Origin: Podarcis erhardii | Lineage: Eukaryota | NCBI GenBank assembly: GCA_964252035.1 | Contig: OZ176200.1 | Reading direction: 5' to 3' (one strand) | DNA: 64,000 nt | Part shown: positions 1 to 64,000 of the stretch, piece by piece | Position numbering within the stretch: the stretch's first letter is position 1 | Layout of the letters: every line of letters starts with the position of its first letter | Made by a program: the position numbers and the translations under genes | The notes under the pieces: model-generated | The model's database searches: none | What the model was told of the DNA's origin: nothing | The model's input: the letters and a program-made list of their open reading frames with translations, nothing else

Positions 1-3000
1 GACAGCGAGCTGCGCAAGGGACAGGTACGGGGGAGCCCCTCAACACCCCCCCATCTCCTAGGACTCCTTCCTTCCTTAACCCCGCATTCCAGGTCGCCCC
101 TTCCAGCCGGAGTTGGAGATGTGGCAGCCAGGGAGGGGGATGTGATGTGGGATCCTTCCAAGATGGTCCCAGCCCTTCGCTCCCCCCCCCCCACCCGTTG
201 GTAGCCCTGCTGCTGCTGATGCCACTGGGAGGGAGAATGAACAAGGGCCAGATACTGGCACTTAGTATATCTGACTGCTGCTAACCTAGGTTTGTTCCAT
301 CTGCATCCTGTTAAACCTGCCACATCCAGTTAACTCCCCCCCTTCCCAGCCACGCCACACACACAAGCAGGAAAACTGCCCAAGGGGCATCTCTTGACCC
401 CCCAGTCGTGATAGCATCATCACCTTTCCCCCACCTTTGTAATGCTCCTGGTCCCCTCTCTCCATTCCTTCTCTTTGTAACTCTTTCCTCCTCACCCCAG
501 CCGAACTGGTGGTTTCAGAATAGCTGTATAGATGTTTGATGATTCTTTTGGGCTGGGAATCCCCAACCTCATAATTCCTCATCAGACTTGGCAGTCGAAG
601 CTTTGAAGCAAACAGCAATCCTCATTTGAGGCCATCTGTTTGGAATCCCAGAATCCACTGCTCCTTCGTCTTAGGCCCCCTCATAGTGATTTGGGCACAT
701 AAGGGCAAGACACGCGAGGGATCAGCACACTCAGTTGGATCTGAAGGGTGCCATGATACTCAGTCCCATAACATCCTCTAGCAATCGAGGCCTAGTGTTT
801 TGTTTTGTTTTTTAAAAAAACAACCTTCCTGTGGTGGCTTCAGGTTTAGTGCACTGATAGCCACCATTTTGGAAAAGAGAAAAAGGGAGAAACGCAAAAT
901 AATCCTTAAAGATTGATGTGCGTGTGTACAGCTGGTATGGGTCTCTTTTAAAAATTCAATTCAATTATCAGAGCCTCCAAGCAAGTGCCAGCTCTAGCAC
1001 CCTGTTGCATTGGAGAGGGGAAATTCACAGGGTTTCCTTCCTGCCTGCCCCTATGGACCACAGCTGAGCACTGGACTAGGCTGAGCATCTATACTTTAAA
1101 AAAAACTCTTGGTTCTCCCACCTAGAGTTAGAACCAAGAGAACAGAGTCATTAGAATACCTGTATGGGAGAAGACTGACAGGAAGAGTTCTGCCTGGCAA
1201 CTGATTTGGAACTGGGAGAAATGCAGACCAGGAAGCATGGCTTTAAAGAAGACTGGGCTGGAGATAACTGATGGTACCTGAGATAATGATGATTCCCATT
1301 TCTTGTTTTGGAAGGGGGAAACGGGGAATGAACTGACTTACAGATCTAGGGGGGTGACTTTTGGGAGGATCTCAAAAAGAAAGGAATTTGGGGCAGAGGT
1401 TTGGTCAGCCGGATGTTTCTGGAATCTAATTACATAGGGCACTCCGGTGATGGCCTTGTTGTCAGTCCCTAACAGCTGATACTTAGAGGTATGTTACCTT
1501 TGAAGAGGGAGGTTCTATTTAATTTGGTGGTTGAGGCTAGTAGCTGTTGACAAACCTGTCCTCTGTGAATTTATCAAATCCTTTTTGAAACTAACTTAAG
1601 CTAGTGGCCATCAACATACCTCACAGCAGTGAATTCCATGAGTTAATTACCCCTTGAGTGACAAAGTATCTGAATTTGCTTTTATCTTGTTTCTAAAAAA
1701 TCATGGGCAGTCTGGGAAAGGTGGGAGAGGAACGATATGGCATACAGTGGCATCGCAACACAAGTTGGGTCAGGGCAGATATTTGGAAGGAAATGGTGTG
1801 GAGGGTTTGGGGCTCTGCCTTGTGTTCAATTTGGCTAGGTCACTTGTCTCTCAGTCTCACCAGTTCTCCTTCTGTAAAATGGATGTTGCAGTATCAAATG
1901 TGAGGTCAAAGAAGTGGTTTGGTGTGTAGAGCTCATGCTCCACCTTTGCATTGTACTCAGGTTGCAGTCTTAGAGAAAGTCAGGTGTCTCCATCTAGTCC
2001 AGCATTCTGTTTCCAGCAGTGGTCAGCCAAATGCATCTGAAAATTTTACAAGCAAGGCCTGAGGTCAACACTGTTCTGCTGTTGCTTGTATCCAGCAGCT
2101 GACATTCAGAGGCAAATTCTTTCTGAATATTGTGGTGCTTCCATCAAATTACGACTTTCAGAGTGGGTGTTGGGTGGATGGAGCTTTGAGTGGATGGAGC
2201 CTAGGCAAGGGAATGGCTTGGCAGGGTGGGCAGATTTGTAACATCCTGAATTTCTGAAGGTATCGGCTGCTGTTACATCTTTTTTGCAGATGGTTTAGGA
2301 TGCTCAGCCACCCTGCACATGACTTACCTTGGTGGTAGAAGAAATAACATTCTGACTATTTTCAAATATACTCTTGTGGTCAACTAGTCTGCAAGTGGAG
2401 TGAAAATAGGCCCAGCTTATGTAGGATATAAGAGACTCTGGGCTGTTCCGGGTAACACAGAAGGATTCTGGAGCTATGATAGAACCAGCCAGACCTCTCT
2501 GCAGCAAGCACTCCCATTGTTGGTGAATTGCTGGTAATCAGCTGTTAAAAAATGTGATTCTTAGCCCCAGTGCTTGAAGCGATTACACTACCCTCAGCAT
2601 AAGGAAGGTGCCCATGACATCTGCACAAAGCACTACAGCCCTGTCTCCTGATCCATTTTTATTATCCATCCCTCAAAAGCGTATTTACTTGTGGGGGTTT
2701 TTTTTGTTTTTTGTTTCTTTTCTTTAATTCATAAGCCGTGTACTCTCCTTCTGTAGCACTTGAGTGCACTCTCCTCACAATTAAAAACAAAACAGGTTGT
2801 TTCACAATATAGCTGGGCTAGTCCCTATTCTGTTCTATCATGTGGGGACAAAGGCCTTTGTGGTGAATGGCCCCTTCTAATTGCATCTTGGAACAAGGCA
2901 GCATTTGCCATTGCAAAGAAGGTCCTTTCATCAGAAAGCCAAGACACAACATTAATTGATTTCCATACATACTTAGATTTCCCCCCACTTTTCAAGCCAT

Positions 3001-6000
3001 CAAGAGTCTCCCAAAGTGGTTCAAAAACAGAGTCAGGCCCTGCCAGCAGCTTGCAAACTGAAAAGACGAGACACACAAGGAAAGGGAAGTGGAGTGGGAG
3101 AGAGATCAGTCCTTCCAGGCCATAACAAAGTGGGGAGCTATAAGAGAGGGCATTTATGCTCAGTGGAGGCCAGGGTAGGTAACCTTCCCTTGCTGATGTT
3201 CTCACTTGAATAGGAATTGTTGGCTCCAGCTCCTTTGACCAATGGGTGGGGCAAGCGTTTCAAACTTCTCCCTTTTGATTCTACAGTCCTGGGGGGGAGT
3301 TGAAGCTGAGTAGGAAGGGGGGAGGTGAGTTCCATGTAGCCTGATGGTTCTCTGGCTGGTGGTTGGGGCCAGGTTGGTCTCCTTGCCATGATATTCTTCC
3401 TTGGAGGGCAACTGGACTGTAGCCCTAATGTGCTGCCCTTCATTTCTGCAGTCCCATCAAGGCTTTTGAATATCTGAATATCAGCATGCGTAAGCTTAGA
3501 TTAAGCAACAAGGCCGGCTCTTCTATTCTGGCCAGTGGATATGATACGTCATGGTCCCTTGGGTCGGATATTCTATAGGATATGTGAATTCTATCCTAGT
3601 ATCCTGGATGTCCTTGTAGGTCAGGGACAGCATTATCTGAGGACGAGCTCTGAGTGAATCTTCCTCTTTTGCAAGAGATACTAGTGCAAGGGCATTAAAA
3701 CCCTGCTGAGTCCTAGCACTGAAAACTGTTTCTAGGAATGAGCTCCAGCACAGAGAAAGCCTCAGCCCTTGTTCTCCTGCAAAGGAATGCCCACCTAGCT
3801 CATTAATCCTATGGCTCTCTTGCAGCACGATATTGAGATGCTGGACCCACGAGGCCGAACGCCCCTGGAGCTGGCCGTGTGCCTGGGGAACCTGGAATCT
3901 GTCCGGGTGCTGTTGCGACACAATGCCAGTGTGGGCCAGGAGAATGCCAACGGCTGGACAGGTATGAAGGTTCAGTGGGCGAGGGTATGTGCCCCATGTT
4001 AGTCCGTTTCAATTTCTGTCTCCTCTGCTTAAAGCTGGGGTGAGTTGCACTTACAACTCCCACACTAGCTGTATGCTGATTGGAGATGGAGTCCAACAAA
4101 ACCTGGAGAGCCACATGTTCATCAGGCTCATCAGGCTGCACGACTGTGGAACGCCTTCTGCTTGAGACCTTGCAGTGCTGCCGCCTAATACTGGGCTCAA
4201 TAACAGTCGTTCATATTGAAGCATCTCCTTATATCCTAGGCAAGGGGGGAAATAGAAGGAATGTGTTGAAAGGGTTGTTGTGAAAGCTAAGCAAGGGAAG
4301 ACAGCAGTTAAGAAATGAAAGACCTGAGGTGTGAGGGCTGTGGTTTTGAGGGGTAGGCAACACGAATGAAAGCCAGAGTCCAGTGCTTAGGCCAGTACTG
4401 GGGTAATATGTGTGCTTTGAAGGCAGAACTCTTCCCGGCACTTTTGTTTAAGGCACCTATTCTTGCTTCTCTGGCTTAAGTTTCTGGAGCCTTGCTTTGC
4501 CCTGCCTAGGATGGTAGAAGTTTCCCTAGGAACTGAGCACTGATTGGCATGATACCTGTGCCCTTGGCAGCCAGACATGTCCTTTTGGCAGATCAATAGG
4601 CTGTCTGCTCCTGGTTGGGAGTGAGGTTAGAGGAGAAACTCGTTTGGACTTGAGAGATGATGGGCACAGTGAGTGGGGCCAAGAAGCCAAATACTGATTT
4701 TTTCCCCTCTGCCTCTCTAGTCCTGCAGGAGGCAGTAAGCACAGGGGACCCAGAGATGGTGCAGCTGGTGCTGCAGTATCGCGATTACCAGCGGGCCACA
4801 CAGCGCCTAGGCGGCATCCCAGAATTGCTCAACAAACTGCGCAGAGTATGTACCGTCAACTTCAGTCCTTGTGTATTTATCAGTGTCTACAGATTTTATT
4901 ATAGGGGTGCCCAACCTGTACTCTTGTCAGGACCCCTGGCGAAGGGAGAAAGAAATCTTGCCAAATCTGCCCTCTCTTAGGATCTTATTGGAATCTCCTT
5001 TTCTTTCTAAAACTCTGGTTGTGTTTGTGTTAATTAAAAGCCACAACCCTCTCTCTGGATACTTCTTCCATAGAGCACCAGCATTAAGTCCCTCACTTTT
5101 GTGTGGGCACAGAACCATTGCAATTTAACCATTCCTATGTTCTTCTAATGCATACTTCAAGAAGGGAAACACTCTTGTCCCTCCCACATTCCCTTGCGAA
5201 GGGGCTTGGAAGACAAAGCATTTGAACAGCATGGTTTCAAGATGACAACGGTAGCAGTTACTCTGCATCCCAGAAGCATCAACCCTCTTCTCCTTTAAGC
5301 CCCCTGGGATGCTCAAAAGCACTCTTGGGTTTTCTAGCTAGCAGTTGCTAGATCTAATTGAACCCCCATTGGCAAAGTGTGACTCTTAATAAGATTATGG
5401 TCACAGCAAAATGTAGTCCCTTTAGAGAACAGGGATTGGCTGTTCTCACTGCCCCTTCTCTCACTTGCAGTGCTCTGCCCCCTCACTTTGGTTCTCCATC
5501 TCCACAGGCTCCTGATTTCTACGTGGAGATGAAGTGGGAGTTTACCAGCTGGGGTAAGTCAGTGCTTCACTTCTGGGAGTGGTCCACAAAAGCCCGAGCA
5601 GGTGACAGGAGAGAGCTATCCAATAAGGGAGGAGTTTGGCCTGGGGAAATGATGCAGCTCAGAAAACCTCCTGAGCTCAGAAACATAGACGACATTTTGA
5701 GGAAGAAGGAAGCATTCTCCTTTCTCTGTGGTGGGTGCCCTGGCTTCACCAAGGAGCAGAATCCATGCTATTGACACGTGGTGTCCTAGTCGTGCTCCAG
5801 AGATTAGAAGTGTGACACTCTGCAGGAATGAGGTGATGCCAGGCAGAGAGGGCAAGAAGTACCTCTCGACCATGAGACTCATTGGGTACTTTGGAGCATG
5901 TCGCTGTCTCTCAGTTTGACCTTCCACACAGAGGCTATGGTGCCTCTCTGAAGGGCTGTAGCTCAGTGGAAGAGCACCTGCTTTTCACACAGAAGATCCC

Positions 6001-9000
6001 AGGTTCAGTCAGGCATTTCTATGTAGGGCTGGGATAGGCCTCCCATCCTGAAACCCTGGAGAGCTGCTGCTAGTCGATGTAGACAACACAGAAATTGATG
6101 GACCGGTATTAGATGAACCAGTGGACCAGATGGATCAGTATAAGGCAGCTCCCTGTGTTTCTGTGGGTGAGGTACAAATGTGGCAAACAAGTAAATGATG
6201 CTAAGCAATGTTTCCTCTCCCTCTGCTCCCTCTCTTCCTCTCCGTCACCAGTGCCCCTGGTCTCCAAGATATGCCCAAGTGACGTGTACCGGGTGTGGAA
6301 GCGTGGGGAAAACTTGCGGGTTGACACCACCTTGCTGGGCTTTGAGCACATGACCTGGCAGCGGGGCCGCCGCAGCTACATCTTTAAAGGCGAAGGTCAG
6401 AATATCTCTTTTCTGGGGAGATGGGTGCGTGCTTGGTGAGGTGGGGGGGCTATGATACTGACTGCTTTTCTCTCTGTTGCTCCCCCACCCTCTTTTCTCC
6501 TTCTCCTCATTGGCCAGATGAGAATGCTGTGGTGATGGAGGTTGACCACGACAAGCAGGTGGTGTACACTGAAACGTTGTCTCTAGCCTTGCATGAGCCA
6601 GAGCTGATGCTGGCTGCCATGCAGCCTTCCGAGGAGCACGTGGCCAGCCGGCTCACTTCGCCCATCGTCTCCACCCACCTGGATACCAAGAACATTGCCT
6701 TTGAGCGGTGAGCTGGGGCAGGGGGAAGGGTAGCCTATGGGTCTGTGTGAACCGTGTGCTGCTGCTGCCGCTGGTTGTTAACCCCGATGACTATATGCTG
6801 CCCCCTGGATCAGAGACAGCCGCATGCTGCTCAGAACACCGGAATTGTCAGGGGACAGTAGCGGGAGAGCGCTATTGGCATCACGGTTGCTGGCTTCCCA
6901 GAGGCATCTGACTGGTCATTGTGGGAAATGGGATGCTAGACTAGAGGGACTATGGATGTGATCCAGCTGCAGGGCTCTTTTTATGGTACAGGATGAGGCC
7001 AATGAGACCAAAGCTGGGAAGGATGAAGTCTGCCCAGGCTCTTGAGCATCAACTAGTTTTGTGAGAAAAGAGGGGGACCAAGGCCCCAGCTTCTACTGCC
7101 ATAGATGTCTGCAGCCCTGTTATCACATATGCCCCATCTCCCCTCAGAGGAGAGACCTCCACTCGCAGCTCCCTAGTCCAAGTCTTTCAAGGGCAGGGTT
7201 GGGAGAGGTGAAGGTAGAGGTGTGTGTGAGAGAGAAAGTGACATTTGATGAGATGGTTATCTTTTAGGCTGAAGAGTATGAGGTCATTCCAAGTCTGAAA
7301 AGGGTTGGAAGAGATGAAGCTCCATTGTAGCAGTGGTGTTTGAGAAAGTGGTTATCTTTAGGCTGCTTGGGGGGGGGGCAGCTGAGGTCTGCAATGGCAA
7401 ACTCTATCGCTCTTGACCAGAGGGCTTTCCTCTCCAGGAACAAGTCTGGCATCTGGGGCTGGCGCTCTGAGAAGATGGAAAACATCAGCGGCTATGAAGC
7501 CAAGGTACAACTCTTCCCCCATTCCTGTTCGTTGTGTGTGTAAATCTGAAAAATTCATCAAAGTTTAGCTTAGCTTCACTGCTTTGAGGAATCAGGGCTT
7601 GTGTTGGATGGGACCAGGCGATATCAACGGTCTCTTTGTCCTTTTTCCAGGTTTACAGTGCCAGCAATGTGGAGCTTGTCACCAAAACCCGTACTGAGCA
7701 CCTGTCAGATCAGGACAAGACACGCAACAAAGGTAAAAGCAGATGTTGAACCACCTCCAGTTGTGACTCGGTGTGTTGACTCATCCAATGACCCTTCATG
7801 CTATTAGGGATTATTTTACCCTACAATTCCCAGAACTCCGATTAATTGTGTGCTGCACTTGCTGTTTGGCGGCTCCTGCCTGCCCTTTGACCACAAGTGA
7901 CTTGTCCTCAATAGTCATGATGTGCTCCTCCCATTTATAGGCTTCACCTGGTAGTTAAGAGAACAAAAATGGCAGCAGCGTATACTGAATATTGGCCTGG
8001 TCTATATGTTACGCTCAGCTGAACCGTGGCTAAGCAAGAATGAAAAATTGCACAAGTGCACCGAGCGAATATTGCTGCCACTTCATTCCTCCCTGATTCC
8101 ACTGCCTAAGAAGCAACAGGATAGATATGGATTTTGGCTGTTGTCCTGTGTAGACAGCTTTCCAAACCACTGGCGGGAGAGGCAGAGTAAATGGGAATAT
8201 GTACACAGCATAACTGTAGGAGTCTGGAGGGACCACTTGGGCCATGCAGGCCTATGGAAGGCACCCACTTTCATGGAGAAGGAGTCTGAGAAGGAGGATG
8301 TCAGGCGGTAGATGGGCTAGCCTTAGTGGCTATGGCAGGTAGAGGAGCCTAGTGATTCCATGGTGCTGGTGGTTCCATGATGCATCTGGCAATCCTTGTG
8401 TAGATCTTCCCCCATAATGTAAAAATCATTCAGTTCATGGATATCGGTATCTGTGGTCGTAATAGAGAGGACCTTTTCTGTAGCCACCTACACCCTGCAA
8501 CTCTGTCGAGAGAGACCCACCTTGACCTCTCCCAGAAGGCCTTTCTTCCTTTCTTGGCAGGCATTTGGTCTGTCGAGCTGCTGACCTTAACCTCCCAGGC
8601 AGGTCACTTTCTTTTTTAATCTGCTGCCTCTTCCTCTTTTATCGCTTATCAGTGACTGTTTTGCTGCATTTTCCTTGGATTTTGTCGTTCTAATGTTACT
8701 AGCCGCCTTGAACATTGCGCTCTAAAACTATTTCAGATAAATAAAAATAAGATAACAAATAAATTGCACTAAAGTGGTGGAGGTGGTGGTAGGTTCTTTG
8801 GAGTGGACTCATTCACTTAGACATCCTCCTTTTGTCTTCCAGGTTCTAAGACTCCATTCCAGTCCTTCCTGGGAATCGCCCAGCAGCATGCTGCCCAGAA
8901 TGGGGTAAGTGACCAGGTCAGATCCTGTCCGTATATGGGGAAAGTAGATGCTGGCCTAGCCACACAAATTTAGCCTAAGGGTACATGAGGTGGGGAAGCA

Positions 9001-12000
9001 GATCACAAGGGGGATATGCCAGAGAAGGGATTGTGTGGCTCCAAAGTGTTGGTGTTCTAGTTCCTGCCCAGATCCAGACCCCGATCCTCACTTTTGCAGG
9101 CTCCTGTGCTGCAGTCAGCCAGTCCAACCAACCCAACGTCTATTACCCCTGAGGAATACTTTGACCCCAACTTCAACCTGGAGTCCCGCAATATTGGCCG
9201 CCCTATTGAGATGTCCAACAAGGTGCAGAGGTGAGAAGGATGGGGGATACTGCATGGATTGGTGGGGTGGGGTCAGAAATGGAAGAAGATGTCAGGACGT
9301 GACAGCTGGCACTTAACTCTTACAAAAGGTACTCATTTTTCCAGAGAAAGGTAAGAAACAAAAGGTGGAGGAAATAAAAACATGTCCCTGCAGATAATTC
9401 ACCCGTGTAGGGGAGTTGCAGGTCCAGTCTCTCCGTGGGCAGGTGTTGGGGGCAGGGAGCTGGAGGAATCTCCAGGAAGACTAACACGCTCCTTGTGTGA
9501 CAGGTTCAAGGCCACTCTGTGGCTCTGCGAGGACCATCCCCTCTCCCTGGTGGAGCAGGTGACGCCCATAATTGACCTGATGGCTATCAGCAACGCCCAC
9601 TTTGCCAAGCTGCGTGACTTCATCACCCTCAAGTTACCTCCTGGCTTCCCTGTCAAAATCGGTGAGAGGTGTGAAGCCTGGCTGGTTGCGGGGTGGGACA
9701 TTATCTACTCAGGGTGGGGTGGGGGGCATGGAGACAAGCTGACAGGAGGCAGATCAAGAGGGGAAGAGAGAAAAAGGAAGGCAGAGAATAAAGCTGTGGG
9801 GCTACGCCTCTCCAGACATTCTTTCTGTTGTACATCCATAATGATTTGTGCTCATGAAGGTATTGAGGTAGTTCATACACAACCTTGCTTTCAATGTCAT
9901 TTGTGCCTGCAAAGGTTTCAGAGCGGACATACTGCTTCATTTCAAATTGGTGAAATCCTGTAATGTTTCATACCTCAAATGTTCTTGGGTGGGTTCAAGA
10001 GTGCCCCTCCAGAGGGCAATAATGCAATAACTTTGGGGAAACATCTCAGAACAACTAATAAAGCAGAATGATGTCTGCTATAAATGCACCACCAATGCAC
10101 TATTATTGCAAAATACACCCACAGAAAAGAAAAACCTAGATCCATCTGCACTTTAAATTTAAAGCAGTATCATACCACTTTGAGCAGGCATGGGTTGTCC
10201 CGTCCCCCCCAGGAATCCTGGGAACTGTAGTTTGAGGGTTCTGTGAATTGTTAAAGAGTTCCCTCTTCTCTTCACAAAGCCAAAATTATCAGAGTGGTTT
10301 AACAATCAGCCCCTCTTCCCAGGGAACTCTGGGAATTGCAGGTCTGTGAAGGGAATAAGGATCTCCTAATAACTCTCAGAATCCTTAACAAATTACAGCT
10401 CCCAGAATTCTTGGGGGGAGCCATGAATGTTTATATTTAAAGCTGTATCATACTATTTTATAGTGCAGTCCCCAATTTGGAGAAACCCTCAGCCTTTGTT
10501 GTGGGGAAAGGGATAATGTCCTAGAGAGGGGAGTGGTCATGAGGGAAATCAGTGAGAAGCTTGAAAATACGAGGTTTACCAACCTCCCAACCTTCCTTTG
10601 TACATTTTCTTTCTTTTTCCCAGAAATCCCCCTCTTCCACGTGCTGAATGCCCGGATCACTTTTAGTAACTTGTGCGGCTGTGATGAGCCGCTGAGCTCA
10701 GTGCGAATCTGTACTCCCACCCACACCCCAGAGAGCACCGAGGAGCCGACTGCTGGGGCAGAGGCAGCCAACAACACCAAAGGTAGGAGGAGCAGGATGG
10801 GGTGAGAGCCAGGGTCAGGACTTCCAACAGCTAATCTAAACCTTGGAGGGGGGAGAAGAGTGGAAGAGGTGGAGGATGTTCCCGCAGGCTGGGAGAGGGA
10901 GGGAGCATTAGGGTGCAGTGGCCGTGAGCCCACATTGCAGAACTGGGAGACAACAGGGTTAAGAAGGAGATGTGAAAGTGTAAGATGTCTGAGTGAATGG
11001 AAAACGGGTGACTCCTCTGTGGAAGGGAAAGCATGCTTTCTAGAACCGACACATCCTTCTCCATGATCCCGCTACTGACCATCACATTTTAAAAATGGAC
11101 ATATTGGCTCAATATGTTTATCGTCATTTTTAAAAAACATCAAGTCTTTCCGCTTCAAGAATGCTAGCACAGCCATGTTCCTATTGTTTCCCATTGATGT
11201 GCCTGAAAAAGTGGGAGCTATGCCTGCTTGTTGCCACCTTTAGGCTCATGCAGACAACCTGTGTATTCAACTTTTACCCGGATTTGCTTGCGCAAAGCTT
11301 ACATGGAGGTTAGATTGTATCTGGTTTTTATTGAGCATTCATTCTGATTGGTTTGTGGGCCAGCTATGCCCCAACAAGCATTCGTCCCACATTCATCCTG
11401 ATTTGCTTGCAGGCTGTTGGTATGGCTTCCTGTTAGTCATTTGCTCACCCTGCAATTTTCAGTGCACTTCCCTACCCCTTCCCAAACTGCAAAAACGCTG
11501 GATTCTTTTTCAAACAGCATTTTTTTGTGCAAGGGCAACAGAGCCCTTCAATCCACTTCAGTTGTGCAAACCTAAATTTCCGGTGCGTGTTGAGTCTCTT
11601 CTGCAAAGTAGTGACAATCAGGAGGGACTTTTTGTTAAAGAGGCCCAGCCCATTTGCTGCTTGCCTTAGGCCCTAGGGAGATGTCCTTTGTCCTTTTTAA
11701 GAGCCCTTTTCATGGGCGGAGAAAGTGAGGCTGGTCTTCGGTGACACAGGACATTGCAGAAGTTGGCCAGCGTGCTAATCATTGTTCTCCCTTCCTCCCC
11801 CAGTGTACCCTTTCCCCTGCGAGGTGGACCCATCAGTTTTTGAGGTGCCCCAGGGCTATACAATGTTGGGCGCAGGTCGTACAGAGCCCATGCGGGATGA
11901 GGATGATGACCTGCTCCAGTTCGCCATTCAGCAGAGCCTCCTGGATGCTGGCACAGAGACAGACCAGGTGATTGGGAAGGCGGAAACCTGCCTGCACTGG

Positions 12001-15000
12001 GGTGAAAACAGGTCCATTATAGCAGGCAGGCATGACTGGTTCTTGGAGGGAGGGCACATGGTGCCCGGATGGTTGTGCGGGGACCAAGTAGAGGTTGGAT
12101 TGAGTGGTGTAGCAAACTAACTCCCAGTTGTTGGCACTCAGAGTGGGGATAATTCTTGGCTGCCACTTATAAATGTAGCACTGAGTGCTTTGCAAACCTT
12201 GATCTCATTAAGGCTTTTACATCCCAGTAGGAACTGGTGATTATATATTTCCTTTTTGCATGTGTGTGTGTGTTTGTGTGAGGGGGTGGAACCCGAGGCC
12301 ATCAGATTATGGCTTGCCTCAGACCTCCCAGAGAGTCCATGGCTTAACCAAAGCATTATGGCTTATTATTTTAGCATTATTCCAAGTCCAAGCCTCAAAT
12401 TATTACCTGCTACAGCAGGAGCACACACCCATTCTGCCTCTTTGCTATCGGTTTTAGCATATTCATTCTTGTGTGTTACACCAGGTGACCATCTGGGAAG
12501 CTCTGACCAACACACGGCCAGGATCCAATCCTCCGTCCTATGATGAGGAGCTACAGTTGGAACGGTGAGTGTTTCCGTAGCAAGAAGGAAGAGGTTGTAT
12601 TACGAATTCAGTTCTGCAACCTGTACGTTAAGGTGTATTATTTTCTAAAACCTACTTTGTGGTCACTTGGTCCACCCACCAGCAGCAATTCCATCTTAGC
12701 TGGATTGAGCTTCAGTCTTGCCAGGCCTCATCCACACCCTCACTGCTTCCAGATACTGTTTCAAGGATTTCACTGCCTCAGTGGGGTTTAAGGGAAAGCA
12801 GACAGAACTGAGCAGGATCTCCATATCCTCACAGGACCTTTCCCATCGGCTGAATGCAGTGTTCTTCCCCAGCTGTTTTCCTTCATATTCCACTATAAAG
12901 CGGGGTGCAGGGCCTCTTCCTCGGTCACCTCACATTCCCCTTCTCTCGTCCTTTCTTACCAAGCAGAATGGGAATGCCCTCTTGGGGAACATGATGGCAA
13001 TGAAGGAATTGGGGCATGCCTGAATTAGCTTCCAGTGCGTCACCCATGAATGGAGTTTGCCTGCTTGTAAGCGATATACCCGTCTGTCTGGGAGATCCCC
13101 AGGAATTGGCATAGGTGCTACGAGAAACTGAGCTTGGCATAGTTCAGATTGTAAACACTTTGAAGATAGGTAAAAATCCTCCAGCTCAAGCAGATGCAAA
13201 TGTATTTGGAGAAATTTCCCCTCTTCAGCCTTTCTAGTTGTGGGTGTTGTGTGGACCTAGCTGGTTTTCCTACCACCTCCTCTCACCTTACTCTCTCATG
13301 CATTTGGCCACTCTGCCTAGTATGAAGTGTGATTGTTGATCTGTCACATGGATCTTCTTCTGCGTGAGGAAAATAAGGCTGTCTTGATGTACAGCTTTAT
13401 ATCCTTCTGGGGGCATGGATGGGGGGGCTTTTTTGGGAGGCGCTTGTGATATTTCACATTCAGCTGTAAGATTCCTCTGTGGGTTTTTGCAACGGTGCCA
13501 GTTCTTATTTCTAATAATAATTTGAAAATCTCTTGAACAATTGCAGTCTGCCAGTGGGTGGAAAGCAAGCACCACCCGCTTTCCGGCACCAATTGGAGAA
13601 CGGTGCCAACAGAACTGAGAAGGCTGAGAGAGCCTGAAGGAAGTTTTTTGGTATGAGTAACCACCCATTGCTCTACAAGCACAGAGCTTCCTTAAAATTC
13701 AGCAGTTGAGAGAAGACTCAAGGCACATTTGCACCTATGCTCTCAAGCAGCAGGAATTTACTCCCAGCAGTAACTTCTGAGATAACAGAATTTTAGAATT
13801 GTGGGGTTGGAAGGGACCACATGGGTCATCTAGTCTAACCCCCTGCAATGCAGGAATTTAGTTTGTTTCTTCTGTGTTGTCAACACTACAGTTTAGTTTA
13901 CTCCTACTATTCAGGCAGTGCAGACAGCCCCTGTGTCTACTCAAACGCTATCTCAGGACCAAATAACATCAGCCATTCCATTAAGGGTTCATTGGCCTGT
14001 ACATCTTCTCATGTGACGTACGCTGTCATCTGCTGACAATGCCGTTGTTTACATGGGTCAGACTGCTCAGTTGTGACATGAAGGAATAAACAGACACAAA
14101 TCAGACATGAAAATAGTCACAGAAGCCAAGGCAAGAGGAGCATTTCAGTCTCCCAGAACTTATTGAAACAGACCTTGAGGTCCCCTCCTTAAAAGTACAA
14201 GCAGACCACAAGGTTTCAAATGGCAATTATTGTGTGAGACCAGGCCGGGGGGGGGGGTCTTGAATTTTTCTTACATTTATATCCCACCTTTCTTCCAGCA
14301 TACAGATGGTTCCCAGGTGGTCTCCCAGGCACTGACCAGGCTCACACCTTCAACAAAGAGGTGGCCTTAGGTGCTTTCAGATCACTTCAGCCATTAGCTG
14401 AAATTCATCACCAAGTTTGTTGCAGTGAAACTTGGGATTTGATGAAGACCAGGAGTGGCTAGTTAACTAACATATTTGTCTTTCTTTTGGTCTTTATTTT
14501 CCTGATTCAGCTTGCTATGCCTAGTCACTCCAGCAGATCCTTGTTGAGAAAGAGTCACATCTGCTCTGAGTGGGTTCACCAGATACAATCAAATGAATGT
14601 AGTTTTATTTGTGCTCTGCTAGTATTATGGCAAACCTGCTGCTGTCTTTTGTATTGCTTGTGGTGGGGAGGTTGACCTCACCTTGTGGAAAGAAAGGTTC
14701 ACTCTCTACTTTGTGGGTAGGTTCCCACTTTGGCAGCCACTCCATCTAACAAAATGGGTTTTAGCCCTCAAAAAGTTCATGATGCAAAATGGCCACAGTC
14801 TTTATAGTACCACAAGATGCTTTATTCTCGTCACTGAAACAGACTACTCATGCAAAATTGCCCTGGCAGTAATCTCTGCAGTAAACGACAGGTGTTTTGA
14901 GAGAATTGGTGTGAACATTCCCTGCACTGATCCAGAACTGATGCAAGCCCTTTGCTGAGATGTAGAGTATAGCAGTGTAGGCAAGAGCACACATAGACTG

Positions 15001-16676
15001 CATCACGGGAGATACTTCAGGCTTCTTGTAGGGCATAGAAATGCATAAGGAGTGAAAACCAGGGAACAAACAGGGGGGAAACCCCTGGGTCATGGTGTGG
15101 CCTGTGCAGGCAGTGAGGCGTTTTCTTCACTACAAGCAGTAGGCTCTTCCCCTTTCTCCTACATTTCCTGAGTTGCTGCCCAGCAGGGAACCCACCCACA
15201 GTTGTGATGCAACGCAACAATCTGGGGACAACAGGAAGAAAAAACACAAGCCTTTCAAAGGCTAGATGACTGCTGTTAATCCAATCCAGATAAGATGGAA
15301 AAATTGTTGATGGGTACCTAATGCCTATGTCCAGAGAATGCTATTCAGTCTGTTCTGCATAGGATTATACTCTGAAGAATACGGTTTAGGGGGCTTCTAC
15401 ACCCCACTTTCTCACTAGAGGCCCAAGAGGGACAGAGCACCTTGAGACAAGTGCACCAGCTTGTGGCTCTGCCCTGGGCAAGGGGGTAGCCTATACTTTG
15501 GGTTTCCATTCCCTGGTAACTTCAAGGCTTGGTTAAATTCTACATGGGAGTACCTTTGGAAACTGCCCAGAAACTGTAATTAATGCAAAATACAACTACT
15601 AGACTGTGAAATGGGACCAGGTGTTTCAAACGTATCACCAACATTTAAACAACTGTACTGGCCCCTGGTTCATTTCTGAGAGCAATTTGAAGTGTGGGGC
15701 TTGGGGCCTGAAGAGTCCCCTAATCACAAGATGAGCCTTTCCATGAAGTAAGGTCAACTTTGGAGGGTTGCGTATCCCCACCAGCTAAAGCCACAGTGGC
15801 CCAAAGGCCTAATTAGGCCCACCAGGGCTTTGAATTGGGCCATGAATTAAGCCTTCCAGGCCATTTTGGGCAAACCAGCTGTCAGGTTATCTCTGATGTA
15901 AGATAATGGAAAATGATGTGGAAATGCCCTGGAAAGTGTGAGATAACACTTGCTTCAAGATAACATCATCTAGCTTCCTTGCAAACCTTTAGACAGCAGG
16001 GAGATTAGACAAGGTTGGCTAACAAATGGGCATGGATGTTCAGTAAACAGGTTGCTTTGAAGCACCCTCGGTGTGAAAATAGGTGTATTACAATTACACA
16101 AAAAGCACTGTTTTTAACCTGTGAATTGTATTGATGCAGAGAGCACCAGAAAGCTATCAGGCACGCTGGGAACCAGACTGAGCCAAAGGCCAGCCCATTT
16201 CTTTTTTACTAGCATCCAGCAGGCTCTGGGCAGTTGTGTGGGAACTGAGGAAGCCCAGATTGGGCTGAGGGTGTTGGGACATATCTGAGAGCAGCTTGAG
16301 CAAGCTTGCCTGAACCAGGCCTGAGAAGCATGACCAAGTAGCCATATCTCGCTGCCCTATTTGCTGATGCCTCCTTCTCGTTCTGTGTCCTCTCAGGGCT
16401 ATCCAGGAGAGCATGTTCCTTCAGGCGGGGCCAGGCCTGAGCCCAGTGGAGTCTGGAGGTGGCAACGGTGGCGCTCCTCCTCCTGAGAGCAGCCCACCTC
16501 TCAGCACCAATGGGGGTGGCTCCTCGGCCTTGCCCCCGCCCTACCCCAGCTTTGACGAGCAGCTGCGCTTGGCCATGGAGCTGTCTTCGAGGGAGCAGGA
16601 GGAGAGGGAGCGCCAACGCCGCGAGGAGGACGAGGAGCTGCAGCGCATCCTCCAGCTCTCTCTAACGGAGAAGTAG
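1..16676 (+). CDS. ANKRD13D: Ankyrin repeat domain-containing protein 13D (ankyrin repeats plus four C-terminal UIMs); 5'-partial, 15 coding exons
   Basis: join(<1..24,3826..3961,4721..4845,5508..5553,6252..6395,6518..6707,7438..7504,7651..7732,8843..8904,9100..9230,9504..9661,10624..10782,11804..11967,12485..12564,16397..16676). All introns are GT-AG and the frame is open to TAG (1848 nt within the window). Peptides [98 protein letters not shown] and [19 protein letters not shown] match human ANKRD13D. It lies next to SSH3, as in human. Confidence 0.97.
1990..2060 (-). mobile_element. Degenerate 3' tail of a squamate SINE/LINE (same family as 22125-22214)
   Basis: CCATCTAGTCCAGCATTCTGTTTCC...GTGGTCAGCCAAATGC resembles the reverse complement of the element at 22125-22214. 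Confidence 0.45.
5953..6159 (+). mobile_element. tRNA-derived SINE (Squam3-like)
   Basis: Pol III A box TAGCTCAGTGG, B-box-like GGTTCAGTC, body CTGAAACCCTGGAGAGCTGCTG and tail TATAAGGCAGCT; further copies at 19162, 22237 and 28546. Confidence 0.8.
10140..10472. mobile_element. Palindromic MITE-like repeat
   Basis: Long imperfect inverted repeat: CCCCCCAGGAATCCTGGGAACTGTAGTTTG (about 10205) versus the reverse complement of CAAATTACAGCTCCCAGAATTCTTGGGGGG (about 10390-10419). Confidence 0.7.
13795..13857 (-). mobile_element. CR1 LINE 3'-end fragment
   Basis: Reverse complement of ATTCCTGCATTGCAGGGGGTT(G/A)GACTAGATGACCC...CCTTCCAA; near-identical to 19836-19898 and 58745-58804. Confidence 0.75.
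15541..15690 (+). mobile_element. Decayed L2 LINE ORF2 fragment
   Basis: Translates [21 protein letters not shown], the L2 RT C-terminal motif ([22 protein letters not shown]) with stop codons. Confidence 0.6.
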
Positions 16677-17472
16677 CGTCCTAGCCTCCCTCAAGCCTCA
16701 CACCGCCCAGCCTAGCTGTCCTTGCCGTCATTGTATTTTTAACCTCTGGGGGTGGGGTGGGGTGGGTTTCATGCTTTGCCCCTTCCCAGTTGAGGGTCAG
16801 GCTGGATGTGAGAAGACAGCACCTTCTGCATTTCCTGGGACTCACTCGGTTCCATCCTCTGGTATTATTTCCTGTAAGATTTTTTTAAAAAATTTGCTTT
16901 ATATCCTCAACCTTCACTGAGGAAATGTTTTCTACAGCACAGAGAGGCAGGTTGGAGAAGAGGAGCAGCAACAAATAAGGAGACGGGATGTGGGGCGGGG
17001 GGGGGCAGAGACGTTGAGGAAATTTTCATCACCTCGGCATGAGATTTTTCTGAGACTGATGGTGAATGTGCTGCTTTCTCTTTCCTTGCAAGGGTTTGGG
17101 CCTGTTGAGGACGGGACCAAGTTGGGGAAGTGGCAATAGAAGGCGGTGGGGAAGCCTGGAGCTTGATGCGCTGATGTTTTGCGGTGAGACCTGAAACCAG
17201 GCTGCCGTGTGGTGAATAATTTTCAGTCCCGCGTTTTATTTTCCTCCTCATTGCGAGCTGCTGCTCTCCCTGCCCCCCTTATTTTTAATTTATTTTATTT
17301 ATATCTCTGAAGATATACACAAGAAGGGGAGTGGGAGGTATGTGGGTTTTTGTTTTTTTTTAAGAAACTGAACCCAGTGGGTCTAAAGGGAACAGCTGTG
17401 CCCACTCCTGAGCGGCTTTCTCCTGTCGTCTGGGAACCAGGCACAGGGGGCTCTGGGCAGCAGGAACTACTA

Positions 17473-17478
17473 AATAAA
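17473..17478 (+). promoter_or_regulatory. Candidate polyadenylation signal of ANKRD13D
   Basis: AATAAA about 800 nt after the stop codon, followed by U/GU-rich sequence. Confidence 0.5.
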
Positions 17479-17799
17479 ACTAAGAAACCAGCATCGCTCT
17501 GCTGTGACGTTCTTCCGTTTTCTTCCATCTTGGTCTCGGGTTGCATGGCTGTGACATAAACATAAAACTTGGCTCCAGAACCTGCTAGGATTTCTGCGGC
17601 TCTCCTTATGAAAATTAGGAAACATGCTAATTAGTATACCCACAAAAAACCCTGATAGTTTGAACCATAAAAACATTATACCAGCATTATTTCATTCCTA
17701 ATGATCCCTAGCATGGGATTCGCCTTTTTCACAGCTGCCACATGAACTGTTGACATCATTTTCACCAAGATATCCACTATGACCACAAGGTCTTTCCTA

Positions 17800-17986
17800 G
17801 GCTGCATACAAACTGCACCCTTAAAGCACGTTCAGAACATATTGTCCCCAGAATTCTGGGCACTGTAGTTTGTTCAATGTGACTGGGAACCGTAACCTTC
17901 TGAGAGGTGAACTACAGTACCCAGAATACTTTTGAGGGGGAATGTGCTTTGAATGTCCTTTAAAGGTATATAGTGTGTGTGCAGCC
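17800..17986. mobile_element. MITE-like palindromic repeat
   Basis: Imperfect terminal inverted repeats GGCTGCATAC.../...GTGTGCAGCC, plus an internal CCCAGAATT/ACTACAGTACCCAGAAT inverted pair; related to the element at 10140-10472. Confidence 0.65.
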
Positions 17987-19161
17987 CTGGCCAGTCACTG
18001 CCAGTTCAGACCCCATTACTATATATGTCAAATGAGGATTTATTTTACTTACATTGAATTGTGTTTGCTATTTTAAGTTCACCCAGTTTGGAGGAATTAT
18101 TTTGGAACTCCTTGCAATCCCTTGTTTTGTTTTGACAACCCAGAACAATTTAGTATCATGAGCAAACTTTGCTCCCTCAGTACACTAATGGGACTCCATA
18201 TGTTGGTGATAGTCTGTGTCCATTTTGGTAAACGATAAGGTTTACAAGCTGCTTTAGGTTCTTCAACAGGCTACGCTGCTATTAATTCCCAATTTGGTGG
18301 AAGCAATAGCAGAGAGGGCAGGTGGGGGGTGAGAGAGGGAGGGAGGATAATACGATCTTGAAGTTGTAGAGTAGTACCATCCTTTTTCTTACAACTGTAC
18401 TCAGAAAGTGTTCAGTTTAAATCATTAAGTGAAATCTAGACACTTCCTTTGCCCTCATTGCCCTGTTAGTCCAATGCCCCAGTGACAGTAAAGCAACAAC
18501 TAGCTTAGTTCCTTGGCAGAGTCTAGCAATCCTCTACCCTCCACCTTTGCTTCCTCCCTTGCTGCCAATAGTACACAGCCCTTGCACCATCTAGACCATG
18601 TGCATCATTTTGCACCAATACTCTTCCCCATTGGTCTTCGTCAACACATCTCTGCCACTCCTTGTCCCTACATGTCCTTTCTTAACTTTAATCAAACCGG
18701 CAGCTTCCATCTTGCCTCAAAGAAACCAGTGGATTTGTTCTCTGAACCACTGAAATTATATGTCTGCTCAGCCAACATAGCATCATAGTTTTGGACTGCC
18801 CAAGTGCAAATATATACATACGCTGCGCTTTGTATAAATCCCTGTTGGCCTTGCCTGACACAATGCATATCCCCATCTAGTGTGCATACATAGAACTGCA
18901 ATTTGTCTCTCTCTCTCTCTCCCTCCCCCGCACCCCTTTTGCTCAATCTTCTGCATGGTGCAATTTAGGAAGCCAGGCACGATGATTGTACACTGAAGAA
19001 CCATGGCTGCCTCGTGATAGCACAGTGACCTTAAACAGAGCACGTGGCAATGGTACTGTTAAAATTGCTTTGGCTGGTTTCAGTTGCCAAGTCTCCCCTG
19101 CCAGTTCGGAAGGTGTGCAAGGGGCTCCCGAGAGCTGCTCTGCCTTAACCAGCTGCATTTT

Positions 19162-19360
19162 GGGGGAAGAGCTGTACCCAGTGGTAGTGCAGCACATGCT
19201 CTGCAACCAAAGATCCCGGGTTCAACCCCTGGTGTCTCCAGCTGGGGCTGGGAAACGGCTTCCCAATCTGAAACCCTTAAGGAGGTGCTGCCAGAGAGTG
19301 CAAGCCATACAACTGACCTAGACATGCCAATAGCCCGATTTGCTATAAAACAGCTTCATA
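19162..19360 (+). mobile_element. tRNA-derived SINE (Squam3-like), diverged
   Basis: A box-like CCCAGTGGTAG, B box GGTTCAACCC and body CTGAAACCCTT..GG.GCTGCCAG. Confidence 0.65.
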
Positions 19361-19835
19361 ACGGCCTGCAGTTATTTTGGGTCCAAATTGCAGCACTGTG
19401 TCATATAGGCTGTATTGTAACTGTGTGCCTGGGGCTGGCTGGCTGGCTTGAGGGGGTGGGTAGGCTGAGTGTGCCGAGATTAAGGCTGCCTGCAGTGAAC
19501 CTGGAAATGCTGCCTACTCCTTTCAAAAGCTCCAAAGCAACAAGAGATGCTGCTGCCTTTCACACCGCTGACCCACCTGCCCACGCTCCTTTCCACCTGC
19601 TGGGTCTTGGGCAGGTAGGAAAGTGAAGTGGTTGTCCGCCCTTTCATTGGTTCTGTGTGTTTAAAGATCAGATGCAAAGCAAACAATTCCATTATGTTCA
19701 CGAAGCAGCTTACATTAAGCATCAACAACAAAAAGCCCCAGGAATTAGCTGCAGTTCCTGCTATGTCTTCTACACTTAACAAATCTCTCAGTCGGTAGAG
19801 CATGAGACTCTTCATCTCAAGGGTGTGGGCAGAAG

Positions 19836-19898
19836 ATTCCTGCATTGCAGGGGGTTGGACTAGATGACCCTTGTGGCCCCTTCCAATTCTATGGTTCT
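19836..19898 (+). mobile_element. CR1 LINE 3'-end fragment
   Basis: ATTCCTGCATTGCAGGGGGTTGGACTAGATGACCCTTGTGGCCCCTTCCAATTCTATGGTTCT. Confidence 0.75.
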
Positions 19899-20879
19899 TG
19901 GAGGTTTAACTGTGGAAACTAGTGTGCACTATGCAACTTGCACTTTAATGTTTTAAAATATATGATCATTTCCTTTATTTATTTTTTAAAGCATTCCCCT
20001 TACAAATGGTTAGTTGCTTGAAATGCTTTGGATCAAAACTGCTTCCAATGAGAACTGGTTAGCAATTTGAGCTTTTAGGGGGAAGGGCTGGGTGTCTATC
20101 TAGGTCGTCTGCTGGCAGCCTTCCGCAATATCCGAAGCGTTTAGAATTTCAGCACTGCTGAGTTCTGAACAATTTTACTTTTACCTTCGATAGCCTGGCC
20201 CGGCGGTATCAGCAGCTGGCGATGTTTGCAGGGCTGTGCTTGTGGGTAGCTGTGCTATGGATTAGGAAGGCTGCTTTTTGGATCCCGATATGCAGCGGGG
20301 GTGGCAGTGGGCTCCATGCGGCCGTCGTGACTGATGGGGGGGGGGCGCTGTGCTGCTTCTCCAGCCTCTGATGTTCGGCTTTTCGCTCGACCACCTGCTG
20401 AGTCATTGTAGCAATATGCGGGGGGGGGGGGCTGGCAGCAGCGGCAAGGCGTTAGGTTTCCATTTTAAGCTCCGACTCTGGTGTTACCTGAGATTTTAAC
20501 TCTGCATGCATGAAAACAAACGAACAAACACGGTGCCCGCCGCCCTCCCTAATGTTCAGACCACAACGGGAAGAGAGCCTCCTCCGTTTCACACGGCTGC
20601 ACCAACACTCACAGCAGCTGCAGCAACCTCTGCACATCCTCAGAAGCATAAGAGCCAACTCCTAGGGGCCGCTGTGGTCCCTTCGCCGCCCCCCTTTTAT
20701 AAAATATTTGAGCGCCCCCTCCCAAAAAAAGAAGTTGATGGGCTTTGCCATTCAAATACTGTGCGTGCCATGTGATCGATTATGTGGGTCGGGGCTTACC
20801 CCCCATATTTCTGCTCTGCTCAGAGGCGCTTGTTACCCCGCTTCCCACCATACGCAAGCCTAGCAGCACTCCGAATAGG

Positions 20880-21720
20880 TGCCGGGGCTGAGCCTTGGCC
20901 CCTGTGATGGAAGGGTGCCATTGCGGCTTGGGGAAGCGAGCCCTGAGCAGCCCGACGCTCCTCCCACCTCCGCTCCCGGCTGGGGAAAACCCTCCCGCGT
21001 CTTGGGGCTGGTTCCTTTAAGAGCCTCCCGCCAAGGACGTGCGCGATTCCGCCGCGCAGCATCCTTGAGCTTCCTGGTTAAGGCGGCCGGGTGCAGGAGA
21101 AGAAAGTTTACGGCCGGCAGGTCCCACCCTGGCGTGACCCAGGGAGTGCGCGGAAGGCTGGGCACGCCCGCCCCCTGGAGGCTGTCTGCAGCGGCGGCGG
21201 CAGCGGCGCCGAGTGGCACGATCTTTCCCCGTCGGCTCCCCGCGCGCTGCGAGCGGAGGAAGGGCGCAGCAAGCCGCGCATGGCGCTGGTGACCGTCTGT
21301 CGCTCCCCGTCGGGGAGCGGCCACTCGACACCCACCGGCAGCAAGGTGAGCTCGCACGCCGCTTCTAGCCCAGCCTCAAGCCGCCCCAAGAGAACCCCAC
21401 CCTGATCCCCCGACGGGACCCACACAGCAGCGGCTCTTCTTTCAGGCACGGCTGCGATCCATCATCCCCTTTCTGGGGCTGGCGGGGGGTGCTGTTTCGA
21501 CGGCTGCGCCATCGTGTGCCCCGTTCTCGCCACCTCTCTCTCCCATTGCAAGCCGTATGCTGAGCTGTGCAAGCGACTGCACCTTGCACCATTTTGGCCC
21601 CGAAGGATCTGGCCGTTTGTTCTCGCACCTCCCTGCAGGGGCGCTGTCGGAAGGAGGACTGGCTTGCGCGGGGTGGGGGGGCGGTATTGCGCAGAGAAGG
21701 GGGCCCAAGCGCCAAAGATC
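20880..21720. promoter_or_regulatory. CpG island and promoter of SSH3
   Basis: GC- and CpG-dense block around the first coding exon (ATG at 21280), with a GC-box-like CGCCCGCCCC near 21165-21175. Confidence 0.8.
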
Positions 21721-24700
21721 AGGCAACAGATTTCCCCGTGTCTCTAGTCTCTTCTTCCCAGTAGAGGGAGCTCCCTGGGGTGAAGCAGTAGCAGGAGTGG
21801 GATAGGGAAAGAAAACGACGGTCTTCCACTATTATATGTAGGATTTCTTTACCTGCTGCATCAGGGACTCGTGTTTCCCGCCTTTGCCACTCAAGGTGGG
21901 CCAGTCTCAACCTGAAACACGAACTCCACTTAGCTGTTCTGTCATATTTGCATTCAGTGTAAGTCACAGAGTGTCAAAAGGATGGGGTTTTTTGGGGTTT
22001 TTTAAGCCATCATTTGTAGGGGAAGGCCTGTAGATCCTCATGATGGCTCTGTTCTGCCTCCATCCTTCTGAATACCAGTTGCTGGAAACCTCAGCTGCTC
22101 TTGTTGTCCTGCCCCGATTGGAGGCTTTCTGCAGGCATCTGGTTTGGCCACTGAGAACAGGATGCTGGATTAAATGGGCCTTGGACCTGATCCAGCAGGC
22201 TCTTCTTATGTTCTAGACTGCATCTGCTCCGCCTGTAGGTTCGATTCCCAGAGTTTCCAGGCAGGACTGGGAATGTCCCCTGCCTGACACCCTGAAGAGG
22301 CACTGCCAGACCACGTAGAGATAATATTGAACTAGGTGGGCCAATGGTCTAATTTGGTCTAAGGCAGCTTCCTATGTTAACACCTCTTATGGAGCAGTAT
22401 TAAAATGTCCAAGCAGAAGCAACTACCTCTGTGCTGGTAGCTGTGGCTACAGAACTAAGGTTACCAGATTTTTTTCAATGAATCCAGGGACACGTTTCAA
22501 CTTCAGTCAAATTCAGTGGATTTTGTCAAGGGACTGATTTGTAAATCTGAAACGGGGACATCTGGTAACCTTACTGTAAACCGTTCTGGGTTGCCTGTAT
22601 GCAGGAGAGGCATACAAAGGCATGATCTTGAGTATGTGGCATCCACAGAAAGGTATGCTGGAGGCATTTTACCAGCATCTTCCTTGGGCTGGGTGCTTGC
22701 ACAACTCGTAGCCTTCCTGGGTGGGTGGGTGGAATGTGGGGTTCATATAGAGTGGAATAATCTGGCTGCGTGAAGCCAGAATGTTGGAGCTTCACAGTCC
22801 CTCCTCATTGCGACTGCTGTAGAGAGCAGGGGCCAGCTGGTAAACGCCCCTTCATCTCCTTTGGCCTGAGCCTCTCTGCCCCACACAGGATGCCTTATTG
22901 TGGGATTCCTTCCCTCCCTGATCAACTCTCTCAATTCTCCATGTAAGGAAGCCTGTCAAACGCATGCCACAGTGGTCAATTGCCTTTCCTTGCTTGGGTC
23001 CCCACAGATCTGCTTTCCCCAGTCCTTACTCCTTCCCCCTTTCTTCCTCTAATCAGCTCTTGACAGCTCAGGATCCTGTGTAGGAGAACTGGGCATTAAT
23101 AAGTGACTTGTCAGGGAGTTTCGCAACTTGCTACTTCCTGCCGGTTCCTTGCAGATTGCAACGTCAGGGGCCGTGGAAGGCAGCAAAAAATATCCCTTGC
23201 ATAATAGCCTCAGAAAAGCAAGATTTCCCCACCCCGGAACATCAACCCTGGGATACTTCTGTGTCCCTTTGCACTGGGGTGCCTAGCGCCAGAGTTCTCA
23301 CACCCCAAGCTTGGCAGTTTGCTGGGCTGATTGCGTTTCAAGCGTAATTAGATATTGTGCAAGGAGCTGGCAATTAGGAAGTGGCAGGGATAAGGTTTGT
23401 GTTTTTTTCCATGCTTAAAAATGTCACAGGAAATTGCCAACAGACTGGGAATCACATAGATAAGGTTATGCAAGAGCCTGAATTCAAGGCCGCTCCAGGA
23501 AAATATTTGCAACCATTCCAAGGAGACGGGAGTCTAGCAGTGTCCTAAAATGGAACCACACTGTGTATTTCTAAGCTGGATTCCCACCCACCCACCAGCC
23601 CTCAGCTGTGAAACTGTGACATTGTGCAGGTCTGCGCAGCTTGTGATCCACCAGGGCAAACACAGACCACCAATCGCAGATTGTAAAACACACAAGGCTT
23701 GATTAATCTTCTAGTTTCTTGCTTATATGGGATATGGACCTACAAAAAAACATGGTGGAGAGCACCTCTCAGCCCATAGATGTGGTCCGCAGGGAACACT
23801 CAGCTTAGTGGGACATAAGATGTCCAGGCTTGGCGCAGAATGCTAAGAATTAGTGTAGTAGCTAACGGCTTGAGCTGCAAAGTCCTTGGTTTGACCCTTG
23901 CCTTAGCAGGGAACTCATTTTGTAGCTTTGGAGAAGCCACTCTCTTTTGGCCTCAGCCCCACCATCTACAGTGCAGGGATAATAATACTGGCGACTAGAT
24001 GATCCTCAGGGTCCCTTCCGACTCTACAATCCTATGATTGTTATTAATTGGTCACCTTTGTCTTCAGCAAGTGTTCTAGCTTCTTATATAGGCCAAGAAC
24101 CAGCAGGTTTACAAAAGCATCCCTTTTATGGCAGAATCCCATATTCACTGTAGAGCCAGCCCTGGTTTTCCACCTGAAGTGAAAATCAATATGGTGACCT
24201 TCTGTTCAGTTCTGAAGTGTTTTTTGTAATGACACGAAGACAAGAAATTGGAGGTAGGAAAATGGCATTCTTCTGGAATCTGTTGCCCATAGGTCCCAGA
24301 TCCAGCCCTGACTTGTAGGCAGTGGCGTAGCGTGGGGGGTGCAGGGGGGGCCGGCTGCACCAGGCGCAACATCTGGGGGGGGCGCTCGCCGCCTCCGGAG
24401 TCGCCAAAGAGCCTCGGGCGCAGGCTGTAGCAGAGCCCCATGGCAGCAGCCCAGGCAGCAGCAAGAAGAAGCTGGCAGCGGCGGCAGGTTAGGGGTTAGG
24501 GGCGCAAATTACTTGCCTTGCCCCAGGTTAGGGGGCGCAAATTACTTGCCTTGCCCCGGATGCTGACAACCCACGCTACGCCGCTGCTTGTAGGCCCATA
24601 ATGAAAGGCTAGCTACTTCAACATCTCTTTCAAATAAGGTTGAGAACCAAGCCAGCTTCTGTGAAGGGGGATGATTCTCATTCTGTGTCTAATTGTAGCA

Positions 24701-27700
24701 TGCAACCTTAGTATTTGATTAGCTGCATGATGAGACATTTGGGGTTCTTTCTTTTACTCCCCCCCCCATAAAAAGAGAACATCTCTAGCCCTTTTGGTGC
24801 TGAGATAAACTGGGAACCTGCTTGTGAAATTGCAGAATTCAGAAGGCTGAGCAAGGCTTCCAAGACCTTAGGCTTCAGTGCTTAGACTCGGTTCTTCTCT
24901 CTTCTGAAATAATAAAAAATGATCCAAAACAAACACCAATGCACAAAGTCAGGCTGTCGGTTGGGGCCTGTAAAATACAGAGCCCTGTATGGAAGTCCTG
25001 TTGATGTTCGGGATCAGAGGTGGCATGACAGTTCTGTGCTTGTGGCAATTATGTCATGCTGGGTTTTTCCATGGCAGAGCCAACAGCGCAAACACAATTG
25101 TGAGGTGGTTTGGTTCTTCTGGTATAAAGGAATCGCTCTGAAGTTACTATGGAAGACGCCAGCCACCTGCCCCAGCCATGGGTGTAGCCCGCCAGAACTT
25201 GGGCCTTCTCCACTCTTACCTTTTGCCCCACTCTTTCCAGGCACAAGTCTGTGCTTCAAAGCTCTGTGTCCAAGTGTGTTTCTTTTTTTTCTTTCTTGCT
25301 ACGGAGCTTTCCCTCTGAAATCAGAGCAAATGTCAATTCTGGTTTTCTGCAGATTGACATGTGCTCTGACTGAATACTAAAGAGCAGGTTTTGCAGGGAA
25401 AGCTCTGGAACAAAAAAAAAAAGTTGCTTGGACAGGTATTTTGGAAGCACTGACTGTCCCTGGAAAAGAGCAGGGGGAAGACAAGTGTGGAGAAGCCCTT
25501 AAACCTGTGCTCGCCAGCAGTACGTTCTTTGTATGCCTTTTTGTGTTGGCAAGCGTGAGCTTAAAACATTTCAGCTGTGCATGAGGTAGATGATTTTAAT
25601 AATAAATGGTAGAATATTTTATGGTTTTACAGCCTGCATTTACAATGTTTGTGTATTGCTGTATGTTATGGCTTTGTGGTCTAGACAAATAAACTTATTC
25701 ATCACTTAAAAGAAAGGCAGCCTGTTATCACTCCCAAGTCCCACCAAGGTAAAAGCCTCAGTGATTTAATTGGGTCAAACTGTTTTATCCCCAGGCCCAT
25801 GCAGAGCTTGTCTGAGGCCTGGGGTGGGAGTCCCCAGTTGGCTAGAGGCATGACAGTGCAAGTCTGGCAGTTTCCCAGCCAGCTTAGCCCTCTGAGGAGT
25901 CAGTGCCATTTTTCTAGAAAAAGAGGTTCTGGAACTCTCCACAAACACCTCCCTCATTCTCTTAGAATGGCAATTGTGCCCACCTGAGAGGTGCCGGGAC
26001 TGAGTTCCGGAGAGTTCCGGCTGGAAAAAAAGCCCTCTGAGGGCCCCCTTCTTTGCTTACCTCTGGAAGACCTTGGTGGCAGGGCCACCTCTACCGTTAG
26101 GCAAAATAAGATGGGCAGCATTTGCTGAGCAGTGCAGAGCAAACAGAGCTGAGTGTGCCATGCGATCTGCCTTGCAGCTCTCAAACTAGCCTGCTGCCCT
26201 CAGATCCAAGGGAGGATGCTGTCACGTCTCCACTGTTCAGGTGATATTCAAGGGCCTGCCTGGTTGGCTTCTGCATATGGAATAAGGGGAGCGGCATCTT
26301 GCCCCTTTGGCTTAGGAAGCAAAATGCCTTGGGACAGCCCTTGGTAGAAATGACCGTGTCTAGGAGATTGGTGCCACATGTGCGGAAGCTTAGAACATTG
26401 TTTAATCTGGAGCAGGAGATTTCTTCTTCTTTGCTCTGGATCAGCAGTGACTGATCTACCTGGAATTCCCTTGCAGGATGAAGATGTTCCTCGGAAGAGA
26501 CAGCTGCAGCGACGGTAAGGAGCTAGCCTTTGTAATCCTGTCCCTTCACACATACATACAAAGAAAAAGACCAGGGTCCTCCCAAACCAGCTTCTGGGCT
26601 TTTTCACACAATTTATTTAAAAAAAAAAAATGGATTTAGTGTGTTACTCCCAGTAGCAGGAACCCAGCACCATAGTATCCCCCCCTTAAAGCATTAGGGT
26701 GGGGGGAAGCTGCACTTTGCAACTTATTTTTTAAAAGATGGTTCCAATGCTGGAGCTACATTGTGAAGAAATGCAGAAGGAAGAGAGTATAAATATTCCA
26801 AAACAGTGCAGTGGGTAGTGGCGGTGCAGGAAGGTGGAGCATTGCTTCTTCTTCTAACTTTAAAAAAACAACTAGTGCTGCACCAAGAGCCCCTGTACTA
26901 GAAAAATATAGTGTAGGAGTTCAAACAGGAAAAAAATAGTTGATTAATTTTTACCCTGTTTTTCATGAAGTATCCAAAGTGGTGTACTACAAAAGATGTC
27001 ACAACAAACTAAATGTTAAAAAAGCTACAAGTTAAAAAGACAACAGTGACCCAGAATATATTTAAATTGTGATACCATACTCTGGAATCAGAAAGCAGCA
27101 AACATTTAGGAGCATATTCTGGTGCCTTTTTAAACTGAAAGAAGAGAGGGTGCCTGCACAGAGAAGAGTCTTCTTGGTTACTGCCAAACACACATAAAAA
27201 GTGTGCCATAGCTGATTGTAATGAGCAAGAAGGAGAAGGGGATCCTTCAGGTCCCAAACTGTTAAGGCAGTATAGGTCAAAAGCAAAACCTTAAACCTGG
27301 GTCAGTGGCTAATGCAGCTCCTTTAGGAGTGGTATAATATGCATGTGATAAGGCACCCCGGTGAGCTGTCTAATTGCTGCATTTTGCACCAGTTGCAGCT
27401 TGCAGGGCAAGCTAAGGGCAGCCCCACATAAAGCACACTGCAGTAATCCAAACTCAAGGTTATCAATGTCTGAGCCACAGCAACCAACTGATGTGGGTGT
27501 TTGGCGGTGAGGAGGAGGAGAGACTTGTGTTCCTCATTAATATCCCATGACATTTGCAAAACCAAATTGTATACCGCAGTCCCAGTTGCATTGGAGGGAA
27601 GAATTACATTTCCCCAAGAGAAGTGCAATCTTGAGACAAGATTGTGTGCAGCAAAAGCATAACAACTGCATGTTTGTTGCTCTGAAAAGAGGAAAAAACC

Positions 27701-30700
27701 TTGCAAAGAAGAGTGGGGAACAGGATAAATTATCTTGCAATGGAAAATGTGCACCAAATGAATACATGGGAGGATACTGTGCATTAAATATAAATGTACA
27801 GTATACTAGAAAGATCTCTAATTCTGGTGAACTGGAAGGATCCAATTCCATCGTCCTCTGTAATGGAACTTGCCATCTTTTCAAACACCTTTGAACTCTG
27901 CACTGAGGTGGGGCAGGGGGGGTGAGGTGAACAGAGAAATAATGGCTGGGGGAACGGCTACTGCCCACTTCCCCTACTGCTCCTCCATTCTAAATCGCTT
28001 CCCCTAGATAATCTCTGCTTTTTAAAAAATGATGGGAGCACTGTTAAACACGCTAGTGTGTAGCATGTAGGGAGTGTCATAGCCTTTCTGTCTAATTTGT
28101 CAGGGGTTGGTGGTAATTTTTAGAGCACACATCTCTGATTAAAAAGCAGAGATTTGGCAAATAGTTTTAAAAATATATTTTGAAAAGGCTAAGGGCAGTC
28201 TTGGGGGGAATGCCTTACACTTTTTTATATATAAAAGTAGGTAATAAATCAATGTTGACATTTTTTAAAAAAAGAGATTGCAATTTCTAAAATGCTTGCT
28301 TGTATTCCAGCTGAGTATAGCTAATATTGGTTATCTATTCCTTAGAGTCAACGTTTTTCAACATTTTATTTTAAAATCTGATGTGATTTTTCAATATTCT
28401 GCCACCTCTGTATACATTTAATAGGCCTTAAGACTTCTAGCTAGCACAGCCTACTTAGTTTGCCTTGATGGCTAGGCCTGCCTCTCTTGGACTACTTCAG
28501 ATTTTGTGACTGTTCTGTAATTGCAAATTGCTCCCAAGCGTTCATGGGGAAGGGCCGTAATTCAGTGGTAGAGCACCTCCTTTTATACAGAAGGTCTCGG
28601 GTTCAGTCCCAGGCGTCTCCAGGTAGGACTGGGAGAGATTCCCAGCCTGAAACTCTAGAGAGCTGCTGCTGCTGAACAGTGTAGAAAATGCTCAATTCAA
28701 TGAATCATTGTCAGGGTAAGGCAGCTTCTTACATTCCCCCTTGGAATGAGGAAGGATTTAATGGGGCAAGCTCTCCTTCTGGAGCAAGAGGGTTTCTCTA
28801 CCTATCTCCATTTCTTTCCCTTTTCAGCCACAGCTTCGTCATGGTCAAAGGAGCTGCTTTGCTCCTGCAGGAAGAAGAAAAGCTGGAGTCTGTGCAGGAA
28901 GGCCCAGCCACCCCCCTGGACCACAAGCCTAAGAGTGAGAATGCCGCAGCTGAACAACAGGAGCTGCACTTACAGCAAATGGTGGGGTTGATGCGGCCAG
29001 AAGACAGCATCCGGCTGGTGAGACTGTGAGGGCAGGGAGATACGGCAGAGTGTGGATGACAAGAGACAGGAAAGCAATTGGCCTGACCACAAAATGTGCC
29101 TCTTCGGATAAAGAGTCTGGAGCAGGCAGTTATGGAGTTCAGTGTTTTTACTGCCTTGTAAAAGAGCATGCTTGGGGCAGGGTCTTTGCCCTTTCCCCTC
29201 CTCCTGTTCTGGAATCAGCACGGTCTCCATTTCCACCCACTCAACCCTGCCAAGGCCCAACACTCAGGGCAAATTCCCTTCCCTGCCTGGCTCAGCATTG
29301 CTTACTATTGGAACAAAAAATATTCCAGCTTTCTGCTGCCAAGCCAGGCCAGTTTAAGGTTCATTCTGTTCATCAAATGATCTTATCTACCAGAGTTGAC
29401 CTTCTGTAGTAACACCCACAGATTACAATTAAAGCACATGGCTTCACCCACCCCAAAGAGCCCTGTAGGTTGGTGCTGTTTACTATAGGTCTGTGATTGG
29501 TAAACTATTTGTTTATTACTTATTAAATTTCTATACCACCCCCCATCCGAGGATCACAGAGTGATTTACAATATAAAAACACAAAAAATACACAGCACAG
29601 TAACAAACAAATACAATAACAACCTCATCACCACAGAGCATTTGTTTTATTTATTGCAGCTTCCATGGGAAGTTGTGACTATTAAGATGGTATAGCTGTG
29701 CTTTAAATGTATGTTAGTGGGATTCCTTTCCTTAATGGCATAAGTGCTTTCCTGCCCTCCTATCCAGAATCACCAGCTGTACCCAGTGTGCCTTGCTGCT
29801 GTCCTACAGGCCTGGTTAGGCAAGCCGTGCCACAAGAGACAACTGTTCTGAAATGAAAGAGGGCTATTTTCTGCAGACAATATTTCAGAAAAGGGAGGTG
29901 TGTGCCCTCAGGCTCCGGCCTAGTTCTAAGAGGCAGTAAACCTGTGTCTAGACAGTATCACTTCAGGCTGTGGGTGGGATTCACACGACTGAATCCTTCC
30001 ATCGTGGGATCGCACCTGAAGCCTGAAAGGGCACAAGTTTACTGCCTCAGTGAGAACGCCTTAGTGACCCAGATTTCTCCCAGGCTAGTTCAGCTGGTCT
30101 GTGGAGTGCACACCCGACTATTAACTCCTTCCTCTTGACCTTGATCTTCACCTTTCTCCTCCTCTTGGTGCGATTCTAGAATCTGTGTTGCCTGTTGCCT
30201 GGGAGTCCTGTGATAAACTGATTCCGCTTTGCCTTCCTGCTGCAAAACTCTGTGCTGGAGAGCCCTGGCTTCTGAGGGCCTCATTGTCCACGCTTCTGGA
30301 GGCTCAGAGCAGGGCGGCAAGGGATTCCTCTCCTTGAGGAATGTGGTTTTCAGGCAGACATTCAGCCGGGAGCTGCAGCCACTTCCCCATTTATGGCCTG
30401 CGGGGCTTTTGCTCTCTTGGGCAGACAGCCAGAGCTGGCGTCTCTGCCGAGTCTGATCCCGGCTTTGGCTTTGGGGACTCTGCTGGGAGATTTCCAAAGT
30501 AGCATGTGCTGGGTTTTCTTTCTTTTCTAGAGAGTGAGTCACAACAGCCTCCAAGTACCTGGGCAGCTCCTGAAGGCAGCGGTTCTCATGCTGCTTTCTG
30601 GTAGCTGCTGATGTTCTCGGGAGCTTAGCAGACGTGGCTCATTCGGAAGTTCAGTAGCAGCAGACAAGCTGCCCTAAAAGATAGCTTGCTCCCCACTGCG

Positions 30701-33700
30701 GATCTTCCCTTGCAGTGTGGAAAATGGAGAATTAAATAAATAAACGTGCATCTGTCCAGTATACTCTCAGTTCAAGCAAGTCAATACTGAGGTCTCATAT
30801 GCTTGTCTAGTGGTCCACAATAACACTCCCTGCTCCCTCTCTGTGTGTGTCTTCCTAGAACATGCCCCAAACCCCTTGGCAAAACTACTATGGCATTTGC
30901 CAATGTGGAAAGTGTGCAGAAAAATATGAAAAACACTCCCATAACACTTAGGTCCAGAGGCTCTTCCCTCTGATCCTACCACACGATGCCAAACTGCATT
31001 CACTTAATCTAGGGGTGGGGGGCCTTTTTCTGAAACTCCCATTCTATTTTCCTAATGATTTTGTGCTAAAAGCCTTGTATAATATGATTTTCAGTGGATG
31101 ATTTAATAGCTTTGAGAACCTCAGTGCCAGGGCTCTTGGGCTCAGAGATGAAAATGTGACGCACTTATTTCTGGATAAATGTAAATGGAGTTTCTCCTCA
31201 AAACCTTTTTTCTTGTACTGAAAAGTGCACAAATGACTACTGACAAGAAACAAGGGGCACTCCTTAGGCCTACTTGGATTATCCCAAGTTGCTATCTTAT
31301 GTTATTTCCACGCAAGTAACAATATGACACTTAGCTATGGCACTGGTCTCAGGAATCATGGAATATTTTTTCAGAAGTTGCTGGTGGTGCTAAACAAAGA
31401 ACTATCCCTGCATCTGCCAAATGCACCACCAACAGTTGTGGTGGAATCTTACTGTCATATGTGTGGAGGTGACACACACAAGGACAGTCTTGCAAGGACT
31501 GTATGTTTGTTTCCCTCCTCCAGGCTGTGAGGCTGGAGTCGGCTCGAGCTCACCGGATCCGGTACTTGCTGGTTGTGTCAGCAGCAGAGGTGGAGAGCAA
31601 GAATGAGATGGTGCTGCTGGGAGTTGACTTCCCTGAAGAAGGGTGAGAGGACAAGGGAAGGAGCAAGAAGATGCAGAAGGGGTGGGGCCCAGGCACTTCT
31701 AAGCTAGAAAGCTTCCAGCAGTCTATACTGTCCTGCCTTGTATCTTCTGTATGATGTCTTTCACCAAGGCTTGGACCAAAATGAGATACCCAATAAGGCT
31801 GCTATTCTTGACCCACTTGCCTGAGAATAGGCCCCATTTAATTATATAGGACTTTCGTTCTGAGTAGACATGACTAGGTTTGTGCTGGAAGTCTCTTAGA
31901 CTACAGGCTGATGCACACTACTTCCTTGAAAGTAAGCCCCATTGAACGCAGTGGATCTTACTTCTGAACAAACATGCATAGGGAACAGGCAACATTCTCT
32001 GCTTCAATAACCAAGGTTGTGTTCCAAATTACCATTAGCTGAAGGCAAGTTCCGCTGAAATTAATGGGGCATGCTTCCAAGAAAATGCACTTGGAAGAAC
32101 ACAGCCCCTTTTCTCTCTACATTATGTTTATTCAAAACCCTTATCAAAAGCATCTTTGCTTCAGAGTGCTTTCTTTCTGTCCTTCTCTGTCTGTGTGTAT
32201 CTAAACTCCTTAATGTATTTTACTCCCTGGTCGAACTGGTTTGGCAACCCTTCACCCAGTCTTTCCTCTCCACCCCATTCCCAATGTCTGTGCTCCAGAA
32301 GAACCTTTGTTTATGTATTCAGTAAGGGCACAGGCACTCGAGCATGCCGCAGGAAGATGTCCAAATCAAGGAGCTGAATGGAAGATAGCAGTGCAGTTCG
32401 CCAAGCACCTCTGTCACAGCTCTGGAATGCTTGCTTGGCTTTGCTATCAGTGATTTTTACAATGCTGATCAAGCTATTGAAAAAGCAGGTTAAGAGGCGA
32501 GTGCAGATGGGGTGAATGGGGAAGGTTTGTAGGACAAGCACAGGGACTATAACAGCGGTCAGCAAACTTCTTCAGCGGGGGGGGGGGGACCAGTCCACTG
32601 TCTCACACCTTGTGGGGGGCTGGACTATATTGGGGTGGTGGTGAACGAATTCCTATGCCCCACAAATAACCCAGAGATGCATTTTACTTATGTAAAAACA
32701 CACTGATTCCAGGACCATCCGCAAGCCGGTTTGAGAAGGCAATTGGGCCAGATCCAGCCCCTGGGCCTTAGTTTGCCTACCCATGGACTATAGTAACCAC
32801 TTCAGTAGCTACCTGATCTCTTCTCTCTTTGCCTCCCAGCTCGGCTGCCTGCACGCTGGGGATGGTGCTTCCGCTGTGGAGTGACACTCAGGTCTTCCTT
32901 GATGGCGATGGGTAAGAGACAGACCTAACCCCACCAGGCACCCACAATGCTCCATGTAATAGTAATCCTCATATAAGCTTTGTGCTTTGCAAACAAACTA
33001 GGATACTCAAACAGACTGAGATAGTGAGAGGCCATTTTTTTGGTGTGTGTTTATTTTTCTCCTCACCCAGTTTCACCAACACTGCCTGCTCTCTCATCTG
33101 ACTTGAAAATGGTCTCCACAGACTACAAAGCACTTACATCCTGAATAGCTACGGGAGGGTTTGGTTTTTTTGCTGTCTCTCCCTCCTGTATTAAGTGGAA
33201 ACCAACCATTCTTTACTGCATGGTCTCTTTTTCTTAAAAAGGCTCCTTGAGAGCCTGCCCCATGCTGTGTCTCATTTTATGGTTGTTGTTGTTAATAATA
33301 GCTATGTAGCACCAGTAATGTGCACAGCTTTATTTCAGTGAGTCATTCTTGTGTTTGGTTCCATGATGGAAGAGGACTAGGGTATGTGTGTTCATGCCAA
33401 ACTTTTCACAGGAAAGGTATGTTTTGAAGGAAATCCAAGAAGGTCTACTTCACACAGGTTTCCTGGAGAACAGTTCTAGGCATAAGGGGCAAAAGGGGGT
33501 AAAGGGCAGAGTCATCTGAGTTAGCAGGAGAGCTTCAGGCAGTTGAAGGTGGTTGAGCTTGAGGCACAAAGGCCTTGAGTGGCCATATTTTGGGATAAAA
33601 GAGCAAAGAGATGGACCCCTGGGCCTTAATTAGCCGTGTTTAGGGAAGTTTTTAATGTTTGATGTTTTATTCTGTTTTTAATTTGATGGGAGCCGCCCAG

Positions 33701-36700
33701 ATTGGCTGGGGAAACGCAGCCGGATGGGCGGGGTATAAATAAATTATGATGGTGATGATCATGATGATAACAAAATAAAAAAATTCCTTCCAGTAGTACC
33801 AGTAGCACCTTAGAGACCAGTAGCACCTTCAGATACATTGAGTGTATCTGCAGAAGTGTGCATGCACACAAAAGCTCATACCAATAACAAACTTAGTTGG
33901 TTTCTAAGGTGCTACTGGAAGAAAAAAATTTTATTTTGTTTCCACTACGGCAGATCAACACGGCTACCTACCTGTAACTAGATGATGATGATGGAGGGCT
34001 AACTAGGGTTTATACAATGTATTTTGGGGGTTCAGGCAAAAAAAATACATAAATCCAAATTGTACCTTCCAAAGAAAAAATAGATAAATAAAAAGCAGAC
34101 TCTTTGCCACCCTTCAGTGCCAATCTAAGTCTGCTGCCTGAGGCAATCCACCGCCCTGGCTAATGGTATGGCCAACTGTTCACAACCCACCGCAAGCTTA
34201 AGCCACTTAACTCTTCACTGGAGCATGCCCACAGACTTCATATTCACTGTGTCTGACCAGGATTTATTAAAGTCAGGGTTATGGGATCAAATCTGCCATG
34301 AATATTATGCACCGGTCACATTTCTCAGCAGGCAACTCAAAGAGAACTCCTTTGACTAGGGCCAGCCTGGATGTCCAACAGCCAGTCCTACTGACTGTGT
34401 TCCATCTTCAGTAGTGGCTGTATTGTAGGTCATTTTCAGGTGAACAAGGTTTTAGAAAGTATTTATCCTCACACCTCCCTTGCAAAATGTGCCTGTCCCA
34501 CAGTGATGCAGACCTAAGCACTACAATCCAGGGACACAGACCTAGGCTTTAACTGAAAACCTTCAACTTTGTAGTTAAAGCTTTAGCTTAGTGTTTCCCA
34601 AACTTGGGTCTCCAGCGGTTTTTAGACTACAGTTCCCATCGTCTCTGACCACTGGTCCTTCTAGGTAGGAATGATGGGAGTTGTAGTCCAAAAACAGTTG
34701 GCAACCCAAATTTGGGAAACACTGCTGTAGATTGTCATTCTCACAATTAGGACCTCACTGGAGCAAACAGAATAGCTATCAGTGCCAAGAGCTGTTACCC
34801 ATGGGTGTAGCCAGGATTTTTTTGGGGCGGCAGAACCAATGTGATTGGTCAGTTAAGTATTTCTATTGTTTTGCTTGATCTAGAGGGGAAGCTGCCCCCC
34901 TTGGCTATGCCCATGCTGTTGTTTCAGTCCCCACGCACCCCAGTCATGTTAGACAATGCATTTGCCATTTCAAAAAAACCAGAACTCCTCAAACAGGACA
35001 CTGGCCAGTCACTAAACCACAACTGCAAGCAATTAGACTTTCAGGTTTCCTTGTCCAGAAGGGAAATCAATAGCTCCCTGAAACTCCACACTAGTTTACA
35101 CTGCATAGTCAGGAAAGTCACAGGAGCATTCCAACAGCTGAAGGGCAAACCCACAATACAGGCCTCATTGTAATACCGCACATAAAATACAATTGTCTGT
35201 TTAACTTCCAGAGTTACACAGATATTGCTTTGCAACTTACTTTTCTGGCTCCCCGCCCCCTCCTGAGGAAAAGTAATCACAGACTAAATCAGTGGGGCCT
35301 GACAACTGGCCTGGTTTCAGTAGAGTTGTTAGAATTTTCCATATTTAACTTGTCCCCTGCAGAAAACTTTATGGTTAGAATGAGAGAAGAATAATTTATT
35401 TGCTAAGGCTGAGAATTTTTAGAAGGATTAAGCAGTGCAGATGAAGCGTACCTAAAATATTGACTTCAGCTGGCGCCATCCTTTCTAGAATGCGTAGATT
35501 AAGGTTGTTGCCATTGCACAAGGCAAGAAGCAACATCATCCTGACTTTTAGATCTCAAGAGCAGAAAAGGATCAGATTCTCTTTTTTGCTTACAAATGGA
35601 ACCTGGCACCATGGAAGATCTCAAACTAGTTTCACAACCGTGCCAAGTACTGCATTGTTATTTGCCTCTTTCCGTATATCTGCATCTCAGGTGGAGCATT
35701 CCCAAGTTACCACTGCTCTCCCCTTCTCTTTCCCCAGGGGCTTCAGTGTGACGTCTGGGGGGCAGACCCGTATCTTTAAGCCCATTTCAGTCCAGACCAT
35801 GTGGTAAGCAAGGTTGTCAGGTAGGGTGAAAAGTGCAAGGACATGTGTGGGAAAGGATGAATGTGGGGAACAAGGATATAGTTGCCACTCTTGCTTTTGG
35901 TAGGCTGGGAGAGGGGCATTATGGAGGCAAATGGGAAGAGAGATGTGCATTTCTCTGATGGCAGGGGTAGCCTTCAGAGGATTTTTTTAGTGCATCTCTG
36001 ATGTCTGATTGTCATCTCTGCTCTCAGGTCAGCGCTGCAAGTGCTGCACAAGGCATGCAGCGAAGCCATCTGCAACAACCATTTCCCAGGAGGCAGTGCG
36101 TTGAGCTGGACCGAGTGGTATCAGAAGGCTGTGAACTCTGAGCAGAGCTGCATTAATGAATGGCTAGCCATGTCCGACTTGGAATCTGTGCGGCCCACTT
36201 CTCCTGCAGCCTTCTCTGACCAGTCAGTGATGGCCCTTCCCCTCCTAGGGCTGGTTATAGGCTGTGAATGATGTAGTCAGCAGAGCTGCAGTGGTTCCAA
36301 GGTGGAACTCGATACCATGCAGTAGTCCAAAGCACAAACATTTCAGGTGGCCCTGCTAGCCAGTTTTAGGGACTACTGTGCAGAAAGTTCTTCTTCTGTA
36401 GGTCATGAAAGGGAAGGGTCCTTGGTTTTGTTTTTTTGTAATAATAAGGGAGGGAGGGAGATGCTGATCAGAGCAGAAGCCCACCCCCAGTTCAGGGTAC
36501 GTAGCATCACCTTTTGTGGTGCACTGGAGTGGAGTGGTTTGGGTACCAAACTAGTACTTGAGAGAGACCCAGGTTAACATTCTCACCCAGCCATTGAGTT
36601 CACAGGGTGATATTGGGTCAGTCAGAGCCTAACCTACCTCACAGCAACTTGTGAGGATAAAATTGAGGTGTGTGGGGGGAGTAATCCTTAAGGCCCCCCA

Positions 36701-38962
36701 GAGGAAGCTCAGGATATACATGCAATAAATGAACGAGCACATTTACAAATGCGTAAAAGCTATCTAGGGAAATGCAAAGCTTTGGCACGGTGTCAAGATT
36801 TGTAACCCTACTGCCAATGGGGGAGGGATGCTCTAGGCATGCCATGGTGTCTGGGGCAGAGTCTGGCGAGCCAAGAGCTTTGCCGACCCTCCGTCTCTGT
36901 GCCTCAGGCCGACAGCACAGGAGATGACAGAGCGGATGATCCGGGCCAAGCTGCGTGAGGTGATGGCCACCACTGACCTGGAGAACATCACCTCCAAGGA
37001 GGTGGGATGTTGGGCCAAGGGGGTGAGGGAGGAGGGGGCGGGGGAGAGAGAATGTGAGCGAATGGAGACGTGTGTGAGGGTGTGTGTGTGAGAGAGAGAG
37101 GGTATGGGAGCAAGGTATGTAAAACAGGGACTGGGAAGGGAATGTGGGAAAGCAGGGGTATGTATAGGGGTTGGAGTGATGGGTGAGGGACAGGGAATGG
37201 GCGTGTCATTAAAAAGCAGCCAGGCTCAAAAGCGACCACAGGCACCCACAAGCTCCCTCCCTCTCTTCCTGCAGATCCGTACAGAACTGGAGCGGAGAGC
37301 CGGTCGGAGCCTGAACGACTATAAGGAGTTTATTGACAATGAAATGCTTCTCATTATGGCTCAGATGGATCGGCCCTCCAGGATTTTTGATTATCTCTAC
37401 TTGGTGAGGAAGTACAGGAGAGGGATCCATGATGCCAGCAGACTGGAGCTCCAAGCCCCTAAAAATGGCAGTCCCTCCTCTCAACTTAAGAGTCCTCAAA
37501 ATTCTTTCCTGGAATGGCAGGAAGATGGAAGCCTTGCTGTTATTTTGAGGCCTCCAGGCTTTGCCTTCCCTTCCACCATAAGAGGAAGCAAAGCCCCCTG
37601 TAAAGCCTCTCCCTTATACTACCTACAGGGCCTTCTTGAGAGATAGCATAGGGCAGCAGATTTATATTCTTTACTTCATACAAAGTTGAAGATCACAGCA
37701 AGGAGCTAAGGCTGCAATCCTAAACGTATGGTTTGCACTGAAAAGGCTCCATCTTTGGTGGCCATCAGTCTAGCCTCAACAGGTGGTGGAACGTACAGAA
37801 CAGCCTTGGAAGCTGACCTAAGAAACTGGACAGGTGCTATTAAATTAGTATACCACCCTATACCTGTAGGTCTCAGGGCGGTTCACAGTTGCTCCCTCAC
37901 ATAAAAATCACAACCAAGCACATCAGAAAGATGACTCTCTGCTGTCTTTCTACATGCTGGCAATTTTTCCTGTTGGGTGCATATTCAAAACCTCAGTTCC
38001 TTCACCTGCCCAGTCTGCAATGGTATAAGCTAGGAGGGACTCTACCACATGATTTGGATAAACGTATTCGGTTTTGCGTATTTAATGAGCAATTGCAGGA
38101 TGGCTGAATGTTTGTGAACTATTTGCACTCGCCTGGGACTGAGCTCTGTGCATGGTGTTGTTCCTTTTTGTCCCAGGGATCTGAATGGAATGCAGCCAAC
38201 TTTGAGGAGCTTCAAAGGAACAGGTATGTCACCAAAAGATGCTGCTCAGAGAGCAAGAGTAGTACCTTCGGGAACTTCATCTGATCTGGATTCCTTGGAC
38301 ACTGAGATGACCATTTGCCACACCTCTCCATGTAAACTTGCCTTCTAGTCAGAAGGGATTTCTACTATGCATTCCAACCCGACTCTGAGATACTGAGCAA
38401 CTGCAGTGGGGGATGTTTAGGAAATGGGACATGGTTTAGTTAGTTGTGGCCATGCTTAAAACATGGTGAAAAAGAGCTGCTCACATTCTTGATTACTCCT
38501 TGCCTTGCCTTACAGGGTCAGCCACATCCTTAATGTCACCCGTGAGATCGACAACTTCTTCCCAGAGCACTTTACGTACATGAATGTCCGGCTCTACGAT
38601 GAGGAAACCTCACAGCTGCTGCCACACTGGAAGGAAACCTACAACTTCATTTCAGCTGCCTGGTGAGAAGTGGACACCAAGATGGTAGCTGTGATTTCAG
38701 CTGCAGCACTCGTGTATTGCAAGCTAGGCTTACCAACATGGTCCCCAGCTAGTCAACGGGATTGCAGGCACAGAAATGGGCTTTTCAGTGGGAATCCAAG
38801 GGCTGAGGTAGAAGAGAAGGGCTCTTGCCACAAAAAGCCCCCACCTCCCTGAATGAAATGTCAGCTGTTGTTTGAGAGGGCCTGTGATACCAGGTAGGAC
38901 TGTCAACCCATTCTCTCCTTTCACCCCAGAATATTTTGTAGGTGAGAATTTGGCACAGCCCT

Positions 38963-39011
<49 letters not shown>

Positions 39012-41419
39012 CCCATCAGACTGGGTTGCCCCAATACACCCCCTACTTCATTAAGAAGTACGATGCCATCAGTTCCTAGCTTTTGATCTCTGTCAGATTT
39101 GACACACCCAGTTACTCGTTTGGAAGAGCAAGCAGCTGAATTCATCCATCTCCTCCCAGCACTCTAACCACTACACCACACTGGCTGTTGAACAACCATA
39201 ATGTTTTCCAAGCAGCAATGATAGTCACTCACTTGGATTCATCATGATCACAGCAGAGTGGCCTCAGCATAATATAGCTAATCTGTGCCTTGGCAAGTGT
39301 TGAGTTAGGCCAGGAAGCTGGGGTATCCTACTCTTGGGTGAGGGTACAGCAACTGGATGCTGAATTTCATGACTGTCCTGTGTGATGCTGTAGCCCTGCT
39401 TATAGCAAATATTCATTCCCCACAGGGCACAAGGCTCTCGGGTGTTGGTGCACTGCAAGATGGGCGTGAGCCGCTCTGGCTCCACAGTGATTGCATATGC
39501 CATGAAGGAGTACGGGTGGTCACTTGAGCAGGCCCTTTCCCATGTACGGGAACGACGCCCAATTGTCCACCCCAATCCAGGATTCATGAGACAGCTGGAG
39601 CTTTACCAGGGCATTCTGGACGCAAGGTAAATCCAAGGGGAGGGAGAGCAGGTCTGATCACTGTGTATGTATGTGGGGAGGGCAAGGGAGACTGATGGGA
39701 GCTGCAGCTGACCAGCCTGATCAGACCACAGCAGAAGACTTTGTTGTTATTGTCCAAGGGCCAAACTGCATGTTACATGCAACAGCATGATGATCCTCTT
39801 AGACTGGAAAATCTACTTTCAGTGGGGCTATTGGGATCAGAGAAGATCTCCCCTTCCTGGGATTCTAAGCACCTGTGTGAAAAGGCAAACAGGAAAGATT
39901 CTGTGTGGAAAAAAATGATGGGGGTGCCAAAGAGTGGCAAGGAAAAGATCCGGCATCCATGCAAACTGCTCCATTTCCAACTTCCACTCCAAAGCACTTC
40001 TTCCAGTTAAAAAGGGCTGTTTCGTATTGTTAGGCACACAATATTTAATCTTAAACAGGGAGACACTGATAGCAAAATTGTCCCACACTAACAGTGCAGC
40101 AAAAATTAAATAGACATTGTGATTATCTTTAATATGTGTAATTAATGCTTCTCACTGTAACTTACTGGATTCAAAGTCCATTCTTTATTTGGCTCTTTAT
40201 TTAGCATTCCTTGCTGAATAATCTCTTACATTGTTCACCTCATGTTACTACGCAGCCGACACAGCAGCCTATGGGAACAAAAGGCAGGAGATGCCCACTC
40301 AGAAGATTCTCCAGATATAAGTGATGCCAGCAGTGATCCTTCAGGAAGCCCATACTACGAGACTTTAAGCTCAGAAGAAGAACCAGAGGAGCCAGTGACA
40401 ACCCCCCAGTATTGCTTTCGTCCTTTGCGGGAACCTCCTGAAGAACCTCACCATCCTGTGGACCCTCCTGATAGTCCCAGGCTCAGTCTTCAGGCCACAG
40501 AAGAACCTGGGGCATCGGATGACTCAGGAGCTGAGGAAGTGCGAAGACACCTGGCTACAATGAGAGTGCCAGAGAAGCCAGCCACGCTCAGACGGGAACG
40601 CATCAATCTCTATGCTGTCATGCGCAGCATCAGTGAAATGGACAGCCCAGAACGCCACATCTCTGTACCAGAGTGCGCTGCTGAGGAAGAGGTAAGAGGG
40701 TCATGTAAGGGCATGCTTCCAGAGAGAGGCAAGTGGAAAGAGTAAGGGAACTTATAATGGAGCCTCAAGGCATACAAGGGAAACAAAAATGGCAATGCAT
40801 AAATCAGTGGATCTGAAACCTCAGCTAATGCGAAGATGAATGGTAGAGGCAGGATGAAGAAAAATCCTTTGTAATTGCTGGCCCTCATTCAATCTACCTC
40901 TTCTTCCTCCAACAGGTATTTCTTCATGATGAAAAGAAGAAGACTGTGACCTTTGAGCCATTTCCCCAAAATGAAGAGAATTCTGTGTCAGGAACAGACT
41001 CTACAGCAAAGGTGCCACTGCCAGAGGAAGAGGAGGCTCAGGGTCGCAGGGCCAGGCGACGCGGGCGGAGGGCTCACCGGGGACGTCGCCATGTCTGCAA
41101 GCAGCTTTCGTACTACCCAGCACCAGGCAGGGTGCGCAAAGTTGTCCAGCGCATGGAGGGCCCTGTCCCATTTGGCCGCAGGCCCGCCTTACAACACCGG
41201 CTCTCTGTGGCTCAGCTGGCTGATGCTGCCCTGGTGGTGAGCCGGGCCAAGGAGTTTGAGGGACACACAGATCCCGAAGGACCAGACAAGCTCCGGTCCC
41301 CTTCTCCTCAGGAATCCAAACCTGAGGAAAGCACTGCCCTCTGTTCTTCCTTGCCCTGCTCCCGGTCCCGGCGGATGGTTCGCCAGGCCAGCGTAGACAT
41401 GGACCCCAACTCAGGGTGA
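21280..41419 (+). CDS. SSH3: Protein phosphatase Slingshot homolog 3 (dual-specificity phosphatase), 14 exons, 767 aa
   Basis: join(21280..21345,26477..26514,28828..29017,31524..31642,32840..32911,35738..35803,36028..36222,36908..37001,37275..37403,38177..38223,38516..38662,39426..39626,40256..40691,40916..41419) = 2304 nt, open frame. N-terminus is [18 protein letters not shown], the catalytic loop is [10 protein letters not shown], and the C-terminal RQASVD matches human SSH3 RQASVH. It lies between ANKRD13D and POLD4. Confidence 0.96.
22125..22214 (+). mobile_element. 3' tail of a squamate SINE/LINE
   Basis: GGCCACTGAGAACAGGATGCTGGATTAAATGGGCCTTGGACCTGATCCAGCAGGCTCTTCTTATGTTCT, a common squamate retroposon tail ending in ATGTTCT. 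Confidence 0.55.
22237..22378 (+). mobile_element. 5'-truncated Squam3-like SINE
   Basis: B box GGTTCGATTCCC, body, and tail AAGGCAGCTTCCTATGTT. Confidence 0.7.
22456..22573. mobile_element. MITE with 14-bp TIRs
   Basis: TAAGGTTACCAGAT ... ATCTGGTAACCTTA form a perfect inverted pair; no clear TSD. Confidence 0.6.
23850..23990 (+). mobile_element. MIR/CORE-SINE-like remnant
   Basis: tRNA-like head remnant, then GGAGAAGCCACTCTCT and CTACAGTGCAGGGATAATAATA, resembling the CORE region. Confidence 0.4.
24320..24586. mobile_element. hAT-type non-autonomous DNA transposon (MITE)
   Basis: TIRs CAGTGGCGTAGCGTGGG / CCCACGCTACGCCGCTG, with a perfect 8-bp TSD CTTGTAGG at 24312-24319 and 24587-24594. 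Confidence 0.85.
27290..27510 (-). mobile_element. Decayed L2 LINE ORF2 fragment
   Basis: The minus strand reads [25 protein letters not shown], matching the L2 RT motif (AL(V/I)TSRLDYCNxLxxGLP). Confidence 0.7.
28546..28735 (+). mobile_element. tRNA-derived SINE (Squam3-like)
   Basis: A box TAATTCAGTGGTAGAGC, B box GGTTCAGTCCC, body CTGAAACTCTAGAGAGCTGCTG and tail TAAGGCAGCTTCTTACATT. Confidence 0.8.
32553..32785. mobile_element. hAT-type MITE
   Basis: Ends CAGCGGTCAGCAAAC / GTTTGCCTACCCATG, with an 8-bp TSD GACTATAA / GACTATAG (7 of 8 match). Confidence 0.75.
33640..33770 (+). mobile_element. Retroelement 3' tail (L2-like stem-loop plus simple-repeat tail)
   Basis: GAGCCGCCCAG...GGCTGGGGAAACGCAGCC...TGGGCGGGGTATAAATAAA followed by (ATG)n-like repeats. 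Confidence 0.6.
34589..34724. mobile_element. hAT-type MITE
   Basis: TIRs (T/C)AGTGTTTCCCAAA(C/T)TTGGG at both ends, an internal inverted ACTACA.TTCCCATC / GATGGGAGTTGTAGT pair, and a degenerate 8-bp TSD CTTTAGCT / CTGTAGAT. Confidence 0.75.
34800..34915. mobile_element. Short MITE
   Basis: Imperfect TIRs CATGGGTGTAGCCAGG / CTTGGCTATGCCCATG. Confidence 0.55.
36527..36670 (+). mobile_element. MIR/CORE-SINE-like remnant
   Basis: tRNA-like head GTGGAGTGGTTTGG...CCCAGGTTAACATTCTCAC, then CCTACCTCACAG...TTGTGAGGATAAAAT. Confidence 0.45.
38966..39011. repeat. (TAA)15 microsatellite
   Basis: Perfect trinucleotide run in SSH3 intron 11. Confidence 0.95.
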
Positions 41420-42095
41420 AACCTTTGCTGTGGCATTTCCTCCTTTCTTCTGTTCATAAGTGGAGTGATAAATGGAGCCCTGAAGGGCAAACAGGTTCAC
41501 TTCCTATTGTTGGGGGCTTCTTTCCTCTGCCTGAAGCACTATTGGCAGCTGGTGTGGGAAGTGGCAATTTAAAGCTGCCTGGGAGAAGGGCAGGAAAGAG
41601 GAGGAAGGGAGACCATCCCTTTAAGAGACTATAGTGCTTCACAGGCTCTCCATCTCTTTCCATAGCTATGGAACTGCACTGGGGGGCAACCAGCGCTCTT
41701 ATGGGGCTCTGTCCCATCCACTTATTTCAGACCTCTAAATGGCCTTGAAGACTGCACAGCTCCAAGATTTATACTGCAGGGCACTTCTGCTTCTTCTTTC
41801 AACTCACTTTTGATGACACTACCCTTTGTTAAAGCCGTGGGGGTCCCTGTGGCCTCCCAAGATGTCGCTGGGCTCTTAACTCTCTCCAGCCCTGCCAGCA
41901 TGGTGAATGGTCAGAGATGATGAGAGTAGTCCAGCACATGAGGAGGGCTCTGGGCTCCTCACATCCCTGCTTTATGAGGTGGGGCCAGGGAAGTAGTATC
42001 TCACTGTGATCCTAACCGGGGAAGAAATGCCCCCTGTTTACTTTTGCACACACATACGCAACCACTGTGCCATTGCCAGCTTCACTCTGCTTGGG

Positions 42096-42101
42096 AATAA
42101 A
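42096..42101 (+). promoter_or_regulatory. Candidate polyadenylation signal of SSH3
   Basis: AATAAA about 680 nt after the stop codon, with GT/T-rich sequence downstream. Confidence 0.5.
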
Positions 42102-43045
42102 AGAGTTGGTTAACTTTCCACTTGCTGGAACTCTGGTCTTGTCCTTTTCTTTGAAATGTGTGCCCTAATGCTTGGGACCTAATCTGTGACCACAAACTCG
42201 CCTACCTGAGGGAGGGAAATGGGGGACAGTATTTTCCTCTGGCTAGGCTACTCAGTATCCACACAGCTGTGGGGCTCTGTTAAAGACAGTGTGGCTGCGT
42301 GGTAATAGCTGGCCATTTGCGTTAGGTGGAACAACGGGTCAGTAAAGAATCCCACAACATCTGGCTGTTTGCAGAATCAGTTTTCTGTGAGCTCCTCAAT
42401 CATGCCGTGAGCTGAGTTTTACCTATGCAGAATGAGGGCGCAGCTCACCATGTGACCAGTAGAGTGTGCAGACAGCAAAGCACATAGTCACACTCGCCCC
42501 AACTTCTCCGAGTGGTGACGAATCCCAGGGAGAATTGGCGAGCCTGGTTTCATTACACGTAAGCATCAGAACCTCTAGCGGAGGGTGGGGAGAAACTACA
42601 GTTACCAGCACCCCTTTCGGTCCGCTTCCTGCTTGCGCCATTGCGTTGTTGCGTAATTTTACGTCGCCGCCATCTCATGCCTGCTAAAAAGAACAGAGGT
42701 AGGAACGTAATAGAGTAGCTTGTCTCATTGTCAGATATGAGGAAGCTGGATGTACATTTTTTTTGGTCTCCAGCTGAAAGCGAGAGCTGCCCTTGGTAAT
42801 TGACTGTGAGATTCAAGATTTCAGCGTAGTTATTTACTGAGAAGCAGAACCAGAAAATATTCAGAGAGACAGCAGCTGATTCAGGCCTTACTTCGCGTGG
42901 AAATGAGTGCCCTGCCAGTGCTAGTACAGTCCAATATTACAGAGGAGCATGGCTTTCAGCAGCCTTGCAATGTAGAGTCACTGAATGAAGGGTGGAAGCA
43001 GGGCTGAGGCTGCCTTAAATTTCCAGGCCAAAGTCCAATCGGGTT

Positions 43046-43135
43046 CATAGCGGTCAATGTTTCCCTTTTTTTAAGGGATATTCCCTTATTCTGAATAGGA
43101 TTCCTCGCAAGAAAAGGGAAAAGTTGACGTCTATG
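43046..43135. mobile_element. 90-bp hAT-type MITE upstream of the Mondo-family gene
   Basis: Imperfect TIRs CATAGCGGTCAA / TTGACGTCTATG, with a perfect 8-bp TSD ATCGGGTT at 43038-43045 and 43136-43143. Confidence 0.8.
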
Positions 43136-43379
43136 ATCGGGTTTCAGTATGAGTGGCACGTTAAGTGGATTGTGCCCCTATCAGCTGCACTTCAGAAAAG
43201 TTGCGCACAGAAGCCCTGCGTTTACTAACTTGTAGGCAGAAGAGTTGCACTGTTAAATGTTAAAGCAAGTCTAAAATACCGGAATTAGATCCCTGTATGT
43301 CACTCTACCTAGTGAAGTCTATGCTACCTAGCGAGTAACTGTCTCGTTCTCGCCGCTAGATGGATGTTGAAACAAAACC

Positions 43380-44150
43380 ACCGTGACCATCATGCCCTGC
43401 GGCCACGGCAAAGGGGCGGGGACTAGGACACATGCGCAGAACGCTCTTTCCTTGTTGCTATGGGAGCCTACGGCAGGGCAGCTGCTGGGAAGAGGTAGAA
43501 TCCGCGTTCTCTTTTGTTCCTCCGCTGCGACGGGGGCATTTTGGCACCTGTCGCGACTCTTTCCCGGCTGGAGTTTGCGCCGGCGGCGGCCCCTCGTTGC
43601 CATGGCGGCGGCGTTGCCTCTCGCGTGCTAAAGATGCCCCGGGAGACGGCGAGGGAGGCAGCGAGGCCTCCGCCCGGGAGGATGTCGCGTCCGCAGATCA
43701 TCCACAGCGGCCACTTCATGGTGTCGGAGCCCCACGCCGACCCGGAGCCGGACCCCGAGGCGGCCCTGAGCCAGCCAGGCCGAGGCGCCCCGCCGAGCGC
43801 GGCCGAGCGAGCCAGAAGGGCCGGCTCCGCGCGGAAGACCGCGGCCGGGAAGGCCGGTGACGGGGCCCAGCTGACCGCCGCCGCCGCCGCCGCTTACGAC
43901 TTCGACACGGTGGACGAGGCCGCGTGCCTGTGCTACCGCTACGGGCCTCGAAGCAGCGGAGCCCTCAGCATCGACCCTTCGCTCACGAAGCTCTTTGAAT
44001 GCATGACGCTCGCCTACAGGTAAGGGCGGGGCGGGCGGGGCACAGCGGACCGTGTGTGTCTGGGGGGAAATGTGGAGAGACACAGCAGGAAGGGCTAGAG
44101 AAGGGCCCGCCCGGTGGCTTCCTTTCTCTCTTCCGGCCCTTGCCTCTCGG
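43380..44150. promoter_or_regulatory. CpG island and promoter of the Mondo-family gene
   Basis: CpG-dense block over exon 1, with a GC box GGGGCGGGG at 43413-43421 and an NRF1-like CATGCGCA at 43431-43438. Confidence 0.8.
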
Positions 44151-47100
44151 GATGCATGCAGGGAACCAGACTATGCCTTGGGGTTACAGAGTGCCTGCTG
44201 TGGGAACTGCAGCACGACCAATTAGCCTGCCATTCATACGCAAGATATACTAGTATGCATGCAGATAAACGATACTCATAAGAGAATCCATCTGCAGGTA
44301 ACTTGGCATCGTTAAGTAAAAGCCTCGGATTCCTTGTAACTACAGACATAAAGGGCATTTTCACAGCTTGCCTTTGTCGCGTCTGCCAGGCCAAGTTAAA
44401 ATCTAAATGAGTGTATAAATCTAGATTTGTAGCTGCCAGTTAAGAAGTGCTTCCCTACAACCTTTCCTTCCACTTTAAGAACTTTCACTTATGGGAGGCA
44501 GGTGTGAGAACAGAGTAGTCAAGGAAGGAAACTGACATTTTAGAGTCAGAAACGCATACATCTGTTGAAACCAACAAATCCAGTTTTGTAGTTAAAAAAA
44601 AAAAAAGCAGGGGACCTAGATATGACATAGAGTTGTGCCTGGTTCTCCAGCATTCTACTACCACTTGCTTTCTGGCATAGTATTCTTTATTTATTTATTT
44701 ATTTATTTACTCACTCACTCTGGTTGCAGTTCTACACACAAGGGATTAGAATCAATGAATAAGTCTCATTGAACTCCATAGGAGTTACTTCTGAGATAAG
44801 GTGCAGAGGATTGCACTGCTGCTTATTTTACTGTATTTGCAAGGTACCCAATAGCGTCTCTAGTGGCATATGGGAATATGTTCATATAAGCACAGCATAG
44901 TAAGGTAAAGGTAAAGGTACCCCTGCCCGTATGGGCCAGTCGTGTCCAACTCTAGGGTTGCGTGCTCATCTCGCTCTAGAGGCCGTGAGCCGGCGCTGTC
45001 CGAAGACACTTCCAGGTCACGTGGCCAGCGTGACAAAGCTGCAGCTGGTGAGCCAGCACCAGCGCAGCACACGGAAACGCCGTTTACCTTCCCGCTATAA
45101 AGCGGTCCCTATTTATCTACTTGCACTTAAGAGTGCTTTCGAACTGCTAGGTGGGCAGGAACTGGGACCGAACGACGGGAGCTCACCCCGCCACGGGGAT
45201 TCGAACCGCCGACCATGCAATCGGCAAGTCCTAGGCGCTGAGGTTTTACCCGCAGTGCCACCCGCGCAGCACAGCATAGAGGAGGGGAAGTCACACTTAA
45301 CTTTAGTCTTCCCAGAAAATCATATCAGAAAAGCACATCTTGCTGCTTAGACAGTGCTTCTGACCCATACATATTACTTTGGTTTTTATCTACCCCATTT
45401 TCAGTGTATCTCATACCCCAGTTGACTTATTCAGCAGTCAAGTCCTTTAATCTTTAATCAGCTCTCAGGTCAGACTCCTTTAATGTGTGGAAGGGAGAGA
45501 CAGTCTTAAATAATAGAAATTTCTATTTGACAGAGTGTAGTGGATAGATAGTTATCATGAGTATTAAAGTGAGAAATGGACCATGACCCAAGTTGTCCCT
45601 ACCAGATGCTAGAGACATAATATCAAAAAGCTGTATGGGTTATGTGGGATTAAATATCAGAAAGTATATCTGCTTTGGTAAAGGTCTGTTTTGTCCCCTT
45701 TCTGATAGTAGTGTTGCTAAAGCATAAAAACTTGGCAAATTATATAAACAGGAAGTTTTCACAGGACAAGTATTTCTTCCTGTGCTCCCTTTAGCTTCCT
45801 AATAGAATTTTAATGTGAACTCTTGTGTACAATTTTAATGATTTATGTTAAGGAACTAATTGGCTCGTTTTGCACAGTCTAGTTTTAATTATTGTTACCT
45901 GTGCTGTACTATGTTGAAAATTAATACACGCCCTGAATTTTCTGAATTGGCTGTCCCCCTCCCCACAACATTTCTGAGAAGTAGGAGAGAAACTTGAGCA
46001 ATGAAACAAGCTGCTTAGAGAGGTAATGAAATTTGCTTCCTTGGAAACTTTCAAAGAAAGGCTGGGTGGGCAACTCTCTGGAATGTTTTACATTACTGTG
46101 CTTCAGGGCATAACTTGGACTAGATTAGGGATCAAAAACTTTCAGTCTGCTCGCTGCATATGGCACCCAGAACACTTGATTGCTGGCTGTGTGCCTCTTA
46201 AAAGTTTAGAAATTCTAGTGTTTCTTTTTTAAAGTAACATTTGACATGATTGCATAGACCATTTTGGATATGTGATGGTAAAACAACGACTCTCTTTTCT
46301 GGTTCTTGATGCCAAACAGCCTATCCTGCACTGATCTTGACCTTTGGGATTTCTCCTAGTTCTAAAAATAATTAAAATAAAAAGTACCACACTGGAACAG
46401 ACAGCATTTGTTTTAACCAGTATCCTGTTCCCAGGAATGTCTGGCCTTGATGTTAGCATATAGAGTTTTGAATTAAATAGCTGTAGTCCTTTCATATAAA
46501 AGTTGTATTCTTACCTGAGTTGCACATTCAGCGGATGCTACAGCAGTATGTTGCAGACTAGCTTCCCAATCAATATACTTGCTGCAAAATTACTGCTTCT
46601 GCCATTTTTTATGTAACTGCATGCATTTTTCCTACATTGAGATCATCTCCTTGTAAATATATATCTATGAAGCAGCTTTAAATCAAGAAAAAAAGTGTTC
46701 CGGCATTTTCAGCAACCTAGTGAACTGGAATAGATCCTCAGAACTGGGATTTTTGGGTCTGTTCTTTGAATTCCAGCATTACGACATTTCAAACATTGAC
46801 TCCTTTAGGTATTTTCTAGTTAATCTCCCACAACATTATGAGATGTCATCTTGGACTAAGCAAAAGGACAAAGGTAGTATGAGGAGTTTGAATGCCTGAA
46901 GAAATCCCCTCAACAGAGTCCTTTTTGACATTAACTTTGTCAAAAGCTCAATTTACCATATACCTGAGCCCACTGGTTTCAGTGGCAGTGCAAGCCTCTG
47001 CCCCCAGCCAGTGAAATAGACATTATATTTTGCTCAATAGTAACATAGAATCATATATTGAATCTTTGCACAGCTATGCATTAGAACTGTGACTGATCTA

Positions 47101-50100
47101 TCTGCCTGGGATTATTCTTATTCATTCTGTCTCAAGCAGGTGCAGTTTTGAATAAGAAGCTGTTGTGGCAGAACAGCAAAGGGGCATGGGTTCTGAACAG
47201 TATCTTGTTTGTTCTTTTACACAACTGTTCAGTGAAACAGCTGCCAGGTTTGAAATGTAATGGGGCAGAGTGCAATAGGGTGGCCTGAGAATGTGGTCCA
47301 ATACACTTAGTGTGAGGATTTTCATGTGGGATGTTTGTGCACCTTCACGTGAACTTCTGAAGGGCAAAATATAAGTGTGTGTTGCTACTGATTAAAAAGG
47401 GTGCTTGAGTGGAATGCAAGCTGCCAGTATCTGTCTGTATTCCTAAGGAGATGCTGGCTCATTATAATTTCTTCTCCTTCGTAAGAACATACAGATGAGG
47501 CACAGTTTTATTTTAACAGTGGAAGAAATAAACCACTGAATTAACCTTCCAAGATGTTTTTAATCATTTGGATTACTCAAGTCAATACTGTATTTTTCTG
47601 TTGTAGACAGATACACGCACTAACAAATTGGTTATTAACAGCAAAACACAAATCATTTAACTGGATGTGTTTTAAATTATGCTGCAGTTCTTCAGAATAA
47701 TTGAATTACCATAGGTTCTGTCCAGGAAATAGTTGTCCAGCACTCACTGACTCTTCGTAGATGGAGTTCTGCAACAATAATGAATGGGGAAGACCCCTTA
47801 TAGTAAGGCTGGGAGTGGGGGGTATTTCCGGATCTGCCACCTAAAGCCAGGGCTATTTTTTCTTATGTCATAATTGCCACATGGAATTCCACCCCAAGGC
47901 TGGTATCTACAGCATACTTTTTAAAAGCAAGATTTTGTCCTTTGTTGAGGAGCTTCATCAGAAAAGCAGGAAGGCAAGTATACATAGAGAGCCATGTAGT
48001 TCTGTGGGCAGAGCTTCTGTAATCAACACAGCTTCTTATCCCTATATATGGTCTATAATTATGTTCTACACTTATCAGCATATGCTACTTCTAACCTGTT
48101 CATTTTTCTCCTTCTCCCACAGTTTGCTCTAAAAAGTTGAGGAGGAATCAACATCCAGTGAGAGGTTTAGAATAAAGCAGGCATATTGGGTCAATCTGTG
48201 CAAAAGGTGAACATTTGTAGACATCTGAGTAGTTTACAGTTTATAGTTTTGAGTGCAGAATTTAGTTTTTTTGGCACAGATTAGTAATAAAGTGTGGCTA
48301 TAGAATAATCAAGCTTATTAAAGAGATGTTCCTGTTCAGTGTGTTCTTCTTCTTCGGGTTGTTGTCTGGCCCTGTTTCCCCTTGAAAGCCAGATATACTT
48401 GGTATTACAAGAGGTGGTTTTTTTTGGCTTTGTAGTGAGAAACTTGTCTCTCCCAAATGGAAAACCTTCAAAGGGCTGAAACTGCTACAGCGTGACAAGA
48501 TTCGACTCAATAATGCCATCTGGAGGGCCTGGTATCTGCAGTGTAAGTAGCCTGGAAGAAGGTATTTAAAAACAACAACAACAAAAAAAAAAACCAACCA
48601 ACCATATAAAAGGTCATCCAATATGGGCAGATTAGGTGGGAACCACCAAATTCTGTGTATAAATCCACAAAAAAATGGGTTCTTCCTCCATCCCTACACG
48701 TGTTTTCCATGACTTCCTCAACCAAGGAGACTGTTTTACACAGAATTATGTATTGCAAGTTTGCAAAGCTTTATGCTAGCAAAAGTCACATATTAATTGC
48801 TTATGGATTTAAAGCTCTTCAGCTCTACTGCCCTATTTAGTGGATGCTGAAATGGGAACGACTGCCAGCCAGCCAGCATTTTCTCTGTTTGGTCCTGCTT
48901 GAAGCTGTACTGCGGATTACAGCCCCTTTTCTTTTATTTCATTCTGGATGCAGATGTGGAGAAGCGGCAGAACCCAGTGTGCAGTTTTGTGACCCCACTA
49001 GAGTGCAGTGATGTAGATGTGCACCGCAAGCCTGAGGTGAGCAAAGGTTACTTGGGCCTTTCTTACTTAAGAACATACAAAGAAGACAGATTATGCATTT
49101 CTGTAAGTGACCCCTGGCTGCACCTTTATTTGGCAGGCTGTCATCATGGAAGGAAAGTACTGGAAACGTCAAATTGGGGTTGTCATCAGGGAATATCACA
49201 AATGGAGGTTGTTTTCCTATACCCAGGTAAGTGTCTTCTCCAGCAAGATGTGTTGTACTTCATATAGCTCCCCTTCATCCCTAGATGACATGTTCCACCC
49301 AAGCTCATACGGTCCTTTTTAGTGTCAACCAAGGAAATCAGGTAGCTCCATCCAGAAGCACCTTGGAACTCCATTGTAAGAAGGTGGATTTTCTAGATGC
49401 TTCTTGCCAGGCTATCATAGTCTGGATCTGGTGGTTATGAGGTGATCTGGAACTAGACTGGCGAGGCTACATTTCTGTCTTACTCTGATGGGTGCCTTAG
49501 CCTATAGACTCCTTTCCACAGCTGCCAAAGGCTCTCATTCTCTTGCCCTCTCTCTTACTTCCACAAAGACGCACACTGGTCACCCAGCTATCCCTGTGTG
49601 ATTATTGTGGTCTGCAATGGCTTGCTGAGGCCTCAGGTGTTCATTGTTGTTGTAGCAGTAGTAGTAATAATAATAATAATAGTACATTATACCTAGCCCT
49701 TCCTCCCAAATGTGTCCAGGGCAGCAATAAGCCAGATAGGATTTTATTTAGCTACCTATGGTTTTCCTCTAGCTAAGTATTGTAATTGTAGTACTTTCAG
49801 TGGCCTAATCCTAAACATTCTGTGCATTTTGTTATAGGCTTCAAAGAAGATGGATAAACCCGTCTATGGTTCTTCTCAGGTGCTATTTTAATGCCTTGTT
49901 CCTATACTGCACCCTCCAGATTCCCCTTTCCCCATGGCAGAGGGTGGAATTAAAAAAGCTTGGGGGTTCTCTGCAGCCATTCAGTATTCCAGCCCCTCAT
50001 TTGAGTTTGCCTAAAGTTGGAGTTCACAGCTCTTTCTCTCCCATTCTGGACAGGAAGTAGCTGATGATGTTCCAAGGGCAGAGCTGAAAACGGATGGAAC

Positions 50101-53100
50101 AGATGCAAGCCCCATGGACCTTGACCCCTTGCATGACCTGGATGCACTTCTGGACACCTTCATTTCTAGCCGCAACCCTTATGGTGGCCCCAACCTCCGT
50201 GGCCTTGGTGAGAGGCCTTGCTTTGTGCTCATTCCATCTATCCCTGGATCTGTCCCTTTCTACCAAGAAACCCTTTAAGTTTTCTCCACTGTCCCCAGAG
50301 GCTAGTACAGATGCCTCTAGAGGGTGGAGAGAGCTTTTGAAGTATCTCCATGTGAGAGCCAGTCCCTTGCTTGTGCACCAGAGAACAGTTCTTTGCTATG
50401 GAACAAAGTAGTGAGCGAGTGATATTATTTCTCATTTTGTGTCTTCAGCTCACCAGGGAAATGCAGATATGATCCAGCCCACCCTGACCCAACTGCACCC
50501 CATCTTTGGGGAGGAGTTTATGGACTTGGACCCCATTCAAGGTAACAGCAGAGGTTTATATGCCTGTACTTAGTGGTAAGGTGGCGCATCTCAAAGCTGA
50601 AAGACATCCTCTGAAGCACTTTGTATGGCTTCTTAAGACCACTTCAGACTGTGTTTAAATTATGTATCCATACTGTACACACTTAAAAGAATTCCGTTTG
50701 TTTATAAATGCTACTGGGTACATGCTGCTAGGATCTCCTGATCAGCTGCAATTCTCTGCAGTGCTTATCTGTAAAAGAGCCCTTGGATTCCTCAGAATTG
50801 CAGCTTGCATATTTACTAAACTCACTGTTAGGGAAAAAACTGAACAAAATATGAAAAGTGTGTCATTAAAGCCCAAAAATCAAATAGAAACATGTATTAT
50901 TATTATTATTTTAAGCCCACAAGTTAATCACCAGTTTTGAAATATTAACTTGTGACCTCAAGAGTAAATAACATCTGAGTCTGGGTCACCATAGTGGGCT
51001 GAAAGCTATCACTGGTGAGAGGAGACTATTTCCAACCAGGCATTGATGAAATTCTAGTTCACCCAAGGCCAGAGCAGAATGCTGCTGAGCAAACATGATA
51101 CGTCCTGGTAAGGCTAGACATTATTTAAATCAGTCAGCATGCACATAAAAATCCTCTTTTGGGCGTCCAATGCTCTAATAGACGACTCATTCTCCATATA
51201 ATCACATGCATACTGTACTTTATATATTGTTTGTCCCCTATCCCATTTTCTGAATCAGCCAGGACAAATTCTTCAGGGCCACTGTATATCCCCTTTTCAC
51301 AGGAAGAAAAAAGTAGGCAAATTAATCTTGTATGAATTCTTAATTTGAAAATCTTAAAACTTACGCATTTGTCATCTCAAAGTTTCTACTTGCAAGTATA
51401 GCATCTACATATTGAGCCTATTTCAGTCTCATTCCTGCCACTCTGTCACATAACTCTGAAATTAGCAGTCCCCACCTGCATATTGCTCGAGTTCTTGACT
51501 TGAGTTTCTCTACCAACTGGTTCAGTTGACATATCCTGGATTTTAGGTCTCATTGTTCTTCGAAACCACCAATTGATGTCTTCTTGTATGGTGGATGTGA
51601 ATGAATGAATGTTTATTATTAAGGCCAAACAGCCAGCATACTACCTGTGTGGTGAAATCCTGATGATTCTTTGCTTAATTGATTCAGACACACAAGCCAT
51701 TTATCTTCTACCAGTTGCTCTTCATCTCCTCCCAGCCATGTACCTTTTAAATCTTTGCTTTCTTTTCACAGAATTCATCACTTCCTGTCGTTCTCAGCCC
51801 ATGAGCCAGGTAAGGAGAATAATTTTATCTGATAGCTTACAAACTCCTTGGGCTTCTGCAGCCCCTGATGCTTACTGCAGATACTGGTCTGTGCTTGATT
51901 TTGATTTTGGAAAGGCAATAGCCTTTTTCAGCATTGCAAAAAAACAACAACTGAGCAGTGGGAGTTCCCCACTTGTATGATTTTCAGTGCAGCCATCTCC
52001 AGCCTGGACTCAGGAGTTGTGTTTGATTTGCACTCTCTTCTCCCCCCTCTTAGGCTCCTGCAGTAACGGATGCTAGTGCTTTGAACCAGTGCAACTCAGA
52101 TACACCTCTCATTGCCCCTGGGACCAAGGATCTCCCACCGCCTGGAGACTCTCTCAACCCCATTCCCATCTCACTGGATGTGGAGCCGCCTGTACCTTTG
52201 AATGGACAGCAGACCTTCCTGCCATTCTTCCCCACCTCCCCACTGAGGATCAGCCCGCCGCCTGTCTCTCCCATCTTGCGCATGCAGCCTCAAACCACTT
52301 TGGTCTTCTCTGTCATCACGCACACAGGATCAGAAACAAATTCTCCGTCTGTATTTCGGGACACTTTTGCTGTGCCAGTCTCTGCTCCTCCACCCAAGGA
52401 TGGGAAATGCAGACACCTGCAACGGATTGCTCCAGCACCCTCCTCTAGCCAGCAGCCAGCCCTTCCCGGTGCTCCGCTCCCCTGCCTGCTTGCAACTGGT
52501 ATGTCCCTGCAAGGACAGGCTCTCCGTAGGGGAAATTGAGGTATTGCTGACCTAGACTACAATGCTTCTCTAGGTCCATTTGGAGTTTTAAGTCATACTG
52601 CAGAATTCTCCTTTCTTTTTGGTTGTTGTTTTCTGAAGCAAATCTCACCAGGATCAACTTTTGGAATCCCTAATTTAAACAACTGCATGCATTATTAGTG
52701 TTTATTTTGATATAATTATCTGAAGCTGGAGTTTAGCTTCATACTTGGGAATCACTGGAAGCAAAAGCATTTTTCTGTACTGGAAAAATAAAATATGTGG
52801 TCCAGGGAGATAGTTTTTTGTGTTACTGCAGAATTTTAAAATTATATACAGCGGTACCTCGATTTTCGAATGTAATCTGTTCCAGAAGACCATTCGAGTT
52901 CTGAAACATTCGAAAACCGAAAACTCAGTATAGAATTTTTTTGATGTGGTTTATTTATTGTTTATGACTTTTGTAATTACCGTATTTTTCGCCCTATAGG
53001 ACACAATTTTCCCCTTCCAAAAATGAAGGGGAAATGCGTGTGCGTCCTATGGGGCGAATGCAGGCTTTCGCTGAAGCCTGGAGAGCGAGAGGGGTCGGTG

Positions 53101-56100
53101 CGCACCGACCCCTCTCGCTCTCCAGGCTTCAAGAGAGCCGCAGCGCCAGTCCCACAAGGTCAGGGGACAGCGGGGAGGCAGAACGCCGCCATCCTGCTGT
53201 CTCCCGATGTGGTTTGGAGGCTGACGGCGGGGAGATGCGTGCTTCTCCCGGCCGCCAGCCCCGCAAGCTCCGGGGACAGCGGGGAGGCGCAGCGCGTCCT
53301 CCCGCTGTCCCCGGACCTGATCTGCAGGCGGGCGGCGGGGAGAAGAGCGCTTCTCCCCGCTGCCGGCCCCACAAGCGCCTGGGGGGGAAATAATTTTTTT
53401 TTCTTTATTTCCCCCCCAAAAAACTTGGCGCGTCCTATGGGCCGGTGCGTCCTATGGGGCGAAAAATACGGTATGTAAATCTTGTTATGCTGTAAGCCGC
53501 CTTGAGCATTGTTTTTTTAACTGTGGAAAGGCGGCATACAAATAAAAAAAAATGATGATGAAGAACTGAGTATGGAAAACTCAATACGGAAGCCGTGTGG
53601 CATGTTCGACTTCTGAGGCATATTTGAAAACCGAAGCATTTATTTTTGGGTTTCTGGCATTCAAAAACTGAAATGTCTGTCAATGGAGATGTTCAAAAAC
53701 CAAGGTACCACTGTATCTGACTTGAGCTGATAGGCATTACGTAACAGTGCCTGTATCTCCTTCAGTGGATTTAGGGTTTAGCCTTGCAGAAATTGTGTGT
53801 CAAAACTATGTACTGACTAGTCTGTAGAATAGTAAAATGGTTAGTCCACAGGTATTGGAGACGGATTTAAGGTGGCAATCTTACTTGCAACTATACATAT
53901 GTGTAAAGATGTCTGGGAGCTGCTGTTTGGAAAGGGAAAGAAAAAGTCCTCTATGCCCAGATTCCTGCTTTGATCCCCTTCTTGCTTCTCTGGAGTGTAG
54001 TTAAGCTTTTCGTTTCGATGCAGCCAGCAGTTTGAGCCAGGTAAATCAAGCAGAACTACAAATGTCAACATTCGTCCAAATGCTTCATAGTTAAACAGAA
54101 AACCTTCAACTCATTAGTAGAAGTGAAATGACAGCTCATTAATATAACTATGCATATTTACTAGCTTTTTAAAGTTATATTTTAATTTTTCTTAGATCTA
54201 CAAGTGAGCACAGATTTTCTTGACCCATTTCAGAACAAGGCTCTTGTGCCTTGTAGCTTTTTTGAATGGGGAAATTTGTCAAGAGCTGTAGAGTCTTCTA
54301 ATGTGCAAGCATTATGAAGAGAGAATCTGTAACTATGAAACTTTCCTCTCTACTCCATTTAAAACTCACACATAAAGGTCCAGAATTCCTATGTGTGTCT
54401 GATGGCAAAGTGGGTACCAAACAGTTGGTGTCAGATTGGCTGGTACATGCAGGAATTTTATGACACTAATGGTTATGGGGAAACCAGGCCTAGGTATGTT
54501 TTGGAAGGGATCCCTGAGGCAAGGATGCTCATTGGCCTCTCTGTTGGGTAGGGTGCCATGCATTTAAGTAGAGATTATTGGCCTGAATTGTATTTTCAGT
54601 TGTGGTGGGTGGGATTTCATAAAGCAGCAGACTCCTTTTTGTGGGAAAATGATTGCTTGTACATGAGAGCATGAGCAAAGTTCTTATTGTTACAGGGTGA
54701 TTTCATAGCTAGAAGCATCCTTGGAGCATGAACAGCGCGTGAACAGCTCGTGCTGTCCTATATGATTGGCTAACGTGGCATGGCCTGATGCTCGCATGGT
54801 CTAGTGCGAAGGTCCTTATCTGCTTGCTAGAACAAATTGCTTGGCTTGTACTTTGTATCTTTCTGATTTCACACAATAAAAGCTGTGCTGCATGAGCCCT
54901 AGAGGCAGCTATATTTCGGAACCTATTATGGTGTGAGACTGATTTTTCCTTGGATGCCGAGCTGCAACTCGACACCTTTTCATTAAATAAATTCTGCCAC
55001 ATTCAAAAACTTGGTCTACTGGTGAGCAGCTAAACTGAAGCTGTGTAGTTACAGGGAGTGAGTGATGCTGCTTCAGCCAGCCAAGTTTTGTACATGCATT
55101 GGGGGTTAATACATAGAGGCTGGGAAAATAAGAACATCTCTTTCATCTCTAGGTCCTGCCCCACTGCCCCTCACTCCAGTCATGAACTCTGTGCAGGTAA
55201 GGATGCTCTCCTCTGCCACCTTCCTTCTGCGAGGCCTTCTATCTCTGTTCTGCTTTTTGCCTCCTTGGAGTTGACAGGCAGCGTATTTTTCTATCTTTCT
55301 TTTTAGCTGCTCTTTCTTTCTCTCAACCCTGCTTTTCCTCTCCCACAGGTGTGTGGGGTCCCAAAGCCCCCTGTGAATATGCTGAACTCATTCTCGGCAA
55401 CGGTGAAGTCTCCTCCACTTGCCTCTGCTGCTGCTTCCCCTGACACTGGTAAGCTGGCTCAGGAGGGTGCAAAGTCACTCGGCCTCTCTTCTTAGCAATA
55501 TCTCATCCGCTTTCACTGGATTGGTCTATATGCCGTGCCAAAGTAGAAATTGAATACACACCTTAAGAGGAACTCACCTACCCCAGTATTTTTTGGATTA
55601 TTTCAGGTGCCAAAACCAAGGAGAGAGCTGAGGACAACGCTCTCTGCAAACCCCAGGAAGTGGACAAATGCTGTACTGCCAAGGTAATAAGAATACCCAC
55701 ACCACTGTACCCCATCTTGTTGGCTTGAGCGTTGTGGGAGAAGACATCTTTTCTCAAAGATGATAGCCAAAGGGGTAGTTGCCTGGCAGTGTCTCAAATC
55801 ATGGCTTGATTGGCTCTTGCAGGGAAGTCGCAGATCAACACTTACCTCGGCTGACTATGCCCGCCGTAGGGTCATCAGCTCCGGCTTCAATACCCTTGCC
55901 ACTCTGGTGTTGACAGGACCTGATCAAAGCAGCACTAAGGTACGCATCCCCCACTGTACCAGAGGATGGAAGGGCACATATTCTTTGCTGTTTGTCCAGT
56001 CCTCCCAATTTGCTTTGTGTACCTGCTGGAGCCATTCTTGTGGTCTTTGCCCTCCCAATCCATTTTACACCTTTACTCCACCCCCTCACCTCCCCAGTTC

Positions 56101-57374
56101 AGCAAAGCAATGCTCCTGCAGAAAAGTGCGGCACATGTGGAAAGACTGCAGCAAGAGCGCCGACAAGCTCAGGAGACAGTTGAAAGACTACGTGGGGAAA
56201 TCAAAGAGCTGAGCACTGCCATTGAGTGAGTTGCGGGGCTGGCTTAAGGGGTTTTCATTGGATCAGGGATACAAGTTAAAAGGTGAGAGGGGAACTCTGT
56301 CAACAAGTTGTGGCTTTTCTCTTCCCTCCAGTGACTTTCAGCGCCAGCTTCCACCTACGGGAGCTCCTGTGCTGCCACCACAGTCAGGTCAGGCTTCTCA
56401 ACTCTATGAAGAGTATGTCCGCAAGCGCACCCTGCAGGACTGGCGCTTCTGGCTTGTATCCACCACTGAGCATGTGGGGTGGGGTGGGATGGGACAGGTT
56501 AGGGTGCAAGAAAGCAGCAAGGGGAGGTATTTGGCATGGCATCAGTGGCTTGCTGGGTGCTTAAGGGGAGCAGGGAGACTTGGCTGCATAGGCTCCTTAA
56601 CCTCTTCCAACCTGCAGTTCAGCATGGTGATTAAACCACTCTTTGAGAGCTACACCAGGACAGTGAGCACAGGCAATGTCAAGGAATTCTGCGACTCAGT
56701 GTTGAGCTGGTTGGAGCAGCACTGCACCCTGCCCATCTTGCGCCCTGGTATGGATCAACAAGGAAATCTAGAAATGTCTTTCCCTTCACTGACCCATCTC
56801 TTTCCCCCCCTATGGCTTTCAATGATCCTTGCCTACCTTCTAGTACGTGCTTGTGTATCATTCACCTATCTTACTCCTGCTTGAAGTACTCTTACGTTCA
56901 CACATAACTAAGAGAGTGGAGCAGAACCATGGCTTACCAATTATACTCCACATTCCCGATTCCCTTTTCATGCCTTGCTAAGTTACTAGACACAATTGCC
57001 CATCACTATGATCCTTTCCTTGCCCTGAAGCAAGATTATTGGACAGTGCCTTAAAGCAAGGCCCAGATGTGACCTTAGGAGTTACCTGGCTTTGTGGTGT
57101 TTAGGAAAAAATCTAGCTGGAGATGCCAGCTGTTCTCACAAGTCTTCTATTCCTGATACTTCCAGAAGACTTGAAAGGATTCTCTTTCTAGGAATTAGGA
57201 GAAAGTGTCTGCATTGAGTTCACTGTTACTGTTTTGGTTTTTTGTCCCACAGCTATCTCTGGCTCCCTCCTGCAGCTAAGCAAGATCACATCCATACTGA
57301 CTCGGCCAACCCAGTTGCGTGAACAAGCCCTGCAAGCAGTAGCTGGCCCTCCACACTACAAGAGCAACAGCTAG
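43634..57374 (+). CDS. Mondo-family bHLH-ZIP protein (MLX-interacting protein / ChREBP-like); probable third paralogue distinct from MLXIP and MLXIPL; 17 exons, 743 aa from ATG 43682 or 759 aa from ATG 43634
   Basis: join(43634 or 43682..44019,48436..48542,48954..49036,49137..49226,49838..49879,50054..50207,50449..50541,51772..51809,52054..52498,55153..55196,55349..55448,55607..55683,55823..55939,56098..56225,56332..56455,56618..56747,57253..57374), open frame to TAG. Motifs: MCR I QIIHSGHFMVS, MCR II SIDPSLTKLFECMTLAYS, MCR III RDKIRLNNAIWRAWYLQY, MCR IV EGKYWKRQIGVVIREYHKWR, MCR V GNADMIQP, HLH-ZIP SKAMLLQKSAAHVERLQQER, DCD RTLQDWRFWLFSMVIKPLFESY...WLEQHCTLPILRP. Exons 8-12 (low-conservation Pro-rich region) were inferred mainly from splice sites and phase, so they are less certain. 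Confidence 0.93.
44901..45267 (-). mobile_element. Full-length Sauria SINE
   Basis: The minus strand has a tRNA-derived head GCGCGGGTGGCACTGCGGGTAAAACC...GGTTCGAATCCCC and an (ACCTTT)n 3' tail. A perfect 12-bp TSD AGCACAGCATAG lies at 44889-44900 and 45268-45279. Confidence 0.92.
46003..46140 (+). mobile_element. CR1 LINE 3' fragment, diverged
   Basis: GAGAGGTAATG...CCTTGGAAACTTTCAAAGAAAGGCTGG...CTCTGGAATG...TTGGACTAGAT, matching the CR1 ORF2 end and 3'UTR pattern. Confidence 0.6.
52849..53713. mobile_element. Tc1/mariner (Tigger/pogo-like) MITE carrying two nested insertions
   Basis: TIRs CAGCGGTACCTCGATTTTCGAA / TTCAAAAACCAAGGTACCACTG, flanked by TA at 52847-52848 and 53714-53715. Confidence 0.8.
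52980..53471. mobile_element. Young Tc1/mariner (pogo/Tigger-like) MITE, innermost of the nested set
   Basis: 23-bp TIRs CCGTATTTTTCGCCC(T/C)ATAGGAC with 1 mismatch, a TA TSD at 52978-52979 and 53472-53473, and a GC-rich interior with palindromes. Confidence 0.88.
56456..56617 (+). other. U12-type (minor spliceosome) intron in the Mondo-family gene
   Basis: 5' splice site GTATCCAC, and a perfect U12 branch site TCCTTAAC at 56594-56601, 16 nt before the end of the CAG acceptor. Confidence 0.8.
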
Positions 57375-58744
57375 GATGAAGACCAGGTCCAGTGCTATAT
57401 GGACATCCTCACACACTACCAGGAAAGCCAGCAGCAGGGACGTCTATCTCAGGAATTCATTTGCCATGCAACAAAGAAGCTTATGTTAGACAGTATTGGG
57501 GTTTAGATTGCCAGAGCAGAGAATCTCTGAGTATTCATTTTGGTGCTGGACACCTCTTAATACTCTCTCTCTCTCTTTTTGCAGAACTTCAGGTAGTAGA
57601 GTGGGGGATGTGGGGGATAAGGCAAGACACAGAGCCAGAATGCAGATTTAATTGCCAGATATAGGATGCCAGCCATGGCTTTAGCCTCTTTCAGAACTGG
57701 GGTGAAAGATTAGCCACATAAGAATTAGTGTGGCCTCCATTTCCTGTGTTTTCCCACCAGAGGGCAGTGAGAGTGATTCTTGCAGGCCTTCTCAATACGT
57801 ATGATTCGTGGCTTTGTTCCTCACTAAATTTGAGTGTTTGTGGCTAAGTGTCCCGCCCCCTCATATGCAGTATATGTTGATGGCAGATTTTACCTATTCA
57901 ACCATACCCATGACTCCTTTCTGGGGTGTAGAGGATCAATTTCTCCCATCTTTCATTTTAGCTCAGAGACCTTTTGTAGGACACTGTATTTTCTGTAGAT
58001 CTGCTGAATTTTTACAGGGGGTGGAATCTGACTTCAGCTCAGTATTTGATGGTGTGATGATACTCTTTGCTCTGAGGATTGTACCTTCAGTGTACTGCAT
58101 AGACTATGCCTGCCATTCTCCATCTCCTATGCTCATGTTTCTTTTCTCAAGTTACATATTAGCTTGGCGTGGAATCTGGAGTTTATTTATGCACAACACA
58201 TCCTGTACTATGTTTGCCAAACTTTGTTCTAGGCTCCCAGCTAATGTACAACTCTTGACATCTGACCACAAGGAGGTTGTGTGATGGGGAAGACACCACC
58301 TTACCACTGATAGGCAACCTGTTCTGTCTCGATTGCATAACCTTCTGCAAATGGCAATACCTCATTCCAAACTCCCAAGTTAGTCATAAAGCTAATGTCT
58401 ACAGGAACAGGAGTCTAGCTGACTAAACTAGGGAAAAGGTTTTTTTTACCTTTTCCAGAGTTTTGAGTAGTATCTGAAGTAGCTCTGGACATTTTGGCAC
58501 CTGATAAGAGAGAATCCAAATGTCAGACCTCTATCCCCCCACCCCACCCCACCCTCCCCCAGTTAACAGGTACAACCATTGAAACAAGCAGGAACTGTGG
58601 CGGTGCATAGATCCTTTTCATTCCTGATGGGTAAACTCTATAGCTTTATCTTTCATTACCAGATGAAAGCCTTTGATGATCGGAAATTGTTCTAACTGCT
58701 TGTGTACAAGATATTCTAATACTTATGTGTCCAGAAATACACGA

Positions 58745-58804
58745 GAGAAAGAGTTGGAAGGGACCACGAGGATCATCTAGTCCAACCCCTTGCAATGCAG
58801 GAAT
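58745..58804 (-). mobile_element. CR1 LINE 3'-end fragment
   Basis: GAGTTGGAAGGGACCACGAGGATCATCTAGTCCAACCCCTTGCAATGCAGGAAT; same tail as 13795-13857. Confidence 0.75.
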
Positions 58805-59868
58805 CTCTCACCCAACGTGGGGCTCCTTGTTGAGATCTGGCCTAGGTGTGCGTGGTTTTCTTTTCTTTTTACTGATTTATTACTTCTTTATTCTGCTACA
58901 GGCCCAAAACTTTCAGCAACAAAACCAAAAAAGCTATTCTATTATCCTATAGGAATATAGTAATAGTATGGCAGTTTTCCATCAGCCACTTTAACCAAGG
59001 AATGGGCAACTGATTGATTCCCATGGGAGACTCACCTCAATATACAAAATCTACTTCAAGCCCATGTGTGCTTTCAGTCTGTGGGATGTTATATGTCCCT
59101 TTTCTGTATCTCTTTTACTCATGAATGATGGTGGTGCTTTTTAAGAGTCTGCATTAGCTGAAGTTAATGCACAATACAGCTGACCCTTTCACTGTTCAGC
59201 ATGGGAGGTTTACTGCAGAAAAGACTTCCAGTGCTTGCTCACCTAGATGTAATTACTGATAGCACTTTACTTCCTCCAGTCCTGTAGGATTTCTTCAGTT
59301 AACGTGTATTCAAAAACGAATGAGAGCACACATGAACTATGAATTCTATCTTGAAAAATATTCAGTGGACCATTTGAGATTTCTTGTGTTTCTATATCAT
59401 TTTGTAATTTTAGCACTATTTCTGTATGTTCCACATATGTCACTAAAATACATTTGAGTAATCTTTAAGCGTTGTTTTCCTTTTTCACAATTCAGAAACT
59501 CCACTCTTTTCATACATGTAGGCAGCTGCCAGCCTTTGGCCAAACTGCAAAAGCACCTGCTGAGCTTTGCAGTTCCATCTTTCAAAAGCACCCCACATCC
59601 AACCTCTGCCCAGCCATCCCCACTTCTAAGGCCTAGGAATAGCCAAACAGCACTTCAGTTGTGGGGGGGGGGGAGGGCACACTATTCAGTTATTCATAGT
59701 ACTACTCAGCTGGGCAGCAGGCAGGGAAGTATGCAGTAGTGGTGCTTTGTGTGGTGGTGGGGTTGAAGAGTCTGTACATCTTCCTTGAGCAGGGTGGGGA
59801 GAATAATGTGTCACAAACTATTCAGATGTGGCCCCATTGACACATGTAGCTGTTAGATGTGCAAGTGT

Positions 59869-59874
59869 TTTATT
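59869..59874 (-). promoter_or_regulatory. Candidate polyadenylation signal of POLD4
   Basis: TTTATT on the + strand (AATAAA on -), about 380 nt past the POLD4 stop codon. Confidence 0.5.
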
Positions 59875-60255
59875 TCTCAGTCAATTAACTTGAAAGCCAA
59901 TTCAACAAACCAAGCAAGTTTGCAAAGGGCACACAACAGTAAAATAAACAGGATGCAGTGCCATACTAAGCTTGGCTTCCAAGAACTAGTCACCTAGTTT
60001 TTGGGATTCTTTTCCCCAGCACAGCATATTGATCCAAATCAATCCTCACCTTCATTTGACCTCAGCCATCTAAGTACTCCCTAAGAAGCTTTGATTAGGG
60101 CCAGAGCCCATAAGCGGAGACCAGCTGGTAGACCTTGGCATCTTTTTAGGGTTCTTACATCCAAACACAGAATCTCCATGATAGGAATGAAGGAGTTATC
60201 CAATAATGTCAAAACTCAGGGACTTCTCAGGCTGAGATACCATCACATTTTCCTC

Positions 60256-63200
60256 TCAGAGGCAATATCCATGCCACAGGCTGCAAGGGAAGCATATGGA
60301 ACATGGTTACTGCCTGAAAGAATCCTGACTTGGCATCTTACATGCCTCCTCCACCTACTGTGCCAAACAGCAGGCATGGGCAGCACAACAGCAGCAATGG
60401 TGCATGTTTTACAGTCAGTAAAAGCAAATGATCTGTGCGGAGGCCGCAGCTCTCAGCTTTCAATTCTAGGAAGTCATTGGCCAGAGAGAAGGTGGCGAGT
60501 AGGAAAAGGAATACATAGGAAGGAAGTGGCGGAAAGGATAAGTGGGAATACCTGCTACTGAATGTGTCCATATTTCTTACATGTAAGCCTTTTTAACCCT
60601 TTAAAATTTTCATTGGGCCCTGAGCTGCTTTCAGAGACTCTAGTGAGCATAAGAATGATGGACCAAAGTCATGTCTGGATGTGAGACAATGAGGCCCCAT
60701 GTAAGCTACTCGGTGCTTCCTAAAGCAAGTAAACTGTAAATACATACTAAGGCTTCAGTGCTCAATGCTTCAAATGGAGTCATAGTAAATGCTGTGGGTT
60801 GGAAGTACAGCAAAGGTGAAGCAAAAATCTCATTCTTCGGCAAGGTTCTCACACAACATGCAAGCTGACTGCCAAATGTCAACTTCGTAAGCGCCTCTGC
60901 TTCATGAAAATCTTGGCCACTAGGACTTCCTACCATGAAATGGCCAGGACAGTCTACCAAACACCCTGGCGGAAGCTGCAAATAAAGGCGAACTGCTTGT
61001 TCTTGGCTATTGATCCCTTTCCTATTCTAATCCCCAATAGGTGAGTTATGGATTTTACTTGACCTTTGCTGAGCTCATACTTCCATTTGCCCAGTTCATT
61101 TTGTGTATTACCTCTTGCAATAGAGTTACTCCTCATTCATACAGTTGTGAATAAAAGATGCCCAGAGCTTAGCCAAATTATCATGTGACCTGCTTAACAC
61201 TGCCATGGCCTTGCATCACCAAGCCCAACCTCAATAGTCTTCCTCTTCCAGATAGATCTCATTACCTTAGAATAGATGCTTCCATCCAGTGCCTAAGAAG
61301 GACAGAGCAGCTTTTCCACACTAACCTGTATGTAACGAGAGGGTCCTTGTTGTGCTTCTCTAGCAATTCCCTCACCATAGCAGGGGGGTTGAGACCCAGT
61401 AACTCTGCCCTCTCCCAGCGCTGCAAACGGGTGATTCCTGTTAGGGGGGAAAAAAGGTCTCTCAAAGTGGCCTCTTCAACACCAGCGATCTTGAACCATC
61501 TTCCTTGCAAGTCTATTTCTGCTGGATGAACTTGAGAATTAACTAGGAGTCCCCTTTTCCTGGTATGCTGCCACTAATTACAATGTAACACTTTAACAGA
61601 GCATAGGGAGACTGGTCCCTGCCCCCATCAAAGTATATCTAAAATTGTGCATGGAGGGAGGCAGGGAAAACCTATGCTTTCATTGCAGTGATTCAGCTCA
61701 GTTGTAGTAGCAGCATGATTGGAAGTTCTTACCTGTACAGGGGCCGTACTGCCAGCTGAGGTCAAATTGCTTTAGTGTCTCCAGCTGGTCTGGACGTGCA
61801 GCATCTTGGACTTCCTGGACTGTCACTGCGTCTGATCAGAGAGAAATGGATGATTATCACCGCATTATGGAGAGCCCTTGTATGAAATGAGTGTGCAGGA
61901 AAGGCTTAACATAATTCATTAGCCAACACCATTACATTAGTTATCTCTGGTTTGCTCTACAACCAGTATAACTCTTCCTGTGTTTTCTTTAGCATCTCTT
62001 CACCCACACTTCAATCTCATGTAAATATGAACACACACAACATGTGCTGACTGAAGAAAACAACACTAACATAATTAATCCATTGCTCATTGAGAATGCT
62101 CCTCTTCTGTGGAGGGTTCCCCACCTTTTGGGAGTATATGTTTCATATAATTTTACTTCCTGCTAAATGATTTTTCAGATACTTTACTTTCACAGCAATC
62201 CTGTGAAAGCTAAGCAAGTGGCAAGCCTATTACTGATTAACCCTCACTTGCATAACCGTGGTATTGAGTTATGTGCAGATCCAACAAACAACCTAGGAGA
62301 CGACCAAAGCAAGACCATGCAGGGAAAGAGTTTGCAAGAACTGATGTCTTGCAAATCTCAAGGCCAACTCCATTGGGCATCCATCTACTCCCCACCTAAA
62401 GCTGCTGGATTTTCACACTTTCCCCCAGTTCAGATTATCTACCTATTGGTAGCAGAGGTATCACCTTGCCGTGGTGAGTGGGCTTGCACATGCCTATGAC
62501 CCATATGAGCAAAGCCGACAGGAGTCTCGTACTCCCAACAGAGTCACCCAAGGTGGCAAGGTCAAAGGGAAGGAGCTAGACAAAGAAAGATCCAAGAAGT
62601 CCTCAACAACAGAGCAGGCGGCAGATAACAAGTGACATGTTACATCGGCTGTGAAGGCAGATGAAGGCTGCAGCAGATAAGATAGAGCCTTACTGCGAAG
62701 ACTGCTTTGGTCAGCGTGCACTGATCTACACACATGAAACAAATTCACACACAAGCATCTTCCAAAAACCCATACCAAACCCAAACCCATAAAACTCCCA
62801 TGGTGATTGGCAAATGGTAACGGTATCTCCAAAAACTTTTACACATCACTTGGGAAGACAGGTGAACTAATGCTGGTGTACTGGTAGACGCAAAGATCAC
62901 CAGTGTTGAAGCAATGATTCTTCAGCATCAACTACATTGGACTGGTCATGTGCGGATGCCTGATTATCGTCTTCCAAAGCAACTACCCTATTCCAAACTT
63001 AAAAATGGAAAGCGTAATGCTGGTGGTCAACCAAAGAGGTTTAAAGACTCCCTTAAGGCAAATTTTTAAAAACGTAGTATAAAAACTGACAATTGGGAAA
63101 CACTGGTCTGTGAGCGCTCCAACTGGAGAACAGCCTATACCAAAGGTGTCATGGACTTTGAAGATGCTTGAACTCACATTAAGAAGAAGACACATTTGGC

Positions 63201-63623
63201 AAACCCTCACCATGATCAAATCCCGCCTAGAAACCTATGTTTCCACTGTGGAAGGATGTGTGGATCCAGAATTGGCCTCACAGTCACTTACAGACTCACT
63301 GTTAAGATTGTGTTCATGGAAGACAATCTTACTCGGCTACGAGAGATCACCAAAGAAGAAAAAGGATTTACGGGAGCACGACCAAATCGGTTGCACTGGG
63401 CACGGAACCTTGGGGGTGCCGCAGGGAATGCTGAAAGTATGATTTAGAATGAAGTTAGGGGTGCTAAATTTTGGTGTCGCAACAGGTGCTGCTGAAATTC
63501 ACGCATCCCTTCCTAGCAATACTCACCATGGAGCGGGCTCTGAGCCTTCTTTGTTTCCTTACTGTCTCTTTTCCTCTTCTTCACCACTTGGAAGGAGTCT
63601 GTGATTAGCCGTTTCCTGCCCAT
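60256..63623 (-). CDS. POLD4: DNA polymerase delta subunit 4 (p12), 4 coding exons, 110 aa
   Basis: complement(join(60256..60280,61326..61437,61733..61831,63527..63623)) = 333 nt. Protein: MGRKRLITDSFQVVKKRKRDSKETKKAQSPLHGDAVTVQEVQDAARPDQLETLKQFDLSWQYGPCTGITRLQRWERAELLGLNPPAMVRELLEKHNKDPLVTYSLWHGYCL*. It has the N-terminal PIP-degron KRLITDSF...K and the family signature FDLxWQYGPCTGITRLQRW. An acceptor at about 63665 indicates a further upstream non-coding exon. Confidence 0.97.
62844..63363 (+). mobile_element. 5'-truncated RTE-clade LINE in POLD4 intron 1 (antisense to POLD4)
   Basis: Translates ITWEDR*TNAGVL...LHWTGHVRMPDYRLPKQLPYSKLKNGKRNAGGQPKRFKDSLKANF*, then a C-terminal zinc-knuckle remnant CFHCGRMCGSRIGL, and ends in a GAA-rich tail. 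Confidence 0.8.
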
Positions 63624-64000
63624 GGTTCCATGTGGCAACGCTCACAGAGCATTAACAGGTTGCTCTAAACAAGGAGCTGAGGAGAAGCAGAGACTGTTAG
63701 ACAAGCTGCTGACTAGGACCTTCAATCTCCAAACCTACTGTCCTAACACCAGCTACCAGTCAAAACGACTTTATTTCTGGGAGAAAAAACTCCGCAAAAA
63801 GGTGTCTGGACTCTCCTAGCTGATGGCCTTCTCCCATGTGGAAGTTCTTTGCTTCCAAACACATTAAAGAGCCTAAGTTTATGTAAAGGAGAAGGAAGTA
63901 TATTTTGTGCACGGTCAGAGACCCTACACTCTTTATAAATGCCTTTGCATTTTCCAGGACTGTGTGTCGATACTGAAAAATTCTCAGCCCGATTCCAAGG

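What the first reader, a model, noticed from the sequence alone, without database searches (positions are those of the whole stretch)
43634..57374. Intact third Mondo paralogue between SSH3 and POLD4, apparently lost in mammals
Seen in sequence: a complete 17-exon Mondo gene whose conserved exon sizes (107, 83, 90, 42 nt near the N-terminus; 130 nt in the DCD) fit the MLXIP/MLXIPL pattern, placed in the order ANKRD13D-SSH3-[gene]-POLD4. Established (from memory): human has only MLXIP (12q24.31) and MLXIPL (7q11.23); ANKRD13D-SSH3-POLD4 lie at 11q13.2 with no coding Mondo gene; and the paralogues ANKRD13A and SSH1 share 12q24 with MLXIP. Inference: this is a whole-genome-duplication ohnologue. 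It is MondoA-like in places (YDFDTV, ECMTLAYS) but much more divergent. Automated pipelines may already label it 'ChREBP-like LOC', so the novelty is likely functional and evolutionary rather than its mere existence.
Basis: partly seen in the sequence, partly recalled or inferred. Interest (0 to 1): 0.82.

Follow-up and report, generated by a model that had tools for sequence, protein, structure and literature searches.

The report
Third Mondo paralogue beside SSH3
This lizard window holds an intact, spliced and selectively constrained third relative of the sugar-sensing transcription factors MondoA and ChREBP; the literature I could search counts only two, mammals appear to have lost this one, and land vertebrates have rewritten the residues that normally read the DNA target.

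Summary
Window 43634-57374 (+) holds a 17-exon, all GT-AG gene with a 2280-nt reading frame (759 aa). It is 97% identical to a Podarcis raffonei protein that NCBI names 'MLX-interacting protein-like'. RNA contigs from related lizards show nine of the sixteen splice joints exactly. dN/dS against Podarcis is 0.20.

Orthologues form one fully supported clade ('M3'): lungfish, caecilians, salamanders, turtles, crocodile, ostrich/emu, tuatara and squamates. This clade lies outside both MLXIP and MLXIPL, each of which includes sharks. AU tests reject nesting M3 inside bony-vertebrate MLXIP (p = 2.5e-5). The order ANKRD13 - slingshot - M3 - POLD4 recurs in Podarcis, and in emu with a CLCF1-like gene. 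No mammal, neognath bird, frog, ray-finned or cartilaginous fish member appeared in the searches. The two papers read that count Mondo paralogues (a third speaks only of mammals) give two.

M3 keeps MCR I-V, the 14-3-3 helix, HLH-zipper and DCD. Tetrapod M3 has replaced five otherwise invariant basic-region residues (His lost, Glu to Asp, two Lys and Asn gone). Sauropsids have also eroded MCR6.

Most likely it is a glucose-gated MLX partner that cannot read a canonical E-box, acting as an attenuator or an altered-specificity factor. That mechanism is inferred, not shown. The scan had already noted the basic-region change on this same window (s1-220618).

The parts
43634..44019 (+). Exon 1: start codon (a second, more widely conserved Met lies at 43682, 'MSRPQIIH'), MCR I (QIIHSGHFMVSEPHADP), an M3-specific low-complexity insert, and MCR II (YDFDTV ... 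LTKLFECMTLAY)
48436..48542 (+). Exon 2 (107 nt): MCR III with the 14-3-3-binding helix RDKIRLNNAIWRAWYLQ
   Evidence: matches ChREBP chains 5F74/4GNT/9GCP
48954..49036 (+). Exon 3 (83 nt): first half of MCR IV (VEKRQNPVCSFVTPLE)
49137..49226 (+). Exon 4 (90 nt): second half of MCR IV (EGKYWKRQIGVVIREYHKWR)
49838..49879 (+). Exon 5 (42 nt): linker
50054..50207 (+). Exon 6: eroded MCR6 (LLDTFISS in place of [ST]DTLF[ST], with the squamate 4-aa deletion)
   Evidence: motif definition from PMC3323566
50449..50541 (+). Exon 7: MCR V (GNADMIQPTLTQLHP..FMD)
   Evidence: the RNA loose end at 51770 carries the end of exon 7
51772..51809 (+). Exon 8 (38 nt)
   Evidence: joint 51809/52054 in 3 RNA runs
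52054..52498 (+). Exon 9 (445 nt): proline-rich central region, with VITHTGSE and LQRIAPAP motifs shared with MLXIP
   Evidence: joints on both sides
55153..55196 (+). Exon 10
55349..55448 (+). Exon 11
55607..55683 (+). Exon 12
55823..55939 (+). Exon 13: remodelled basic region (SRRSTLTSADYARRRVIS), helix 1 and loop
56098..56225 (+). Exon 14: helix 2 and leucine zipper
56332..56455 (+). Exon 15: start of the DCD (QLPPTGAP ... RTLQDWRFWL)
56618..56747 (+). Exon 16 (130 nt): DCD core (FSMVIKPLFESY ... WLEQHCTLPILRP)
57253..57374 (+). Exon 17: DCD tail and stop codon. RNA contigs continue more than 1.3 kb beyond 57400 (3' UTR)
4654..16673 (+). Context: ANKRD13-family gene (ankyrin, ANKRD13_C and UIM exons)
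21290..41416 (+). Context: slingshot-family phosphatase gene (MALVT... start, DEK_C exon, long terminal exon)
   Evidence: Podarcis and emu annotations
61265..61573 (-). Context: POLD4 exon (DNA_pol_delta_4, 48.3 bits)

Best explanation
This is the lacertid orthologue of an unrecognised third vertebrate Mondo gene ('M3'), a sister lineage of MLXIP and MLXIPL that split from them before cartilaginous and bony vertebrates diverged. The most economical origin is the early vertebrate genome duplications. I found M3 only in lungfish, caecilians, salamanders and non-avian reptiles, plus ostrich and emu. It has apparently been lost elsewhere, mammals included. The gene is functional: open frame, spliced RNA, purifying selection.

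Inferred mechanism. The protein keeps the N-terminal nutrient-sensing and shuttling module (MCR I-V and the 14-3-3 helix) and the HLH-zipper-DCD dimerisation module. It should therefore pair with MLX and be gated like MondoA and ChREBP. In tetrapods the basic region has lost the His, Glu, Lys, Asn and Lys that are invariant in all other Mondo proteins sampled. An M3:MLX dimer should therefore not read a canonical CACGTG half-site. In sauropsids the MCR6 motif, proposed as the activation and G6P element, is also eroded.

My reading is a glucose-regulated attenuator or competitor in the MLX network. My probabilities: third ancient paralogue, about 0.9. Origin before the gnathostome radiation, about 0.75. 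Non-canonical DNA reading, about 0.7. Within that, net attenuator about 0.45 and altered-specificity binder about 0.3.
For: Gene model: 17 GT-AG exons and an open 759-aa frame. Nine splice joints appear in RNA contigs of 4 runs. dN/dS is 0.20, with 31 synonymous and 20 non-synonymous codon differences (binomial p = 6.7e-8); the bHLHZ-DCD part is 0.12.

Phylogeny: the M3 clade is 100/100, its internal order follows the species tree, and it is separate from MLXIP and MLXIPL. AU tests reject nesting inside MLXIP, and lungfish M3 alone still sits outside crown MLXIP. M3 keeps the ancestral loop ending 'K-xSKA', as in ChREBP, lamprey and invertebrates, whereas all gnathostome MLXIP have 'ISNA/ISHA'. 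Synteny with SSH and POLD4 is conserved in lizards and emu; turtle shows the POLD4 side only.

Functional modules: the N-terminus matches the ChREBP fragment crystallised with 14-3-3 (5F74) at E = 7e-60. MCR I-V are conserved. The AlphaFold model shows a basic/helix 1 - loop - helix 2/zipper - helical DCD layout, and its best PDB matches are Mad-Max, USF2, Myc-Max and MITF.

Basic region: 13 of 13 other Mondo proteins have H, E, K, R, R, N and K at the key positions. In 16 of 16 tetrapod M3 these read variable, D, A/T/V, R, R, variable and S. Pfam HLH matches only profile positions 12-53 at 23.0 bits, against 39.5-45.8 bits over positions 1-53 for lungfish M3, MLXIP and ChREBP. In MAX the homologous His28 and Glu32 make the base contacts (PMC5389568). 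Glu-13 is treated as essential for E-box recognition in bHLH classification (PMC4312455). MCR6 erosion is shown.
Against: No binding, dimerisation or reporter data exist; the whole mechanism is inferred from sequence. Glu to Asp is chemically conservative. The second Arg (the Arg36 equivalent) is kept. The new motif S-[AS]-D-x-[ATV]-R-R-M-x-I-S has been conserved from caecilians to lizards, which argues that the region still does something and is not free to drift, as it would be in a pure Id-like decoy. Amphibian M3 keeps a canonical MCR6, so loss of activation, if real, is not a feature of the whole clade.

An origin before gnathostomes needs independent losses in cartilaginous fishes, ray-finned fishes, probably coelacanth, frogs, mammals and most birds. 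AU tests share the model's sensitivity to long branches, and M3 evolves about twice as fast as MLXIP. Separate MLXIP and MLXIPL genes were shown in other squamates and in turtles, not in the window's own genome. Tissue and condition of expression are unknown.
Confidence: 0.7

Rival explanations
1. M3 is a later duplicate of MLXIP, specific to lobe-finned vertebrates, that landed next to SSH3 and then evolved fast. It is not a product of the early vertebrate genome duplications.
For: All members found are from lungfish and tetrapods. None appeared from sharks, ray-finned fishes or coelacanth, so this origin needs far fewer losses. The free tree puts M3 weakly next to MLXIP (67/17; SH-aLRT 81). 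M3 evolves about twice as fast as MLXIP, so long-branch repulsion from crown MLXIP is conceivable.
Against: AU tests reject M3 grouped with sarcopterygian MLXIP (delta lnL 88.6, p = 2.8e-6) and with bony-vertebrate MLXIP (delta lnL 57.2, p = 2.5e-5). The shorter-branched lungfish sequence alone still falls outside crown MLXIP, which has SH-aLRT 99. M3 lacks the loop changes shared by all gnathostome MLXIP, sharks included, and keeps the ancestral 'SKA' loop. Its neighbours are ANKRD13 and slingshot family members, whose paralogues lie with MLXIP on human 12q24 (from memory).
Confidence: 0.15
2. M3 is a pure Id-like decoy: it binds MLX, the dimer does not touch DNA at all, and its only role is to titrate MLX away from MondoA and ChREBP.
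For: Five of seven invariant basic-region residues are replaced, including both Lys. Most tetrapod M3 keep only 4-5 basic residues there, below the six or more used to call a bHLH DNA-binding (PMC4312455). Pfam HLH no longer matches the basic part. MCR6 is eroded in sauropsids.
Against: The replaced region is not drifting. Asp (16/16), Arg-Arg (16/16), Met (14/16), Ile (16/16) and Ser (15/16) have been fixed across roughly 350 million years of tetrapod evolution (that age is my estimate), unlike the missing or free basic regions of Id-type proteins. The Arg36 equivalent is kept. AlphaFold models a continuous helix through the region.
Confidence: 0.25
3. M3 is an ordinary ChoRE-binding activator, functionally redundant with MondoA. 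The basic-region changes are tolerated.
For: Glu to Asp is conservative and Arg-Arg is retained. All dimerisation and sensing modules are intact. Lungfish M3 still has the canonical His..Glu..Arg.
Against: His, Glu, Lys, Asn and Lys are invariant from molluscs to humans in every other Mondo protein sampled. The homologous His and Glu are the base-reading residues in MAX. The HLH profile score is halved.
Confidence: 0.1
4. The locus is a decaying or non-functional copy (unitary pseudogene in the making, or annotation artefact).
For: The rate is faster than MLXIP. Ratite copies carry substitutions at otherwise invariant MCR positions. One RNA contig retains intron 15.
Against: Frames are open in more than 20 species spanning lungfish to lizards. 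dN/dS is 0.20. Spliced RNA is seen in four runs. Exon 2 is identical in protein between the window and Podarcis, and differs at two conservative positions from the agamid.
Confidence: 0.02

Closest known systems
MondoA (MLXIP)
   Same: Both have 17 coding exons, MCR I-V, the 14-3-3 helix, bHLH-zipper and DCD. The central motifs VITHT.S and [LV]QRIAPA are shared. MLXIP is the weakly favoured sister group. Global identity is about 47-49%.
   Different: M3 is a separate clade that excludes shark-to-human MLXIP. It has a 40-70 residue insert between MCR I and II, an ancestral long loop instead of the MLXIP 'ISNA/ISHA' loop, a remodelled basic region, an eroded MCR6 in sauropsids, twice the evolutionary rate, and a different chromosomal neighbourhood (SSH/POLD4).
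ChREBP (MLXIPL)
   Same: Same domain plan. The N-terminus aligns to the crystallised ChREBP fragment 5F74 at E = 7e-60. The loop type ('xK-xSKA') and the evolutionary rate (1.21 against 1.12) are similar. A sister relationship is not rejected (p = 0.34).
   Different: About 43% identity. It is a separate clade, and turtles carry both genes. The basic region is non-canonical. I did not look for a beta-isoform exon.
Id / Emc-type HLH proteins and engineered dominant-negative MLX
   Same: An HLH dimerisation partner whose DNA-reading residues are missing could lower the activity of the network by sequestering the shared partner. This is an analogy of mechanism only.
   Different: There is no family relationship. 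M3 keeps a conserved, partly basic segment, a zipper, a DCD and a large regulatory N-terminus, so any inhibition would be nutrient-gated and need not be complete.

Membership tests
Mondo family (MLXIP/MLXIPL/invertebrate Mondo) | Mondo conserved regions MCR I-V in the N-terminus | tested here: met
   All five align with near identity to MLXIP, MLXIPL, lamprey and invertebrate Mondo. PDB ChREBP fragment 5F74 matches at E = 7e-60.
Mondo family (MLXIP/MLXIPL/invertebrate Mondo) | MCR6 motif [ST]DTLF[ST] (PMC3323566) | tested here: not met
   The window has LLDTFISS after a 4-aa deletion shared by squamates. Turtles, crocodile, ratites and tuatara have ADTIF[YS][ST]. Lungfish and amphibian M3 keep the canonical motif.
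Mondo family (MLXIP/MLXIPL/invertebrate Mondo) | bHLH-leucine zipper fold | tested here: met
   Pfam HLH scores 23.0 bits (cut-off 20.7) over profile positions 12-53. The AlphaFold model has helices 14-38 and 51-95, and its best PDB matches are Mad-Max, USF2, Myc-Max and MITF.
Mondo family (MLXIP/MLXIPL/invertebrate Mondo) | Canonical basic region H-x-x-A-E-Q-K-R-R-x-N-I-K | tested here: not met
   The window has L-T-S-A-D-Y-A-R-R-R-V-I-S. Five invariant residues are replaced in all 16 tetrapod M3 sampled, while lungfish M3 keeps H, E, R, R and N.
Mondo family (MLXIP/MLXIPL/invertebrate Mondo) | C-terminal dimerisation and cytoplasmic localisation domain (DCD) | tested here: met
   An HMMER search with the two DCD exons finds 363 Mondo-family proteins. 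Invariant columns W128, F130, W131, F133, W163, C168 and R174 are shared with all Mondo proteins sampled.
Mondo family (MLXIP/MLXIPL/invertebrate Mondo) | Heterodimerises with MLX | not testable with these tools
   Inferred only from the conserved HLH, zipper and DCD.
Mondo family (MLXIP/MLXIPL/invertebrate Mondo) | 17 coding exons, as in the MLXIP/MLXIPL ancestor | tested here: met
   17 GT-AG exons; ancestral structure per PMC4766361. Intron phases were not compared one by one.
MLXIP orthologue (MondoA proper) | Nests inside the gnathostome MLXIP clade | tested here: not met
   MLXIP is 100/100 without M3. Constrained trees are rejected at p = 2.8e-6 and p = 2.5e-5. Squamates with M3 also have true MLXIP.
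MLXIPL orthologue (ChREBP proper) | Nests inside the gnathostome MLXIPL clade | tested here: not met
   MLXIPL is 100/99 without M3. Turtles carry ChREBP as well as M3.
2R ohnologue of MLXIP/MLXIPL | Divergence older than the split of cartilaginous and bony vertebrates | tested here: met
   AU rejection of placements inside crown MLXIP, and the lungfish-only tree. The caveat is the long tetrapod stem branch.
2R ohnologue of MLXIP/MLXIPL | Lies in a chromosome block paralogous to those of MLXIP/MLXIPL | tested here: inconclusive
   Neighbours are ANKRD13- and slingshot-family genes plus POLD4. That these are ANKRD13D/SSH3, and that ANKRD13A/SSH1 share 12q24 with MLXIP, rests on memory. No macrosynteny tool was available.
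2R ohnologue of MLXIP/MLXIPL | Members in lineages outside lobe-finned vertebrates | tested here: not met
   None among the best hits of three searches. This is absence from protein databases, not from genomes.
Id-like non-DNA-binding HLH | No functional basic region | tested here: inconclusive
   The reading residues His and Glu and two Lys are lost, but a conserved D-x-A-R-R-M-x-I-S segment remains.

The most novel reading that the evidence does not exclude
Early jawed vertebrates had three Mondo sugar sensors. The third became, in land vertebrates, a nutrient-gated natural antagonist or re-targeter of MLX that no longer reads the carbohydrate response element. Mammals, frogs and most birds then lost this brake independently. 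The mammalian MondoA/ChREBP system, which underlies the current models of glucose-responsive transcription, would then be a reduced version of the ancestral circuit.
Probability: 0.35. Interest if true: 0.82.

Novelty: new variant of a known kind. Interest (0 to 1): 0.68.

Why it matters
MondoA and ChREBP are the central glucose-responsive transcription factors of animals, and both are studied as targets in diabetes, fatty liver and cancer. The two evolutionary studies I read state that vertebrates have exactly two Mondo paralogues (PMC3177325, PMC4766361); a third paper says the same of mammals (PMC11900861). One of those studies sampled Anolis.

A third, ancient, constrained paralogue changes the family's history. 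It gives a clean case of differential ohnologue loss. It also offers a natural experiment: a Mondo protein with an intact sensing module but a rewritten DNA-reading surface.

If it antagonises or redirects MLX, it would be an endogenous regulator of the pathway that model mammals lack. That would matter for how reptile and amphibian metabolism is interpreted. The lungfish, amphibian and reptile series also shows the order of the changes: the basic region first, MCR6 later. On the practical side, dozens of database entries named 'MLX-interacting protein' or 'MLX-interacting protein-like' are this gene, not MLXIP or MLXIPL, and could corrupt orthology sets.

Tried and rejected
- Genomic context for ostrich, leatherback turtle and Rhinatrema isoforms: not on record, because only the longest product of a gene is indexed.
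- Protopterus and Microcaecilia loci: too long to be served, so synteny in lungfish and amphibians is unknown.
- ESM Atlas search with the slingshot C-terminal exon, to tell SSH3 from SSH1/2: only chance-level hits.
- ChoRE consensus CAYGNGN5CNCRTG anywhere in the window, to test whether M3 might be a ChREBP/MondoA target: none found, 0.18 expected.
- Rfam on 42-64 kb: nothing.
- PDB: no solved Mondo or MLX bHLHZ/DCD structure to map contacts directly, so MAX was used as the reference.
- The ChREBP-MLX heterotetramer paper gave no residue-level contacts.
- Literature searches for a third Mondo, MondoC, mlxip2, mlxipl2 and similar names found no description.
- Pseudogene and retrocopy readings were rejected: introns, open frame, dN/dS and spliced RNA all argue against them.
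- A lacertid MLXIP or MLXIPL protein did not appear among the 120 rows shown in any search, so presence of all three genes in the same genome is shown only for other squamates (two genes) and for turtles.

Full report
**What is there.** The window is vertebrate DNA with no N runs. On the + strand between 43634 and 57374, open stretches carry every hallmark of a Mondo protein. These are QIIHSGHFMVS, YDFDTV...LTKLFECMTLAY, KLVSPKWKTFKGLKLLQRDKIRLNNAIWRAWYLQ, VEKRQNPVCSFVTPLE, EGKYWKRQIGVVIREYHKWR, GNADMIQP, an HLH, a zipper, and the two DCD blocks.

Using the closest database protein (P0162) as a guide, I refined every junction. The result is 17 exons, all GT..AG, with a 2280-nt frame and no internal stop (759 aa). 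The protein is 97.2% identical to Podarcis raffonei, 96.8% to Lacerta agilis and 96.3% to Zootoca, so the window comes from a lacertid lizard. Seventeen coding exons is the structure inferred for the MLXIP/MLXIPL ancestor (PMC4766361).

**Is it used?** RNA-derived contigs from four public runs of close relatives (95-99% alike) were laid on 51700-57400. They show joints at 51809/52054, 52498/55153, 55196/55349, 55448/55607, 55683/55823, 55939/56098, 56225/56332, 56455/56618 and 56747/57253, all GT..AG. A loose end at 51770 carries the end of exon 7. Exons 1-7 rest on orthology only.

Against the Podarcis raffonei locus (L003), the coding sequences differ at 51 codons: 31 synonymous and 20 non-synonymous. 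dN/dS is 0.20 by NG86 and 0.12 in the bHLHZ-DCD part. A binomial test against neutrality gives p = 6.7e-8. The gene is transcribed, spliced and under purifying selection.

**Neighbours.** Pfam finds ANKRD13_C in exons at 6.1-9.9 kb (+), the DEK_C domain of a slingshot phosphatase at 37.1-37.6 kb (+), and DNA_pol_delta_4 at 61265-61573 (-).
- The Podarcis annotation has SSH - gene - POLD4(-).
- Emu has ANKRD13 - SSH (734 aa) - gene - POLD4(-) - a GLYAT-like gene - a CNTF/CLCF1-like gene.
- Loggerhead turtle has gene - POLD4(-).

From memory, human 11q13.2 reads ANKRD13D-SSH3-POLD4-CLCF1, so the block is its orthologue. I did not test the paralogue identity of SSH or ANKRD13 by a tree.

**Relatives.** An exhaustive HMMER search with the in-frame stretch holding both DCD exons found 363 proteins. 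A word-indexed search with the agamid orthologue P0002 listed about 80 clusters scoring 566-1781 bits. They come from squamates, tuatara, turtles, Crocodylus, ostrich, emu, three caecilians and two salamanders. Nearly all are named 'MLX-interacting protein-like', 'MLX-interacting protein' or 'carbohydrate-responsive element-binding protein-like' by automatic pipelines. Below them come a lungfish transcript (P0224, 530 bits) and then true MLXIP (476 bits and less). P0224's nearest relative is a Protopterus annectens protein at 73% identity. No mammal, neognath bird, frog, ray-finned or cartilaginous fish sequence appeared in this group.

**Phylogeny.** I built a tree of 67 proteins and 700 columns under LG+C20+F+G4 with a careful search. 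It gives three gnathostome clades:
- MLXIP, 100/100, sharks to human.
- MLXIPL, 100/99, shark to birds.
- The new clade 'M3', 100/100, with the internal order lungfish, (amphibians, ((turtles, (crocodile, ratites)), (tuatara, squamates))).

That order follows the species tree, as expected of orthologues. M3 joins MLXIP only weakly (67/17), and M3+MLXIPL is not rejected (p-AU 0.34).

Two hypotheses named before testing were rejected. M3 as a duplicate within sarcopterygian MLXIP gives delta lnL 88.6, p = 2.8e-6. M3 within bony-vertebrate MLXIP gives delta lnL 57.2, p = 2.5e-5. Because tetrapod M3 sits on a long stem, I repeated the tree with the lungfish sequence alone. It still falls outside crown MLXIP (SH-aLRT 99), as its sister (81) (quick tree, the careful run did not finish).

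One character agrees independently. All gnathostome MLXIP share a changed loop end (ISNA/ISHA, shortened in tetrapods). M3 keeps the ancestral 'K-xSKA' found in ChREBP, lamprey and invertebrates.

The same species carry the other genes. Eublepharis and Sceloporus have true MLXIP on other contigs. Microcaecilia and ostrich have MLXIP. Turtles have ChREBP and MLXIP.

M3 is therefore a third gene that arose before cartilaginous and bony vertebrates split. The simplest origin is the early vertebrate genome duplications, followed by several losses. The main weakness is that no member was found outside lobe-finned vertebrates.

**What the protein keeps.**
- MCR I-V are almost unchanged.
- The segment 107-220 aligns to the ChREBP fragment crystallised with 14-3-3 (5F74) at E = 7e-60. 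The 14-3-3-binding helix differs by one residue.
- The HLH, zipper and DCD are conserved, with many columns invariant across all Mondo proteins sampled.
- An AlphaFold model of the C-terminal 215 residues (mean pLDDT 72.8) has helices 14-38 and 51-95 followed by a helical DCD. Its best PDB matches are Mad-Max, USF2, Myc-Max and MITF.

The evolutionary rate is twice that of MLXIP and equal to that of MLXIPL: path lengths are 1.21, 0.62 and 1.12.

**What it has changed.** Every other Mondo protein sampled, mollusc to human, has H-[IL]-x-A-E-Q-K-R-R-x-N-[IL]-K. In 16 of 16 tetrapod M3:
- His is replaced by variable F/L/P/S.
- Glu is Asp. In the wider set, emu has Asn.
- The first Lys is A/T/V.
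- Asn is variable.
- The last Lys is Ser.
- Arg-Arg and Ile are kept, and Phe has become Met.

The window reads L-T-S-A-D-Y-A-R-R-R-V-I-S. Lungfish M3 still has H, E, R, R and N, so the remodelling happened on the tetrapod stem.

Pfam HLH matches the lizard protein only from profile position 12, at 23.0 bits. Lungfish M3, MLXIP and ChREBP match positions 1-53 at 40.1, 39.5 and 45.8 bits. In MAX the homologous His28 and Glu32 make the base contacts of the CAC half-site, and Arg36 reads the central CpG (PMC5389568). Glu-13 is the residue taken as essential for E-box recognition in bHLH classification (PMC4312455).

A second change is stepwise. The MCR6 motif [ST]DTLF[ST] has been proposed as an activation and G6P-binding element (PMC3323566). 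It is canonical in lungfish and amphibian M3. It is ADTIF[YS][ST] in turtles, crocodile, ratites and tuatara. In squamates it follows a 4-residue deletion; the lacertid form is DTFISS.

**How it most likely works (inference).** With its sensing and shuttling module and its dimerisation modules intact, M3 should be regulated like MondoA and ChREBP and should pair with MLX. With the reading residues and two lysines gone, the dimer should not recognise a canonical E-box half-site. In sauropsids a weakened MCR6 argues against strong activation. I therefore favour a nutrient-gated attenuator or competitor within the MLX network.

The new basic-region motif has itself been conserved for about 350 million years (my estimate of the caecilian-amniote split). 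That speaks against a completely inert segment and keeps an altered-specificity DNA binder as a serious alternative. None of this has been tested at the bench.

**Known or new.** The two evolutionary studies read (PMC3177325, which sampled Anolis; PMC4766361) say vertebrates have only two Mondo paralogues; PMC11900861 says the same of mammals only. Three full-text searches for names of a third found nothing. The library lacks most subscription journals, so an existing description cannot be excluded. Gene models exist in public databases but under names that hide their identity. I confirm the residue changes but find the 'dead decoy' reading only one of two live options.

Noticed in passing
window 52846-53609 and 54565-54755 (intron 9): RNA contigs pile up here at depths of 70-1100, against 5-75 on the exons. 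The area holds a 108-bp unit repeated 2.2 times (53144-53384). These are probably expressed interspersed repeats rather than part of the gene. Rfam finds nothing.
   Followed up: partly
window 56456-56617 (intron 15): This intron is 162 nt, in frame and free of stops. In the window it would add 54 residues inside the DCD if retained. One RNA contig (run X13) runs through it, though that contig differs there by small indels and so would not stay in frame itself, and a 191-aa database ORF (P0001) from a related lizard is the same unspliced read-through.
   Followed up: partly
P0208 (ostrich) and P0219 (emu); locus L004: Ratite M3 sits on a long branch (0.34) with skewed composition. It carries substitutions at positions invariant elsewhere (for example YNLSTV for YDFDTV, Asn for the basic-region Asp, KNWKR for KYWKR). 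This may be relaxed constraint on the way to the loss seen in other birds.
   Followed up: no
window 43432-43700: There are two candidate start codons, 43634 and 43682. The second ('MSRPQIIH') is the one shared with amphibian, turtle and lungfish proteins. The Zootoca isoform X2 model adds an upstream extension whose counterpart here (from 43432) is in another frame.
   Followed up: no
L004 21273-23194 (emu): A glycine-N-acyltransferase-like gene lies between POLD4 and the CLCF1-like gene in emu. I do not recall one at that place in human 11q13.2.
   Followed up: no
P0071 (Latimeria MLXIP, UniRef H3BFX7): Its bHLH segment reads as unrelated sequence (SSAPMKKRFQVRGRKFSIG) where all other MLXIP are invariant. 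This is probably a gene-model error in that entry.
   Followed up: no
Database names of M3 orthologues: The same gene is called 'MLX-interacting protein', 'MLX-interacting protein-like' or 'carbohydrate-responsive element-binding protein-like' in different species, and even in different isoforms of one species. That is a trap for automated orthology.
   Followed up: yes

What the first reader, a model, noticed from the sequence alone, without database searches (positions are those of the whole stretch)
55823..55939. Mondo-like protein has lost its E-box-reading residues: a candidate Id-like, DNA-binding-dead MLX decoy
Seen in sequence: exon 13 encodes GSRRSTLTSADYARRRVISSGFNTL, which aligns without gaps to ChREBP ENRRITHISAEQKRRFNIKLGFDTL. 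His5 is Leu (55841-55843), the near-invariant Glu9 is Asp (55853-55855), and QK is YA; Arg12 and Arg13 are kept. Helix 2 and the zipper (FSKAMLLQKSAAHVERLQQERRQAQETVERLRGEIKELSTAIE) and the DCD/WMC MLX-interaction domain are intact, and the whole frame is open. Established: in Max/USF/Pho4-class bHLH-ZIP proteins the His5-Glu9-Arg13 triad reads CACGTG, and Glu9 is required for CANNTG recognition. Inference: the protein probably still dimerises with MLX but cannot bind ChoREs normally. It could act as an inhibitor or sink that tunes MondoA, ChREBP or Mxd/Mnt output, or it could have a new DNA specificity. I know of no such negative arm described for the MLX network. The RRST PKA-type site (the ChREBP basic-region Thr equivalent) is retained.
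Basis: partly seen in the sequence, partly recalled or inferred. Interest (0 to 1): 0.9.

Follow-up and report, generated by a model that had tools for sequence, protein, structure and literature searches.

The report
Third Mondo paralogue, remodelled DNA-reading head
This lizard gene is a third relative of the sugar-sensing transcription factors MondoA and ChREBP, not found in mammals, that has replaced the residues which normally read the E-box but still keeps that segment under selection, so it probably redirects or damps sugar-responsive transcription rather than duplicating it.

Summary
Exon 13 (55823-55939, AG/GT-flanked) encodes a bHLH basic region with Leu at position 5 and Asp at position 9, where 63/66 and 66/66 other Mondo sequences have His and Glu.

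It is not an assembly error or a private variant. Same-species contigs are identical, related species differ only synonymously, and RNA contigs splice the exon as modelled.

The gene has 17 coding exons (43634-57374) and an open 759-aa frame. It belongs to a third vertebrate Mondo clade found in squamates, tuatara, turtles, a crocodile, ratites, caecilians and salamanders, next to an SSH-like gene. Two evolutionary studies of the family report only two paralogues.

Across 36 distinct clade sequences, position 9 is Asp in 35, position 5 is Phe or Leu in 31, and Arg12-Arg13 are invariant. Lys11 and Lys17 are also lost.

The gene is under purifying selection (omega 0.33), and so is the remodelled basic region (omega 0.16, against 0.73 just upstream). 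This points to a re-tooled head more than a discarded one.

MLX pairing and DNA binding remain untested. I class it as a new variant of a known kind, of moderate to high interest.

The parts
43634..57374 (+). Whole coding span of the third Mondo paralogue: 17 coding exons and a 759-aa open frame.
   Evidence: Spliced model built against the Zootoca protein P0171. All introns are GT-AG. Orthologues in nine other species also map as 17 blocks.
43634..44019 (+). Exon 1, carrying MCR I (IIHSGHFMVS) and MCR II of the N-terminal glucose-sensing module.
   Evidence: MCR I is 75-87% identical to ChREBP and MondoA.
48436..50541 (+). Exons 2-7, carrying MCR III (the 14-3-3/NES region), MCR IV and MCR V.
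   Evidence: Omega for MCR I-V is 0.10.
55823..55939 (+). Exon 13: remodelled basic region, helix 1 and most of the loop.
   Evidence: RNA joints at both ends.
55841..55843 (+). CTT, Leu at basic position 5 (His in canonical Mondo proteins).
   Evidence: Clade: F25/L6/S2/P2/H1 of 36. Other Mondo: H 63/66.
55853..55855 (+). GAC, Asp at basic position 9 (the E-box-reading Glu in canonical bHLH proteins).
   Evidence: Clade: D35/N1 of 36. Other Mondo: E 66/66.
55862..55867 (+). CGC CGT, the retained Arg12-Arg13.
   Evidence: 36/36 in the clade, with synonymous codon turnover CGC/CGG/CGA/CGT.
56098..56225 (+). Exon 14: end of the loop, helix 2 and the leucine zipper.
   Evidence: joints 55939/56098 and 56225/56332. 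Omega is 0.07 for helix 2 and 0.15 for the zipper.
56332..57374 (+). Exons 15-17 (56332-56455, 56618-56747, 57253-57374): the C-terminal DCD/WMC domain and the stop codon.
   Evidence: 46-50% identical to ChREBP and MondoA. Omega 0.21. RNA joint 56747/57253.

Best explanation
This is a functional, transcribed member of a third vertebrate Mondo paralogue group, equal in rank to MondoA and ChREBP. Early in its history, before amphibians and amniotes split, its DNA-reading helix was re-tooled rather than discarded. The changes are His5 to Phe/Leu, Glu9 to Asp, Gln10 to His/Tyr/Cys, Lys11 to Ala/Thr/Val and Lys17 to Ser. Arg2, Ser7, Arg12, Arg13 and Ile16 were kept.

Shown here: the changes are clade-wide. 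The segment is under purifying selection. The glucose-sensing N-terminus and the HLH-zipper-DCD dimerisation module are strongly constrained.

Inferred: the protein still pairs with MLX through its HLH-zipper-DCD. It can no longer read the CAC half-site in the canonical Glu9/His5 way. It still lies on DNA through Arg12-Arg13 and backbone contacts. The heterodimer would then have one canonical head (MLX) and one altered head. It would bind asymmetric or non-ChoRE sites, or bind ChoREs weakly, and as a by-product it would compete with MondoA and ChREBP for MLX.
For: - Clade-wide substitutions against 66 canonical Mondo sequences.
- A separate clade with 100/100 support and a long stem of 0.56, whose internal branching follows the species tree.
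- Conserved synteny with an SSH-like gene, and with POLD4 in emu.
- Omega is 0.33 for the gene, 0.10 for the MCRs, 0.07 for helix 2, 0.15 for the zipper and 0.21 for the DCD.
- Omega for the basic region is 0.16, and 0.14 for positions 1-8 alone. Both differ significantly from 1. The adjacent linker has omega 0.73, not significantly different from 1.
- NG86 dN for the basic region is 0.15-0.34. The linker gives 0.33-1.65 and the rest of the HLH-zipper 0.07-0.22.
- Arg2, Ser7, Asp9, Arg12 and Arg13 are held through synonymous codon changes.
- The best-conserved basic-region positions (2, 5, 9, 12, 13, 16) include the canonical DNA-contact positions 5, 9, 12 and 13. That they lie on one helical face is my inference.
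- RNA contigs from two related species splice the exons as modelled.
- A Myc/Max heterodimer with a Glu32Lys Max head still binds the E-box (bioRxiv 10.64898/2026.04.01.715400).
Against: - No binding data exist for any member of this clade.
- Glu9 is treated as essential for E-box recognition (Max contacts described).
- Net positive charge is reduced. Only 3 Arg remain in iguanian and snake sequences, which the plant rule of thumb would call non-DNA-binding.
- Pfam's HLH model matches only from profile position 12. It scores 23 bits, against 39-42 bits for MondoA and ChREBP.
- Constraint on the segment could come from a role that is not DNA binding, such as nuclear import, phosphorylation or a protein partner.
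- The omega estimates rest on 8-15 codons and 10 taxa, with saturated dS.
Confidence: 0.45

Rival explanations
1. An Id-like MLX sink. The protein dimerises with MLX but the heterodimer does not bind DNA. It therefore titrates MLX away from MondoA, ChREBP, Mxd and Mnt, possibly gated by glucose through its intact N-terminal module.
For: - His5, Glu9, Lys11 and Lys17 are all lost.
- The Pfam HLH match skips the basic part.
- Engineered basic-region mutants of ChREBP (R673A/R674G) and of Mlx block the glucose response (PMC1761440).
- The rule of thumb counts proteins with few basic residues and no Glu as non-E-box or non-DNA binders.
- The HLH-zipper-DCD and the MCRs are conserved.
Against: - A dead head should drift, but the basic region has omega 0.16, against 0.73 next door.
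- Asp9 is 35/36 and Arg12-Arg13 are 36/36 over the time since amphibians and amniotes split.
- The retained Arg pair is exactly what the engineered dominant negative destroys.
- True Id proteins are small and lack a basic segment. This protein is 759 aa with a full sensor module.
Confidence: 0.3
2. Function is essentially unchanged. Asp9 substitutes for Glu9 well enough, and the protein is a redundant or tissue-specific ChoRE activator.
For: - Asp keeps the carboxylate, and Arg12-Arg13 are retained.
- ChoRE E-boxes are imperfect and are bound cooperatively by two heterodimers (PMC1761440).
Against: - Glu9 is 66/66, His5 is 63/66, and Lys11 and Lys17 are nearly invariant in all other Mondo proteins from invertebrates to mammals. 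The third clade changed all of them together on a long stem branch.
- The shorter Asp side chain is not expected to reach the CA bases (established bHLH-DNA structures, my own knowledge; Max contacts).
Confidence: 0.1
3. An artefact, a private variant or a decaying pseudogene.
For: - The emu copy is more degenerate: Asn9, Arg1 and Arg2 lost, and a long branch.
- No orthologues turned up in mammals, neognath birds, frogs or fishes.
Against: - Independent contigs of the same species and of related species agree.
- The frame is open, with 17 exons, in all ten taxa mapped.
- Omega is 0.33, with strongly constrained domains.
- Spliced RNA contigs exist.
Confidence: 0.02

Closest known systems
MondoA (MLXIP)
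   Same: It has 17 coding exons and the N-terminal MCR I-V. MCR I is 87% identical and MCR II 68% identical to Polypterus MondoA. It also has the bHLH-zipper and the C-terminal DCD, which is about 50% identical.
   Different: It forms a separate clade with 100/100 support. The basic region lacks His5, Glu9, Gln10, Lys11 and Lys17. Its loop has ChREBP-like length. It evolves faster and lies next to an SSH-like gene instead of the MLXIP locus.
ChREBP (MLXIPL)
   Same: Same domain plan. MCR III is 83% identical to turtle ChREBP. The loop has similar length and also ends in Lys-x-Ser-Lys-Ala (KFSKA here, KVSKA in ChREBP).
   Different: The basic region is remodelled. Hemicordylus capensis carries both a ChREBP (P0244) and this paralogue (P0161), so the two are not the same gene. 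The PKA-type Thr in the basic region is kept only in some squamates.
Engineered dominant-negative ChREBP (R673A/R674G) and dominant-negative Mlx
   Same: Both are full-length dimerising proteins with a disabled basic region. They block the glucose response in hepatocytes (PMC1761440). This is how the decoy model would work.
   Different: The engineered lesion removes Arg12-Arg13. The natural protein keeps exactly those residues and changes the base-reading His5 and Glu9 instead.
Id/Emc class HLH inhibitors
   Same: They are dimerisation-competent HLH proteins without a canonical DNA-reading head (my own knowledge).
   Different: Id proteins are small and have no basic segment. This protein is 759 aa, keeps 3-5 Arg in the segment, and holds it under purifying selection.
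Class I bHLH-PAS proteins (AHR, HIF-alpha, SIM) paired with ARNT
   Same: One partner lacks Glu9 and the other is canonical, and the heterodimer reads an asymmetric site that is not a palindromic E-box (my own knowledge, not tested here). This is the closest analogue for the altered-specificity model.
   Different: They belong to an unrelated bHLH subfamily with PAS domains, and their DNA binding is demonstrated. Here it is only inferred.

Membership tests
Mondo family (MondoA/ChREBP type) | N-terminal Mondo conserved regions MCR I-V (the glucose-sensing module) | tested here: met
   All five were found and aligned. Identity to ChREBP or MondoA is 60-87%, except MCR II against ChREBP. Omega is 0.10.
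Mondo family (MondoA/ChREBP type) | bHLH-leucine zipper | tested here: met
   Pfam HLH scores 23.0 bits on the 98%-identical Podarcis protein (cut-off 20.7), but only from profile position 12. The AF2 model shows helix 1 and a long helix 2-zipper.
Mondo family (MondoA/ChREBP type) | C-terminal DCD/WMC domain | tested here: met
   phmmer with the exon 15-16 frame finds 363 Mondo-type proteins. The domain is 46-51% identical to ChREBP, MondoA and amphioxus Mondo.
Mondo family (MondoA/ChREBP type) | Gene structure of 17 coding exons | tested here: met
   The ancestral 17-exon structure is reported in PMC4766361.
Mondo family (MondoA/ChREBP type) | Canonical basic region His5 ... Ala8-Glu9-Gln10-Lys11-Arg12-Arg13 | tested here: not met
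   The window has Leu5, Asp9, Tyr10 and Ala11. Across the clade it is D35/N1 at position 9. Other Mondo proteins have Glu9 in 66/66.
Mondo family (MondoA/ChREBP type) | Obligate heterodimerisation with MLX and binding to ChoRE/CACGTG | not testable with these tools
   No complex modelling or binding assay was available. No Mondo or MLX structure turned up in the PDB search.
MondoA or ChREBP orthology group | Falls inside the MondoA or the ChREBP clade | tested here: not met
   The careful ML tree gives three separate clades, each with 100/100 support, in an unresolved polytomy with lamprey.
Id/Emc-type HLH inhibitors | No basic segment ahead of helix 1, with that region unconstrained | tested here: not met
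   Arg12-Arg13 are invariant, Arg2 is 31/36, and omega is 0.16 against 0.73 in the upstream linker.
Id/Emc-type HLH inhibitors | Forms heterodimers that do not bind DNA | not testable with these tools
   This needs EMSA or SELEX with MLX.

The most novel reading that the evidence does not exclude
The protein is a natural, glucose-gated negative arm of the Mondo/MLX network. It is a full-length Mondo sensor whose heterodimer with MLX cannot engage ChoREs. Rising glucose-6-phosphate would then recruit an MLX sink alongside the activators and set the gain of sugar-induced lipogenesis in amphibians and reptiles. This control layer would have been lost in mammals.
Probability: 0.3. Interest if true: 0.75.

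Novelty: new variant of a known kind. Interest (0 to 1): 0.6.

Why it matters
The Mondo/MLX system is the main transcriptional sugar sensor of animals. Two evolutionary studies (PMC3177325, PMC4766361) describe exactly two vertebrate Mondo paralogues.

A third paralogue has been kept since before amphibians and amniotes split, with an intact sensor and dimerisation module but a re-tooled DNA-reading head. That implies either a second sugar-responsive regulon with a different DNA code, or a built-in attenuator of MLX availability, in ectothermic tetrapods.

Either way it is a natural experiment on what the His5-Glu9 head contributes in a Mondo-MLX heterodimer. It is testable in Anolis or axolotl, and it bears on how mammals rewired glucose-to-lipid control after losing the gene.

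The gene models already exist in public annotation as 'MLX-interacting protein-like'. The novelty lies in recognising the clade and its altered head, not in the gene prediction.

Tried and rejected
- **Assembly error or private variant.** Rejected by the contigs of four runs and by 36 distinct orthologue sequences.
- **Pseudogene.** Rejected by the open 17-exon frames, by omega and by spliced RNA contigs.
- **Pfam on exon 13 alone.** This gave only a sub-threshold HLH hit (13.3 bits). The full-length orthologue passes.
- **Literature searches for a third Mondo paralogue.** They found nothing. The term 'MondoC' matched only author names.
- **Search for experimental Glu-to-Asp data in bHLH basic regions.** It gave nothing directly usable.
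- **The look-up of encoding contigs.** It failed for two isoform proteins, P0168 and P0196.
- **tblastx of the emu downstream flank against window 57375-64000.** No POLD4 match, so the POLD4 neighbour is shown only for emu.
- **PDB sequence search.** No Mondo or MLX structure. The best hits were Tye7 and Mad.
- **AF2 monomer model of the bHLHZ-DCD part.** Mean pLDDT was 68.9. It shows the expected helices but says nothing about DNA binding. Foldseek against the PDB with that model gave no significant match.
- **The first IQ-TREE parsing.** It missed omega because the value is written in the log file, not the report.
Full report
**Observation**

Window 55823-55939 on the + strand is a clean internal exon. 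AG precedes it and GT follows it. It translates to a 39-residue peptide beginning GSRRSTLTSADYARRRVISSGFNTL. The codons in question are CTT (Leu, 55841-55843), GAC (Asp, 55853-55855) and CGC CGT (Arg-Arg, 55862-55867).

HMMER aligns this stretch to the Mad chain of PDB 1NLW with Leu opposite the basic-region His and Asp opposite the Glu. The same register follows from 66 distinct MondoA, ChREBP and invertebrate Mondo sequences.

**The gene**

I used the Zootoca vivipara protein P0171 as a guide to build a model of 17 coding exons from 43634 to 57374. All introns are GT-AG, and the open frame is 759 aa. The product is about 96-98% identical to lacertid proteins that NCBI names 'MLX-interacting protein-like'. 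The window therefore comes from a lacertid lizard.

The protein has the following parts:
- MCR I-V of the Mondo glucose-sensing module. MCR III is 83% identical to turtle ChREBP.
- A bHLH-zipper.
- The C-terminal DCD, which is 46-50% identical to ChREBP and MondoA.

Upstream in the window lie an ANKRD13-family gene and a slingshot-type dual-specificity phosphatase exon. In the emu locus the orthologue sits between an SSH-like gene and POLD4.

**Not an artefact, and expressed**

Logan contigs of a same-species run cover 55100-57400 in one piece, with no difference in exon 13. DNA of a related species and RNA-library contigs of two other related species differ in the exon only at 55891 and 55894, both third-position synonymous changes.

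The RNA contigs carry the joints 55448/55607, 55683/55823, 55939/56098, 56225/56332 and 56747/57253. These are exactly the modelled exon borders. Tissue and species names are coded, so I can say nothing about where the gene is expressed.

**A third Mondo clade**

An exhaustive phmmer search with the exon 15-16 frame found 363 Mondo-type proteins. Word-indexed searches with the Phrynocephalus and axolotl orthologues listed named members:
- many squamates
- tuatara
- turtles
- a crocodile
- ostrich and emu
- three caecilians
- two salamanders

A careful ML tree (35 sequences, 726 columns) gives three vertebrate clades: ChREBP, MondoA and this one. Each has 100/100 support, and they form an unresolved polytomy with lamprey. 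The third clade has a long stem (0.56), and its internal branching follows the species tree (the quick tree agrees).

Hemicordylus capensis has both a ChREBP and a member of this clade. I found no members in mammals, neognath birds, frogs or fishes. Those searches have limited reach, so this is 'not found', not 'absent'.

The two evolutionary studies I could read state that vertebrates have only two Mondo paralogues (PMC3177325; PMC4766361). A 2025 paper says the same for mammals (PMC11900861). My tree and the emu synteny agree with that note.

**The basic region across the clade**

| Basic position | Third clade (36 distinct sequences) | Other Mondo proteins (66 distinct sequences) |
|---|---|---|
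| 5 | F25, L6, S2, P2, H1 | His 63 |
| 9 | D35, N1 (emu) | Glu 66 |
| 10 | His, Tyr or Cys (33 of 36; Gln 2, Arg 1) | Gln 62 |
| 11 | Ala, Thr or Val | Lys 66 |
| 12-13 | Arg-Arg 36/36 | Arg-Arg 66 |
| 17 | Ser 33 | Lys 63 |

Leu and Asp are therefore not peculiar to this lizard. They are part of a coordinated, ancient remodelling of at least five DNA-contact positions. Amphibians and amniotes share it.

Pfam's HLH model reflects the change. The lacertid protein scores 23 bits and matches only from profile position 12. ChREBP scores 41.7 bits and MondoA 38.5 bits, both including the basic part.

**Selection**

I fetched nine orthologous loci and mapped their exact proteins onto the DNA. Eight map as 17 blocks; the partial Chelonia protein maps as 11. 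I then fitted a GY codon model on the species tree.

| Partition | Omega |
|---|---|
| Whole gene | 0.33 |
| MCR I-V | 0.10 |
| Helix 2 | 0.07 |
| Zipper | 0.15 |
| DCD | 0.21 |
| Linkers and central region | 0.54 |
| Basic positions 1-13 | 0.16 |

The gene is clearly functional.

The key result concerns the basic region:
- The likelihood-ratio test for positions 1-13 against omega = 1 gives p about 1e-8.
- Positions 1-8 alone give omega 0.14, p about 8e-7.
- The 40 codons just upstream give omega 0.73, not significantly below 1.

The codon alignment shows why. Arg2, Ser3, Ser7, Asp9, Arg12 and Arg13 persist through repeated synonymous changes.

Pairwise NG86 dN gives the same ranking: MCRs, then HLH-zipper, then basic region, then linker.

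Three caveats apply. Only 8-15 codons and ten taxa were used. dS is saturated on deep pairs. The F1X4 frequency model is simple.

Relative to MondoA and ChREBP, where the basic region is nearly invariant from invertebrates to mammals, the segment is relaxed. It is not drifting.

**Mechanism**

It is established that Glu9 accepts hydrogen bonds from the C and A bases of CANNTG, that Arg13 reads the central G, and that Arg12 salt-bridges a phosphate. The Max contacts are described in the preprint read. The rule that Glu is essential for E-box binding, and His-Glu-Arg for G-box binding, is quoted.

It is shown here that this clade lacks Glu9 and His5, keeps Arg12-Arg13, and holds a new consensus (Arg2, Phe/Leu5, Ser7, Asp9, Arg12, Arg13, Ile16) under selection.

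My inference is that these conserved positions lie on one helical face, the one that faces DNA in canonical bHLH proteins. The face would then still be a working interaction surface with new chemistry. The most likely reading (about 0.45) has four parts:
- The protein still pairs with MLX.
- It still lies on DNA.
- It no longer reads the canonical CAC half-site, so it redirects the heterodimer or weakens its binding.
- As a side effect it competes for MLX.

A Myc/Max heterodimer with one Glu32Lys head still binds an E-box. One altered head therefore need not abolish binding.

Engineered basic-region mutants of ChREBP and Mlx are dominant negative (PMC1761440). Charge is reduced, and some lineages keep only three Arg. 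The decoy model does not explain why Asp9 and Arg12-Arg13 are invariant, and the engineered dominant negative destroys exactly the Arg pair that nature kept here.

Unchanged ChoRE binding (about 0.1) and an artefact or pseudogene (about 0.02) are unlikely.

None of MLX pairing, DNA binding or transcriptional effect could be tested here. The PDB search turned up no Mondo or MLX structure. The AF2 monomer model shows the expected helices (helix 1 from basic position 7, helix 2-zipper, and a five-helix DCD) but says nothing on DNA. Foldseek with that model found nothing.

**Comparison, novelty and verdict**

By architecture the protein is a Mondo-family member. It fails the family's canonical basic-region feature and belongs to neither the MondoA nor the ChREBP orthology group.

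It works either like the E9-less partners of ARNT, which read asymmetric sites (my own knowledge), or like a dominant-negative ChREBP. It is not an Id-type protein.

The gene models are public under automatic names. I found no paper that recognises the clade or its altered head. I class it as a new variant of a known kind, with interest about 0.6. Its functional meaning is open but directly testable, and the gene was not found in mammals or in frogs, fishes and neognath birds.

Noticed in passing
window 56456-56617 (intron 15): This 162-nt intron is stop-free and in frame with exons 15 and 16 in the window. RNA contigs of both related species run through it, and no 56455/56618 joint was listed. 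In those species it carries indels that are not multiples of three (5 left out, 1 put in). It therefore looks like a commonly retained intron inside the DCD, not coding sequence.
   Followed up: partly
window 3799-12117 and 39406-39627 (+): Two upstream neighbours lie on the same strand. One is an ANKRD13-family gene (Ank repeat and ANKRD13_C hits). The other is a slingshot-type dual-specificity phosphatase exon (DSPc, 1.9e-22). In the emu locus the orthologue is flanked by an SSH-like gene and POLD4. I found no POLD4 match in window 57375-64000 with the short emu flank.
   Followed up: partly
L008 (emu) and P0210/P0211: The ratite copies sit on a long branch with odd composition. The emu protein has Asn at position 9, has lost Arg1 and Arg2, and carries an extra segment just before the bHLH (885 aa). 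No neognath bird orthologue was found. The gene may be decaying in birds.
   Followed up: no
window 43432-43600: A conserved upstream reading frame (MRRTLFPCCYGS...) matches the N-terminal extension annotated in Zootoca isoform X2. In the window it lies in a different frame from the main ORF. The extension may be a conserved 5' leader or uORF, or an annotation artefact in one species.
   Followed up: no
window 62866-63444 (+): Stop-free stretches here resemble the C-terminal part of a retrotransposon ORF (…HQLHWTGHVRMPDYRLPKQL…). This is probably a LINE-type remnant downstream of the gene.
   Followed up: no
window 20001-22000 and 42001-44000: These are GC-rich blocks (0.59 and 0.54, against about 0.45-0.48 elsewhere). 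The second overlaps exon 1 of the Mondo gene and is probably its CpG-rich promoter.
   Followed up: no
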